From Eledone cirrhosa (Eukaryota), in NCBI GenBank assembly GCA_964016885.1, contig OZ024742.1:215636001-215700000 (forward strand): DNA of 64,000 nt, written 5' to 3'. How positions within the stretch are numbered: position 1 is the stretch's first letter; every line of letters begins with the position of its first letter. The position numbers were made by a program, and so were the translations under genes. The notes beneath the pieces were generated by a model. It saw only the letters and a list, made by a program, of their open reading frames with translations. It did not search any database and was not told the origin of the DNA. Shown here in pieces: positions 1 through 64,000 of the stretch.

Positions 1-699
1 TTGTAGTGGTGTGTAGTTGCTGATAGTGAGATAGATGGTGGAGTGGTGTTTGTAGTGGTGTGTTGTTGCTGATAGTGAGATAGATGCTGGAGTGGTGTTT
101 GTAGTGGTGTGTTGTTGGTGATAGTTAGATAGTTGGTGGAGTGATGTTTGTAGTGGTGTGTTGTTGCTGATAGTGAGATAGATGGTGGAGTGGTGTTTGT
201 AGTGGTGTGTTGTTGGTGATAGTAGATAGATGGTGGAGTAGTGTGTGTAGTGATGTGTTGTTGGTGATAGTTAGATAGTTAGTGCAGTGGTGTTTGTAGT
301 GGTGTGTTGTTGGTGATAGTTAGATAGATGGTGGAATGGTGTTTGTAGTTGTGTGTTGTTTCTGATAGTTAGATAGTTGGTGGAGTGGTGTTTGTAGTGG
401 TGTCATGTTGCTGATAGTTAGATAGTTGGTGAAGTGGTCTTTGTAGTGGTTTGTTGTTGGTGATAGTTAGATAGTTGGTGGAGTGGTGTTTATAGTGGTG
501 TGTTGTTGGTGATAGTTAGATAGTTGGTGGAGTGGTGTTTGTAGTGGTGTGTTGTTGGTGATAGTTAGATAGTTGGTGGAGTGGTGTTTGTAGAGGTGTG
601 TTGTTGGTGATAGTGAGATAGATGGTGGAGTGGTGTTTGTAGTGGTGTGTTGTTGGTATAGTTATATAGTTGGTGAAGTGGTGTTTGTAGTGGTGTGTT

Positions 700-3600
700 G
701 TTGGTGATAGTTAGATAGTTGGTGGAGTGGTGTTTGTAGAGGTGTGTTGTTGGTGATAGTTAGATAGTTGGTGGAGTAGTGTTTGTAGTGGTGTGTTGTT
801 GGTGATAGTTAGATAGTTGGTAGAGTGGTGTTTGTAGAGGTGTGTTGTTGGTGATAGTGAGATAGATGGTGGAGTGGTGTTTGGAGTGGTGTGTTGTTGG
901 TGATAGATAGATAGTTGGTTGAGTGGTGTTTATAGTGGTGTGTTGTTGCTGATAGTTAGATAGTTGGTGGAGTGGTGTTTGGAGTGGTGTTTGTAGTGGT
1001 GTGTTGTTGCAGATAGTTAGATAGATGGTGGAGTGGTGTTGGTAGTGGTGTGGTGTTGCTGATAGTTAGATAGATGGTGGAATGGTGTTTGTAGTGGTGT
1101 GTTGTTGCTGATAGTTAGATAGATGGTGGAGTGGTGTTTGTAGTGGTGTGTTGTTGGTGATAGTTAGATAGTTGGTGGAGTGATGTTTGTAGTGGTTTGT
1201 TGTTGGTGATAGTTAGATAGTTGTTGGAATGGTGTTTGTAGTTGTGTGTTGTTGGTGATAGTTAGATAGTTGGTGGAGTGGTGTTTGTAGTGGTGTGTTG
1301 TTGCTGATAGTAAGATAGATGGTGGAGTGGTGTTTGTAGTGGTGTGTTGTTGCTGATAGTGAGATAGATGTTGGAGTGGTGTTTGTAGTGGTGTGTTGTT
1401 GGTGATAGTTAGATAGCTGGTGGAGTGCTGTTTGTAGTGGTGTGTTGTTGCTGATATTTAGATAGTTAGTGGAGTGGTGTTTGTAGTGGTGTGTTGTTGT
1501 TGATAGTTAGATAGTTGATGGAGGGGTGTTTGTAGTGGTGTGTTGTTGCTGATAGTTAGATAGTTGGTGGAGTGGTGTTTGTAGTGGTGTGTTGTTGGTG
1601 ATTGTTAGATAGTTGGTGGAGTGGTGTTTGTAGTGGTGCGTTGTTGGTGGTAGTTCGATAGATAGTGGAGTGGTGTTTGTAGTGGTGTGTTGTTGCTGAT
1701 AGTTAGATAGATGGTGGAGTGGTGTTTTTAGTGGTGTGGTGTTGCTGATAGTTAGATAGTTGGTGGAGTGCTGTTTGTAGTGGTGTGTTGTTGCAGATAG
1801 TTAGATAGTTGGTGGAGTTGTGTTTGTAGTGGTGTGTTGTTGCTGATAGTTAGATAGATGTTGGAGTGGTGTTTGTAGTGGTGTGTTGTTGGTGATAGTT
1901 AGATTGTTGGTGGAGTGGTGTTTGTAGTGGTGTGTTGTTGGTGATAGTTAGATAGATGGTGGAGTGGTGTTTGTAGTGGTGTGTTGTTGGTGATAGTTAG
2001 ATAGTTGGTGGAGTGCTGTTTGTAGTGGTATGTTGTTGGTGATAGTTAGATAGTTGGTGGAGTGGTGTTTGTAATGGTGTGTTGTTGCTGATAGTTAGAT
2101 AGATGGTGGAGTGGTGTTTGTAGTGGTGTGTTGTTGCTGATAGTTAGATAGTTGGTGGAGTGGTGTTTGTAGTGGTGTGTTGTTGGTGATAGTTAGATAG
2201 ATGGTGGAGTGGTGTTTGTAGTGGTGTGTTGTTGCTGATAGTTAGATAGATGGTGGAATGGTGTTTGTAGTGGTGTGTTGTTGCTGATAGTTAGATAGAT
2301 GGTGGAGTGGTGTTTGTAGTGGTGTGTTGTTGGTGATAGTTAGATAGTTGGTGGAGTGGTGTTTGTAGTGGTTTGTTGTTGGTGATAGTTAGATAGTTGA
2401 TGGAATGGTGTTTGTAGTTGTGTGTTGTTGGTGATAGTTAGATAGTTGGTGGAGTGGTGTTTGTAGTGGTGTGTTGTTGGTGATAGTTAGATAGTTGGTG
2501 CAGTGGTGTTTGTAGTGGTGTGTTGTTGGTGATAGTTAGATAGTTGGTGGAGTGGTGTTTGTAGTGGTGTGTTGTTGCTGATAGTAAGATAGATGGTGGA
2601 GTGGTGTTTGTAGTGGTGTGTTGTTGCTGATAGTGAGATAGATGTTGGAGTGGTGTTTGTAGTGGTGTGTTGTTGGTGATAGTTAGATAGTTGTTGGAGT
2701 GGTGTTTGTAGTGGTGTGTTGTTGGTGATAGTTAGATAGCTGGTGGAGTGCTGTTTGTAGTGGTGTGTTGTTGCTGATAGTTAGATAGTTGTTGGAGTGG
2801 TGTTTGTAGTGGTGTGTTGTTGGTGATAGTTAGATAGTTGGTGGAGTGGTGTTTGTAGTGGTTTGTTGTTGGTGATAGTTAGATAGTTGATGGAATGGTG
2901 TTTGTAGTTGTGTGTTGTTGGTGATAGTTAGATAGTTGGTGGAGTGGTGTTTGTATTGGTGTGTTGTTGGTGATAGTTAGATAGTTGGTGCAGTGGTGTT
3001 TGTAGTGGTGTGTTGTTGGTGATAGTTAGATAGTTGGTGGAGTGGTGTTTGTAGAGGTGTGTTGTTGGTGATAGTTAGATAGTTGGTGGAGTAGTGTTTG
3101 TAGTGGTGTGTTGTTGGTGATAGTTAGATAGTTGGTAGAGTGGTGTTTGTAGAGGTGTGTTGTTGGTGATAGTGAGATAGATGGTGGAGTGGTGTTTGGA
3201 GTGGTGTGTTGTTGGTGATAGATAGATAGTTGGTTGAGTGGTGTTTATAGTGGTGTGTTGTTGCTGATAGTTAGATAGTTGGTGGAGTGGTGTTTGGAGT
3301 GGTGTTTGTAGTGGTGTGTTGTTGCAGATAGTTAGATAGATGGTGGAGTGGTGTTGGTAGTGGTGTGGTGTTGCTGATAGTTAGATAGATGGTGGAATGG
3401 TGTTTGTAGTGGTGTGTTGTTGCTGATAGTTAGATAGATGGTGGAGTGGTGTTTGTAGTGGTGTGTTGTTGGTGATAGTTAGATAGTTGGTGGAGTGATG
3501 TTTGTAGTGGTTTGTTGTTGGTGATAGTTAGATAGTTGTTGGAATGGTGTTTGTAGTTGTGTGTTGTTGGTGATAGTTAGATAGTTGGTGGAGTGGTGTT

Positions 3601-5000
3601 TGTAGTGGTGTGTTGTTGCTGATAGTAAGATAGATGGTGGAGTGGTGTTTGTAGTGGTGTGTTGTTGCTGATAGTGAGATAGATGTTGGAGTGGTGTTTG
3701 TAGTGGTGTGTTGTTGGTGATAGTTAGATAGCTGGTGGAGTGCTGTTTGTAGTGGTGTGTTGTTGCTGATATTTAGATAGTTAGTGGAGTGGTGTTTGTA
3801 GTGGTGTGTTGTTGTTGATAGTTAGATAGTTGATGGAGGGGTGTTTGTAGTGGTGTGTTGTTGCTGATAGTTAGATAGTTGGTGGAGTGGTGTTTGTAGT
3901 GGTGTGTTGTTGGTGATAGTTAGATAGTTGGTGGAGTGGTGTTTGTAGTGGTGCGTTGTTGGTGGTAGTTCGATAGATAGTGGAGTGGTGTTTGTAGTGG
4001 TGTGTTGTTGCTGATAGTTAGATAGATGGTGGAGTGGTGTTTTTAGTGGTGTGGTGTTGCTGATAGTTAGATAGTTGGTGGAGTGCTGTTTGTAGTGGTG
4101 TGTTGTTGCAGATAGTTAGATAGTTGGTGGAGTTGTGTTTGTAGTGGTGTGTTGTTGCTGATAGTTAGATAGATGGTGGAGTGGTGTTTGTAGTGGTGTG
4201 TTGTTGGTGATAGTTAGATTGTTGGTGGAGTGGTGTTTGTAGTGGTGTGTTGTTGGTGATAGTTAGATAGATGGTGGAGTGGTGTTTGTGGTGGTGTGTT
4301 GTTGGTGATAGTTAGATAGTTGGTGGAGTGCTGTTTGTAGTGGTATGTTGTTGGTGATAGTTAGATAGTTGGTGGAGTGGTGTTTGTAATGGTGTGTTGT
4401 TGCTGATAGTTAGATAGATGGTGGAGTGGTGTTTGTAGTGGTGTGTTGTTGCTGATAGTTAGATAGTTGGTGGAGTGGTGTTTGTAGTGGTGTGTTGTTG
4501 GTGATAGTTAGATAGATGGTGGAGTGGTGTTTGTAGTGGTGTGTTGTTGCTGATAGTTAGATAGATGGTGGAATGGTGTTTGTAGTGGTGTGTTGTTGCT
4601 GATAGTTAGATAGATGGTGGAGTGGTGTTTGTAGTGGTGTGTTGTTGGTGATAGTTAGATAGTTGGTGGAGTGGTGTTTGTAGTGGTTTGTTGTTGGTGA
4701 TAGTTAGATAGTTGATGGAATGGTGTTTGTAGTTGTGTGTTGTTGGTGATAGTTAGATAGTTGGTGGAGTGGTGTTTGTAGTGGTGTGTTGTTGGTGATA
4801 GTTAGATAGTTGGTGCAGTGGTGTTTGTAGTGGTGTGTTGTTGGTGATAGTTAGATAGTTGGTGGAGTGGTGTTTGTAGTGGTGTGTTGTTGCTGATAGT
4901 AAGATAGATGGTGGAGTGGTGTTTGTAGTGGTGTGTTGTTGCTGATAGTGAGATAGATGTTGGAGTGGTGTTTGTAGTGGTGTGTTGTTGGTGATAGTTA
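700..5000. repeat. 2,315-bp higher-order duplication in the 49-mer array (47 units + 12 bp)
   Basis: GAGGGG variant at 1521/3836 and TTTGGAG variant at 885/3200. Boundaries are approximate. Confidence 0.85.
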
Positions 5001-8000
5001 GATAGCTGGTGGAGTGCTGTTTGTAGTGGTGTGTTGTTGCTGATAGTTAGATAGTTGTTGGAGTGGTGTTTGTAGTGGTGTGTTGTTGCTGATATTTAGA
5101 TAGTTGGTGGAGTGGTGTTTGTAGTGGTGTGTTGTTGCTGATAGTTAGATAGTTGATGGAGTGGTGTTTGTAGTGGTGTGTTGTTGCTTATAGTTAGATA
5201 GTTGGCGGAGTGGTGTTTGTAGTGGTGTGTTGTTGGTGATAGTTAAATAGATGGTGGAGTGGTGTTTGTAATGGTGTGTTGTTTGTGATAGTTAGATAGT
5301 ATGTGGAGTGGTATTTGTAGTGGTGTGTTGTTGCTGATAGTTAGATAGAGGGTGGAATGGTGTTTGTAGTGGTGTGTTGTTGGTGATAGTTAGATAGTTG
5401 GTGGAGTGGTGTTTGTAGTGGTGCGTTGTAGGTGGTAGTTCGATAGATAGTGGAGTGGCGTTTGTAGTGGTGTGTTGTTGCCGATAGTCAGATAGATGTT
5501 GGAGTGGTGTTTGTAGTGGTGTGTTGTTGGTGATAGTTAGATAGTTGGTGGAGTGGTGTTTGTAGAGGTGTGTTGTTGGTGATAGTTAGATAGTTGGTGG
5601 AGTGGTGTTTGTAGTGGTGTGTTGTTGGTGATAGTTAGATAGTTGGTGGAGTGGTGTTTGTAGAGGTGTGTTGTTGGTGATAGTGAGATAGTGGTGTTTG
5701 TAGTGGTGTGGTCTTGGTGATAGTTAGATTGTTGGTGGAGTGGTGTTTGTAGTGGTGTGTTGTTGGTTATAGTTAGATAGATGGTGGAGTGGTGTTTGTA
5801 GTGGTGTGTTGTTGGTGATAGTTAGATAGTTGGTGGAGTGCTGTTTGTAGTGGTGTGTTGTTGCTGATAGTGAGATAGATGGTGGAGTGGTGTTTATAGT
5901 GGTGTGTTGTTGCTGATAGTGAGATAGATGGTGGAGTGGTGTTTGTAGTGGTGTGTTGTTGGTGATAGTAGATAGATGGTGGAGTAGTGTGTGTAGTGAT
6001 GTGTTGTTGGTGATAGTTAGATAGTTAGTGGAGTGGTGTTTGTAGTGGTGTGTTGTTGGTGATAGTTAGATAGTTGGTGGAGCGGTGTTTGTAGTGGTGT
6101 ATTTTTGGTGATAGTTAGATAGTTGGTGAAGTGGTGTTTGTAGTGGTGTGTTGTTGGTGATAGTTAGATAGTTGGTGGAGTGGTGTTTGTAGAGGTGTGT
6201 TGTTGGTGATAGTTAGATAGTTGGTGGACTGGTGTTTGTAGTGGTGTGTTGTTGGTGATAGTTAGATAGTTGGTGGAGTGGTGTTTGTAGAGGTGTGTTG
6301 TTGGCGATAGTGAGATAGATGGTGGAGTGGTGTTTGTAGTGGTGTGTTGTTGCCGATAGTCAGATAGATGTTGGAGTGGTGTTTGTAGTGGTGTGTTGTT
6401 GGTGATAGTTAGATAGTTGGTAAAGTTGTGTTTGTAGTGGTGTGTTGTTGATGATAAATAGATAGTTGGTGGAGTGGTGTTTGTAGTGGTGTGTTGTTGG
6501 TGATTGTGAGATAGATGGTGGAGTGGTGTTTGTAGTGGTGTGTTTTTGGTGATAGATAGATAGTTGGTTGAGTGGTGTTTATAGTGGTGTGTTGTTGCTG
6601 ATAGTTAGATAGTTGGTGGAGTGGTGTTTGGAGTGGTGTTTGTAGTGGTGTGTTGTTGCTGATAGTGAGATAGATGTTGGAGTGGTGTTTGTAGTGGTGT
6701 GTTGTTGGTGATAGTTAGATAGCTGGTGGAGTGCTGTTTGTAGTGGTGTGTTGTTGCTGATAGTTAGAAAGTTGTTGGAGTGCTGTTTGTAGTGGTGTGT
6801 TGTTGCTGATATTTAGATAGTTAGTGGAGTGGTGTTTGTAGTGGTGTGTTGTTACTGATAGTTAGATAGTTGATGGAGTGGTGTTTGTAGTGGTGTGTTG
6901 TTGCTGATAGTTAGATAGTTGGTGGAGTGGTGTTTGTAGTGGTGTGTTGTTGGTGATAGTTAGATAGTTGGTGGAGTGGTGTTTGTAGTGGTGCGTTGTT
7001 GGTGGTAGTTCGATAGATAGTGGAGTGGTGTTTGTAGTGGTGTGTTGTTGCTGATAGTTAGATAGATGGTGGAGTGGTGTTTTTAGTGGTGTGGTGTTGC
7101 TGATAGTTAGATAGATGGTGGAGTGGTGTTTGTAGAGGTGTGGTGTTGCTGATAATTAGATAGTTGGTGGTGTGGTGTTTGTAGTGGTGTGGTGTTGGTG
7201 ATAGTTAGATAGTTGCTGGAGTGCTGTTTGTAGTGGTGTGTTGTTGCAGATAGTTAGATAGTTGGTGGAGTGTTGTTTGTAGTGGTGTGTTGTTGCTGAT
7301 AGTTAGATAGATGGTGGAGTGGTGTTTGTAGTGGTGTGTTGTTGGTGATAGTTAGATTGTTGGTGGAGTGGTGTTTGTAGTGGTGTGTTGTTGGTGATAG
7401 TTAGATAGATGGTGGAGTGGTGTTTGTAGTGGTGTGTTGTTGGTGATAGTTAGATAGTTGGTGGAGTGCTGTTTGTAGTGGTATGTTGTTGGTGATAGTT
7501 AGATAGTTGGTGGAGTGGTGTTTGTAATGGTGTGTTGTTGCTGATAGTTAGATAGATGGTGGAGTGGTGTTTGTAGTGGTGTGTTGTTGCTGATAGTTAG
7601 ATAGTTGGTGGAGTGGTGTTTGTAGTGGTGTGTTGTTGGTGATAGTTAGATAGATGGTGGAGTGGTGTTTGTAGTGGTGTGTTGTTGCTGATAGTTAGAT
7701 AGATGGTGGAATGGTGTTTGTAGTGGTGTGTTGTTTCTGATAGTTAGATAGATGGTGGAGTGGTGTTTGTAGTGGTGTGTTGTTGGTGATAGTTAGATAG
7801 TTGGTGGAGTGGTGTTTGTAGTGGTTTGTTGTTGGTGATAGTTAGATAGTTGTTGGAATGGTGTTTGTAGTTGTGTGTTGTTGGTGATAGTTAGATAGTT
7901 GGTGGAGTGGTGTTTGTAGTGGTGTGTTGTTGGTGATAGTTAGATAGTTGGTGCAGTGGTGTTTGTAGTGGTGTGTTGTTGGTGATAGTTAGATAGTTGG

Positions 8001-11000
8001 TGGAGTGGTGTTTGTAGTGGTGTGTTGTTGCTGATAATAAGATAGATGGTGGAGTGGTGTTTGTAGTGGTGTGTTGTTGCTGATAGTGAGATAGATGTTG
8101 GAGTGGTGTTTGTAGTGGTGTGTTGTTGGTGATAGTTAGATAGCTGGTGGAGTGCTGTTTGTAGTGGTGTGTTGTTGCTGTTAGTTAGATAGTTGTTGGA
8201 GTGGTGTTTGTAGTGGTGTGTTGTTGCTGATATTTAGATAGTTGGTGGAGTGGTGTTTGTAGTGGTGTGTTGTTGCTGATAGTTAGATAGTTTATGGAGT
8301 GGTGTTTGTAGTGGTGTGTTGTTGCTTATAGTTAGATAGTTGGCGGAGTGGTGTTTGTAGTGGTGTGTTGTTGGTGATAGTTAAATAGATGGTGGAGTGG
8401 TGTTTGTAATGGTGTGTTGTTTGTGATAGTTATATAGTATGTGGAGTGGTATTTGTAGTGGTGTGTTGTTGCTGATAGTTAGATAGAGGGTGTAATGGTG
8501 TTTGTAGTGGTGTGTTGTTGGTGATAGTTAGATAGTTGGTGGAGTGGTGTTTGTAGTGGTGCGTTGTAGGTGGTAGTTCGATAGATAGTGGAGTGGCGTT
8601 TGTAGTGGTGTGTTGTTGCCGATAGTCAGATAGATGTTGGAGTGGTGTTTGTAGTGGTGTGTTGTTGGTGATAGTTAGATAGATGGTGGAATGGTGTTTG
8701 TAGTTGTGTGTTGTTTCTGATAGTTAAATAGTTGGTGGAGTGGTGTTTGTAGTGGTGTCATGTTGCTGATAGTTAGATAGTTGGTGAAGTGGTGTTTGTA
8801 GTGGTTTGTTGTTGGTGATAGTTAGATAGTTGGTGGAGTGGTGTTTATAGTGGTGTGTTGTTGGTGATAGTTAGATAGTTGGTGGAGTGGTGTTTGTAGT
8901 GGTGTGTTGTTGGTGATAGTTAGATAGTTGGTGGAGTGGTGTTTGTAGAGGTGTGTTGTTGGTGATAGTGAGATAGATGGTGGAGTGGTGTTTGTAGTGG
9001 TGTGTTGTTGGTATAGTTATATAGTTGGTGAAGTGGTGTTTGTAGTGGTGTGTTGTTGGTGATAGTTAGATAGTTGGTGGAGTGGTGTTTGTAGAGGTGT
9101 GTTGTTGGTGATAGTTAGATAGTTGGTGGAGTAGTGTTTGTAGTGGTGTGTTGTTGGTGATAGTTAGATAGTTGGTAGAGTGGTGTTTGTAGAGGTGTGT
9201 TGTTGGTGATAGTGAGATAGATGGTGGAGTGGTGTTTGGAGTGGTGTGTTGTTGGTGATAGATAGATAGTTGGTTGAGTGGTGTTTATAGTGGTGTGTTG
9301 TTGCTGATAGTTAGATAGTTGTAGGAGTGGTGTTTGGAGTGGTGTTTGTAGTGGTGTGTTGTTGCAGATAGTTAGATAGATGGTGGAGTTGTGTTGGTAG
9401 TGGTGTGGTGTTGCTGATAGTTAGATAGATGGTGGAATGGTGTTTGTAGTGGTGTGTTGTTGCTGATAGTTAGATAGATGGTGGAGTGGTGTTTGCAGTG
9501 GTGTGTTGTTGGTGATAGTTAGATAGTTGGTGGAGTGATGTTTGTAGTGGTTTGTTGTTGGTGATAGTTAGATAGTTGTTGGAATGGTGTTTGTAGTTGT
9601 GTGTTGTTGGTGATAGTTAGATAGTTGGTGGAGTGGTGTTTGTAGTGGTGTGTTGTTGCTGATAGTAAGATAGATGGTGGAGTGGTGTTTGTAGTGGTGT
9701 GTTGTTGCTGATAGTGAGATAGATGTTGGAGTGGTGTTTGTAGTGGTGTGTTGTTGGTGATAGTTAGATAGCTGGTGGAGTGCTGTTTGTAGTGGTGTGT
9801 TGTTGCTGATATTTAGATAGTTAGTGGAGTGGTGTTTGTAGTGGTGTGTTGTTGTTGATAGTTAGATAGTTGATGGAGGGGTGTTTGTAGTGGTGTGTTG
9901 TTGCTGATAGTTAGATAGTTGGTGGAGTGGTGTTTGTAGTGGTGTGTTGTTGGTGATAGTTAGATAGTTGGTGGAGTGGTGTTTGTAGTGGTGCGTTGTT
10001 GGTGGTAGTTCGATAGATAGTGGAGTGGTGTTTGTAGTGGTGTGTTGTTGCTGCTAGTTAGATAGATGGTGGAGTGGTGTTTTTAGTGGTGTGGTGTTGC
10101 TGATAGTTAGATAGTTGGTGGAGTGCTGTTTGTAGTGGTGTGTTGTTGCAGATAGTTAGATAGTTGGTGGAGTTGTGTTTGTAGTGGTGTGTTGTTGCTG
10201 ATAGTTAGATAGATGGTGGAGTGGTGTTTGTAGTGGTGTGTTGTTGGTGATAGTTAGATTGTTGGTGGAGTGGTGTTTGTAGTGGTGTGTTGTTGGTGAT
10301 AGTTAGATAGATGGTGGAGTGGTGTTTGTAGTGGTGTGTTGTTGGTGATAGTTAGATAGTTGGTGGAGTGCTGTTTGTAGTGGTATGTTGTTGGTGATAG
10401 TTAGATAGTTGGTGGAGTGGTGTTTGTAATGGTGTGTTGTTGCTGATAGTTAGATAGATGGTGGAGTGGTGTTTGTAGTGGTGTGTTGTTGCTGATAGTT
10501 AGATAGTTGGTGGAGTGGTGTTTGTAGTGGTGTGTTGTTGGTGATAGTTAGATAGATGGTGGAGTGGTGTTTGTAGTGGTGTGTTGTTGCTGATAGTTAG
10601 ATAGATGGTGGAATGGTGTTTGTAGTGGTGTGTTGTTGCTGATAGTTAGATAGATGGTGGAGTGGTGTTTGTAGTGGTGTGTTGTTGGTGATAGTTAGAT
10701 AGTTGGTGGAGTGGTGTTTGTAGTGGTTTGTTGTTGGTGATAGTTAGATAGTTGATGGAATGGTGTTTGTAGTTGTGTGTTGTTGGTGATAGTTAGATAG
10801 TTGGTGGAGTGGTGTTTGTAGTGGTGTGTTGTTGGTGATAGTTAGATAGTTGGTGCAGTGGTGTTTGTAGTGGTGTGTTGTTGGTGATAGTTAGATAGTT
10901 GGTGGAGTGGTGTTTGTAGTGGTGTGTTGTTGCTGATAGTAAGATAGATGGTCGAGTGGTGTTTGTAGTGGTGTGTTGTTGCTGATAGTGAGATAGATGT

Positions 11001-14000
11001 TGGAGTGGTGTTTGTAGTGGTGTGTTGTTGGTGATAGTTAGATAGCTGGTGGAGTGCTGTTTGTAGTGGTGTGTTGTTGCTGATAGTTAGTTAGTTGTTG
11101 GAGTGGTGTTTGTAGTGGTGTGTTGTTGCTGATATTTAGATAGTTGGTGGAGTGGTGTTTGTAGTGGTGTGTTGTTGCTGATAGTTAGATAGTTGATGGA
11201 GTGGTGTTTGTAGTGGTGTGTTGTTGCTTATAGTTAGATAGTTTGCGGAGTGGTGTTTGTAGTGGTGTGTTGTTGGTGATAGTTAAATAGATGGTGGAGT
11301 GGTGTTTGTAATGGTGTGTTGTTTGTGATAGTTAGATAGTATGTGGAGTGGTATTTGTAGTGGTGTGTTGTTGCTGATAGTTAGATAGAGGGTGGAATGG
11401 TGTTTGTAGTGGTGTGTTGTTGGTGATAGTTAGATAGTTGGTGGAGTGGTGTTTGTAGTGGTGCGTTGTAGGTGGTAGTTCGATAGATAGTGGAGTGGCG
11501 TTTGTAGTGGTGTGTTGTTGCCGATAGTCAGATATTTGTTGGAGTGGTGTTTGTAGTGGTGTGTTGTTGGTGATAGTTAGATAGTTGGTAAAGTTGTGTT
11601 TGTAGTGGTGTGTTGTTGGTGATAGTTAGATAGTTGGTGGAGTGGTGTTTGTAGTGGTGTGTTGTTGCTGATAGTGAGATAGATGGTGGAGTGGTGTTTG
11701 TAGTGGTGTGTTGTTGCTGATAGTGAGACAGATGCTGGAGTGGTGTTTGTAGTGGTGTGTTGTTGGTGATAGTTAGATAGTTGGTGGAGTGATGTTTGTA
11801 GTGGTGTGTTGTTGCTGATAGTGAGATAGATGGTGGAGTGGTGTTTATAGTGGTGTGTTGTTGCTGATAGTGAGATAGATGGTGGAGTGGTGTTTGTAGT
11901 GGTGTGTTGTTGGTGATAGTAGATAGATGGTGGAGTAGTGTGTAGTGATGTGTTGTTGGTGATAGTTAGATAGTTAGTGGAGTGGTGTTTGTAGTGGTGT
12001 GTTGTTGGTGATAGTTAGATAGATGGTGGAATGGTGTTTGTAGTTGTGTGTTGTTTCTGATAGTTAGATAGTTGGTGGAGTGGTGTTTGTAGTGGTGTCA
12101 TGTTGCTGATAGTTAGATAGTTGGTGGAGTGGTGTTTATAGTGGTGTGTTGTTGGTGATAGTTAGATAGTTGGTGGAGTGGTGTTTGTAGTGGTGTGTTG
12201 TTGGTGATAGTTAGATAGTTGGTGGAGTGGTGTTTGTAGAGGTGTGTTGTTGGTGATAGTGAGATAGATGGTGGAGTGGTGTTTGTAGTGGTGTGTTGTT
12301 GGTATAGTTATGTAGTTGGTGAAGTGGTGTTTGTAGTGGTGTGTTGTTGGTGATAGTTAGATAGTTGGTGGAGTGGTGTTTGTAGAGGTGTGTTGTTGGT
12401 GATAGTTAGATAGTTGGTGCAGTGGTGTTTGTAGTGGTGTGTTGTTGGTGATAGTTAGATAGTTGGTAGAGTGGTGTTTGTAGAGGTGTGTTGTTGGTGA
12501 TAGTGAGATAGATGGTGGAGTGGTGTTTGTAGTGGTGTGTTGTTGCCGATAGTCAGATAGATGTTGGAGTGGTGTTTGTAGTGGTGTGTTGTTGGTGATA
12601 GTTAGATAGTTGGTAAAGTTGTGTTTGTAGTGGTGTGTTGTTGCTGATAAATAGATAGTTGGTGGAGTGGTGTTTGTAGTGGTGTGTTGTTGGTGATAGA
12701 TAGATAGTTGGTTGAGTGGTGTTTATAGTGGTGTGTTGTTGCTGATAGTTAGATAGTTGGTGGAGTGGTGTTTGGAGTGGTGTTTGTAGTGGTGTGTTGT
12801 TGCAGATAGTTAGATAGTTGGTGGAGTGGTGTTGGTAGTGGTGTGGTGTTGCTGATAGTTAGATAGATGGTGGAGTGGTGTTTGTAGTGGTGTGGTGTTG
12901 CTGATATTTAGATAGTTGGTGGAGTGATGTTTGTAGTGGTTTGTTGTTGGTGATAGTTAGATAGTTGTTGGAATGGTGTTTGTAGTTGTGTGTTGTTGGT
13001 GATAGTTAGATAGTTGGTGGAGTGGTGTTTGTAGTGGTGTGTTGTTGCTGATAGTAAGATAGATGGTGGAGTGGTGTTTGTAGTGGTGTGTTGTTGCTGA
13101 TAGTGAGATAGATGTTGGAGTGGTGTTTGTAGTGGTGTGTTGTTGGTGATAGTTAGATAGCTGGTGGAGTGCTGTTTGTAGTGGTGTGTTGTTGCTGATA
13201 TTTAGATAGTTAGTGGAGTGGTGTTTGTAGTGGTGTGTTGTTGCTGATAGTTAGATAGTTGATGGAGGGGTGTTTGTAGTGGTGTGTTGTTGCTGATAGT
13301 TAGATAGTTGGTGGAGTGGTGTTTGTAGTGGTGTGTTGTTGGTGATAGTTAGATAGTTGGTGGAGTGGTGTTTGTAGTGGTGCGTTGTTGGTGGTAGTTC
13401 GATAGATAGTGGAGTGGTGTTTGTAGTGGTGTGTTGTTGCTGATAGTTAGATAGATGGTGGAGTGGTGTTTTTAGTGGTGTGGTGTTGCTGATAGTTAGA
13501 TAGTTGGTGGAGTGCTGTTTGTAGTGGTGTGTTGTTGCAGATAGTTAGATAGTTGGTGGAGTTGTGTTTGTAGTGGTGTGTTGTTGCTGATAGTTAGATA
13601 GATGGTGGAGTGGTGTTTGTAGTGGTGTGTTGTTGGTGATAGTTAGATTGTTGGTGGAGTGGTGTTTGTAGTGGTGTGTTGTTGGTGATAGTTAGATAGA
13701 TGGTGGAGTGGTGTTTGTAGTGGTGTGTTGTTGGTGATAGTTAGATAGTTGATGGAATGGTGTTTGTAGTTGTGTGTTGTTGGTGATAGTTAGATAGTTG
13801 GTGGAGTGGTGTTTGTAGTGGTGTGTTGTTGGTGATAGTTAGATAGTTGGTGCAGTGGTGTTTGTAGTGGTGTGTTGTTGGTGATAGTTAGATAGTTGGT
13901 GGAGTGGTGTTTGTAGTGGTGTGTTGTTGCTGATAGTAAGATAGATGGTGGAGTGGTGTTTGTAGTGGTGTGTTGTTGCTGATAGTGAGATAGATGTTGG

Positions 14001-15999
14001 AGTGGTGTTTGTAGTGGTGTGTTGTTGGTGATAGTTAGATAGCTGGTGGAGTGCTGTTTGTAGTGGTGTGTTGTTGCTGATAGTTAGATAGTTGTTGGAG
14101 TGGTGTTTGTAGTGGTGTGTTGTTGCTGATATTTAGATAGTTGGTGGAGTGGTGTTTGTAGTGGTGTGTTGTTGCTGATAGTTAGATAGTTGATGGAGTG
14201 GTGTTTGTAGTGGTGTGTTGTTGCTTATAGTTAGATAGTTGGCGGAGTGGTGTTTGTAGTGGTGTGTTGTTGGTGATAGTTAAATAGATGGTGGAGTGGT
14301 GTTTGTAATGGTGTGTTGTTTGTGATAGTTAGATAGTATGTGGAGTGGTATTTGTAGTGGTGTGTTGTTGCTGATAGTTAGATAGAGGGTGGAATGGTGT
14401 TTGTAGTGGTGTGTTGTTGGTGATAGTTAGATAGTTGGTGGAGTGGTGTTTGTAGTGGTGCGTTGTAGGTGGTAGTTCGATAGATAGTGGAGTGGCGTTT
14501 GTAGTGGTGTGTTGTTGCCGATAGTCAGATAGATGTTGGAGTGGTGTTTGTAGTGGTGTGTTGTTGGTGATAGTTAGATAGTTGGTAAAGTTGTGTTTGT
14601 AGTGGTGTGTTGTTGGTGATAGTTAGATAGTTGGTGGAGTGGTGTTTGTAGTGGTGTGTTGTTGCTGATAGTGAGATAGATGGTGGAGTGGTGTTTGTAG
14701 TGGTGTGTTGTTGCTGATAGTGAGATAGATGCTGGAGTGGTGTTTGTAGTGGTGTGTTGTTGGTGATAGTTAGATAGTTGGTGGAGTGATGTTTGTAGTG
14801 GTGTGTTGTTGCTGATAGTGAAATAGATGGTGGAGTGGTGTTTATAGTGGTGTGTTGTTGCTGATAGTGAGATAGATGGTGGAGTGGTGTTTGTAGTGGT
14901 GTGTTGTTGGTGATAGTAGATAGATGGTGGAGTAGTGTGTAGTGATGTGTTGTTGGTGATAGTTAGATAGTTAGTGGAGTGGTGTTCGTAGTGGTGTGTT
15001 GTTGGTGATAGTTAGATAGATGGTGGAATGGTGTTTGTAGTTGTGTGTTGTTTCTGATAGTTAGATAGTTGGTGGAGTGGTGTTTGTAGTGGTGTCATGT
15101 TGCTGATAGTTAGATAGTTGGTGGAGTGGTGTTTATAGTGGTGTGTTGTTGGTGATAGTTAGATAGTTGGTGGAGTGGTGTTTGTAGTGGTGTGTTGTTG
15201 GTGATAGTTAGATAGTTGGTAGAGTGGTGTTTGTAGAGGTGTGTTGTTGGTGATAGTGAGATAGATGGTGGAGTGGTGTTTGTAGTGGTGTGTTGTTGCC
15301 GATAGTCAGATAGATGTTGGAGTGGTGTTTGTAGTGGTGTGTTGTTGGTGATAGTTAGATAGTTGGTAAAGTTGTGTTTGTAGTGGTGTGTTGTTGCTGA
15401 TAAATAGATAGTTGGTGGAGTGGTGTTTGTAGTGGTGTGTTGTTGGTGATAGATAGATAGTTGGTTGAGTGGTGTTTATAGTGGTGTGTTGTTGCTGATA
15501 GTTAGATAGTTGGTGGAGTGGTGTTTGGAGTGGTGTTTGTAGTGGTGTGTTGTTGCAGATAGTTAGATAGATGGTGGAGTGGTGTTGGTAGTGGTGTGGT
15601 GTTGCTGATAGTTAGATAGATGGTGGAGTGGTGTTTGTAGTGGTGTGGTGTTGCTGATATTTAGATAGTTGGTGGAGTGGTGTTTGTAGTGGTGTGGTGT
15701 TGGTGAGAGTTAGATAGTTGGTGGAGTGCTGTTTGTATTTGTGTGTTGTTGCAGATAGTTAGATAGTTGGTGGAGTGGTGTTTGTAGTGGTGTGTTGTTG
15801 GTGATAGTTAGATAGTTGGTGGGGTGGTGTTTGTAGTGGTGTGTTGTTGCTGATAGTAAGATAGATGGTGGAGTGGTGTTTGTAGTGGTGTGTTGTTGCT
15901 GATAGTGAGATAGATGTTGGAGTGGTGTTTGTAGTGGTGTGTTGTTGGTGATAGTTAGATAGCTGGTGGAGTGCTGTTTGTAGTGGTGTGTTGTCGCTG

Positions 16000-18900
16000 A
16001 TAGTTAGATAGAGGGTGGAATGGTGTTTATAGTGGTGTGTTGTTGGTGATAGTTAGATAGTTGGTGGAGTGGTGTTTGTAGTGGTGCGTTGTTGGTGGTA
16101 GTTCGATAGATAGTGGAGTGGTCTTTGTAGTGGTGTGTTGTTGCCGATAGTCAGATAGCTGGAGCAGTGGTGTTTGTAGTGGTGTGTTGTTGGTGATAGT
16201 GAGATAGTTGGTGGAGTGGTGTTTGTAGTGGTGTGTTGTTGCTGATAGTAAGATAGATGGTGGAGTGGTGTTTGTAGTGGTGTGTTGTTGCTGATAGTGA
16301 GATAGATGTTGGAGTGGTGTTTGTAGTGGTGTGTTGTTGGTGATAGTTAGATAGCTGGTGGAGTACTGTTTGTAGTGGTGTGTTGTTGCTGATAGTTAGA
16401 TAGTTGTTGGAGTGGTGTTTGTAGTGGTGTGTTGTTGCTGATATTTAGATAGTTGGTGGAGCGGTGTTTGTAGTGGTGTGTTGTTGCTGATAGTTAGATA
16501 GTTGATGGAGTGGTGTTTGTAGTGGTGTGTTGTTGCTGATGGTTAGATAGTTGGTGGAGTGGTGTTTGTAGTGGTGTGTTGTTGGTGATAGTTAAATAGA
16601 TGGTGGAGTGGTGTTTGTAATGGTGTGTTGTTTGTGATAGTTAGATAGTATGTGGAGTGGTGTTTGTAGTGGTGTGTTGTTGCTGATAGTTAGATAGAGG
16701 GTGGAATGGTGTTTGTAGTGGTGTGTTGTTGGTGATAGTTAGATAGTTGGTGGAGTGGTGTTTGTAGTGGTGCGTTGTTGGAGGTAGTTCGATAGATAGT
16801 GGAGTGGTGTTTGTAGTGGTGTGTTGTTGATGATAGTTAGATAGTTGGTGGAATGGTGTTTGTAGTGGTGTGTTGTTGGTGATAGTGAGATAGATGGTGG
16901 AGTGGTGTTTGTAGTGGTGTGTTGTTGGTGATAGTTAGATAGTTGGTGAAGTGGTGTTTGTAGTGGTGTGTTGTTGGTGATAGTTAGATAGATGGTGGAG
17001 TGGTGTTTGTAGTGGTGTGTTGTTGCGGATAGTTAGATAGTTGGTGGAGTGGTGTTTGTAGTGGTGTGTTGTTTGTGATTGTTAGATACTTGGTGCAGTG
17101 GTGTTTGTAGTGGTGTGTTGTTGGTGATAGTTAGATAGTTGGTGGAGTGGTATTTGTAGTGGTGTGTTGTTGCTGATAGTAAGATAGATGGTGGAGTGGT
17201 GTTTGTAGTGGTGTGTTGTTGCTGATAGTGAGAGAGATGTTGGAGTGGTGTTTGTAGTGGTGTGTTGTTGGTGATAGTTAGATAGCTGGTGGAGTGCTGT
17301 TTGTATTGATGTGCTGTTGCTGATAGTTAGATAGTTGTTGGAGTGGTGTTTGTAGTGGTGTGTTGTTGCTGATATTTAGATAGTTGGTGGAGTGGTGTTT
17401 GTAGTGGTGTGTTGTTGCTGATAGTTAGATAGTTGATGGAGTGGTGTTTGTAGTGGTGTGTTGTTGCTTATAGTTAGATAGTTGGTGGAGTGGTGTTTGT
17501 AGTGGTGTGTTGTTGGTGATAGTTAAATAGATGGTGGAGTGGTGTTTGTAATGGTGTGTTGTTTGTGATAGTTAGATAGTATGTGGAGTGGTGTTTGTAG
17601 TGGTGTGTTGTTGCTGATAGTTAGATAGAGGGTGGAATGGTGTTTGTAGTGGTGTGTTATTGGTGATAGTTAGATAGTTGGTGGAGTGGTGTTTGTAGTG
17701 GTGCGTTGTTGGTGGTAGTTCGATAGATAGTGGAGTGGTGTTTGTAGTGGTGTGTTGTTGCCGATAGTCAGACAGATGTTGGAGTGGTGTTTGTAGTGGT
17801 GTGTTGTTGGTGATAGTTAGATAGTTGGTAAAGTTGTGTTTGTAGTGGTGTGTTGTTGCTGATAATTAGATAGTTGGTGGAGTGGTGTTTGTAGTGGTGT
17901 GTTGTTGGTGATAGTGAGATAGATGGTGGAGTGGTGTTTGTAGTGGTGTGTTGTTGGTGATAGATAGATAGTAGTTTGAGTGGTGTTTATAGTGGTGTGT
18001 TGTTGCTGATAGTTAGATAGTTGGTGGAGTGGTGTTTGGAGTGGTGTTTGTAGTGGTGTGGTGTTTGTAGTGGTGTGGTGTTGCTGATAGTTAGATAGAT
18101 GGTGGAGTGTTCTTTGTAGTGGTGTGGTGTTGGTGATATTTAGATAGTTGGTGGAGTGCTGTTTGTAGTGGTGTGTTGTTGCAGATAGTTAGATAGTTGG
18201 TGGAGTGGTGTTTGTAGAGGTGTGGTGTTGCTGATAGTTAGATAGTTGGTGGAGTGTTCTTTGTAGTGGTGTGGTGTTGGTGATAGTTAGATAGTTGGTG
18301 GAGTGCTGTTTGTAGTGGTGTGTTGTTGCAGATAGTTAGATAGTTGGTGGAGTGGTGTTTGTAGTGGTGTGTTGTTGCTGATAGTTAGATAGATGGTGGA
18401 GTGGTGTTTGTAGTAGTGTGTTGTTGGTGATAGTTAGATTGTTGGTGGAGTGCTGTTTGTAGTGGTATGTTGTTGGTGATAGTTAGATAGTTGGTGGAGT
18501 GGTGTTTGTAATGGTGTGTTGTTGCTGATAGTTAGATAGATGGTGGAGTGGTGTTTGTAGTGGTGTGTTGTTGCTGATAGTTAGATAGTTGGTGGAGTGG
18601 TGTTTGTAGTGGTGTGTTGTTGGTGATAGATAGATAGTTGGTTGAGTGGTGTTTATAGTGGTGTGTTGTTGCTGATAGTTAGATAGTTGGTGGAGTGGTG
18701 TTTGGAGTGGTGTTTGTAGTGGTGTGTTGTTGCAGATAGTTAGATAGATGGTGGAGTGGTGTTGGTAGTGGTGTGGTGTTGCTGATAGTTAGATAGATGG
18801 TGGAGTGGTGTTTGTAGTGGTGTGGTGTTGCTGATATTTAGATAGTTGGTGGAGTGGTGTTTGTAGTGGTGTGGTGTTGGTGAGAGTTAGATAGTTGGTG

Positions 18901-21900
18901 GAGTGCTGTTTGTATTTGTGTGTTGTTGCAGATAGTTAGATAGTTGGTGGAGTGGTGTTTGTAGTGGTGTGTTGTTGGTGATAGTTAGATAGTTGGTGGG
19001 GTGGTGTTTGTAGTGGTGTGTTGTTGCTGATAGTAAGATAGATGGTGGAGTGGTGTTTGTAGTGGTGTGTTGTTGCTGATAGTGAGATAGATGTTGGAGT
19101 GGTGTTTGTAGTGGTGTGTTGTTGGTGATAGTTAGATAGCTGGTGGAGTGCTGTTTGTAGTGGTGTGTTGTTGCTGATAGTTAGATAGTTGTTGGAGTGG
19201 TGTTTGTAGTGGTGTGTTGTTGCTGATATTTAGATAGTTGGTGGAGTGGTGTTTGTAGTGGTGTGTTGTTGCTGATAGTTAGATAGTTGACGGAGTGGTG
19301 TTTGTAGTGGTGTGTTGTTGCTTATAGTTAGATAGTTGGTGGAGTGTTGTTTGTAGTGGTGTGTTGTTGGTGATAGTTAAATAGATGGTGGAGTGGTGTT
19401 TGTAATGGTGTGTTGTTTGTGATAGTTAGATAGTATGTGGAGTGGTGTTTGTAGTGGTGTGTTGTCGCTGATAGTTAGATAGAGGGTGGAATGGTGTTTG
19501 TAGTGGTGTGTTGTTGGTGATAGTTAGATAGTTGGTGGAGTGGTGTTTGTAGTGGTGCGTTGTTGGTGGTAGTTCGATAGATAGTGGAGTGGTGTTTGTA
19601 GTGGTGTGTTGTTGCCGATAGTCAGATAGCTGGTGCAGTGGTGTTTGTAGTGGTGTGTTGTTGGTGATAGTTAGATAGTTGGTGGAGTGGTGTTTGTAGT
19701 GGTGTGTTGTTGCTGATAGTAAGATAGATGGTGGAGTGGTGTTTGTAGTGGTGTGTTGTTGCTGATAGTGAGATAGATGTTGGAGTGGTGTTTGTAGTGG
19801 TGTGTTGTTGGTGATAGTTAGATAGCTGGTGGAGTGCTGTTTGTAGTGGTGTGTTGTTGCTGATAGTTAGATAGTTGTTGGAGTGGTGTTTGTAGTGGTG
19901 TGTTGTTGCTGATATTTAGATAGTTGGTGGAGCGGTGTTTGTAGTGGTGTGTTGTTGCTGATAGTTAGATAGTTGATGGAGTGGTGTTTGTAGTGGTGTG
20001 TTGTTGCTGATGGTTAGATAGTTGGTGGAGTGGTGTTTGTAGTGGTGTGTTGTTGGTGATAGTTAAATAGATGGTGGAGTGGTGTTTGTAATGGTGTGTT
20101 GTTTGTGATAGTTAGATAGTATGTGGAGTGGTGTTTGTAGTGGTGTGTTGTTGCTGATAGTTAGATAGAGGGTGGAATGGTGTTTGTAGTGGTGTGTTGT
20201 TGGTGATAGTTAGATAGTTGGTGGAGTGGTGTTTGTAGTGGTGCGTTGTTGGAGGTAGTTCGATAGATAGTGGAGTGGTGTTTGTAGTGGTGTGTTGTTG
20301 ATGATAGTTAGATAGTTGGTGGAATGGTGTTTGTAGTGGTGTGTTGTTGGTGATAGTGAGATAGATGGTGGAGTGGTGTGTGTAGTGGTGTGTTGTTGGT
20401 GATAGTTAGATAGTTGGTGAAGTGGTGTTTGTAGTGGTGTGTTGTTGGTGATAGTTAGATAGATGGTGGAGTGGTGTTTGTAGTGGTGTGTTGTTGCGGA
20501 TAGTTAGATAGTTGGTGGAGTGGTGTTTGTAGTGGTGTGTTGTTTGTGATTGTTAGATACTTGGTGCAGTGGTGTTTGTAGTGGTGTGTTGTTGGTGATA
20601 GTTAGATAGTTGGTGGAGTGGTATTTGTAGTGGTGTGTTGTTGCTGATAGTAAGATAGATGGTGGAGTGGTGTTTGTAGTGGTGTGTTGTTGCTGATAGT
20701 GAGATAGATGTTGGAGTGGTGTTTGTAGTGGTGTGTTGTTGGTGATAGTTAGATAGCTGGTGGAGTGCTGTTTGTATTGGTGTGCTGTTGCTGATAGTTA
20801 GATAGTTGTTGGAGTGGTGTTTGTAGTGGTGTGTTGTTGCTGATATTTAGATAGTTGGTGGAGTGGTGTTTGTAGTGGTGTGTTGTTGCTGATAGTTAGA
20901 TAGTTGATGGAGTGGTGTTTGTAGTGGTGTGTTGTTGCTTATAGTTAGATAGTTGGTGGAGTGGTGTTTGTAGTGGTGTGTTGTTGGTGATAGTTAAATA
21001 GATGGTGGAGTGGTGTTTGTAATGGTGTGTTGTTTGTGATAGTTAGATAGTAAGTGGAGTGGTGTTTGTAGTGGTGTGTTGTTGCTGATAGTTAGATAGA
21101 GGGTGGAATGGTGTTTGTAGTGGTGTGTTATTGGTGATAGTTAGATAGTTGGTGGAGTGGTGTTTGTAGTGGTGCGTTGTTGGTGGTAGTTCGATAGATA
21201 GTGGAGTGGTGTTTGTAGTGGTGTGTTGTTGCCGATAGTCAGATAGATGTTGGAGTGGTGTTTGTAGTGGTGTGTTGTTGGTGATAGTTAGATAGTTGGT
21301 AAAGTTGTGTTTGTAGTGGTGTGTTGTTGCTGATAATTAGATAGTTGGTGGAGTGGTGTTTGTAGTGGTGTGTTGTTGGTGATAGTGAGATAGATGGTGG
21401 AGTGGTGTTTGTAGTGGTGTGTTGTTGGTGATAGATAGATAGTAGTTTGAGTGGTGTTTATAGTGGTGTGTTGTTGCTGATAGTTAGATAGTTGGTGGAG
21501 TGGTGTTTGGAGTGGTGTTTGTAGTGGTGTGGTGTTTGTAGTGGTGTGGTGTTGCTGATAGTTAGATAGATGGTGGAGTGTTCTTTGTAGTGGTGTGGTG
21601 TTGGTGATATTTAGATAGTTGGTGGAGTGCTGTTTGTAGTGGTGTGTTGTTGCAGATAGTTAGATAGTTGGTGGAGTGGTGTTTGTAGAGGTGTGGTGTT
21701 GCTGATAGTTAGATAGTTGGTGGAGTGTTCTTTGTAGTGGTGTGGTGTTGGTGATAGTTAGATAGTTGGTGGAGTGCTGTTTGTAGTGGTGTGTTGTTGC
21801 AGATAGTTAGATAGTTGGTGGAGTGGTGTTTGTAGTGGTGTGTTGTTGCTGATAGTTAGATAGATGGTGGAGTGGTGTTTGTAGTAGTGTGTTGTTGGTG

Positions 21901-22100
21901 ATAGTTAGATTGTTGGTGGAGTGCTGTTTGTAGTGGTATGTTGTTGGTGATAGTTAGATAGTTGGTGGAGTGGTGTTTGTAATGGTGTGTTGTTGCTGAT
22001 AGTTAGATAGATGGTGGAGTGGTGTTTGTAGTGGTGTGTTGTTGCTGATAGTTAGATAGTTGGTGGAGTGGTGTTTGTAGTGGTGTGTTGTTGGTGATAG
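16000..22100. repeat. 3,471-bp-offset higher-order duplication in the 49-mer array
   Basis: TTCGATAG variants at 16104/19575, 16790/20261 and 17721/21192. Boundaries are approximate. Confidence 0.85.
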
Positions 22101-25100
22101 TTAGATAGATGGTGGAGTGGTGTTTGTAGTGGTGTGTTGTTGCTGATAGTTAGATAGATGGTGGAATGGTGTTTGTAGTGGTGTGTTGTTGCTGATAGTT
22201 AGATAGATGGTGGAGTGGTGTTTGTAGTGGTGTGTTGTTGGTGATGGTTAGATAGTTGGTGGAGTGGTGTTTGTAGTGGTTTGTTGTTGGTGATAGTTAG
22301 ATAGTTGTTGGAATGGTGTTTGTAGTTGTGTGTTGTTGGTGATAGTTAGATAGTTGGTGGAGTGGTGTTTGTAGTGGTGTGTTGTTGGTCATAGTTAGAT
22401 AGTTGGTGCAGTGGTGTTTGTAGTGGTGTGTTTTTGGTGATAGTTAGATAGCTGGTGGAGTGCTGTTTGTAGTGGTGTGTTGTTGCTGATAGTTAGATAG
22501 TTGTTGGAGTGGTGTTTGTTGTGGTGTGTTGTTGCTGATATTTAGATAGTTGGTGGAGCGGTGTTTGTAGTGGTGTGTTGTTGCTGATAGTTAGATAGTT
22601 GATGGAGTGGTGTTTGTAGTGGTGTGTTGTTGCTGATAGTTAGATAGTTGGTGGAGTGGTGTTTGTAGTGGTGTGTTGTTGGTGATAGTTAAATAGATGG
22701 TGGAGTGGTGTTTGTAATGGTGTGTTGTTTGTGATAGTTAGATAGTATGTGGAGTGGTGTTTGTAGTGGTGTGTTGTTGCTGATAGTTAGATAGAGGGTG
22801 GAATGGCGTTTGTAGTGGTGTGTTGTTGGTGATAGTTAGATAGTTGATGGAGTGGTGTTTGTAGTGGTGCGTTGTTGGTGGTAGTTCGATAGATAGTGGA
22901 GTGGTGTTTGTAGTGGTGTGTTGTTGGTGATAGTTAGATAGTTGGTGGAGTGGTGTTTGTAGTGGTGTGTTGTTGGTGATAGTGAGATAGATGGTGGAGT
23001 GGTGTTTGTAATGGTGTGTTGTTTGTTATAGCTAGATAGATGGTGGAGTGGTGTTTGTAGTGGTGCCTTGTTGCTGATAGTCAGATAGTTGGTGGAGTGG
23101 TGTTTGTAGTTGTGTGTTGTTGGTGATAGTTAGATAGTTGGTGAAGTGGTGTTTGTAGTGGTGTGTTGTTGGTGATAGATAGATAGTTGGTGGAGTGCTG
23201 TTTGTAGTGGTGTGTTATTGGTGATAGTTAGATAGTTGCTGGAGTGGTGTTTGTAGTGATGTGTTGTGGTGATAGTTAGATAGTTGGTGGTGTGCTGTTT
23301 GTAGTGGTGTGTTGTTGCTGATAGTTAGATAGTTGGTGGAGTGGTGTTTGTAGTGGTGTGTTGTTGGTGATAGTTAGCTAGTTGGTGGAGTGGTGTTTGT
23401 AGTGGTGTGTTGTTGGTGATAGTTAGATAGTTGGTGGAGTGGTGTTTGTAGTGGTGTTTTGTTGGTGATAGTTAGATAGATGGTGGAGTGGTGTTTATAT
23501 TGATGTGTTGTTGGTGATAGTTAGATAGTTGGTGGAGTGGTGTTTGTAGTGGTGTGTTGTTGCTGATAGTTAAATAGTTGGTGAAGTGGTGTTTGTAGAG
23601 GTGTGTTGTTGTTATAGCTAGATAGATGGTGGAGTGGTGTTTGTAGTGGTGCCTTGTTGCTGATAGTCAGATAGTTGGTGGAGTGGTGTTTGTAGTGGTG
23701 TGTTGTTGATGATAGTTAGATAGTTGGTGAAGTGGTGTTTGTAGTGGTGTGTTGTTGGTGATAGATAGATAGTTGGTGGAGTGCTGTTTGTAGTGGTGTG
23801 TTATTGGTGATAGTTAGATAGTTGCTGGAGTGGTGTTTGTAGTGATGTGTTGTGGTGATAGTTAGATAGTTGGTGGTGTGCTGTTTGTAGTGGTGTGTTG
23901 TTGGTGATAGTTAGATAGTTGGTGGAGTGGTGTTTGTAGTGGTGTGTTGTTGGTGATAGTTAGCTAGTTGGTGGAGTGGTGTTTGTAGTGGTGTGTTGTT
24001 GGTGATAGTTAGATAGTTGGTGGAGTGGTGTTTGTAGTGGTGTTTTGTTGGTGATAGTTAGATAGATGGTGGAGTGGTGTTTGTATTGATGTGTTGTTGG
24101 TGATAGTTAGATAGTTGGTGGAGTGGTGTTTGTAGTGGTGTGTTGTTGGTGATAGTTAGATAGTTGTTGGAGTGGTGTTTGTAGAGGTGTGTTGTTGGTG
24201 ATAGTTAGATAGATGGTGGAGTGGTGTATGTAGTGGTGTGTTGTTGGTGATAGTTAGATAGATGGTGGAGTGGTGTTTGTAGTGGTGTGTTGTTGGTGAT
24301 AGTTAGATAGTTGGTGGAGTTGTGTTTGTAGTGGTGTGTTGTTGGTGATAGTTTAATAGTTAGTGGAGTGGTGTTTGTAGTGGTGTGTTGTTGCTGATAG
24401 TTATATAGTTGGTGGAGTGGTGTTTGTAGTGGTGTGTTGTTGGTGATAGTTAGATAGATGGTGGAGTGCTGTTTGTAGTGGTTTGTTGTTGCTGATAGTT
24501 AGATAGTTGGTGGAGTGGTGTTTGTAGTGGTGTGTTGTTGGTGATAGTTAGATAGATGGTGAAGTGGTGTTTGTAGTGGTGTGTTGTTGCTGATAGTTAG
24601 ATAGATGGTGGAGTGGTGTTTGTAGTGGTGTGTTGTTGGTGATATTTAGATAGTTGGTGAAGTGGTGTTTGTAGTGATGTGTTGTTGCTGTTAGTTAGAT
24701 AGTTGGTGGAGTGGTGTTTGTAGTGGTGTGTTGTTGGTGATAGTTAGATAGTGGGTGGAGTGGTGTTTGTAGTGGTGTGTTGTTGCTGATAGTTAGATAG
24801 TTGGTGGAGTGGTGTTTGTAGTGGTGTGTTGTTGCTGATAGTTAGATAGTTGGTGAAGTGGTGTTTGTAGTGGTGTGTTGTTGGTGATATTTAGATAGTT
24901 GGTGGAGTGCTGTTTGTAGTGGTGTGTGGTTCATGATAGTTACATAGTTGGTGGAGTGGTGTTTGTAGTGGTGTGTTGTTGGTGATATTTAGATAGTTGG
25001 TGAAGTGGTGTTTGTAGTGATGTGTTGTTGCTGATAGTTATATAGTTGGTGGAGTGGTGTTTGTAGTGGTGTGTTGTTGGTGATAGTTAGATAGCTGTTG

Positions 25101-25185
25101 CTACTGTTGGAGGTGGTGGTGGTTTGGCTGTTGTTGTTGTTGGTGGTGGTGCTGGTGTTTCGGCTGGTGTTGTTGGTGGTGGTGT

Positions 25186-27669
25186 TTAGGCTGTAGTTGT
25201 TGGTGGTGGTGGTGTTTTGGCTGTTGTTGTTGTTGGTGGTGGTGTTTTGGCTGTGGTTTTGTTGTTGGTGGTGTTTTGGATGTTGTTGGTGGTGGTGTTT
25301 GGCTGTAGTTGTTGTTGGTGGTGGTGGTGTTTTGGTTGTTGTTGTTGGTGGTGGTGTTTTGGCTGTAGTTGTTGTTGGTGGTGGTGTTTTGGCTGTTGTT
25401 GTCGTTGGTTGTGGTGTTTTGGCTGTTGTTGTTGTTGGTGGTGGTGGTGTTTTGGCTGTTGTTGTCGTTGGTGGTGGTGTTTTGGCTGTTGTTGTTGTTG
25501 GTGGTGGTGGTGTTTTGGCTGTTGTTGTTGTTGGTGGTAGTGTTTTGGCTGTTGTTGTTGGTGGAGGTGTTTTGACTGTAGTTGTTGGTGGTGGTGGTGG
25601 TGTTTTGGCTGTTGTTGTTGGTGGAGGTGTTTTGGCTGTAGTTGTTGGTGGTGGTGGAGCTTTGGCTGTTGTTGTTGGTGGTGGAGATGTTTTGGCTGTT
25701 GTTGTTGTTGGTGGTGTTTTGGCTGGTGTTGTTGGTGATGGCGTTTTGGCTGTTGTTGTTGGTGGAGTGTTTTGGCTGTTGTTGTTGTTGGTGGTGGTGT
25801 TTTTGTTGTTGTTGTTGGTGGTGGTGTTTTGGCTGTTGTTGTTGTTGTTGGTGGTGTTTTGGCTGTTGTTGTTGGTGGTGGTGTTGTTTTGGCTGTTGTT
25901 GTTGTTGGTGGTGGTGTTGTTTTGGCTGTTGTTGTTGTTGGTGGTGGTGTTTTGGCTGGTGTTGTTGGTGGTGGTGTTTTGGCAGTAGTTGTTGTTGGTG
26001 GTGGTGGTGGTGTTTTGGCTGTTGTTGTTGTTGATGATGTTTTGGCTGTTGTTGTTGGTGGTGGTGTGTTGGCTGTTGTTGGTGGTGGAGTTTTGGCTGT
26101 TGTTGTTGGTGGTGGAGGTGTTTTGGCTGTTGTTGTTCGTGGTGGTGCTTTGGCTGTTGTTGTTATTGGTGGTGGTGTTTTGGCTGTTGTTGTTTGTGGT
26201 GGTGTTTTGGCGGTAGTTGTTGGTGGTGGTGGTGTTTTGGCTGTAGTTGTTGTTGGTGGTGGTGTTTTGGCTGTTGTTGTTGTTGTTGGTGGTGGTGTTT
26301 TGGCTGGTGTTGTTGTAGGTGGTGTTTTGGCTGTAGTTGTTGTTGGTGTGGGTGGTGTTTTGGCTGTTGTTGTTGCTGGTGGTGTTTTGGCTGTTGTTGT
26401 TGCTGGTGGTGGTGTTTTGTCTGTTGTTGTTGTTGGTGGTGGTGGTGTTTTGGCTGTTGTTGTTGGTGGTGGTGTTTTGGCTGTAGTTGTTGTTGGTGGT
26501 GGTGGTGTTTTGGCTGCAGTTGTTGTTGGTGGTTGTGTTTTGGCTGTAGTTGTCTGTGGTGGTTGTGTTTTGGCTGTAGTTGTTGGTGGTGGTGGTGTTT
26601 TGGCTGTTGTTGTTGTTGGTGGTGTTGGTGTTTTGGCTGGTGTTGTTGGTGGTGGAATTTTGACTGTAATTGTTGTTGGTGGTGGTGTTTTGGCTGTTGT
26701 TGTTGTTGGTTGTGGTGGTGTTTTACCTGTCGTTGTTGTTGGTGGTTGTGTTTTGGCTGTAGTTGTTATTGGTGGTGGTGTATTTGGTGGTGGTGTTTTG
26801 GCGGTTGTTGTTGGTGGAGGTGTTGTGGCTGTTGTTGTTGTTGGTGGTTGTGTTCTGGCTGGTGATGTTGGTGGTGGAGGTGTTTTGGCTGTTGTTGTTG
26901 TTGTTGGTGGTGGTGTCTTGGGTGTTGTTGTTGTTGGTCGTGGTGTTTTGGCTGTTGTTGTTGCTGGTGGTGGTGTTTTGGCTGTTGTTGTTGTTGGTGG
27001 TGCTGTTTTGGCTGTAGTTCTTGTTGTTGTTGTTGGTGGTGGTGTTTTGGCTGTTGTTGTTGCTGGTGGTGGTGTTTTCGCTGTAGTTGTTGTTGTTGGT
27101 GGTTGTGTTTTGGCTGTTGTAGTTGTTGGTGGTGGTGTTTTGGCTGTAGTTGTTGTTGGTGGTGGTGTTTTACCTTTTGTTGTTGTTGGTCGTTGTGTTT
27201 TGGCTGTAGTTGTTGTTGGTGGTGGTGTCTTGGGTGTTGTTGTTGTTGGTCGTGGTGTTTTGGCTGTTGTTGTTGCTGGTGGTGGTGTTTTGGCTGTAGA
27301 TGTTGTTGTTGGTGGGGTTTTGGCTGTAGTTGTTGTTGTTGGTGGTGGTGGTGTTTTGGCTGTTGTTGTTGTTGGTGGTGCTGTTTTGGCTGTAGTTCTT
27401 GTTGTTGTTGTTGGTGGTGGTGTTTTGGCTGTTGTTGTTGCTGGTGGTGGTGTTTTCGCTGTAGTTGTTGTTGTTGGTGGTTGTGTTTTGGCTGTTGTAG
27501 TTGTTGGTGGTGGTGTTTTGGCTGTAGTTGTTGTTGGTGGTGGTGTTTTACCTTTTGTTGTTGTTGGTCGTTGTGTTTTGGCTGTAGTTGTTGTTGGTGG
27601 TTTTGTTTTGGCTGTTGTTGTTGTTGTTTGTGGTGGTGTTTTAGTTGTTGTTGTTGTTGGTGTGGTGTT
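25186..27669 (-). other. Stop-to-stop open frame of 827 codons without ATG: PT-rich block, then Q/H-rich block, short T/N block, back to PT
   Basis: Bounded by TAA at 27670-27672 and TAA at 25186-25188, which are 2,484 nt apart and in the same frame. Three 1-nt deletions (~25768, ~25298, ~25258) sum to 3. I found no stop between them by eye. Confidence 0.6.
26980..27600. repeat. 378-bp in-frame local duplication, also present in copy B near 35670-36290
   Basis: Rare variants recur 378 bp apart: GCTGTTTTGGCTGTAGTTCTT at 27002/27380, TTTTCGCT at 27079/27457, TTACCTTTT at 27172/27550. Confidence 0.85.
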
Positions 27670-30600
27670 TTAGTTGTTGTTTTTGGTGGTGGTTGTGTTT
27701 TGGCTGTTGTTGTTGTTGATGGTAATGTTTTGGCTGTTGTTGTTGGTGGTGGTGTTTTGGCTGTTGTTGTTGGTGGAGGTGGTGTTTTGGCTGTTGTTGT
27801 TGGTGGTGTCGGTGTTTTGGCTGTTGTTGTTGTTGGTGGTGGTGTTTTGGCTGTTGTTGTTGGTAGTGGTGTTATGGCTGTTGTTGTTTGTGGTGGTTGT
27901 GTTTTGGCTGTAGTTGTTGGTGCTAGTGGTGTTATTGTTTTTGTTGTTGTTGTTGGTGGTGGTGTTTTGGCTGTTGTTGTTGTTGTCGGTGGAGGTGTTT
28001 TGGCTGTTGTTGTTGTTTGTGGTGGTGTTTTGGCTGTTGTTGTTGTTGGTGGTGTTTTGGCTGTTGTTGTTGGTGGTGGTGTTGTTTTGGCTGTTGTTGT
28101 TGTTGGTGGTGGTGGTGTTTTGGCTGGGGTTGTTGGTGGTGGTGTTTTGGCAGTAGTTGTTGTTGTTGTTGGTGGTGTTTTGGCTGTTGTTGTTGGTGGT
28201 GGTGTGTTGGCTGTTGTTGGTGGTGGAGTTTTGGCTGTTGTTGTTGGTGGTGGAGGTGTTTTGGCTGTTGTTGTTCGTGGTGGTGTTATGGCTGTTGTTG
28301 TTTGTGGTGGTGTTTTGGCGGTAGTTGTTGGTGGTGGAGGTGTTTTGGCTGTAGTTGTTGTTGGTGGTGGTGTTTTGGCTGTTGTTGTTGTTGTTGGTTG
28401 TGGTGTTTTGGCTGGTGTTGTTGTAGGTGGTGTTTTGGCTGTAGTTGTTGTTGGTGTGGGTGGTGTTTTGACTGTTGTTGGTGGTGGTGTTGGTTTTTGG
28501 CTGTTGTTGTTGGTGGTGTTGTTTTGGCTAAAGTTGTTATTGTTGGTGGTGGTGTTTTGGCTGCTGTTGTTGCTGGTGGTGGTGTTTTGGCTGTTGTTGT
28601 TGGTGGTGGTAGTGTTTTGGCTGTTGTTGGTGGTGGTGTTGGCTTTTGGCTGTTGTTGTTGGTGGTTGTGTTTTGGCTGTTGTTGGTGGTGGAGTTTTGG
28701 CTGTTGTTGTTGTTGTTGGTGGTGGTGTTTTGGCTGGTGTTGTTGGTGGTGTTGTTTTGGCTGAAGTTGTTGTTGTAGGTGGTGGTGTTTTGGCTGTTGT
28801 TGTTGCTGGTGGTGGTGTTTTGGCTGTTGTTGTTGGTGGTGGTGTTTTGGCTTTAGTTGTTGTTGGTGGTGGTGGTGTTTTGGCTGCAGTTGTTGTTGGT
28901 AGTTATGTTTTGACTGTAGTTGTCGGTGGTGGTTGTGTTTTGGCAGTAGTGGTTGGTGGTGGTGGTGTTTTGGCTGTTGTTGTTGTTGGTGGTGATGGTG
29001 TTTTGGCTGGTGTTGTTGGTGGTGGTATTTTGACTGTAGTTGTGGTTGGTGGTGGTGTTTTGGCTGTTGTTGTTGGTTGTGATGGTGTTTTACCTGTTGT
29101 TGTTGTTGGTGGTTGTGTTTTGGCTGTAGTTGTTGGGGGTGGTTTTGTTTTGGCTGTTGTTGTTGTTGTTGGTGGTGGTGTTTTGTCTGTTGTTGTTGTT
29201 GGTGGTGATGGTGTTTTGGCTGATGTTGTTGGTGGTGGTATTTTGACTGTAGTTGTTGTTGGTGGTGGTGTTTTGGCTGTTGTTGTTGTTGGTGGTGGTG
29301 GTGTTTTACCTGTTGTTGTTGTTGGTGGTTGTGTTTTGGCTGTAGTTGTTGGGGGTGGTTTTGTTTTGGCTGTTGTTGTTGTTGGTGGTGGTGGTGTTTT
29401 AGTTTTTCTTGTTGTTGGAGGCGGTGTTTTAGTTGTTGTTTTTGGTGGTGGTAGTGTTTTGGCAGTTGTTGTTGATGGTGGTGTTTTGGCTGTTGTTGTT
29501 GGTGGCGGTGGTGTTTTGGCTGTTTTTGTTGGTGGTGGTGTTTTGGCTTTTGTTGTTGGTGGTGGTGTTTTGGCAGTTGTTGTTGGTGGTGGTGGTGTTA
29601 TTGCTGTTGTTGTTGGCGGTGGTGTTTTCGCAGTAGTTGTTGTTGGTGGTGGTGTTTTGGCTGTAGTTGTTTGTCGTGGTGTTTTATCTGTTGTTGTCGT
29701 TGGTGGTGGAGGTGTTTTGGCTGTTGTTGTTGTTGGTGGAGGTGTTTTGGCTGTTGTTGTTGGTGGTGGTGGTGGTGTTTTGGCTGTAGTTGTTGGTGGT
29801 GGTGTTTTGGCTGTAGTTGTTACTGGTGGTGGTGTTTTTGGTGGTGGTGTTTTGGCGGTTGTTGTTGTAGGTGGAGGTGTTTTGGCTGTTGTTGTTGGTG
29901 GTGGTGTTTTGGTTGTTGTTGTTGGTGGAGGTATTTTGGCTGTAGTTGTTGCTGGTGGTGGTGGTGTTTTAGCTGCTGATGTTGTTGATGGTGGTGTTTT
30001 GGCTGTAGTTGTTGTTGGTGGTGGTGGTATTTTAGCTGCTGTTGTTGTTGGTGGTGGTGTTTTGGCTGTAGTTGTTGTTGTTGGTGGTGGTGTTTTGGCT
30101 GCAGTTGTTGTTGGTGGTTGTGTTTTGGCTGTAGTTGTTGGTAGTGGTGGTGTTTTGGCTGTTGTTGTTGTTGGTGGTGATGGTGTTTTGGCTGGTGTTG
30201 TTGGTGGTGGTATTTTGGCTGTTGTTGTTGTTGGTTGTGGTGTTTTACCTTTTGTTGTTGTTGGTGGTTGTGTTTTGACTGTAGTTGTTGGGGGTGGTTT
30301 TGTTTTGGCTGTTGTTGTTGTTGTTGTTGGTGGCGGTGTTTTAGTTGTTGTTTTTGGTGGTGGTAGTGTTTTGGCGGTTGTTGTTGTTGATGGTGGTTTT
30401 TTGGCTGTTGTTGTTGGTGGTGGTGTTTTGGCTGTTGTTGTTGGGGGAGGTGGTGTTTTGGCTGTTGTTGTTGGTGGTGGTGGTGTTTTGGCTGTTGTTG
30501 TTGTTGGTGGTGTTTTGGCTTTTGTTGTTGGTGGTGGTGTTTTGGCTGTTCTTGTTGGTGGTGGTGGTGTTATTGCTGTTGTTGTTGGCGGTGGTGTTTT

Positions 30601-33080
30601 GGCTGTAGTTGTTGTTGGTGGTGGTGTTTTGGCTGTAGTTGTTTGTCGTGGTGTTTTGGTTGTTGTTGCTGGTGGAGGTGTTTTGGCTGTAGTTGTTTGT
30701 GGTGGTGTTGTTTTAGCTGTTGTTGTTGTTGGTGGTGGTGTTTTGGCTGTTGTTGTTATTGATGGTGCTGTTTTGGTTGTTGTTGGTGGAGGTGTTTTGG
30801 CTGTTGTTTTTGTTGGTGGTGGTGTTTTAGCTCGTGTTGTCGCTGGTGGTGTTTTATCTGTTGTTGTCGTTGGTGATGGTGGTGTTTTGGCTGTTGTTGT
30901 TGGTGGAGGTGTTTTGGCTGTTGTTGTTGGTGGTGGTGGGGGTGTTTTGGCTGTTGTTGTTGTTCGTGGTGGTGTTTTGGCTGTAGTTGTTGGTGGTGGT
31001 GTTTTGGCTGTAGTTGTTATTGGTGGTGGTGTTTTTGGTGGTGGTGTTTTGGCTGTTGTTGTTGTTGGTGGAGGTGTTTTGGCTGTTGTTGTTGGTGGTG
31101 GTGTGTTGGTTGTTGTTGTTGGTGGAGGTGTTGTGGCTGTTGTTGTTGTTGGTGGTTGTGTTTTGGCTGGTGATGTTGGTGGTGGAGGTGTTTTGGCTGT
31201 TGTTGTTGGTGGTGGTGTTTTGGGTGTTGTTGTTGTTGGTAGTGGTGTTTTGGCTGTTGTTGTTGTTGGTGGTGGTATTTTGGCTGTAGTTGTTGTTGTT
31301 GGTGGGGTTTTGGCTGTCGTTGTTGTCGTTGGTGGTGGTGGTGTTTTTGCTGTTGTCGTTGTTGGTGGTGCTCTTTTGGCTGTAGTTCTTGTTGTTGTTG
31401 GTGGTGGCGTTTTGGCTGTTGTTGTTGTTAGTGGTGGTGTTTTCGCTGTAGTTGTTGTTGTTGGTGGTTGTGTTTTGGCTGTTGTTATTGTTGCTGGTGG
31501 TGTTTTGGCTGCAGTTGTTGTTCTTGGTGTTGGTGTTTTGGCTATTGTTGTTGGTGGTGGTGTTTTGGCTGTAGTTGTTGTAGGTGGTGGTGGTTATGTT
31601 TTGGCTGTTGTAGTTGTTGGTGGTGGTGTTTTGGCTGTTGTTGTTGTTGGTGGTGGTATTTTGGATGTTTTTGTTGGTGGTGGAGGTGTATTGGCTGTAG
31701 TTGTTGTTGGTGGTGGTGTTTTGGCTGTTGTTGTTGGTGGAGGTGGTGTTTTAGCTGTAGTTCTTGTTGTTGGTGGTGGTGTTTTGTCTGTAATTGTTGT
31801 TGGTGGTGGTGTTTTACCTGTTGTTGTTGTTGGTCGTTTTGTTTTGGCTGTAGTTGTTGGTGGTGGTTTTGTTTTGGCTGTTGTTGTTGCTGGTGGTGGT
31901 GGTGTTTTAGTTGTTGTTGTTGTTGGTGTGGTGTTTTAGTTGTTGTTTTTGGTGGTGGTTGTGTTTTGGCTGTTGTTGTTGTTGATCGTAATGTTTTGGC
32001 TGTTGTTGTTGGTGGTGGTGTTTTGGCTGTTGTTGTTGGTGGTAGTGTTTTGGCTGTTGTTGTTGTTGGTGGTGGTGTTTTGGCTGTTGTTGTTGGTGGT
32101 TGTGTTATGGCTGTTGTTGTTGTTGGTGGTTGTGTTTTGTCTGTAGTTGTTGGTGCTGGTGGTGTTATTGCTGTTGTTGTTGTTGGTGGTGGTGTTTTGG
32201 CTGTAGTTGTCGTTGGTGGTGGTGTTTTGGCTGTAGTTGTTGGTCGTGGTGTTTTGGTCGTTCTTGTTGTTGGTGTAGGTGTTTGGCTGTAGTTGTTAGT
32301 GGTGGTGGTGTTTTAGCTGTTGTTGTTGTTGGTGGTGGTGTTTTGGCTGATGTTGTTGTTGGTGGTGTTTTGGCTGTTGTTGTTGTTGGTGGTGGTGTTT
32401 TGGCTGTTGTTGTTGTTGGTTGTGGTGGTGTTTTGGCTGGTGTTGTTGGTGGTGGGGTTTTGGCAGTAGTTGTTGTTGGTGGCGGTGGTGTTTTGGCTGT
32501 TGTTGTTGGTGGTGTTTTGGCTATTGTTGTTGGTGGTGGTGTGTTGGCTGTTGTTGGTGATGGAGTTTTGGCTGTTGTTGTTGGTGGTGGAAGTGTTTTG
32601 GCTGTTGTTGTTCGTGGTGGTGCTTTGGCTGTTGTTGTTATTGGTGGTGGTGTTTTGGCTGTTGTTGTTGGTGGTGGTGTTTTGGCGGTAGTTCTTGGTG
32701 GTGGTGGTGTTTTGGCTGTAGTTGTTGTTGGTGGTGGTGTTTTGGCTGTTGTTGTTGTTGGTGGTGGTGGTGTTTTGGCTGTAGTTGTTGTTGGTGGTGG
32801 TGGTGGTGTTTTGGCTGTTGTTGGTGGCGGTGTTGGTTTTTGGCTGTTGTTGTTGATGGTTGTGTATTGACTGTTGTTGGTGGTGGAGGTGTTTTGGCTG
32901 TTGTTGTTGGTGGTGGTGTTGTTTTGGATGCAGTTGTTGTTGTTGGTGGTGGTGTTTTAGCTGCTGTTGTTGTTGGTGGTGGTGTTTTGGCTGTAGTTGT
33001 TGTTGGTGGTGGAGGTGTTTTGGCTGCAGTTGTTGTAGAAGGTAGGTGTTTTAGCTGTTGTTTTATTTGGTGGTTGTGTT

Positions 33081-36000
33081 TTGGCTGTAGTTGTTGGTGG
33101 TGGTTGTGTTTTGGCTGTAGTTGTTGGTGGTGGAGGTGTTTTGGCTGTTGTTGTTGTTGGCGGTGATCGTGTTTTGGCTGGTGTTGTTGGTGGTGGTGTT
33201 TTGACTGTAGTTGTTGGTGGTGGTGGTGTTTGGACTGTTGTTGTTGTTGGTGGTGGTGTTTTACCTGTTTTTGTTGTTGGTGGTTGTGTTTTGGCTGTAG
33301 TTGTTGGTGGTGGTTTTGTTTTGGCTGTTGTTGTTGTTGGTGGTGGTGGTGTTTTAGCTGTTGTTGTTGTTGGTGATGTTGTTTTAGTTGTTGTTGATGG
33401 TGGTGTTTTGGCTGTTGTTGTTGGTGATGGTGTTTTGGCTGTTGTTGTTGGTGGTGGTGGTGTTTTGGCTGTTGTTGTTGGTGGTGGTTGTGTTTTGGCT
33501 TTTGTTGTTGGTGGTGGTGTTTTGGCTGTTGTTGTTGGTGGTGGTGGTGTTATTGCTGTTGTTGTTGTTGGTGGCGGTGTTTTGGCTGTAGTTGTTGTTG
33601 GTGGTGGTGTTTTGGCTATAGTTGTTGGTCGTGGTGTTTTGGTTGTTGTTGCTGGTGGAGGTGTTTTGGCTGTTGTTGTTTGTGGTGGTGGTGGTGTTTT
33701 GGCTGTTGCTGTTGTTGATGGTGCTGTTTTGTTTGTTGTTGTTTTTGGTGGAGGTGTTTTTGCTGTTGTTTTTGTTGGTGGTGGTGTTTTAGCTCTTGTT
33801 GTCGTTGGTGGTGTTTTATCTGTTGTTGTCGTTGGTGGTGGTGGTGTTTTGGCTGTTGTTGTTGTTGGTGGAGGTGTTTTGGCTGTTGTTGTTGGTGGTG
33901 GTGGTGGTGTTTTGGCTGTAGTTGTTGGTGGTGGTGTTTTGGCTGTAGATGTTATTGGTGGTGGTGTTTTTGGTGGTGGTGTTTTGGCTGTTGTTGTTGT
34001 TGGTGGAGGTGTTTTGGCTGTTGTTGGTGGTGGTGTTTTGATTGTTGTTGTTGGTGGCGGTGTTGTGGCTGTTGTTGTTGTTGGTGGTTGTGTTTTGGCT
34101 GTAGTTGTTGATGGTGGAGTTTTGGCTGTAGTTGTTGGTGGTGTTGTTTTGGCTGTAGTTGTTGTTGGTGGTGGAGGTGTTTTGGCTGCAGTTGTTGTAG
34201 GTGGTGGTGTTTTAGCTGTTGTTTTTGTTGGTGGTTGTGTTTTGGCTGTAGTTGTTGGTGGTGGTTGTGTTTTGGCTGAAGTTGTTGGTGGTGGTATTTT
34301 GGCTGTTGTTGTTGTTGGTGGTGATGGTGTTTTGGCTGGTGTTGTTGGTGGTGGTGTTTTGACTGTAGTTGTTGGTGGTGGTGGTGTTTGGGCTGTTGTT
34401 GTTGTTGGTGGTGCTGTTTTACCTGTTTTTGTTGTTGGTGGTTGTGTTTTGGCTGTAGTTGTTGGTGGTGGATTTGTGTTGGCTGTTGTTGTTGTTGTTG
34501 GTGGTGGTGTTTTAGCTGTTGTTGTTGTTGGTGGTGGTGTTTTAGTTGTTGTTTTTGGTGGTGGTAGTGTTTTGGCTGTTGTTGTTGTTGAAGGTGGTGT
34601 TTTGGCTGTTGTTGTTGGTGGTGGTTGTGTTTTGGCTGTTGTTGTTGTTGGTGGTAGTGTTTTGGCTTTTGTTGTTGGTGGTGGTGTTTTGGCTGTTGTT
34701 GTTGGTGGTGGTGGTGTTTTTGCTGTTGTTGTTGTTGGTGGTGGTGTTTTGGCTGTAGTTGTTGGTCGTGGTGTTTTGGTTGTTGTTGCTGGTGGAGGTG
34801 TTTTGGCTGTAGTTGTCTGTGGTGGTGGTGTTTTAGCTGTTGTTGTTGCTGTTGGTGGTGCTGTTTTGGTTGTTGTTGATGTTGGTGGAGGTGTTTTGGC
34901 TGTTATTTTTGTTGGTGGTTGTGTTTTAGCTCTTGTTGTCGTTGGTGGTGTTTTATCTGTTGTTGTCGTTGATGGTGGTGGTGTTTTGGCCGTTGTTGTT
35001 GTTTGTGGAGTTGTTTCGGCTGTAGTTGTTGGTGGTGGTGTTTTGGCTGTAGTTGTTATTGGTGGTGGTGTTTTTGGTGGTGGTGTTTTGGCTGTTGTTG
35101 TTGTTGGTGGAGGTATTTTGGCTGTTGTTGTTGGTGGTGGTGTTTTGATTGTTGTTGTTGGTGGAGGTGTTGTGGCTGTTGTTGTTGTTGGTGGTTGTGT
35201 TTTGGCTGTAGTTGTTGATGGTGGTGTTTTGGCTGGTGATGTTGGTGGTGGAGGTGTTTTGGCTGTTGTTGTTATTGGTGGTGGTGATTTGGGTGTTGTT
35301 GTTGTTGGTTGTGGTGTTTTGGCTGTTGTTGTTGGTGTTGGTGGTGTTTTGGCTCTAGTTGTTGTTGTTGGTGGTTTTTTGGCTGTAGTTGTTGTCGTTG
35401 GTGCTGGTTGTGTTTTGGCTGTTGTTGTTGTTGGTGGTGCTGTTTTGGCTGTAGTTCTTGTTGTTGGTGGTGGTGGTGTTTTGGCTGTTGTTGTTGTGGT
35501 TGGTGGTGTTTTCGCTGTAGTTGTTGTTGTTCGTGGTTGTGTTTTGGCTGTTGTTGTTGTTGCTGGTGTTGTTTTGGCTGTTGTTGTTGGTGGTGGTGGT
35601 TTTTTGGCTGTAGTTGTTGGTGGTGGTTTTGTTTTGGCTGTTGTTGTTGTTGCTGGTGGTGGTGTTTTGGCTGTTGTTGTTGTTGGTGGTGCTGTTTTGG
35701 CTGTAGTTCTTGTTGTTGTTGTTGGTGGTGGTGTTTTGGCTGTTGTTGTTGCTGGTGGTGGTGTTTTCGCTGTAGTTGTTGTTGTTGGTGGTTGTGTTTT
35801 GGCTGTTGTAGTTGTTGGTGGTGGTGTTTTGGCTGTAGTTGTTGTTGGTGGTGGTGTTTTACCTTTTGTTGTTGTTGGTCGTTGTGTCTTGGCTGTAGTT
35901 GTTGTTGGTGGTGGTGTCTTGGGTGTTGTTGTTGTTGGTCGTGGTGTTTTGGCTGTTGTTGTTGCTGGTGGTGGTGTTTTGGCTGTAGATGTTGTTGTTG

Positions 36001-36350
36001 GTGGGGTTTTGGCTGTAGTTGTTGTTGTTGGTGGTGGTGGTGTTTTGGCTGTTGTTGTTGTTGGTGGTGCTGTTTTGGCTGTAGTTCTTGTTGTTGTTGT
36101 TGGTGGTGGTGTTTTGGCTGTTGTTGTTGCTGGTGGTGGTGTTTTCGCTGTAGTTGTTGTTGTTGGTGGTTGTGTTTTGGCTGTTGTAGTTGTTGGTGGT
36201 GGTGTTTTGGCTGTAGTTGTTGTTGGTGGTGGTGTTTTACCTTTTGTTGTTGTTGGTCGTTGTGTTTTGGCTGTAGTTGTTGTTGGTGGTTTTGTTTTGG
36301 CTGTTGTTGTTGTTGTTTGTGGTGGTGTTTTAGTTGTTGTTGTTGTTGGT
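33081..36350 (-). other. Uninterrupted PT-rich open segment, about 1,090 codons of TTTAKTPPP-type repeat
   Basis: Antisense counterpart of + ORF 33081..36362. That translation shows no Y/H/Q, the residues that mark stops in the minus PT frame. Boundaries are approximate (frameshift sites). Confidence 0.55.
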
Positions 36351-39300
36351 GTGGTGTTTTAGTTGTTGTTTTTGGTGGTGGTTGTGTTTTGGCTGTTGTT
36401 GTTGTTGATGGTAATGTTTTGGCTGTTGTTGTTGGTGGTGGTGTTTTGGCTGTTGTTGTTGGTGGAGGTGGTGTTTTGGCTGTTGTTGTTGGTGGTGTCG
36501 GTGTTTTGGCTGTTGTTGTTGTTGGTGGTGGTGTTTTGGCTGTTGTTGTTGGTAGTGGTGTTATGGCTGTTGTTGTTTGTGGTGGTTGTGTTTTGGCTGT
36601 AGTTGTTGGTGCTAGTGGTGTTATTGTTTTTGTTGTTGTTGTTGGTGGTGGTGTTTTGGCTGTTGTTGTTGTTGTCGGTGGAGGTGTTTTGGCTGTTGTT
36701 GTTGTTTGTGGTGGTGTTTTGGCTGTTGTTGTTGTTGGTGGTGTTTTGGCTGTTGTTGTTGGTGGTGGTGTTGTTTTGGCTGTTGTTGTTGTTGGTGGTG
36801 GTGGTGTTTTGGCTGGGGTTGTTGGTGGTGGTGTTTTGGCAGTAGTTGTTGTTGTTGTTGGTGGTGTTTTGGCTGTTGTTGTTGGTGGTGGTGTGTTGGC
36901 TGTTGTTGGTGGTGGAGTTTTGGCTGTTGTTGTTGGTGGTGGAGGTGTTTTGGCTGTTGTTGTTCGTGGTGGTGTTATGGCTGTTGTTGTTTGTGGTGGT
37001 GTTTTGGCGGTAGTTGTTGGTGGTGGAGGTGTTTTGGCTGTAGTTGTTGTTGGTGGTGGTGTTTTGGCTGTTGTTGTTGTTGTTGGTTGTGGTGTTTTGG
37101 CTGGTGTTGTTGTAGGTGGTGTTTTGGCTGTAGTTGTTGTTGGTGTGGGTGGTGTTTTGACTGTTGTTGGTGGTGGTGTTGGTTTTTGGCTGTTGTTGTT
37201 GGTGGTGTTGTTTTGGCTAAAGTTGTTATTGTTGGTGGTGGTGTTTTGGCTGCTGTTGTTGCTGGTGGTGGTGTTTTGGCTGTTGTTGTTGGTGGTGGTA
37301 GTGTTTTGGCTGTTGTTGGTGGTGGTGTTGGCTTTTGGCTGTTGTTGTTGGTGGTTGTGTTTTGGCTGTTGTTGGTGGTGGAGTTTTGGCTGTTGTTGTT
37401 GTTGTTGGTGGTGGTGTTTTGGCTGGTGTTGTTGGTGGTGTTGTTTTGGCTGAAGTTGTTGTTGTAGGTGGTGGTGTTTTGGCTGTTGTTGTTGCTGGTG
37501 GTGGTGTTTTGGCTGTTGTTGTTGGTGGTGGTGTTTTGGCTTTAGTTGTTGTTGGTGGTGGTGGTGTTTTGGCTGCAGTTGTTGTTGGTAGTTATGTTTT
37601 GACTGTAGTTGTCGGTGGTGGTTGTGTTTTGGCAGTAGTGGTTGGTGGTGGTGGTGTTTTGGCTGTTGTTGTTGTTGGTGGTGATGGTGTTTTGGCTGGT
37701 GTTGTTGGTGGTGGTATTTTGACTGTAGTTGTGGTTGGTGGTGGTGTTTTGGCTGTTGTTGTTGGTTGTGATGGTGTTTTACCTGTTGTTGTTGTTGGTG
37801 GTTGTGTTTTGGCTGTAGTTGTTGGGGGTGGTTTTGTTTTGGCTGTTGTTGTTGTTGTTGGTGGTGGTGTTTTGTCTGTTGTTGTTGTTGGTGGTGATGG
37901 TGTTTTGGCTGATGTTGTTGGTGGTGGTATTTTGACTGTAGTTGTTGTTGGTGGTGGTGTTTTGGCTGTTGTTGTTGTTGGTGGTGGTGGTGTTTTACCT
38001 GTTGTTGTTGTTGGTGGTTGTGTTTTGGCTGTAGTTGTTGGGGGTGGTTTTGTTTTGGCTGTTGTTGTTGTTGGTGGTGGTGGTGTTTTAGTTTTTCTTG
38101 TTGTTGGAGGCGGTGTTTTAGTTGTTGTTTTTGGTGGTGGTAGTGTTTTGGCAGTTGTTGTTGATGGTGGTGTTTTGGCTGTTGTTGTTGGTGGCGGTGG
38201 TGTTTTGGCTGTTTTTGTTGGTGGTGGTGTTTTGGCTTTTGTTGTTGGTGGTGGTGTTTTGGCAGTTGTTGTTGGTGGTGGTGGTGTTATTGCTGTTGTT
38301 GTTGGCGGTGGTGTTTTCGCAGTAGTTGTTGTTGGTGGTGGTGTTTTGGCTGTAGTTGTTTGTCGTGGTGTTTTATCTGTTGTTGTCGTTGGTGGTGGAG
38401 GTGTTTTGGCTGTTGTTGTTGTTGGTGGAGGTGTTTTGGCTGTTGTTGTTGGTGGTGGTGGTGGTGTTTTGGCTGTAGTTGTTGGTGGTGGTGTTTTGGC
38501 TGTAGTTGTTACTGGTGGTGGTGTTTTTGGTGGTGGTGTTTTGGCGGTTGTTGTTGTAGGTGGAGGTGTTTTGGCTGTTGTTGTTGGTGGTGGTGTTTTG
38601 GTTGTTGTTGTTGGTGGAGGTATTTTGGCTGTAGTTGTTGCTGGTGGTGGTGGTGTTTTAGCTGCTGATGTTGTTGATGGTGGTGTTTTGGCTGTAGTTG
38701 TTGTTGGTGGTGGTGGTATTTTAGCTGCTGTTGTTGTTGGTGGTGGTGTTTTGGCTGTAGTTGTTGTTGTTGGTGGTGGTGTTTTGGCTGCAGTTGTTGT
38801 TGGTGGTTGTGTTTTGGCTGTAGTTGTTGGTAGTGGTGGTGTTTTGGCTGTTGTTGTTGTTGGTGGTGATGGTGTTTTGGCTGGTGTTGTTGGTGGTGGT
38901 ATTTTGGCTGTTGTTGTTGTTGGTTGTGGTGTTTTACCTTTTGTTGTTGTTGGTGGTTGTGTTTTGACTGTAGTTGTTGGGGGTGGTTTTGTTTTGGCTG
39001 TTGTTGTTGTTGTTGTTGGTGGCGGTGTTTTAGTTGTTGTTTTTGGTGGTGGTAGTGTTTTGGCGGTTGTTGTTGTTGATGGTGGTTTTTTGGCTGTTGT
39101 TGTTGGTGGTGGTGTTTTGGCTGTTGTTGTTGGGGGAGGTGGTGTTTTGGCTGTTGTTGTTGGTGGTGGTGGTGTTTTGGCTGTTGTTGTTGTTGGTGGT
39201 GTTTTGGCTTTTGTTGTTGGTGGTGGTGTTTTGGCTGTTCTTGTTGGTGGTGGTGGTGTTATTGCTGTTGTTGTTGGCGGTGGTGTTTTGGCTGTAGTTG

Positions 39301-41769
39301 TTGTTGGTGGTGGTGTTTTGGCTGTAGTTGTTTGTCGTGGTGTTTTGGTTGTTGTTGCTGGTGGAGGTGTTTTGGCTGTAGTTGTTTGTGGTGGTGTTGT
39401 TTTAGCTGTTGTTTTTGTTGGTGGTGGTGTTTTGGCTGTTGTTGTTATTGATGGTGCTGTTTTGGTTGTTGTTGGTGGAGGTGTTTTGGCTGTTGTTTTT
39501 GTTGGTGGTGGTGTTTTAGCTCGTGTTGTCGCTGGTGGTGTTTTATCTGTTGTTGTCGTTGGTGATGGTGGTGTTTTGGCTGTTGTTGTTGGTGGAGGTG
39601 TTTTGGCTGTTGTTGTTGGTGGTGGTGGGGGTGTTTTGGCTGTTGTTGTTGTTCGTGGTGGTGTTTTGGCTGTAGTTGTTGGTGGTGGTGTTTTGGCTGT
39701 AGTTGTTATTGGTGGTGGTGTTTTTGGTGGTGGTGTTTTGGCTGTTGTTGTTGTTGGTGGAGGTGTTTTGGCTGTTGTTGTTGGTGGTGGTGTGTTGGTT
39801 GTTGTTGTTGGTGGAGGTGTTGTGGCTGTTGTTGTTGTTGGTGGTTGTGTTTTGGCTGGTGATGTTGGTGGTGGAGGTGTTTTGGCTGTTGTTGTTGGTG
39901 GTGGTGTTTTGGGTGTTGTTGTTGTTGGTAGTGGTGTTTTGGCTGTTGTTGTTGTTGGTGGTGGTATTTTGGCTGTAGTTGTTGTTGTTGGTGGGGTTTT
40001 GGCTGTCGTTGTTGTCGTTGGTGGTGGTGGTGTTTTTGCTGTTGTCGTTGTTGGTGGTGCTCTTTTGGCTGTAGTTCTTGTTGTTGTTGGTGGTGGCGTT
40101 TTGGCTGTTGTTGTTGTTAGTGGTGGTGTTTTCGCTGTAGTTGTTGTTGTTGGTGGTTGTGTTTTGGCTGTTGTTGTTGTTGCTGGTGGTGTTTTGGCTG
40201 CAGTTGTTGTTCTTGGTGTTGGTGTTTTGGCTATTGTTGTTGGTGGTGGTGTTTTGGCTGTAGTTGTTGTAGGTGGTGGTGGTTATGTTTTGGCTGTTGT
40301 AGTTGTTGGTGGTGGTGTTTTGGCTGTTGTTGTTGTTGGTGGTGGTATTTTGGATGTTTTTGTTGGTGGTGGAGGTGTATTGGCTGTAGTTGTTGTTGGT
40401 GGTGGTGTTTTGGCTGTTGTTGTTGGTGGAGGTGGTGTTTTAGCTGTAGTTCTTGTTGTTGGTGGTGGTGTTTTGTCTGTAATTGTTGTTGGTGGTGGTG
40501 TTTTACCTGTTGTTGTTGTTGGTCGTTTTGTTTTGGCTGTAGTTGTTGGTGGTGGTTTTGTTTTGGCTGTTGTTGTTGCTGGTGGTGGTGGTGTTTTAGT
40601 TGTTGTTGTTGTTGGTGTGGTGTTTTAGTTGTTGTTTTTGGTGGTGGTTGTGTTTTGGCTGTTGTTGTTGTTGATCGTAATGTTTTGGCTGTTGTTGTTG
40701 GTGGTGGTGTTTTGGCTGTTGTTGTTGGTGGTAGTGTTTTGGCTGTTGTTGTTGTTGGTGGTGGTGTTTTGGCTGTTGTTGTTGGTGGTGGTGTTATGGC
40801 TGTTGTTGTTGTTGGTGGTTGTGTTTTGTCTGTAGTTGTTGGTGCTGGTGGTGTTATTGCTGTTGTTGTTGTTGGTGGTGGTGTTTTGGCTGTAGTTGTC
40901 GTTGGTGGTGGTGTTTTGGCTGTAGTTGTTGGTCGTGGTGTTTTGGTCGTTCTTGTTGTTGGTGTAGGTGTTTGGCTGTAGTTGTTAGTGGTGGTGGTGT
41001 TTTAGCTGTTGTTGTTGTTGGTGTTGGTGTTTTGGCTGATGTTGTTGTTGGTGGTGTTTTGGCTGTTGTTGTTGTTGGTGGTGGTGTTTTGGCTGTTGTT
41101 GTTGTTGGTTGTGGTGGTGTTTTGGCTGGTGTTGTTGGTGGTGGGGTTTTGGCAGTAGTTGTTGTTGGTGGCGGTGGTGTTTTGGCTGTTGTTGTTGGTG
41201 GTGTTTTGGCTATTGTTGTTGGTGGTGGTGTGTTGGCTGTTGTTGGTGATGGAGTTTTGGCTGTTGTTGTTGGTGGTGGAAGTGTTTTGGCTGTTGTTGT
41301 TCGTGGTGGTGCTTTGGCTGTTGTTGTTATTGGTGGTGGTGTTTTGGCTGTTGTTGTTGGTGGTGGTGTTTTGGCGGTAGTTCTTGGTGGTGGTGGTGTT
41401 TTGGCTGTAGTTGTTGTTGGTGGTGGTGTTTTGGCTGTTGTTGTTGTTGGTGGTGGTGGTGTTTTGGCTGTAGTTGTTGTTGGTGGTGGTGGTGGTGTTT
41501 TGGCTGTTGTTGGTGGCGGTGTTGGTTTTTGGCTGTTGTTGTTGATGGTTGTGTATTGACTGTTGTTGGTGGTGGAGGTGTTTTGGCTGTTGTTGTTGGT
41601 GGTGGTGTTGTTTTGGATGCAGTTGTTGTTGTTGGTGGTGGTGTTTTAGCTGCTGTTGTTGTTGGTGGTGGTGTTTTGGCTGTAGTTGTTGTTGGTGGTG
41701 GAGGTGTTTTGGCTGCAGTTGTTGTAGAAGGTAGGTGTTTTAGCTGTTGTTTTATTTGGTGGTTGTGTT

Positions 41770-44700
41770 TTGGCTGTAGTTGTTGGTGGTGGTTGTGTTT
41801 TGGCTGTAGTTGTTGGTGGTGGAGGTGTTTTGGCTGTTGTTGTTGTTGGCGGTGATCGTGTTTTGGCTGGTGTTGTTGGTGGTGGTGTTTTGACTGTAGT
41901 TGTTGGTGGTGGTGGTGTTTGGACTGTTGTTGTTGTTGGTGGTGGTGTTTTACCTGTTTTTGTTGTTGGTGGTTGTGTTTTGGCTGTAGTTGTTGGTGGT
42001 GGTTTTGTTTTGGCTGTTGTTGTTGTTGGTGGTGGTGGTGTTTTAGCTGTTGTTGTTGTTGGTGATGTTGTTTTAGTTGTTGTTGATGGTGGTGTTTTGG
42101 CTGTTGTTGTTGGTGATGGTGTTTTGGCTGTTGTTGTTGGTGGTGGTGGTGTTTTGGCTGTTGTTGTTGGTGGTGGTTGTGTTTTGGCTTTTGTTGTTGG
42201 TGGTGGTGTTTTGGCTGTTGTTGTTGGTGGTGGTGGTGTTATTGCTGTTGTTGTTGTTGGTGGCGGTGTTTTGGCTGTAGTTGTTGTTGGTGGTGGTGTT
42301 TTGGCTATAGTTGTTGGTCGTGGTGTTTTGGTTGTTGTTGCTGGTGGAGGTGTTTTGGCTGTTGTTGTTTGTGGTGGTGGTGGTGTTTTGGCTGTTGCTG
42401 TTGTTGATGGTGCTGTTTTGTTTGTTGTTGTTTTTGGTGGAGGTGTTTTTGCTGTTGTTTTTGTTGGTGGTGGTGTTTTAGCTCTTGTTGTCGTTGGTGG
42501 TGTTTTATCTGTTGTTGTCGTTGGTGGTGGTGGTGTTTTGGCTGTTGTTGTTGTTGGTGGAGGTGTTTTGGCTGTTGTTGTTGGTGGTGGTGGTGGTGTT
42601 TTGGCTGTAGTTGTTGGTGGTGGTGTTTTGGCTGTAGATGTTATTGGTGGTGGTGTTTTTGGTGGTGGTGTTTTGGCTGTTGTTGTTGTTGGTGGAGGTG
42701 TTTTGGCTGTTGTTGGTGGTGGTGTTTTGATTGTTGTTGTTGGTGGCGGTGTTGTGGCTGTTGTTGTTGTTGGTGGTTGTGTTTTGGCTGTAGTTGTTGA
42801 TGGTGGAGTTTTGGCTGTAGTTGTTGGTGGTGTTGTTTTGGCTGTAGTTGTTGTTGGTGGTGGAGGTGTTTTGGCTGCAGTTGTTGTAGGTGGTGGTGTT
42901 TTAGCTGTTGTTTTTGTTGGTGGTTGTGTTTTGGCTGTAGTTGTTGGTGGTGGTTGTGTTTTGGCTGAAGTTGTTGGTGGTGGTATTTTGGCTGTTGTTG
43001 TTGTTGGTGGTGATGGTGTTTTGGCTGGTGTTGTTGGTGGTGGTGTTTTGACTGTAGTTGTTGGTGGTGGTGGTGTTTGGGCTGTTGTTGTTGTTGGTGG
43101 TGCTGTTTTACCTGTTTTTGTTGTTGGTGGTTGTGTTTTGGCTGTAGTTGTTGGTGGTGGATTTGTGTTGGCTGTTGTTGTTGTTGTTGGTGGTGGTGTT
43201 TTAGCTGTTGTTGTTGTTGGTGGTGGTGTTTTAGTTGTTGTTTTTGGTGGTGGTAGTGTTTTGGCTGTTGTTGTTGTTGAAGGTGGTGTTTTGGCTGTTG
43301 TTGTTGGTGGTGGTTGTGTTTTGGCTGTTGTTGTTGTTGGTGGTAGTGTTTTGGCTTTTGTTGTTGGTGGTGGTGTTTTGGCTGTTGTTGTTGGTGGTGG
43401 TGGTGTTTTTGCTGTTGTTGTTGTTGGTGGTGGTGTTTTGGCTGTAGTTGTTGGTCGTGGTGTTTTGGTTGTTGTTGCTGGTGGAGGTGTTTTGGCTGTA
43501 GTTGTCTGTGGTGGTGGTGTTTTAGCTGTTGTTGTTGCTGTTGGTGGTGCTGTTTTGGTTGTTGTTGATGTTGGTGGAGGTGTTTTGGCTGTTATTTTTG
43601 TTGGTGGTTGTGTTTTAGCTCTTGTTGTCGTTGGTGGTGTTTTATCTGTTGTTGTCGTTGATGGTGGTGGTGTTTTGGCCGTTGTTGTTGTTTGTGGAGT
43701 TGTTTCGGCTGTAGTTGTTGGTGGTGGTGTTTTGGCTGTAGTTGTTATTGGTGGTGGTGTTTTTGGTGGTGGTGTTTTGGCTGTTGTTGTTGTTGGTGGA
43801 GGTATTTTGGCTGTTGTTGTTGGTGGTGGTGTTTTGATTGTTGTTGTTGGTGGAGGTGTTGTGGCTGTTGTTGTTGTTGGTGGTTGTGTTTTGGCTGTAG
43901 TTGTTGATGGTGGTGTTTTGGCTGGTGATGTTGGTGGTGGAGGTGTTTTGGCTGTTGTTGTTATTGGTGGTGGTGATTTGGGTGTTGTTGTTGTTGGTTG
44001 TGGTGTTTTGGCTGTTGTTGTTGGTGTTGGTGGTGTTTTGGCTCTAGTTGTTGTTGTTGGTGGTTTTTTGGCTGTAGTTGTTGTCGTTGGTGCTGGTGGT
44101 GTTTTGGCTGTTGTTGTTGTTGGTGGTGCTGTTTTGGCTGTAGTTCTTGTTGTTGGTGGTGGTGGTGTTTTGGCTGTTGTTGTTGTGGTTGGTGGTGTTT
44201 TCGCTGTAGTTGTTGTTGTTCGTGGTTGTGTTTTGGCTGTTGTTGTTGTTGCTGGTGTTGTTTTGGCTGTTGTTGTTGGTGGTGGTGGTTTTTTGGCTGT
44301 AGTTGTTGGTGGTGGTTTTGTTTTGGCTGTTGTTGTTGTTGCTGGTGGTGGTGTTTTAGTTGTTGTTTTTGGTGGTGGTAGTGTTTTGGCTCTTGTTGTT
44401 GATGGTGGTGTTTTGGCTGTTGTTGTTGGTGGTGGTGTTTTGGCTGTTGTTGTTGTTGGTGGTGGTGTTTTGGCTTTTGTTGTTGGTGGTGGTGTTTTGG
44501 CTGTTGTTGTTGGTGGTGGTGGTGTTATTGCTGTTGTTGTTGTTGGTGTTGGTGTTTTGGCTGTAGTTGTTGTTGGTGGTGGTGTTTTGGCTGTAGTTGT
44601 TGGTCGTGGTGTTTTGGTTGTTGTTGTTGGTGGTGGTGGTGTTATTGCTGTTGTTGTTGGTGGAGGTGTTTTGGTTGTTGTTGCAGGTGGAGGTGTTTTG

Positions 44701-44789
44701 GCTGTAGTTGTTTGTGGTGGTGGTGTTTTAGCTGTTGTTGTTGTTGATGGTGCTGTTTTGGCTGTTGTTGTTGGTGGTGGTCTTTTAGC
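41770..44789 (-). other. Uninterrupted PT-rich open segment, about 1,000 codons
   Basis: Antisense counterpart of + ORF 41770..45486, bounded by TGA at 44790-44792 (+ strand GCT CAT). Most of it is a duplicate of 33081..35660. Confidence 0.55.
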
Positions 44790-47700
44790 TCATGTTGGTG
44801 TTGGTGGTGCTGTTTTGGTTGTTGTTGTTGTTGGTGGAGGTGTTTTGGCAGTTGTTTTTGTTGGTGGTGGTGTTTTAGCTCTTGTTGTCGTTGGTGGTGT
44901 TTTATCTGTTGTTGTCGTTCGTGGTGGTGGTGTTTTTGCTGTTGTTGTTGTTGGTGGTGGTGTCTTGGGTGTTGTTGTTCTTGGTGGCGGGGTTTTGGCT
45001 GTTGTTGTTGTTGGTGGTGGTGTTTTGGCTGTAGTTGTTGTTGTTGGTGGGGTTTTGGCTGTAGTTGTTGTCGTTGGTGGTGGTGGTGTTTTGGCTGTTG
45101 TTGTTGTTGTTGGTGGTGTTTTCGCTGCAATTGTTGTTGTTGGTGGTTGTGTTTTGGCTGTTGTTGTTGTTGCTGGTGGTGTTTTGGCTGCAGTTGTTGG
45201 TGGTGGTGTTTTGACCGTTGTTGTTGGTGGTGGTGTTTTGGCTGTTGTTGTTGGTAGTGGTGGTGATTTGGCTGTAGTTGTTGTAGGTGTTGGTGGTTGT
45301 GTTTTGGCTGTTGTTGTTGTTGGTGGTGGAGTTTTGGCTGTTGTTGTTGGTGGTGGTGGTGTTTTGGCTATTTTTGTTGTTGGTGGTATTTTGGATGTTG
45401 TTGTTGTTGGTGGTGGTGTTTTGGCTGTAGTTGTTGGTGGTGGTGTTTTACCTGTTGTTGTTGTTGTCGTCGTGTTTTGGCTGTAGTTGTTGGTGGTGGT
45501 TTTGTTTTGGCTGTTGTTGTTGTTGTTGTTGGTGGTGGTGTTTTAGTTGTTGTTGTTGTTGTTGGTGGTGGTGTTTTAGTTGTTGTTGTTGTTTTTGGTG
45601 GTGGTGTTTTGGCTGTTGTTGTTGTTGGTGGAGATGTTTTGGCTGTTGTTGTTGGTGGTGGTGTTTTGATTGTTGTTGTTGGTGGCGGTGTTGTGGCTGT
45701 TGTTGTTGTTGGTGGTTGTGTTTTGGCTGTAGTTGTTGATGGTGGAGTTTTGGCTGTTGTTCTTCGTGGTGGAGGAGTTTTGGCTGTTGTTCTTCGTGGT
45801 GGTGCTTTGGCTGTTGTTGTTATTGGTGGTGGTGTTTTGGCTGTTTTTGTTGGTGGTGGTGTTTTGGTGGTAGTTGTTGTTGGTGGTGGTGTTTTGGCTG
45901 TAGTTGTTGTTGGTGGTGGTGTTTTGGCTGTTGTTGGTGGTGGTGGTGGTGTTTTGGCTGTTGTTGGTGGTGGTGTTGGTTTTTGGCTGTTGTTGTTGGT
46001 GGTTGTGTTTTGGCTGTTGTTGGTGGTGGGGTTTCGGCAGTTGTTGTTGGTGGTGGAGGTGGTTTGGTTGTTGTTGTTGGTGGTGGTGTTGCTTTGGCTG
46101 CAGTTGTTGTTGTTGGTGGTGGTGTTTTAGCTGCTGTTGTTGTTGGAGGTGTTGTTTTGGCTGTAGTTGTTGTTGGTGGTGGAGGTGTTTTGGCTGCAGT
46201 TGTTGTAGGTGGGGGTGTTTTAGCTGTTGTTTTTGTTGGTGGTTGTGTTTTGGCTGTAGTTGTTGGTGGTGGTTGTCTTTTGGCTGTAGTTGTTTGTGGT
46301 GGTTGTGTTTTGGCTGTAGTTGTTGGTGGTGGTGGAGGTGTTTTGGCTGCAGTTGTTGTAGGTGGTGGTGTTTTAGCTGTTGTTTTTGTTGGTGGTTGTG
46401 TTTTGGCTGTAGTTGTTGGTGGTGGTGTTGCTTTGGCTGTAGTTGTTGTTGGTGGTGGTGTTTTAGCTGCTGTTGTTGTTGGAGGTGTTGTTTTGGCTGT
46501 AGTTGTTGTTGGTGGTGGAGGTGTTTTGGCTGCAGTTGTTGTAGGTGGTGGTGTTTTGGCTGTTGTTGTTGGTGGTGGTGGTGTTATTGCTGGTGTTGTT
46601 GTTGGTGGTGGTGTTTTGGCTATAGTTGTTGGTCGTGGTGTTTTGATTGTTGTTGATGGTGGAGGTGTTTTGGCTGCTGTTGTTTGTGGTGGTGGTGTTT
46701 TAGCTGTTGGTGTTCTTGGTGGTGGTGGTGTTTTGGCTGTTGTTGTTGTTGATGGTGCTGTTTTGTTTGTTGTTGTTGTTGATGGAGGTGTTTTGGCTGT
46801 TGTTTTTGTTGGTGGTGGTGTTTTAGCTCTTGTTGTCGTTGGTGGTGATGGTGTTTTGGCTGTTGTTGTTGTTGGTGGAGGTGTTTGGCTGTTGTTGTTG
46901 GTGGTGGTGGTGGTGTTTTGGCTGTAGTTGTCGGTGGTGGTGGTGTTTTTGGTGGTGGTGTTTTGGCTTTTGTTGTTGTTGGTGGTTGTGTTTTGGCTTT
47001 TGTTGTTGGTGGTGGTGTTTTGGCTGTTGTTGTTGGTGGTGGTGGTGTTATTGCTGGTGTTGTTGTTGGTAGTGGTGTTTTAGCGATAGTTGTTGGTCGT
47101 GGTGTTTTGATTGTTGTTGATGGTGGAGGTGTTTTGGCTGCTGTTGTTTGTGGTGGTGGTGTTTTAGCTGTTGGTGTTCTTGGTGGTGGTGGTGTTTTGG
47201 CTGTTGTTGTTGTTGATGGTGCTGTTTTGTTTGTTGTTGTTGTTGGTGGAGGTGTTTTGGCTGTTGTTTTTGTTGGTGGTGGTGTTTTAGCTCTTGTTGT
47301 CGTTGGTGGTGATGGTGTTTTGGCTGTTGTTGTTGTTGGTGGAGGTGTTTGGCTGTTGTTGTTGGTGGTGGTGGTGGTGTTTTGGCTGTAGTTGTCGGTG
47401 GTGGTGGTGTTTTTGGTGGTGGTGTTTTGGCTGTTGTTGTTGTTGGTGGAGGTGTTTTGGCTGTTGTTGTTGGTGGTGGTGTTTTGATTGTTGTTGTTGG
47501 TGGCGGTGTTGTGGCTGTTGTTGTTGTTGGTGGTTGTGTTTTGGCTGTAGTTGTTGATGGTGGAGTTTTGGCTGTTGTTGTTGGTGGTGGAGGTGTTCTG
47601 GCTGTTGTTGTTCGTGGTGGTGCTTTGGCTGTTGTTGTTATTGGTGGTGGTGTTTTGGCTGTTGTTGTTGGTGGTGGTGTTTTGGTGGTAGTTGTTGGTG

Positions 47701-48099
47701 GTGGTGGTGTTTTGTCTGGAGTTGTTGTTGGTGGTGGTGTTTTGGCTGTTGTTGTTGTTGGTGGTGGTGGTGTTTTGGCTGTTGTTGGTGGTGGTGTTGG
47801 TTTTTGGCTGTTGTTGTTGGTGGTTGTGTTTTGGCTGTTGTTGGTGGTGGAATTTCGGCAGTTGTTGTATGGTGGTGGAGGTGTTTTGGCTGTTGTTGTT
47901 GGTGGTGGTGTTGCTTTGGCTGCAGTTGTTGTTGTTGGTGGTGGTGTTTTAGCTGCTGTTGTTGTTGGAGGTGTTGTTTTGGCTGTAGTTGTTGTTGGTG
48001 GTGGAGGTGTTTTGGCTGCAGTTGTTGTAGGTGGTGGTGTTTTAGCTGTTGTTTTTGTTGGTGGTTGTGTTTTGGCAGTAGTTGTTGGTGGTGGTTGTG

Positions 48100-51000
48100 T
48101 TTTGGCTGTAGTTGTTGGTGGTGGTGGTGTTTAGGCTGTTGTTGTTGTTGGTGGTGATGGTGTTTTGGCTGGTGTTGTTGGTGGTGGTGTTTTGACTGTA
48201 GTTGTTGGTGGTGGTTTTGTTTCGGCTGTTGTTGTTGTTGTTGGTGGTGGTGTTTTAGCTGTTGTTGTTGTTGGGGGTGGTGTTTTAGTTGTTGTTTTTG
48301 GTGGTGGTAGTGTTTTGGCTGTTGATGTTGTTGATGGTGGTGTTTTGGCTGTTGTTGTTGGTGGTGGTGTTTTGGCTGTTGTTGTTGGTGGTGGTGGTGT
48401 TTTGGCTGTTGTTGTTGGTGGTGGTGGTGTTTTGGATATTTTTGTTGTTGGTGGTGTTTTGGCTGTAGTTGTTGTTGGTGGTGGTGTTTTGGCTGTAGTT
48501 GTTGGTGGTGGTGTTTTACCTGTTGTTGTTGTTGGTCGTTGTGTTTTGGCTGTAGTTGTTGGTGGGTTTTTGTTTTGGCTGTTTTTGTTGTTGTTGGTGG
48601 TGGTGTTTTAGTTTTTGTTTTTGTTGGTGGTGGTGTTTTAGCTCTTGTTGTCGTTGGTGGTGTTTTATCTGTTGTTGTCGTTGGTGGTGATGGTGTTTTG
48701 GCTGTTGATGTTGTTGGTGGAGGTGTTTTGGCTGTTGTTGTTGTTGGTGGTGGTGGTGTTCTGGCTGTAGTTGTTGGTGCTGGTGTTTTGGCTGTAGTTG
48801 TTATAGGTGGTGGTGTTTTTGGTGGTGGTGTTTTGGCTGTTGTTGTTGTTGGTGGAGGTGTTTTGGCTGTTGTTGTTGGTGGTGGTGTTTTGGTTGTTGT
48901 TGTTGGTGGCGGTGTTGTGGCTGTTTTTGTTGTTGGTGGTTGTGTTTTGGCTGTAGTTGTTGATGGTGGAGTTTTGGCTGTTGTTGTTGGTGGTGGAGCT
49001 GTTTTGGCTGCTGTTGTTCGTGGTGGTGCTTTGGCTGTTGTTGTTATCGGTGGTGGTGTTTTGGCTGTTGTTGTTGGTGGTGGTGTTTTGGTGGTAGTTG
49101 TTGGTGGTGGTGGTGTTTTGACTGTAGTTGTTGTTGGTTGTGGTGTTTTCGCTGTTGTAGTTGTTGTTGGTGGTGGTGGTGTTTTGGCTGGTGTTGTTTT
49201 GGCTGTAGTTGTTGTTGGTGTTGGTGGTGTTTTGGCTGTTGTTGGTGGTGGTGTTGGTTTTTGGCTGTTGTTGTTGGTGGTTGTGTTTTGGCTGTTGTTG
49301 GTGGTGGAGGTGTTTTGGCTGTTGTTGTTGGTGGTGGTGTTGCTTTGGCTGCAGTTGTTGTTGTTGGTGGTGGTGTTTTAGCTGCTGTTGTTGTTGGTGG
49401 TGTTGTTTTGGCTGTAGTTGTTGTTGGTGGTGTAGGTGTTTTGGCTGCAGTTGTTGTAGGTGGTGGTGTTTTAGCTGCTGTTTTTGTTGGTGGTTGTGTT
49501 TTGGCTGTAGTTGTTGGTGGTGGTTGTGTTTTGGCTGTAGTTGTTGGTGGTGGTGGTGTTTTGGCTGTTGTTGTTGTTGGTGGTGATGGTGTTTTGGCTG
49601 CTGTTGTTGGTGGTGGTGTTTTGACTGTAGTTGTTGGTCGTGGTTTTGTTTTGTTCTGTTGTTGTTGGTGGTGGTGGTGTTTTAGCTGTTGTTGTTGTTG
49701 GGGGTGGTGTTTTAGTTGTTGTTTTTGGTGGTGGTAGTGTTTTGGCTGTTGTTGTTGTTGATGGTGGTGTTTTGGCTGTTGTTGTTGGTGGTGGTGTTTT
49801 GGCTGTTGTTGTTGTTGGTGGTGGTGGTGTTTTTGCTGTTGTTGTTGTTGGTGGTGGTGTTTTGGCTGTTGTTGTTGTTGGTGGAGGTGTTTTGGCTATT
49901 TTTGTTGTTGGTGGTATTTTGGATGTTGTTGTTGTTGGTGGTGGTGTTTTGGCTGTAGTTGTTGTTGGTGGTGGTGTTTTGGCTGTTGTTGTTGGTGGTT
50001 GTGGTGTTTTGGATATTTTTGTTGTTGGTGGTGTTTTGGCTGTAGTTGTTGTTGGTGGTGGTGTTTTGGCTGTAGTTGTTAGTGGTGGTGTTTTACCTGT
50101 TGTTGTTGTTGGTCGCTGTGTTTTGGCTGTAGTTGTTGGTGGTGGTTTTGGTTTGGCTGTTGTTGTTGTTGTTGGTGGTGGTGTTTTAGTTTTTGTTGTT
50201 GTTGTTGTTGGTGGTGGTGTTTTAGCTGTTGTTGTTGTTGGTGATGTAGTTTTAGTTGTTGTTGATGGTGGTGTTTTGGCTGTTGTTGTTGGTGGTGGTA
50301 TTTTGGCTGTTGTTGTTGCTGGTGGTGGTGTTTTGGCTGTTGTTGTTGTTGGTGGTTGTGTTTTGGCTTTTGTTGTTGGTGGTGGTGTTTTGGCTGTTGT
50401 TATTGTTGGTGGTGGTGTTATTGCTGGTGTTGTTGTTGGTGGTGGTGTTTTGGCTGTAGTTGTTGTTGGTGGTGGAGTTTTGGCTATAGTTGTTGGTCGT
50501 GGTGTTCTGGTTGTTGTTGATGGAGGATGTGTTTTGGCTGTTGTTGTTTGTGGTAGTGGTGTTTTAGCTGTTGTTGTTCTTGGTGGTGGTGGTGTTTTGG
50601 CTGTTGTTGTTGTTGATGGTGCTGTTTTGTTTGTTGTTGTTGTTGGTGGAGGTGTTTTGGCTGTTGTTTTTGTTGGTGGTGGTGTTTGAGCTCTTGTTGT
50701 CGTTGGTGGTGTTTTATCTGTTGTTGTCGTTGGTGGTGATGGTGTTTTGGCTGTTGTTGTTGTTGGTGGAGGTGTTTTGGCTGTTGTTGTTGTTGGTGGT
50801 GGTGGTGTTTTGGCTGTAGTTGTTGGTGGTGGTGGTGTTTTTGGTGGTGGTGTTTTGGCTGTTGTTGTTGTTGGTGGAGATGTTTTGGCTGTTGTTGTTG
50901 GTGGTGGTGTTTTGATTGTTGTTGTTGGTGGCGGTGTTGTGGCTGTTGTTGTTATTGGTGGTTGTGTTTTGGCTGTAGTTGTTGATGGTGGAGTTTTGGC

Positions 51001-54000
51001 TGTTGTTGTTGGTGGTGGAGGTGTTTTGGCTGTTGTTGTTCGTGGTGGTGCTTTGGCTGTTGTTGTTATTGGTGGTGGTGTTTTGGCAGTTGTTGTTGGT
51101 GGTGGTGTTTTGGTGGTAGTTGTTGTTGGTGGTGGTGTTTTGGCTGTAGTTGTTGTTGGTGGTGGTGTTTTGGCTATAGTTGTTGGTGGTGGTGTTTTGG
51201 TTGTTGTTGATGGTGGAGGTGTTTTGGCTGTTGTTGTTTGTGGTGGTGGTGTTTTAGCTGTTGTTGTTCTTGGTGGTGGAGGTGTTTTGGCTGTTGTTTT
51301 TGTTGGTGGTGGTGTTTTAGCTCTTGTTGTCGTTGGTGGTGTTTTATCTGTTGTTGTCGTTGGTGGTGATGGTGTTTTGGCTGTTGTTGTTGTTGGTGGT
51401 GGTGTTTTGGCTGTTGTTTTTGTTGGTGGTGGTGGTGTTCTGGCTGTAGTTGTTGGTGCTGGTGTTTTGGCTGTAGTTGTTATTGGTGGTGGTGTTTTTG
51501 GTGGTGGTGTTTTGGCTGTTGTTGTTGTTGGTGGAGGTGTTTTGGCTGTTGTTGTTGGTGGTGGTGTTTTGGTTGTTGTTGTTGGTGGCGGTGTTGTGGC
51601 TGTGTTTGTTGTTGGTGGTTGTGTTTTGGCTGTAGTTGTTGATGGTGGAGTTTTGGCTGTTGTTGTTGGTGGTGGAGGTGTTTTGGCTGTTGTTGTTCGT
51701 GGTGGTGCTTTGGCTGTTGTTGTTATTGGTGGTGGTGTTTTGGCTGTTGTTGTTGGTGGTGGTGTTTTGGTGGTAGTTGTTGGTGGTGGTGGTGTTTTGG
51801 CTGTAGTTGTTGTTGGTTGTGGTGTTTTCGCTGTTGTAGTTGTTGTTGGTGGTGGTGGTGTTTTGGCTGGTGTTGTTTTGGCTGTAGTTGTTGTTGGTGT
51901 TGGTGGTGTTTTGGCTGTTGTTGGTGGTGGTGTTGGTTTTTGGCTGTTGTAGTTGGTGGTTGTGTTTTGGCTGTTGTTGGTGGTGGAGTTTCGGCAGTTG
52001 TTGTTGGTGGTGGAGGTGTTTTGGCTGTTGTTGTTGGTGGTGGTGTTGCTTTGGCTGCAGTTGTTGTTGTTGGTGGTGTTTTAGCTGCTGTTGTTGTTGG
52101 TGGTGTTGTTTTGGCTGTAGTTGTTGTTGGTGGTGTAGGTGTTTTGGCTGCAGTTGTTGTAGGTGGTGGTGTTTTAGCTGTTGTTTTTGTTGGTGGTTGT
52201 GTTTTGGCTGTAGTTGTTGGTGGTGGTTGTGTTTTGGCTGTAGTTGTTGGTGGTGGTGGTGTTTTGGCTGTTGTTGTTGTTGGTGGTGGTGTTTTAGCTG
52301 TTGTTGTTGTTGGGGGTGGTGTTTTAGTTGTTGTTTTTGGTGGTGGTAGTGTTTTGGCTGTTGTTGTTGTTGATGGTGGTGTTTTGGCTGTTATTGTTGG
52401 TGGTGTTTTGGCTGTTGTTGTTGTTGGTGGTGGTGGTGTTTTTGCTGTTGTTGTTGTTGGTGGTATTTTGGATGTTGTTGTTGGTGGTGGTGGTGTTTTG
52501 GCTGTAGTTGTTGTTGGTGGTGGTGTTTTGGCTGTTGTTGTTGGTGGTTGTGGTGTTTTGGATATTTTTGTTGTTGGTGGTGTTTTGGCTGTAGTTGTTG
52601 TTGGTGGTGGTGTTTTGGCTGTAGTTGTTGGTGGTGGTGTTTTACCTGTTGTTGTTGTTGGTCGCTGTGTTTTGGCTGTAGTTGTTGGTGGTGGTTTTGT
52701 TTTGGCTGTTGTTGTTGTTGTTGGTGGTGGTGTTTTAGTTGTTGTTGTTGTTGTTGGTGGTGGTGGTGTTTTAGCTGTTGTTGTTGTTGGTGATGTTGTT
52801 TTTAGTTGTTGTTGATGGTGGTGTTTTGGCTGTTGTTGTTGGTGGTGGTATTTTGGCTGTTGTTGTTGCTGGTGGTGGTGTTTTGGCTGTTGTTGTTGTT
52901 GGTGGTTGTATTTTGGCTTTTGTTGTTGGTGGTGGTGTTTTGGCTGTTGTTGTTGGTGGTGGTGGTGTTATTGCTGGTGTTGTTGTTGGTGGTGGTGTTT
53001 TGGCTGTAGTTGTTGTTGGTGGTGGTGTTTTGGCTATAGTTGTTGGTCGTGGTGTTTTGGTTGTTGTTGATGGTGGATGTGTTTTGGCTGTTGTTGTTTG
53101 TGGTGGTGGTGTTTTAGCTGTTGTTGTTCTTGGTGGTGGTGGTGTTTTGGGTGTTGTTTTTGTTGATGGTGCTGTTTTGTTTGTTGTTGTTGTTGGTGGT
53201 GGAGGTGTTTTGGCTGTTGTTTTTGTTGGTGGTGGTGTTTTAGCTCTTGTTGTCGTTGGTGGTGTTTTATCTGTTGTTGTCGTTGGTGGTGATGTTGTTT
53301 TGGCTGTTGTTGTTGTTGGTGGAGGTGTTTTGGCTGTTGTTGTTGGTGGTGGTGGTGGTGTTTTGGCTGTAGTTGTTGGTGGTGGAGATGTTTTGGCTGT
53401 TGTTGTTGGTGGTGGTGTTTTGGCTGTTGTTGTTGTTGGTGGAGATGTTTTGGCTGTTGTTGTTGGTGGTGGTGTTTTGATTGTTGTTGTTGGTGGCGGT
53501 GTTGTGGCTGTTGTTGTTATTGGTGGTTGTGTTTTGGCTGTAGTTGTTGATGGTGGAGTGTTGGCTGTTGTTGTTGGTGGTGGAGGTGTTTTGGCTGTTG
53601 TTGTTCGTGGTGGTGCTTTGGCTGTTGTTGTTATTGGTGCTCGTGTTTTGGCTGTTGTTGTTGGTGGTGGTGTTTTGGTGGTAGTTGTTGGTGGTGGTGG
53701 TGTTTTGGCTGTAGTTGTTGTTGGTGGTGGTGTTTTGGCTATAGTTGTTGGTCGTGGTGTTTTGTTTGTTGTTGATGGTGGAGGTGTTTTGGCTGTTGTT
53801 GTTTGTGGTGGTGGTGTTTTAGCTGTTGTTGTTCTTGGTGGTGGAGGTGTTTTGGCCGTTGTTTTTGTTGGTGGTGGTGTTATAGCTCTTGTTGTCGTTG
53901 GTGGTGTTTTATCTGTTGTTGTCGTTGGTGGTGATGGTGTTTTGGTTGTTGTTGTTGTTGGTGGAGGTGTTTTGGCTGTTGTTGTTGTTGGTGTTGGTGG

Positions 54001-57000
54001 TGTTCTGGCTGTAGTTGTTGGTGCTGGTGTTTTGGCTGTAGTTGTTATTGGTGGTGGTGTTTTTGGTGGTGGTGTTTTGGCTGTTGTTGTTGTTGGTGGA
54101 GGTGTTTTGGCTGTTGTTGTTGGTGGTGGTGTTTTGGTTGTTGTTGTTGGTGGCGGTGTTGTGGCTGTTTTTGTTGTTGGTGGTTGTGTTTTGGCTGTAG
54201 TTGTTGATGGTGGAGTTTTGGCTGTTGTTGTTGGTGGTGGAGGTGTTTTGGCTGTTGTTGTTCGTGGTGGTGCTTTGGCTGTTGTTGTTATTGGTGGTGG
54301 TGTTTTGGCTGTTGTTGTTGGTGGTGGTGTTTTGGTGCTAGTTGTTGTTGGTGGTGGTGTTTTGGCTGTAGTTGTTGTTGGTTGTGGTGTTTTCGCTGTT
54401 CTAGTTGTTGTTGGTGGTGGTGGTGTTTTGGCTGGTGTTGTTTTGGCTGTAGTTGTTGGTGTTGGTGGTGTTTTGGCTGTTGTTGGTGGTGGTGTTGGTT
54501 TTTGGCTGTTGTTGTTGGTGGTTGTGTTTTGGCTGTTGTTGGTGGTGGAGTTTCGGCTGTTGTTGTTGGTGGTGGAGGTGTTTTGGCTGTTGTTGTTGGT
54601 GGTGGTGTTGCTTTGGCTGCAGTTGTTGTTGTTGGTGGTGGTGTTTTAGCTGCTGTTGTTGTTGGTGGTGTTGTTTTGGCTGTAGTTGTTGTTGGTGGTG
54701 TAGGTGTTTTGGCTGCAGTTGTTGTAGGTGGTGGTGTTTTAGCTGTTGTTTTTGTTGGTGGTTGTGTTTTGGCTGTAGTTGTTGGTGGTGGTTGTGTTAT
54801 GGCTGTAGTTGTTGGTGGTGGTGGTGTTTTGGCTGTTGTTGTTGTTGTTGGTGGTGATGGTGTTTTGGCTGCTGTTGTTGGTGGTGGTGTTTTGACTGTA
54901 GTTGTTGGTCGTGGTTTTGTTTTGGCTGTTGTTGTTGGTGGTGGTGGTGTTTTAGCTGTTGTTGTTGTTGGGGGTGGTGTTTTAGTTGTTGTTTTTGGTG
55001 GTGGTAGTGTTTTGGCTGTTGTTGTTGTTGATGGTGGTGTTTTAGCTGTTGTTGTTGGTGGTGGTGTTTTGGCTGTTGTTGTTGTTGGTGGTGGTGGTGT
55101 TTTTGCTGTTGTTGTTGTTGGTGGTGGTGTTTTGGCTGGTGTTGTTGTTGGTGGTGGTGTTTTGGCTATTTTTGTTGTTGGTGGTATTTTGGATGTTGTT
55201 GTTGTTGGTGGTGGTGTTTTGGCTGTAGTTGTTGGTGGTGGTGGTGTTTTGGCTGTTGTTGTTGGTGGTTGGGGTGTTTTGGATATTTTTGTTGTTGGTG
55301 GTGTTTTGGCTGTAGTTGTTGATGGCGGTGGTGTTTTGGCTGTAGTTGTTGGTGGTGGTGTTTTACCTGTTGTTGTTGTTGGTCGCTGTGTTTTGGCTGT
55401 AGTTGTTGGTGGTGGTTGTGTTTTGGCTGTTGTTGTTGTTGTTGTTGGTGGTGGTGTTTTAGTTGTTGTTGTTGTTGTTGGTGGTGGTGGTGTTTTAGCT
55501 GTTGTTGTTGTTGGTGATGTTGTTTTTAGTTGTTGTTGATGGTGGTGTTTTGGCTGTTGTTGTTGGTGGCGGTATTTTGGCTGTTGTTGTTGCTGGTGGT
55601 GGTGTTTTGGCTGTTGTTGTTGTTGTTGGTGGTTGTGTTTTGGCTTTTGTTGTTGGTGGTGGTGTTTTGGCTGTTGTTGTTGGTGGTGGTGGTGTTATTG
55701 CTGGTGTTGTTGTTGGTGGTGGTGTTTTGGCTGTAGTTGTTGTTGGTGGTGGTGTTTTGGCTGTAGTTGTTGGTGGTGGTGTTTTACCTGTTGTTGTTGT
55801 TGGTCGCTGTGTTTTGGCTGTAGTTGTTGGTGGTGGTTGTGTTTTGGCTGTTGTTGTTGTTGTTGTTGGTGGTGGTGTTTTAGCTGTTGTTGTTGTTGGT
55901 GATGTTGTTTTTAGTTGTTGTTGATGGTGGTGTTTTGGCTGTTGTTGTTGGTGGTGGTATTTTGGCTGTTGTTGTTGCTGGTGGTGGTGTTTTGGCTGTT
56001 GTTGTTGTTGGTGGTGGTTGTGTTTTGGCTTTTGTTGTTGGTGGTGGTGTTTTGGCTGTTGTTGTTGGTGGTGGTGGTGTTATTGCTGGTGTTGTTGTTG
56101 GTGGTGGTGTTTTGCTGTAGTTGTTGTTGGTGGTGGTGTTTTGGCTATAGTTGTTGGTCGTGGTGTTTTAGTTGTTGTTGATGGTGGATGTGTTTTGGCT
56201 GTTGTTGTTTGTGGTGGTGGTGTTTTAGCTGTTGTTGTTCTTGGTGGTGGTGGTGTTTTGGCTGTTGTTGTTGTTGATGGTGCTGTTTTGTTTGTTGTTG
56301 TTGTTGGTGGAGGTGTTTTGGCTGTTGTTTTTGTTGGTGGTGGTGTTTTAGCTCTTGTTGTCGTTGGTGGTGTTTTATCTGTTGTTGTCGTTGGTGGTGA
56401 TGGTGTTTTGGCTGTTGTTGTTGTTGGTGGAGGTGTTTTGGCTGTTGTTGTTGTTGGTGGTGGTGGTGTTTTGGCTGTAGTTGTTGGTGGTGGTGGTGTT
56501 TTTGGTGGTGGTGTTTTGGCTGTTGTTGTTGTTGGTGGAGATGTTTTGGCTGTTGTTGTTGGTGGTGGTGTTTTGATTGTTGTTGTTGGTGGCGGTGTTG
56601 TGGCTGTTGTTGTTATTGGTGGTTGTGTTTTGGCTGTAGTTGTTGATGGTGGAGTTTTGGCTGTTGTTGTTGGTGGTGGAGGTGTTTTGGCTGTTGTTGT
56701 TCGTGGTGGTGCTTTGGCTGTTGTTGTTATTGGTGGTGGTGTTTTGTCTGTTGTTGTTGGTGGTGGTGTTTTGGCTGTAGTTGTTGTTGGTGGTGGTGTT
56801 TTGGCTGTTGTTGTTGTTGGTGGTCGTGGTGTTTTAGCTGTTGTTGTTGTTGGGGGTGGTGTTTTAGTTGTTGTTTTTGGTGGTGGTAATGTTTTGGCTG
56901 TTGTTGTTGTTGATGGTGGTGTTTTGGCTGTTGTTGTTGGTGTAGGTGTTTTGGCTGTTGTTGTTGGTGGTGGTGGTGGTGTTTTGGCTGTTGTTGTTGG

Positions 57001-59400
57001 TGGTCGTGGTGTTTTGGATATTTTTGTTGTTGGTGGTGTTTTGGCTGTAGTTGTTGTTGGTGGTGGTGTTTTGGCTGTAGTTGTTGTTGGTGGTGGTATT
57101 TTGGCTGTTGTAGTTTTGTTGGTGGTGGTGGTGTTTTGGCTGGTGTTGTTTTGGCTGTAGTTGCAGTTGGTGGTGGTGGTGGTGTTTTGGCTGTTGTTGG
57201 TGGTGGTGTTGGTTTTTGGCTGTTGTTGTTGGTGGTTGTGTTTTGGCTGTTGTTGTTGGTGGTGGTGTTGCTTTGGCTGCAGTTGTTGTTGTTGGTGGTG
57301 GTGTTTTACCTGCTGCTGTTGTTGGTGGTGTTGTTTTGGCTGTAGTTGTTGGTGGTGGTTGTGTTTTGGCTGTAGTTGTTGTTGGTGGTGGTGTTTTGGC
57401 TGTTGTTGTTGTTGGTGGTGATGGTGTTTTGGCTGGTGTTGTTGGTGGTGGTGTTTTGACTGTAGTTGTTGGTGGTGGTTTTGTTTTGGCTGTTGTTGTT
57501 GTTGGTGGTGGTGGTGGTTTAGCTGTTGTTGTTGTTGGGGGTGGTGTTTTAGTTGTTGTTTTTGCTGGTGGTAGTGTTTTGGCTGTTGTTGTTGTTGATG
57601 GTGGTGTTTTGGCTGTTGTTGTTGGTGGTGGTGTTTTGGCTGTTGTTGTTGGTGGTGGTGGTGTTTTGGCTGTTGTTGTTGGTGGTCGTGGTGTTTTGGA
57701 TATTTTTGTTGTTGGTGGTGTTTTGGCTGTAGTTGTTGTTGGTGGTGGTGTTTTGGCTGTAGTTGTTGGTGGTGGTGTTTTACCTGTTGTTGTTGTTGGT
57801 CGTTGTGTTTTGGCTGTAGTTGTTGGTGGTGGTTTTGTTTTGGCTGTTGTTGTTGTTGTTGGTGGTGGTGTTTTAGTTGTTGTTGTTGTTGGTGGTGGTG
57901 TTTTAGCTGTTGTTGTTGTTGGTGATGTTGTTTTAGTTGTTGTTGATGGTGGTGTTTTGGCTGTTGTTGTTGGTGGTGGTGTTTTGGCTGTTGTTGTTGC
58001 TGGTGGTGTTTTGGCTGTTGTTGTTGGTGGTGGTGTTTTGGCTGTTGTTGTTGCTGGTGGTGGTGTTTTGGCTGTTGTTGTTGTTGGTGGTTGTGTTTTG
58101 GCTTTTGTTGTTGGTGGCGGTGTTTTGGCTGGTGTTGTTGTTGGTGGTGGTGTTATTGCTGTTGTTGTTGTTGGTGGTGGTGTTTTGGCTGTAGTTGTTG
58201 TTGGTGGTGGTGTTTTGGCTATAGTTGTTGGTCGTGGTGTTTTGGTTGTTGTTGATAGTGGAGGTGTTTTGGCTGTTGCTGTTTGTGGTGGTGGTGTTTT
58301 AGCTGTTGTTGTTCTTGGTGGTGGAGGTGTTTTGGCTGTTGTTTTTGTTGGTGGTGGTGTTTTAGCTCTTGTTGTCGTTGGTGGTGTTTTATCTGTTGTT
58401 GTCGTTGGTGGTGATGGTATTTTGGCTGTTCTTGTTGTTGGTGGAGGTGTTTTGGCTGTTGTTGTTGGTGGTGGTGGTGGTGTTTTGGCTGTAGTTGTTG
58501 GTGGTGGTGTTTTGGCTGTAGTTGTTATTGGTGGTGGTGTTTTTGGTGGTGGTGTTTTGGCTGTTGTTGTTGTTGGTGGAGGTGTTTTGGCTGTTGTTGT
58601 TGGTGGTGGTGTTTTGATTGTTGATGTTGGTGGCGGTGTTGTGGCTGTTTTTGTTGTTGGTGGTTGTGTTTTGGCTGTAGTTGTTGGTGGTGGAGGTGTT
58701 TTGGCTGTTGTTGTTCGTGGTGGTGCTTTGGCTGCTGTTGTTATTGGTGGTGGTGTTTTGGCTGTTGTTGTTGGTGGTGGTATTTTGGTGGTAGTTGTTG
58801 GTGGTGGTGGTGTTTTGGCTGTAGTTGTTGTTGGTGGTGGTGTTTTGGCTGTTGTTGTTGTTGGTGATGGTGGTGTTTTGGCTGGTGTTGTTTTGGCTGT
58901 AGTTGTTGTTGTTGGTGGTGGTGTTTTGGCTGTTGTTGGTGGTGGTGTTGGTTTTTGGCTGTTGTTGTTGGTGGTTGTGTTTTGGCTGTTGTTGGTGGTG
59001 GAGTTTCGGCAGTTGTTGTTGGTGGTGGAGGTGTTTTGGCTGTTGTTGTTGGTGGTGGTGTTGCTTTGGCTGCAGTTGTTGTTGTTGGTGGTGGTGTTTT
59101 AGCTGCTGTTGTTGTTGGTGGTGTTGTTTTGGCTGTAGTTGTTGTTGGTGTTGTAGGTGTTTTGGCTGCAGTTGTTGTAGGTGGTGGTGTTTTAGCTGTT
59201 GTTTTGTTGGTGGTTGTGTTTTGGCTGTAGTTGTTGGTGGTGGTTGTGTTTTGGCTGTAGTTGTTGGTGGTGGTGGTGTTTTGGCTGTTGTTGTTGGTGG
59301 TGGTGGTGTTGTTTTAGCTGTTGTTGTTGTTGGGGGTGGTGTTTTAGTTGTTGTTTTTGGTGGTGGTTGTGTTTTGGCTGTTGTTGTTGTTGATGGTAGT
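48100..59400. repeat. Diverged ~2.6-kb higher-order repeats in the PT array
   Basis: Similar ORFs start at 49138, 51817 and 54382. The GGTTTTTGGCT landmark is at 49256, 51935, 54497 and 57211 (spacings 2679, 2562, 2714). Confidence 0.75.
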
Positions 59401-61527
59401 GTTTTGGCTGTTGTTGTTGGTGGTGGTGTTTTGGCTGTTGTTGTTGTTGGTGGAGGTGTTTTGGCTGTTGTTGTTGCTGGTGGTTGTGTTTTGGCTTTTG
59501 TTGCTGGTGGTGGTGTTTTGTCTGTTGTTGTTGGTGGTGGTGGTGTTTTTGCTGTTGTTGTTGTTGGTGGTGGTGTTTTGGCGGTAGTTGTTGTTGGTGG
59601 TGGTGTTTTGGCTGTAGTTGTTGGTCGTGGTGTTTTGGTTGTTGTTGCTGGTGGAGATGTTTTGGCTGTAGTTGTTTGTGGTGGTGGTGTTTTAGCTGTT
59701 GTTGTTGTTGGTGGTGGTGGTGTTTTGGCTGTTGTTGTTGTTGATGGTGCTGTTTTGGTTGTTGTTGTTGTTGGTGGAGGTGTTTTAGCTCTTGTTGTCG
59801 TTGGTGTTTTATCTGTTGTTGTCGTTGGTGGTGGTGGTGGTGTTTTGGCTGTAGTTGTTGGTGGTGGCGTTTTGGCTGTAGTTGTTATTGGTGGTGGTGT
59901 TTTTGGTGGTGGTGTTTTGGCTGTTGTTGTTGTTGGTGCAGGTGTTTTGGCTGTTGTTGTTGGTGGTGGTGTTTTGATTGTTGTTGTCGGTGGAGGTGTT
60001 TTGGCTGGTGATGTGGGTGGTGGAGGTGTTTTGGCTGTTGTTGTTGTTGGTGGTGGTGTTTTGGGTGTTGTTGTTGTTGGTTGTGGTGTTTTGGCTGTTG
60101 TTGTTGGTGGTGGTGGTGTTTTGGCTGTAATTGTTGTTGTTGGTGGTGTTTTAGTTGTTGTTTTTGGTGGTGGTTGTGTTTTGGCTGTGGTTGTTTTTGA
60201 TGGTGGTGTTTTGGCTGTTGTTGTTGCTGGTGGTGTTTTGGCTGTAGTTGTTGGTGGTGGTGGTGTTTTGGCTGTTGTTGTTGTTGGTGGTGGTGTTTTG
60301 GCTGCTGTTGTTGGTGGAGGTGGTGTTTTGGCTGTTGTTGTTGGTGGTGGTGGTGTTTTGGCTGTTGTTGTTGGTGGTGGTGGTGTTTTTGGTGGTGGTG
60401 TTGTTTTGGCTGTAGTTCTTGTTGTTGGTGGTGGTGGTGTTTTGGCTGTTGTTGTTGTTGGTGGTGTGTTTTCGCTGTAGTTGTTGTTGGTGGTTGTGTT
60501 TTCGCTGTTGTTGTTGTTGGTGGTGGTGTTTTGGCTGTTGTTGTTATTGGTGGTGTTATTTTGGATGTTGTTGTTGTTGGTGGTGGTGTTTTGACTGTTT
60601 CTGTTGTTGTTGGTGTTTTGGTTGTAGTTGTTGTTGCTGGTGGTGTTTTGGCTGTAGTTGTTGGTGGTGGTGGTGTTTTGCCTGATTTTGTTGTTGGTGG
60701 TGGTGTTTTGGCTGTTGTTATTGTTGGTGGTGGAGGTGTTTTGGCTGAAGTTGTTGGTGGTGGTGGTGGTGTTTTGGGTGGTGTTGTTGTTGGTGGTGGT
60801 GGTGGTGTTTTGGCTGTTGTTGTTGGTGGTGGTGGTATTTTGGCTGTTGTTGTTGGTGGAGGTGGTGTTTTGGCCGTTGTTGTTGGTGGTGGTGGTGTTT
60901 TGGCTGTTGTTGTTGTTGGTGGTGGTGTTTTGGCTGTTGTTGTTGGTGGTGGTGTTATGGCTGTTGTTGTTGGTGGTGGTTGTGTTTTGGCTGTAGATGT
61001 TGGTGGTGGTGGTGTTATTGCTGTTGTTGTTGTTGGTGGTGTTGTTTTGGCTGTAGTTGTTGTTGGTGGTGGTGTTTTGGCTGTAGTTGTTGGTCGTGGT
61101 GTTTTGGTTGTTGTTGTTGTTGGTGGAGGTGTTTTGGCTGTAGTTGTTGGTGGTGGTGGTGTTTTATCTGTTGTTGTTGTTGGTGGTGGTGTTTTGGCTG
61201 CTGTTGTTGTTGTTGGTGGTGTTTGGCTGTTGTATTTTGTTGGTGGTGGTGTTTTGGCTGTAGTTGTTGGTGGTGGTGTTTGGCTGTTGTTGTTCTCGTC
61301 GGTGGAGGTGTTTTTGCTGTTGATGTTGTTGGTTGTGGTGGTGTTTTGGCTGTAGATTTTGTTGTTGTTGGTGGTGTTTTGGCTGTAGTTGTTGTTGTTG
61401 ATAGTGTTGTTTTTGCTGGTGTTGTTGGTGGTGGTGTTTTGGCTGTTATTGTTGGTGGAGGTGTATTGGCTGTAGTTGTTGGTGGTGGTGGTGTTTTGGC
61501 TGTTGTTGATGGTGGGGTGGTGGTGTT

Positions 61528-63815
61528 TTGTCTGTAGTTGTTGGTGGTGGTGTTTTGGCTGTAGTTGTTATTGGTGGTGGTGTTTTTGGTGGTGGTGTTT
61601 TGGCTGTTGTTGTTGTTGGTGGAGGTATTTTGGTTGTTGTTGTTGGTGGAGGTGTTTTGGCTGTTGTTGTTGTTGGTGGAGGTGTTTTGGCTGTTGTTGT
61701 TGATGGTGGTGGTGGTGTTTTGGCTGTAGTTGTTGGTGGTGGTGTTTGGGCTGTAGTTGTTATTGGTGGTGGTGTTGGTGGTGGAGGTGTTTTGGCTGTT
61801 GTTGTTGTTGGTGGAGGTGTTTTGGCTGTTGTTGCTGGTGGTGGTGTTTTGGCTGTAGTTGTTGATGGTGGTGTTTTGGCTGTTGTTGTTGTTGTTTGTG
61901 GTGTTTTGGTTGTTGTTGTTGTTGGTGGTGGTGTTTTGGCTGTTGTTGTTGGTGGTGGTGGTGTTTTGGCTGGTGATGTTGGAGGTGGAGGTGTTTTGGC
62001 TGTAGTTGGTGGTGGTGGTGGTGTTTTGGCTGTTGTTGTTGTTGGTGGTTGTGTTTTGGCTGTAGTTGTTGGTGGTGGTTGTGTTTTGGCTGTAGTTGTT
62101 GGTTGTGGTGGTGTTTTGGCTGTAGTTGTTGGTTGTGGTGGTGTTTTGGCTTTTGATGTTGGTGGAGGTGGTGTTTTGGATGTTGTTGTTGGTGGTGTTT
62201 TGGCTGTAGTTGTTGTTGGTGGTGGTGGTGTTTTGGCTGTTGTTGTTGTTGGTGGAGGTGTTTTGGCTGTAGTTGTTGGAGGTAGTGGTGTTTTAGCTGT
62301 TGTTGTCGTTGGTGGTGGTGTTTTGGCTGTTGTTGTTGTTGATGGTGCTGTTTTGGCTGTTGTTGTTGGTGGTGGTGGTGTTTTAGCTGTTGTTGTTGTT
62401 GGTGGTGGTGTTTTGGCTGTCGTTGTTGTTGGTGGTGGTGTTTTGGCTGTAGTTGTTGGTGATGGTTGTGTTTTGGCTGTTGTTTTTGTTGGTGGTGGTG
62501 TTTTAGCTCTTGTTGTCGTTGGTGGTGTTTTAACTGTTGTTGACGTTGGTGGTGGTTGTGTTTTGGCTGTTGTTGTTGCTGGTGGAGGTGTTTTGGCTGT
62601 TGTTGTTGGTGGTCTTGGTGTTTTGGCTCTAGTTGTTGGTGGTGGTGTTTTGTCTGTACTTGTTATTGGTGGTGGTGTTTTTGGTGGTGGTGTTTTGGCC
62701 GCTGTTGTTGGCAGTGGTGTTTTGGCTGTTGTTGCTGGTGATGGTTGTGTTTTGGCTGTTGTTGTTGGTGGTGGTGGTGTTTTAGCTGTTGTTGTTGTTG
62801 GTGGTGGTGTTTTGGCTGTCGTTGTTGTTGGTGGTGGTGTTTTGGCTGTAGTTGTTGGTGATGGTTGTGTTTTGGCTGTTGTTTTTGTTGGTGGTGGTGT
62901 TTTAGCTCTTGTTGTCGTTGGTGGTGTTTTATCTGTTGTTGTCGTTGGTGGTGATGGTGTTTTGGCTGTTGTTGTTGGTGGAGGTGTTGTGGCTGTTGTT
63001 GTTGTTGGTGGACGTGTTTTGGCTGTTGTTGTTGGTGGTGGTGTTTTGGCTGTTGTTGTTGGTGGTGGTGGTGTTTTGGCTGTTGTTGTTGTTGTTGGTG
63101 GTGTTTTTGCTGTTGTTGTTGGTGGTGGTGTTTTGGCTGTTGTTGTTAGTGGTGGTTGTGTTTTGGCTGTAGTTGTTGGTGTTGGTGGTTTTATTGCTGT
63201 TGTTGTTGTTGGTGGTGGTGTTTTGGCTGTAGTTGTTGTTGGTGGTGTTGTTTTGGCTCTAGTTGTTGGTGGTGGTGGTGTTTTGGTTGTTGTTGTTGTT
63301 GGTGGAGGTGTTTTGGCTGTAGATGTTGGAGGTAGTGGTGTTTTAGCTGTTGTTGTTGTAGGTGGTGGTGTTTTGGCTGTCGTTGTTGTTGTTGGTGGTG
63401 GTGTTTTGGTTGTTGTTGTTGATGGTGGAGGTGTTTTGGCTGTAGTTGTTGGAGGTAGTGGTGTTTTAGCTGTTGTTGTTGTTGGTGGTGATGTTTTGGC
63501 TGTTGTTTTTGTTGATGGTGCAGTTTTGGCTGTTGATGTTGGTGGTGGTGGTGTTTTAGCTGTTGTTGTTGTTGGTGGTGGTGTTTTCGCTGTAGTTGTT
63601 GGTGATGGTTGTGTTTTGGCTGTTGTTTTTGTTGGTGGTGGTGTTTTAGCTCTTGTTGTCGTTGGTGGTGTTTTATCTGTTGTTGTCGTTGGTGGTGGTG
63701 GTGTTTTGGCTGTTGTTGTTCGTGGAGGTGTTTTGGCTGCAGTTCTTGGTGGTGGTGGTGTTTTGGTTGTTGCTGTTGGTGGAGGTGTTTTGGCTGTTAC
63801 TGTTGGTGGTGGTGT
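61528..63815 (-). other. Uninterrupted PT-rich open segment, about 760 codons
   Basis: Antisense counterpart of + ORF 61528..63912 up to the 1-nt deletion GGTGTTTGGCT near 63815. Confidence 0.5.
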
Positions 63816-64000
63816 TTGGCTGTTGTTGTTGGTGGTGGTTTTTTGGCTGTTGTTGTTGTTGTTGGTGGTGGTGTTTTGGCTGGTATTGTTGGTGGTGGTA
63901 TTTTGGCTGTAGTTGTTGTTGATGGTGGTGGTGTTTTGGCTGTTGTTGTTGGTGGTGTTTTGGTTGTTGTTGTTGGTGGTGGTGGTGTTTTGGTTGTTGT

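What the first reader, a model, noticed from the sequence alone, without database searches (positions are those of the whole stretch)
25040..25200. The PT reading frame runs in phase into the 49-bp satellite and ends on the satellite's own TAA
Seen: the minus strand across the junction reads GCC AAA CCA CCA CCA CCT CCA ACA GTA GCA ACA GCT ATC TAA CTA TCA CCA ACA ACA (AKPPPPPTVATAI*LSPTT). The TAA at 25087-25089 belongs to the first 49-mer, and there is no spacer between the arrays. Inference: the 25-kb satellite is an amplification of about 500-fold of the segment spanning the stop codon of the mucin-like ORF, i.e. a satellite born at a gene's end. Caveats: phase agreement has a 1-in-3 chance probability, and an AAA>TAA change at 25186-25188 stops the frame 33 codons earlier.
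Basis: partly seen in the sequence, partly recalled or inferred. Interest (0 to 1): 0.75.

Follow-up and report, generated by a model that had tools for sequence, protein, structure and literature searches.

The report
Twin satellites mimicking a mucin ending
A 42-kb repeat that reads like a mucin protein runs straight into a 175-kb repeat found nowhere else in the genome as an exact match, but the first slips out of frame 48 times, so both are likely ordinary non-coding repeats that grew side by side, and the in-frame stop at their join is likely chance.

Summary
The junction reads as described (TAA at 25087-25089, no spacer, earlier TAA at 25186-25188). But there is no 'PT reading frame' to end: the 41.8-kb Pro/Thr-like array changes frame 48 times and holds 10 stops, and only its last ~180 nt are in phase with the TAA. 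The shifts are inherited: 7 of 7 are shared by two copies of an 8.7-kb duplication. A Thr/Pro repeat exon beside a NIDO domain elsewhere in this assembly has 0 shifts and 0 stops in 40.6 and 41.4 kb. Because 49 is not a multiple of 3, every frame meets the satellite's single TAA within three units. It is 175 kb and about 3,560 units, not 25 kb and 500. Best reading: two local expansions of one GT-rich low-complexity patch. A long-dead mucin exon is not excluded (about 15%). The junction was not tested with reads; no RNA run of the species was listed. The scan earlier noted a similar mucin-mimicking satellite on this chromosome (e1-10318175, unchecked).

The parts
1..25093 (-). 49-bp tandem satellite; right-hand 25 kb of a 174.7-kb, 3,560-unit single-locus array (G000:C3:215,486,405-215,661,093)
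   Evidence: mean 4.9% divergence from one consensus along its whole length; many kb-scale internal duplications
25045..25093 (-). First 49-mer, identical to consensus, directly abutting the PT array
25087..25089 (-). TAA at nt 5-7 of the 49-mer; the only minus-strand stop in the consensus; intact in 2,712 of 3,280 full-length units
25094..25270 (-). Last, partly decayed units of the PT array; the only stretch in phase with the TAA
25186..25188 (-). AAA>TAA stop in the P/T phase, 33 codons before the satellite's TAA
25094..64000 (-). About 30-bp (27/30/33) array built of ACA and CCA runs with GCCAAA, translating as TTTTAKTPPP; 41.8 kb, 1,391 units, ends 2.9 kb right of the window; 48 frame switches, 10 stops
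   Evidence: 77 of 77 genome-wide exact matches of a 27-nt motif lie in it
26953..44358 (.). Recent tandem duplication with period 8,689 bp (not a multiple of 3); 7 mismatches in 8,717 nt, no indel; 7 of 7 frameshifts shared by both copies

Best explanation
Two tandem arrays, each confined to this locus by exact-match counts, sit end to end; both are likely non-coding satellites that grew in place from one GT-rich low-complexity patch, and the in-frame TAA at their join is likely coincidence. Shown: both arrays share the strand bias of a 3.5-kb trinucleotide-rich patch that continues right of the PT array; the PT array tolerates and copies frameshifts; both arrays grew by kb-scale tandem duplications; the 49-mer array ends in one decayed unit. 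Inferred: a ~30-bp (ACA)n-GCCAAA-(CCA)n piece of the patch expanded to 42 kb by slippage (unit lengths vary in steps of 3) and unequal exchange; the 49 bp at its edge, perhaps a decayed PT unit, was duplicated once and expanded the same way to 175 kb. The Pro/Thr translation follows from ACA/CCA triplets, which cannot become stops by one substitution.
For: 48 frame switches and 10 stops in 41,841 nt, median in-phase stretch 458 nt, longest 3.7 kb, against 0 and 0 in 40,619 and 41,376 nt of a Thr/Pro repeat frame 2.6 kb upstream of a NIDO exon on C8, same tracker. Shifts are not random consensus errors: 7 of 7 shared between duplicate copies that differ by no indel, and 13 of 48 are one recurring unit variant. 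Non-triplet length changes 1.15/kb versus 1.10/kb in the 49-mer. Variation at codon positions 1, 2, 3 of the 15-nt anchor averages 0.069, 0.076, 0.082. Upstream 3.6 kb has 52-70 stops per frame, longest open stretch 143-175 codons, and its P/T-like part matches low-complexity patches on many chromosomes at about 70-76% identity. Pfam: only transposon domains above cut-off in 149 ORFs, none in 150 shorter ones. No NIDO (12 matches) or AMOP (4 matches) on C3. 690 of 690 and 77 of 77 exact motif matches are in these arrays. Both outer ends are matched by short-read contigs.
Against: The unit keeps triplet phase in 1,342 of 1,390 spacings and uses the same ACA/CCA codon grammar as the control exon. 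pN/pS in the P/T frame is 0.74-0.76, below 1 (but 0.43-0.46 in another frame). An AATAAA starts 13 nt past the far end of the 49-mer array, where a 3' UTR would lie; 3.9% of random 30-nt flank windows have one. The Pfam scans covered 144 of 233 longer and 150 of 221 shorter filtered ORFs and would miss short or domain-less exons. The control was chosen because its samples were open, so it shows what the assembly can hold, not a typical rate. The 49-mer's likeness to the PT unit is weak (4 of 200 codon shuffles reach the score).
Confidence: 0.75

Rival explanations
1. The PT array is a long-dead giant mucin exon. After the gene died the array kept turning over and spread frameshifts, and the 49 bp spanning its stop codon was amplified into the satellite.
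For: This genome has intact giant Thr/Pro repeat frames of the same codon grammar. Triplet phase kept in 1,342 of 1,390 spacings; pN/pS 0.74-0.76. TAA in phase in the first unit (1 in 3). AATAAA 13 nt beyond the array. A 215-codon frame with about 60 Pro/Thr-rich codons and two ATGs precedes the array.
Against: That upstream frame is out of phase with the first units and is generic low-complexity DNA; no long unique N-terminal frame as in the control; no host-gene Pfam domain in the ORFs scanned; no trace of frame selection relative to the 49-mer; the phase at the junction is set by the last of 48 shifts, so agreement says little about an ancestral frame.
Confidence: 0.17
2. The PT array is a live mucin exon and the frameshifts are assembly errors.
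For: 39 of 48 shifts are net -1 and several sit in short A or C runs, the kind of change long-read consensus errors make (recalled knowledge).
Against: Two copies 8,689 bp apart share 7 of 7 shifts and differ by no indel; 13 shifts are one recurring variant; the duplication period is itself not a multiple of 3; the control frame has none in 82 kb; 10 stops remain.
Confidence: 0.03
3. The junction is an assembly misjoin between two unrelated GT-rich arrays.
For: The junction itself was not tested with reads. In run X1 the left flank has about half the depth of the right flank (5.9 versus 12.8).
Against: No N gap; the junction carries unique decayed units and occurs once in the assembly; each array has only one other end, and both outer ends are matched by short-read contigs; each array is single-locus.
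Confidence: 0.05

Closest known systems
Locally amplified short-monomer satellite DNA / minisatellite (Ruiz-Ruano et al. 2016, PMC4935994; passages read)
   Same: [quoted passage not shown]
   Different: That model has dissemination before clustering; here exact-match searches find no copy outside the one array, and two different monomers expanded side by side.
OwlRep megasatellite from simple repeat HSAT6 (PMC5765563; abstract read)
   Same: A low-copy simple-repeat sequence tandemly amplified into a long array.
   Different: 187-bp unit, ancestor traced across primates, role in rod nuclei; here 30- and 49-bp units, no relative examined, no function shown.
CapA satellite from a NOS1AP intron (bioRxiv 10.1101/213868; abstract and opening text read)
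   Same: A satellite traced to a single-copy source sequence.
   Different: CapA is ~1,500 bp, spread through genomes, and its source gene is real; here no gene is demonstrated.
Mucin PTS-domain exon (Lang et al. 2006, PMC1552070; passages read); control locus G000:C8:46,257,360-46,339,554
   Same: Pro/Thr-rich translation from variable-length tandem repeats; ACA/CCA codon grammar like the C8 control.
   Different: PTS domains sit in one large open exon (or in repeat exons, chicken Muc13) with VWD, SEA, AMOP or similar domains and a signal sequence; this array is broken 48 times and no such domain was found nearby.

Membership tests
Mucin PTS-domain exon | Pro/Thr/Ser-rich tandem-repeat translation | tested here: met
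   ACA 39%, CCA 28% of 13,536 in-phase codons
Mucin PTS-domain exon | One continuous open frame across the repeat exon | tested here: not met
   48 switches, 10 stops in 41.8 kb; control 0 and 0 in 40.6 + 41.4 kb
Mucin PTS-domain exon | Start or N-terminal coding region in frame upstream | tested here: not met
   52-70 stops per frame in the upstream 3.6 kb; the 215-codon frame before the array is out of phase with it. An upstream spliced signal-peptide exon was not searched for
Mucin PTS-domain exon | Linked mucin domains (VWD, SEA, NIDO, AMOP, VWA) in neighbouring exons | tested here: inconclusive
   None in 149 + 150 ORFs (144 of 233 and 150 of 221 filtered); no NIDO or AMOP match on C3; short exons could be missed
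Mucin PTS-domain exon | Transcribed, polyadenylated mRNA and glycosylated protein | not testable with these tools
   No run on record as RNA was listed for the species label of the best holders
Satellite DNA (clustered tandem array) | Head-to-tail monomers in an array of many kb | tested here: met
   3,560 units in 174.7 kb; 1,391 units in 41.8 kb
Satellite DNA (clustered tandem array) | No reading-frame constraint | tested here: met
   Non-triplet length changes 1.10/kb (49-mer) and 1.15/kb (PT)
Satellite DNA (clustered tandem array) | Growth and homogenisation by multi-unit duplication | tested here: met
   8,689-bp duplication with 7 mismatches; many 1.7-22 kb offsets in the 49-mer; same consensus in 17 of 17 blocks
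Satellite DNA (clustered tandem array) | Heterochromatic or centromeric state | not testable with these tools
   No chromatin, methylation or FISH data

The most novel reading that the evidence does not exclude
The 42-kb array is the corpse of a giant mucin exon, and the 49 bp carrying its stop codon were amplified about 3,560-fold into a 175-kb single-locus satellite that pushed the old poly(A) signal 175 kb away: a satellite born from a gene's stop codon, with both original ends still readable.
Probability: 0.13. Interest if true: 0.5.

Novelty: new member of a known kind. Interest (0 to 1): 0.17.

Why it matters
As read here it is ordinary: two local satellites. Its use is practical. This genome holds real giant Thr/Pro repeat frames as well as look-alike satellites, and the frameshift count (48 in 42 kb versus 0 in 82 kb) separates them cleanly. 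The locus also keeps both ends of a single-locus 49-mer, so a relative's orthologous site could show the pre-amplification sequence. If the dead-exon reading were true it would link giant mucin exons to satellite birth and give a dated case of a satellite arising from a stop-codon segment.

Tried and rejected
Protein homolog search with 400 in-phase codons of the PT array: none of 7,990 scored candidates reached E 0.001; uninformative for a low-complexity query, and only 220-700 aa proteins were searched. A 56-nt idealised PT pattern was too strict (1 match) and was replaced by a 27-nt one. The self-BLAST printed nothing; duplications were found by k-mer diagonals instead. pN/pS on amplified units is pseudo-replicated and frame-dependent (0.76, 0.95, 0.46), so it was not used as a verdict. 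Stop depletion at the Lys codon is not measurable (TAA 3, CAA 6, GAA 10). Runs X4-X20 held 4-7% of the words; X4 laid 0 contigs on the right flank and three 31-nt pieces on the left, so it is not taken as a relative. RAD-seq run X22 laid nothing. Summed contig depth on the 49-mer (up to 84,616 versus 5.9) is not a copy number. The first 20 samples upstream of the C4 and C7 NIDO loci held no giant Thr/Pro frame; of the next 20, six (three on C8, three on C6) were open end to end and only C8 was measured. A transposon-internal origin was considered: the 2 kb next to the PT array matched only low-complexity patches (40 of 1,065 candidates scored) and the left flank only itself. Literature searches (listings and abstract starts only, apart from the four papers named) showed no description of this locus; I make no claim that stop-codon-derived satellites are absent from print.
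Full report
Observation. The window holds only two arrays: a 49-bp repeat at 1-25093 and a ~30-bp repeat from there to the end. The window lies at G000:C3:215,636,001-215,700,000 of a 3.0-Gb assembly. That the genome is octopus-like is a lead from a recalled SINE motif and from earlier AI notes; I did not test it.

True extent. Fetching 410 kb around the window shows that the 49-mer array spans 215,486,405-215,661,093 (174.7 kb, 3,560 units, 3,280 of exactly 49 nt, mean 4.9% from one consensus) and that the PT array spans 41.8 kb with 1,391 units, ending 2.9 kb right of the window. All 690 exact genome-wide matches of a 34-nt core of the 49-mer, and all 77 of a 27-nt PT motif, fall inside these arrays on one strand. 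Diverged short copies elsewhere are not excluded: the similarity search scored 40 of 255 candidates, and the matches listed were all in the array.

Is there a reading frame? The Pro/Thr phase switches 48 times and carries 10 stops in 41,841 nt; the median in-phase stretch is 458 nt and the one at the junction is 176-188 nt. The shifts are inherited. An 8,689-bp tandem duplication (window 26,953-44,358) has 7 mismatches and no indel in 8,717 nt, shares 7 of 7 shifts between its copies, and is itself not a multiple of 3; 13 of the 48 shifts are one recurring unit variant. Non-triplet length changes occur at 1.15 per kb, the same as the 1.10 per kb in the 49-mer array. Codon positions 1-3 of the anchor vary about equally; pN/pS is 0.74-0.76 in the P/T frame but 0.43-0.46 in another frame, and amplification pseudo-replicates these counts, so this test is weak both ways.

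Positive control. Earlier notes on this genome described giant intact mucin exons. I looked upstream of NIDO matches in 40 samples of 3 kb and measured one locus: C8:46,257,360-46,339,554, a Thr/Pro repeat frame of the same ACA/CCA grammar with variable 7-9-codon units, ending 2.6 kb before a NIDO exon. With the same tracker it has 0 switches and 0 stops in 40,619 nt and 41,376 nt on the two sides of a 200-N gap, and begins with unique coding-like sequence. It was picked because it was open, and its expression was not shown; it proves only that this assembly can hold frame through such a repeat.

Is the TAA special? The 49-mer consensus has one minus-strand stop, and 49 mod 3 = 1, so any frame entering the array meets that TAA within three units; the Asn/Thr frame ends on it in the third unit. 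Meeting it in the first unit is a 1-in-3 event, and the phase that does so is set by the last of 48 shifts and is already stopped 33 codons earlier.

Flanks. Right of the PT array lies 3.5 kb of mostly GT-rich trinucleotide low-complexity DNA with the same overall strand bias, then a broken LINE. It has 52-70 stops per frame; a 215-codon frame with about 60 Pro/Thr-rich codons precedes the array but is out of phase with it, and this part matches similar patches on many chromosomes at about 70-76%. Pfam found only endonuclease, reverse transcriptase and GIY-YIG domains plus one sub-threshold DUF in 149 ORFs (144 of 233 filtered ORFs of 70 aa or more within about 86 kb left and 107 kb right, plus 5 low-complexity ones), and one sub-threshold match in 150 of 221 minus-strand ORFs of 45-79 aa. 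NIDO and AMOP have no match on C3. Short exons could have been missed.

Origin of the 49-mer. At the far end the last unit is complete but decayed (39 of 49; its last 17 nt match at 10, a level reached by 0.5% of flank windows) and runs into unique DNA, so the array is likely an expanded tandem duplication of a 49-bp segment that began exactly at the PT array's edge (inference). The 49-mer resembles the PT unit slightly more than codon-shuffled PT sequence (4 of 200 shuffles reach the score), so it may be a decayed terminal PT unit.

Reads. Three runs of one sample hold 21-33% of the junction region's words; no run on record as RNA was listed for that species label. Two of them cover the right flank as one unspliced 972-nt contig that ends at the PT array's edge, at flat depth, and look like genomic DNA; a RAD-seq run of another sample matches part of it at 99% or more. 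A 470-nt contig joins the left flank to the decayed terminal 49-mer without differences. These runs may be the assembly's own sample. The junction between the arrays was not tested with reads; in the assembly it occurs once, has no gap and carries unique decayed units.

Mechanism and verdict. Most likely a compound (ACA)n/(CCA)n piece of a low-complexity patch expanded by slippage and unequal exchange into the 42-kb array, and the adjacent 49 bp expanded separately into 175 kb. This follows the de novo duplication and local amplification route described by Ruiz-Ruano et al. (PMC4935994, passages read), without the dissemination step; OwlRep (PMC5765563, abstract) and CapA (10.1101/213868, abstract and opening text) are traced examples of satellites from low-copy sources. 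The array fails the continuous-frame criterion for a mucin PTS exon (PMC1552070, passages read). A long-dead exon (0.17) cannot be excluded without a relative's orthologous locus. New member of a known kind; interest 0.17.

Noticed in passing
G000:C8:46,257,360-46,339,554 (L111-L119), minus strand: 82-kb Thr/Pro repeat reading frame, stop-free on both sides of a 200-N gap, upstream of a NIDO exon: a likely giant MUC4-like mucin exon. May be a locus noted earlier by the scan; used here as control.
   Followed up: partly
G000:C6:95,830,001-95,898,000 (L100-L102), plus strand: Three 3-kb samples over 68 kb upstream of a NIDO match are each open end to end with Ser/Thr-rich translation; a second candidate giant mucin exon.
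   Followed up: no
L036:6010-6417 versus L037:3077-3880: In run X1 the unique left flank has depth 5.9 and the right flank 12.8, with no second allele laid on the left; the left flank or the 49-mer array may be on one haplotype only. A filter effect is not excluded.
   Followed up: no
window 26953-44358: 8,689-bp near-perfect tandem duplication (7 mismatches); very recent, or a haplotype or assembly duplication.
   Followed up: partly
G000:C3:215,486,405-215,661,093: Recurrent 61-nt (52 copies), 48-nt (136) and 37-nt (20) variant units and many 1.7-22 kb internal duplications; no fixed higher-order period.
   Followed up: partly
L037:8500-10000 and L038:1-3800 (C3:215,708,500-215,713,800): Broken LINE on the plus strand (Exo_endo_phos and RVT_1 matches) about 6 kb right of the PT array; GIY-YIG fragments in L042 and L043.
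   Followed up: no
L036:6387-6392 region, just beyond the far end of the 49-mer array: AATAAA on the minus strand 13 nt past the last unit; chance level about 4%.
   Followed up: partly
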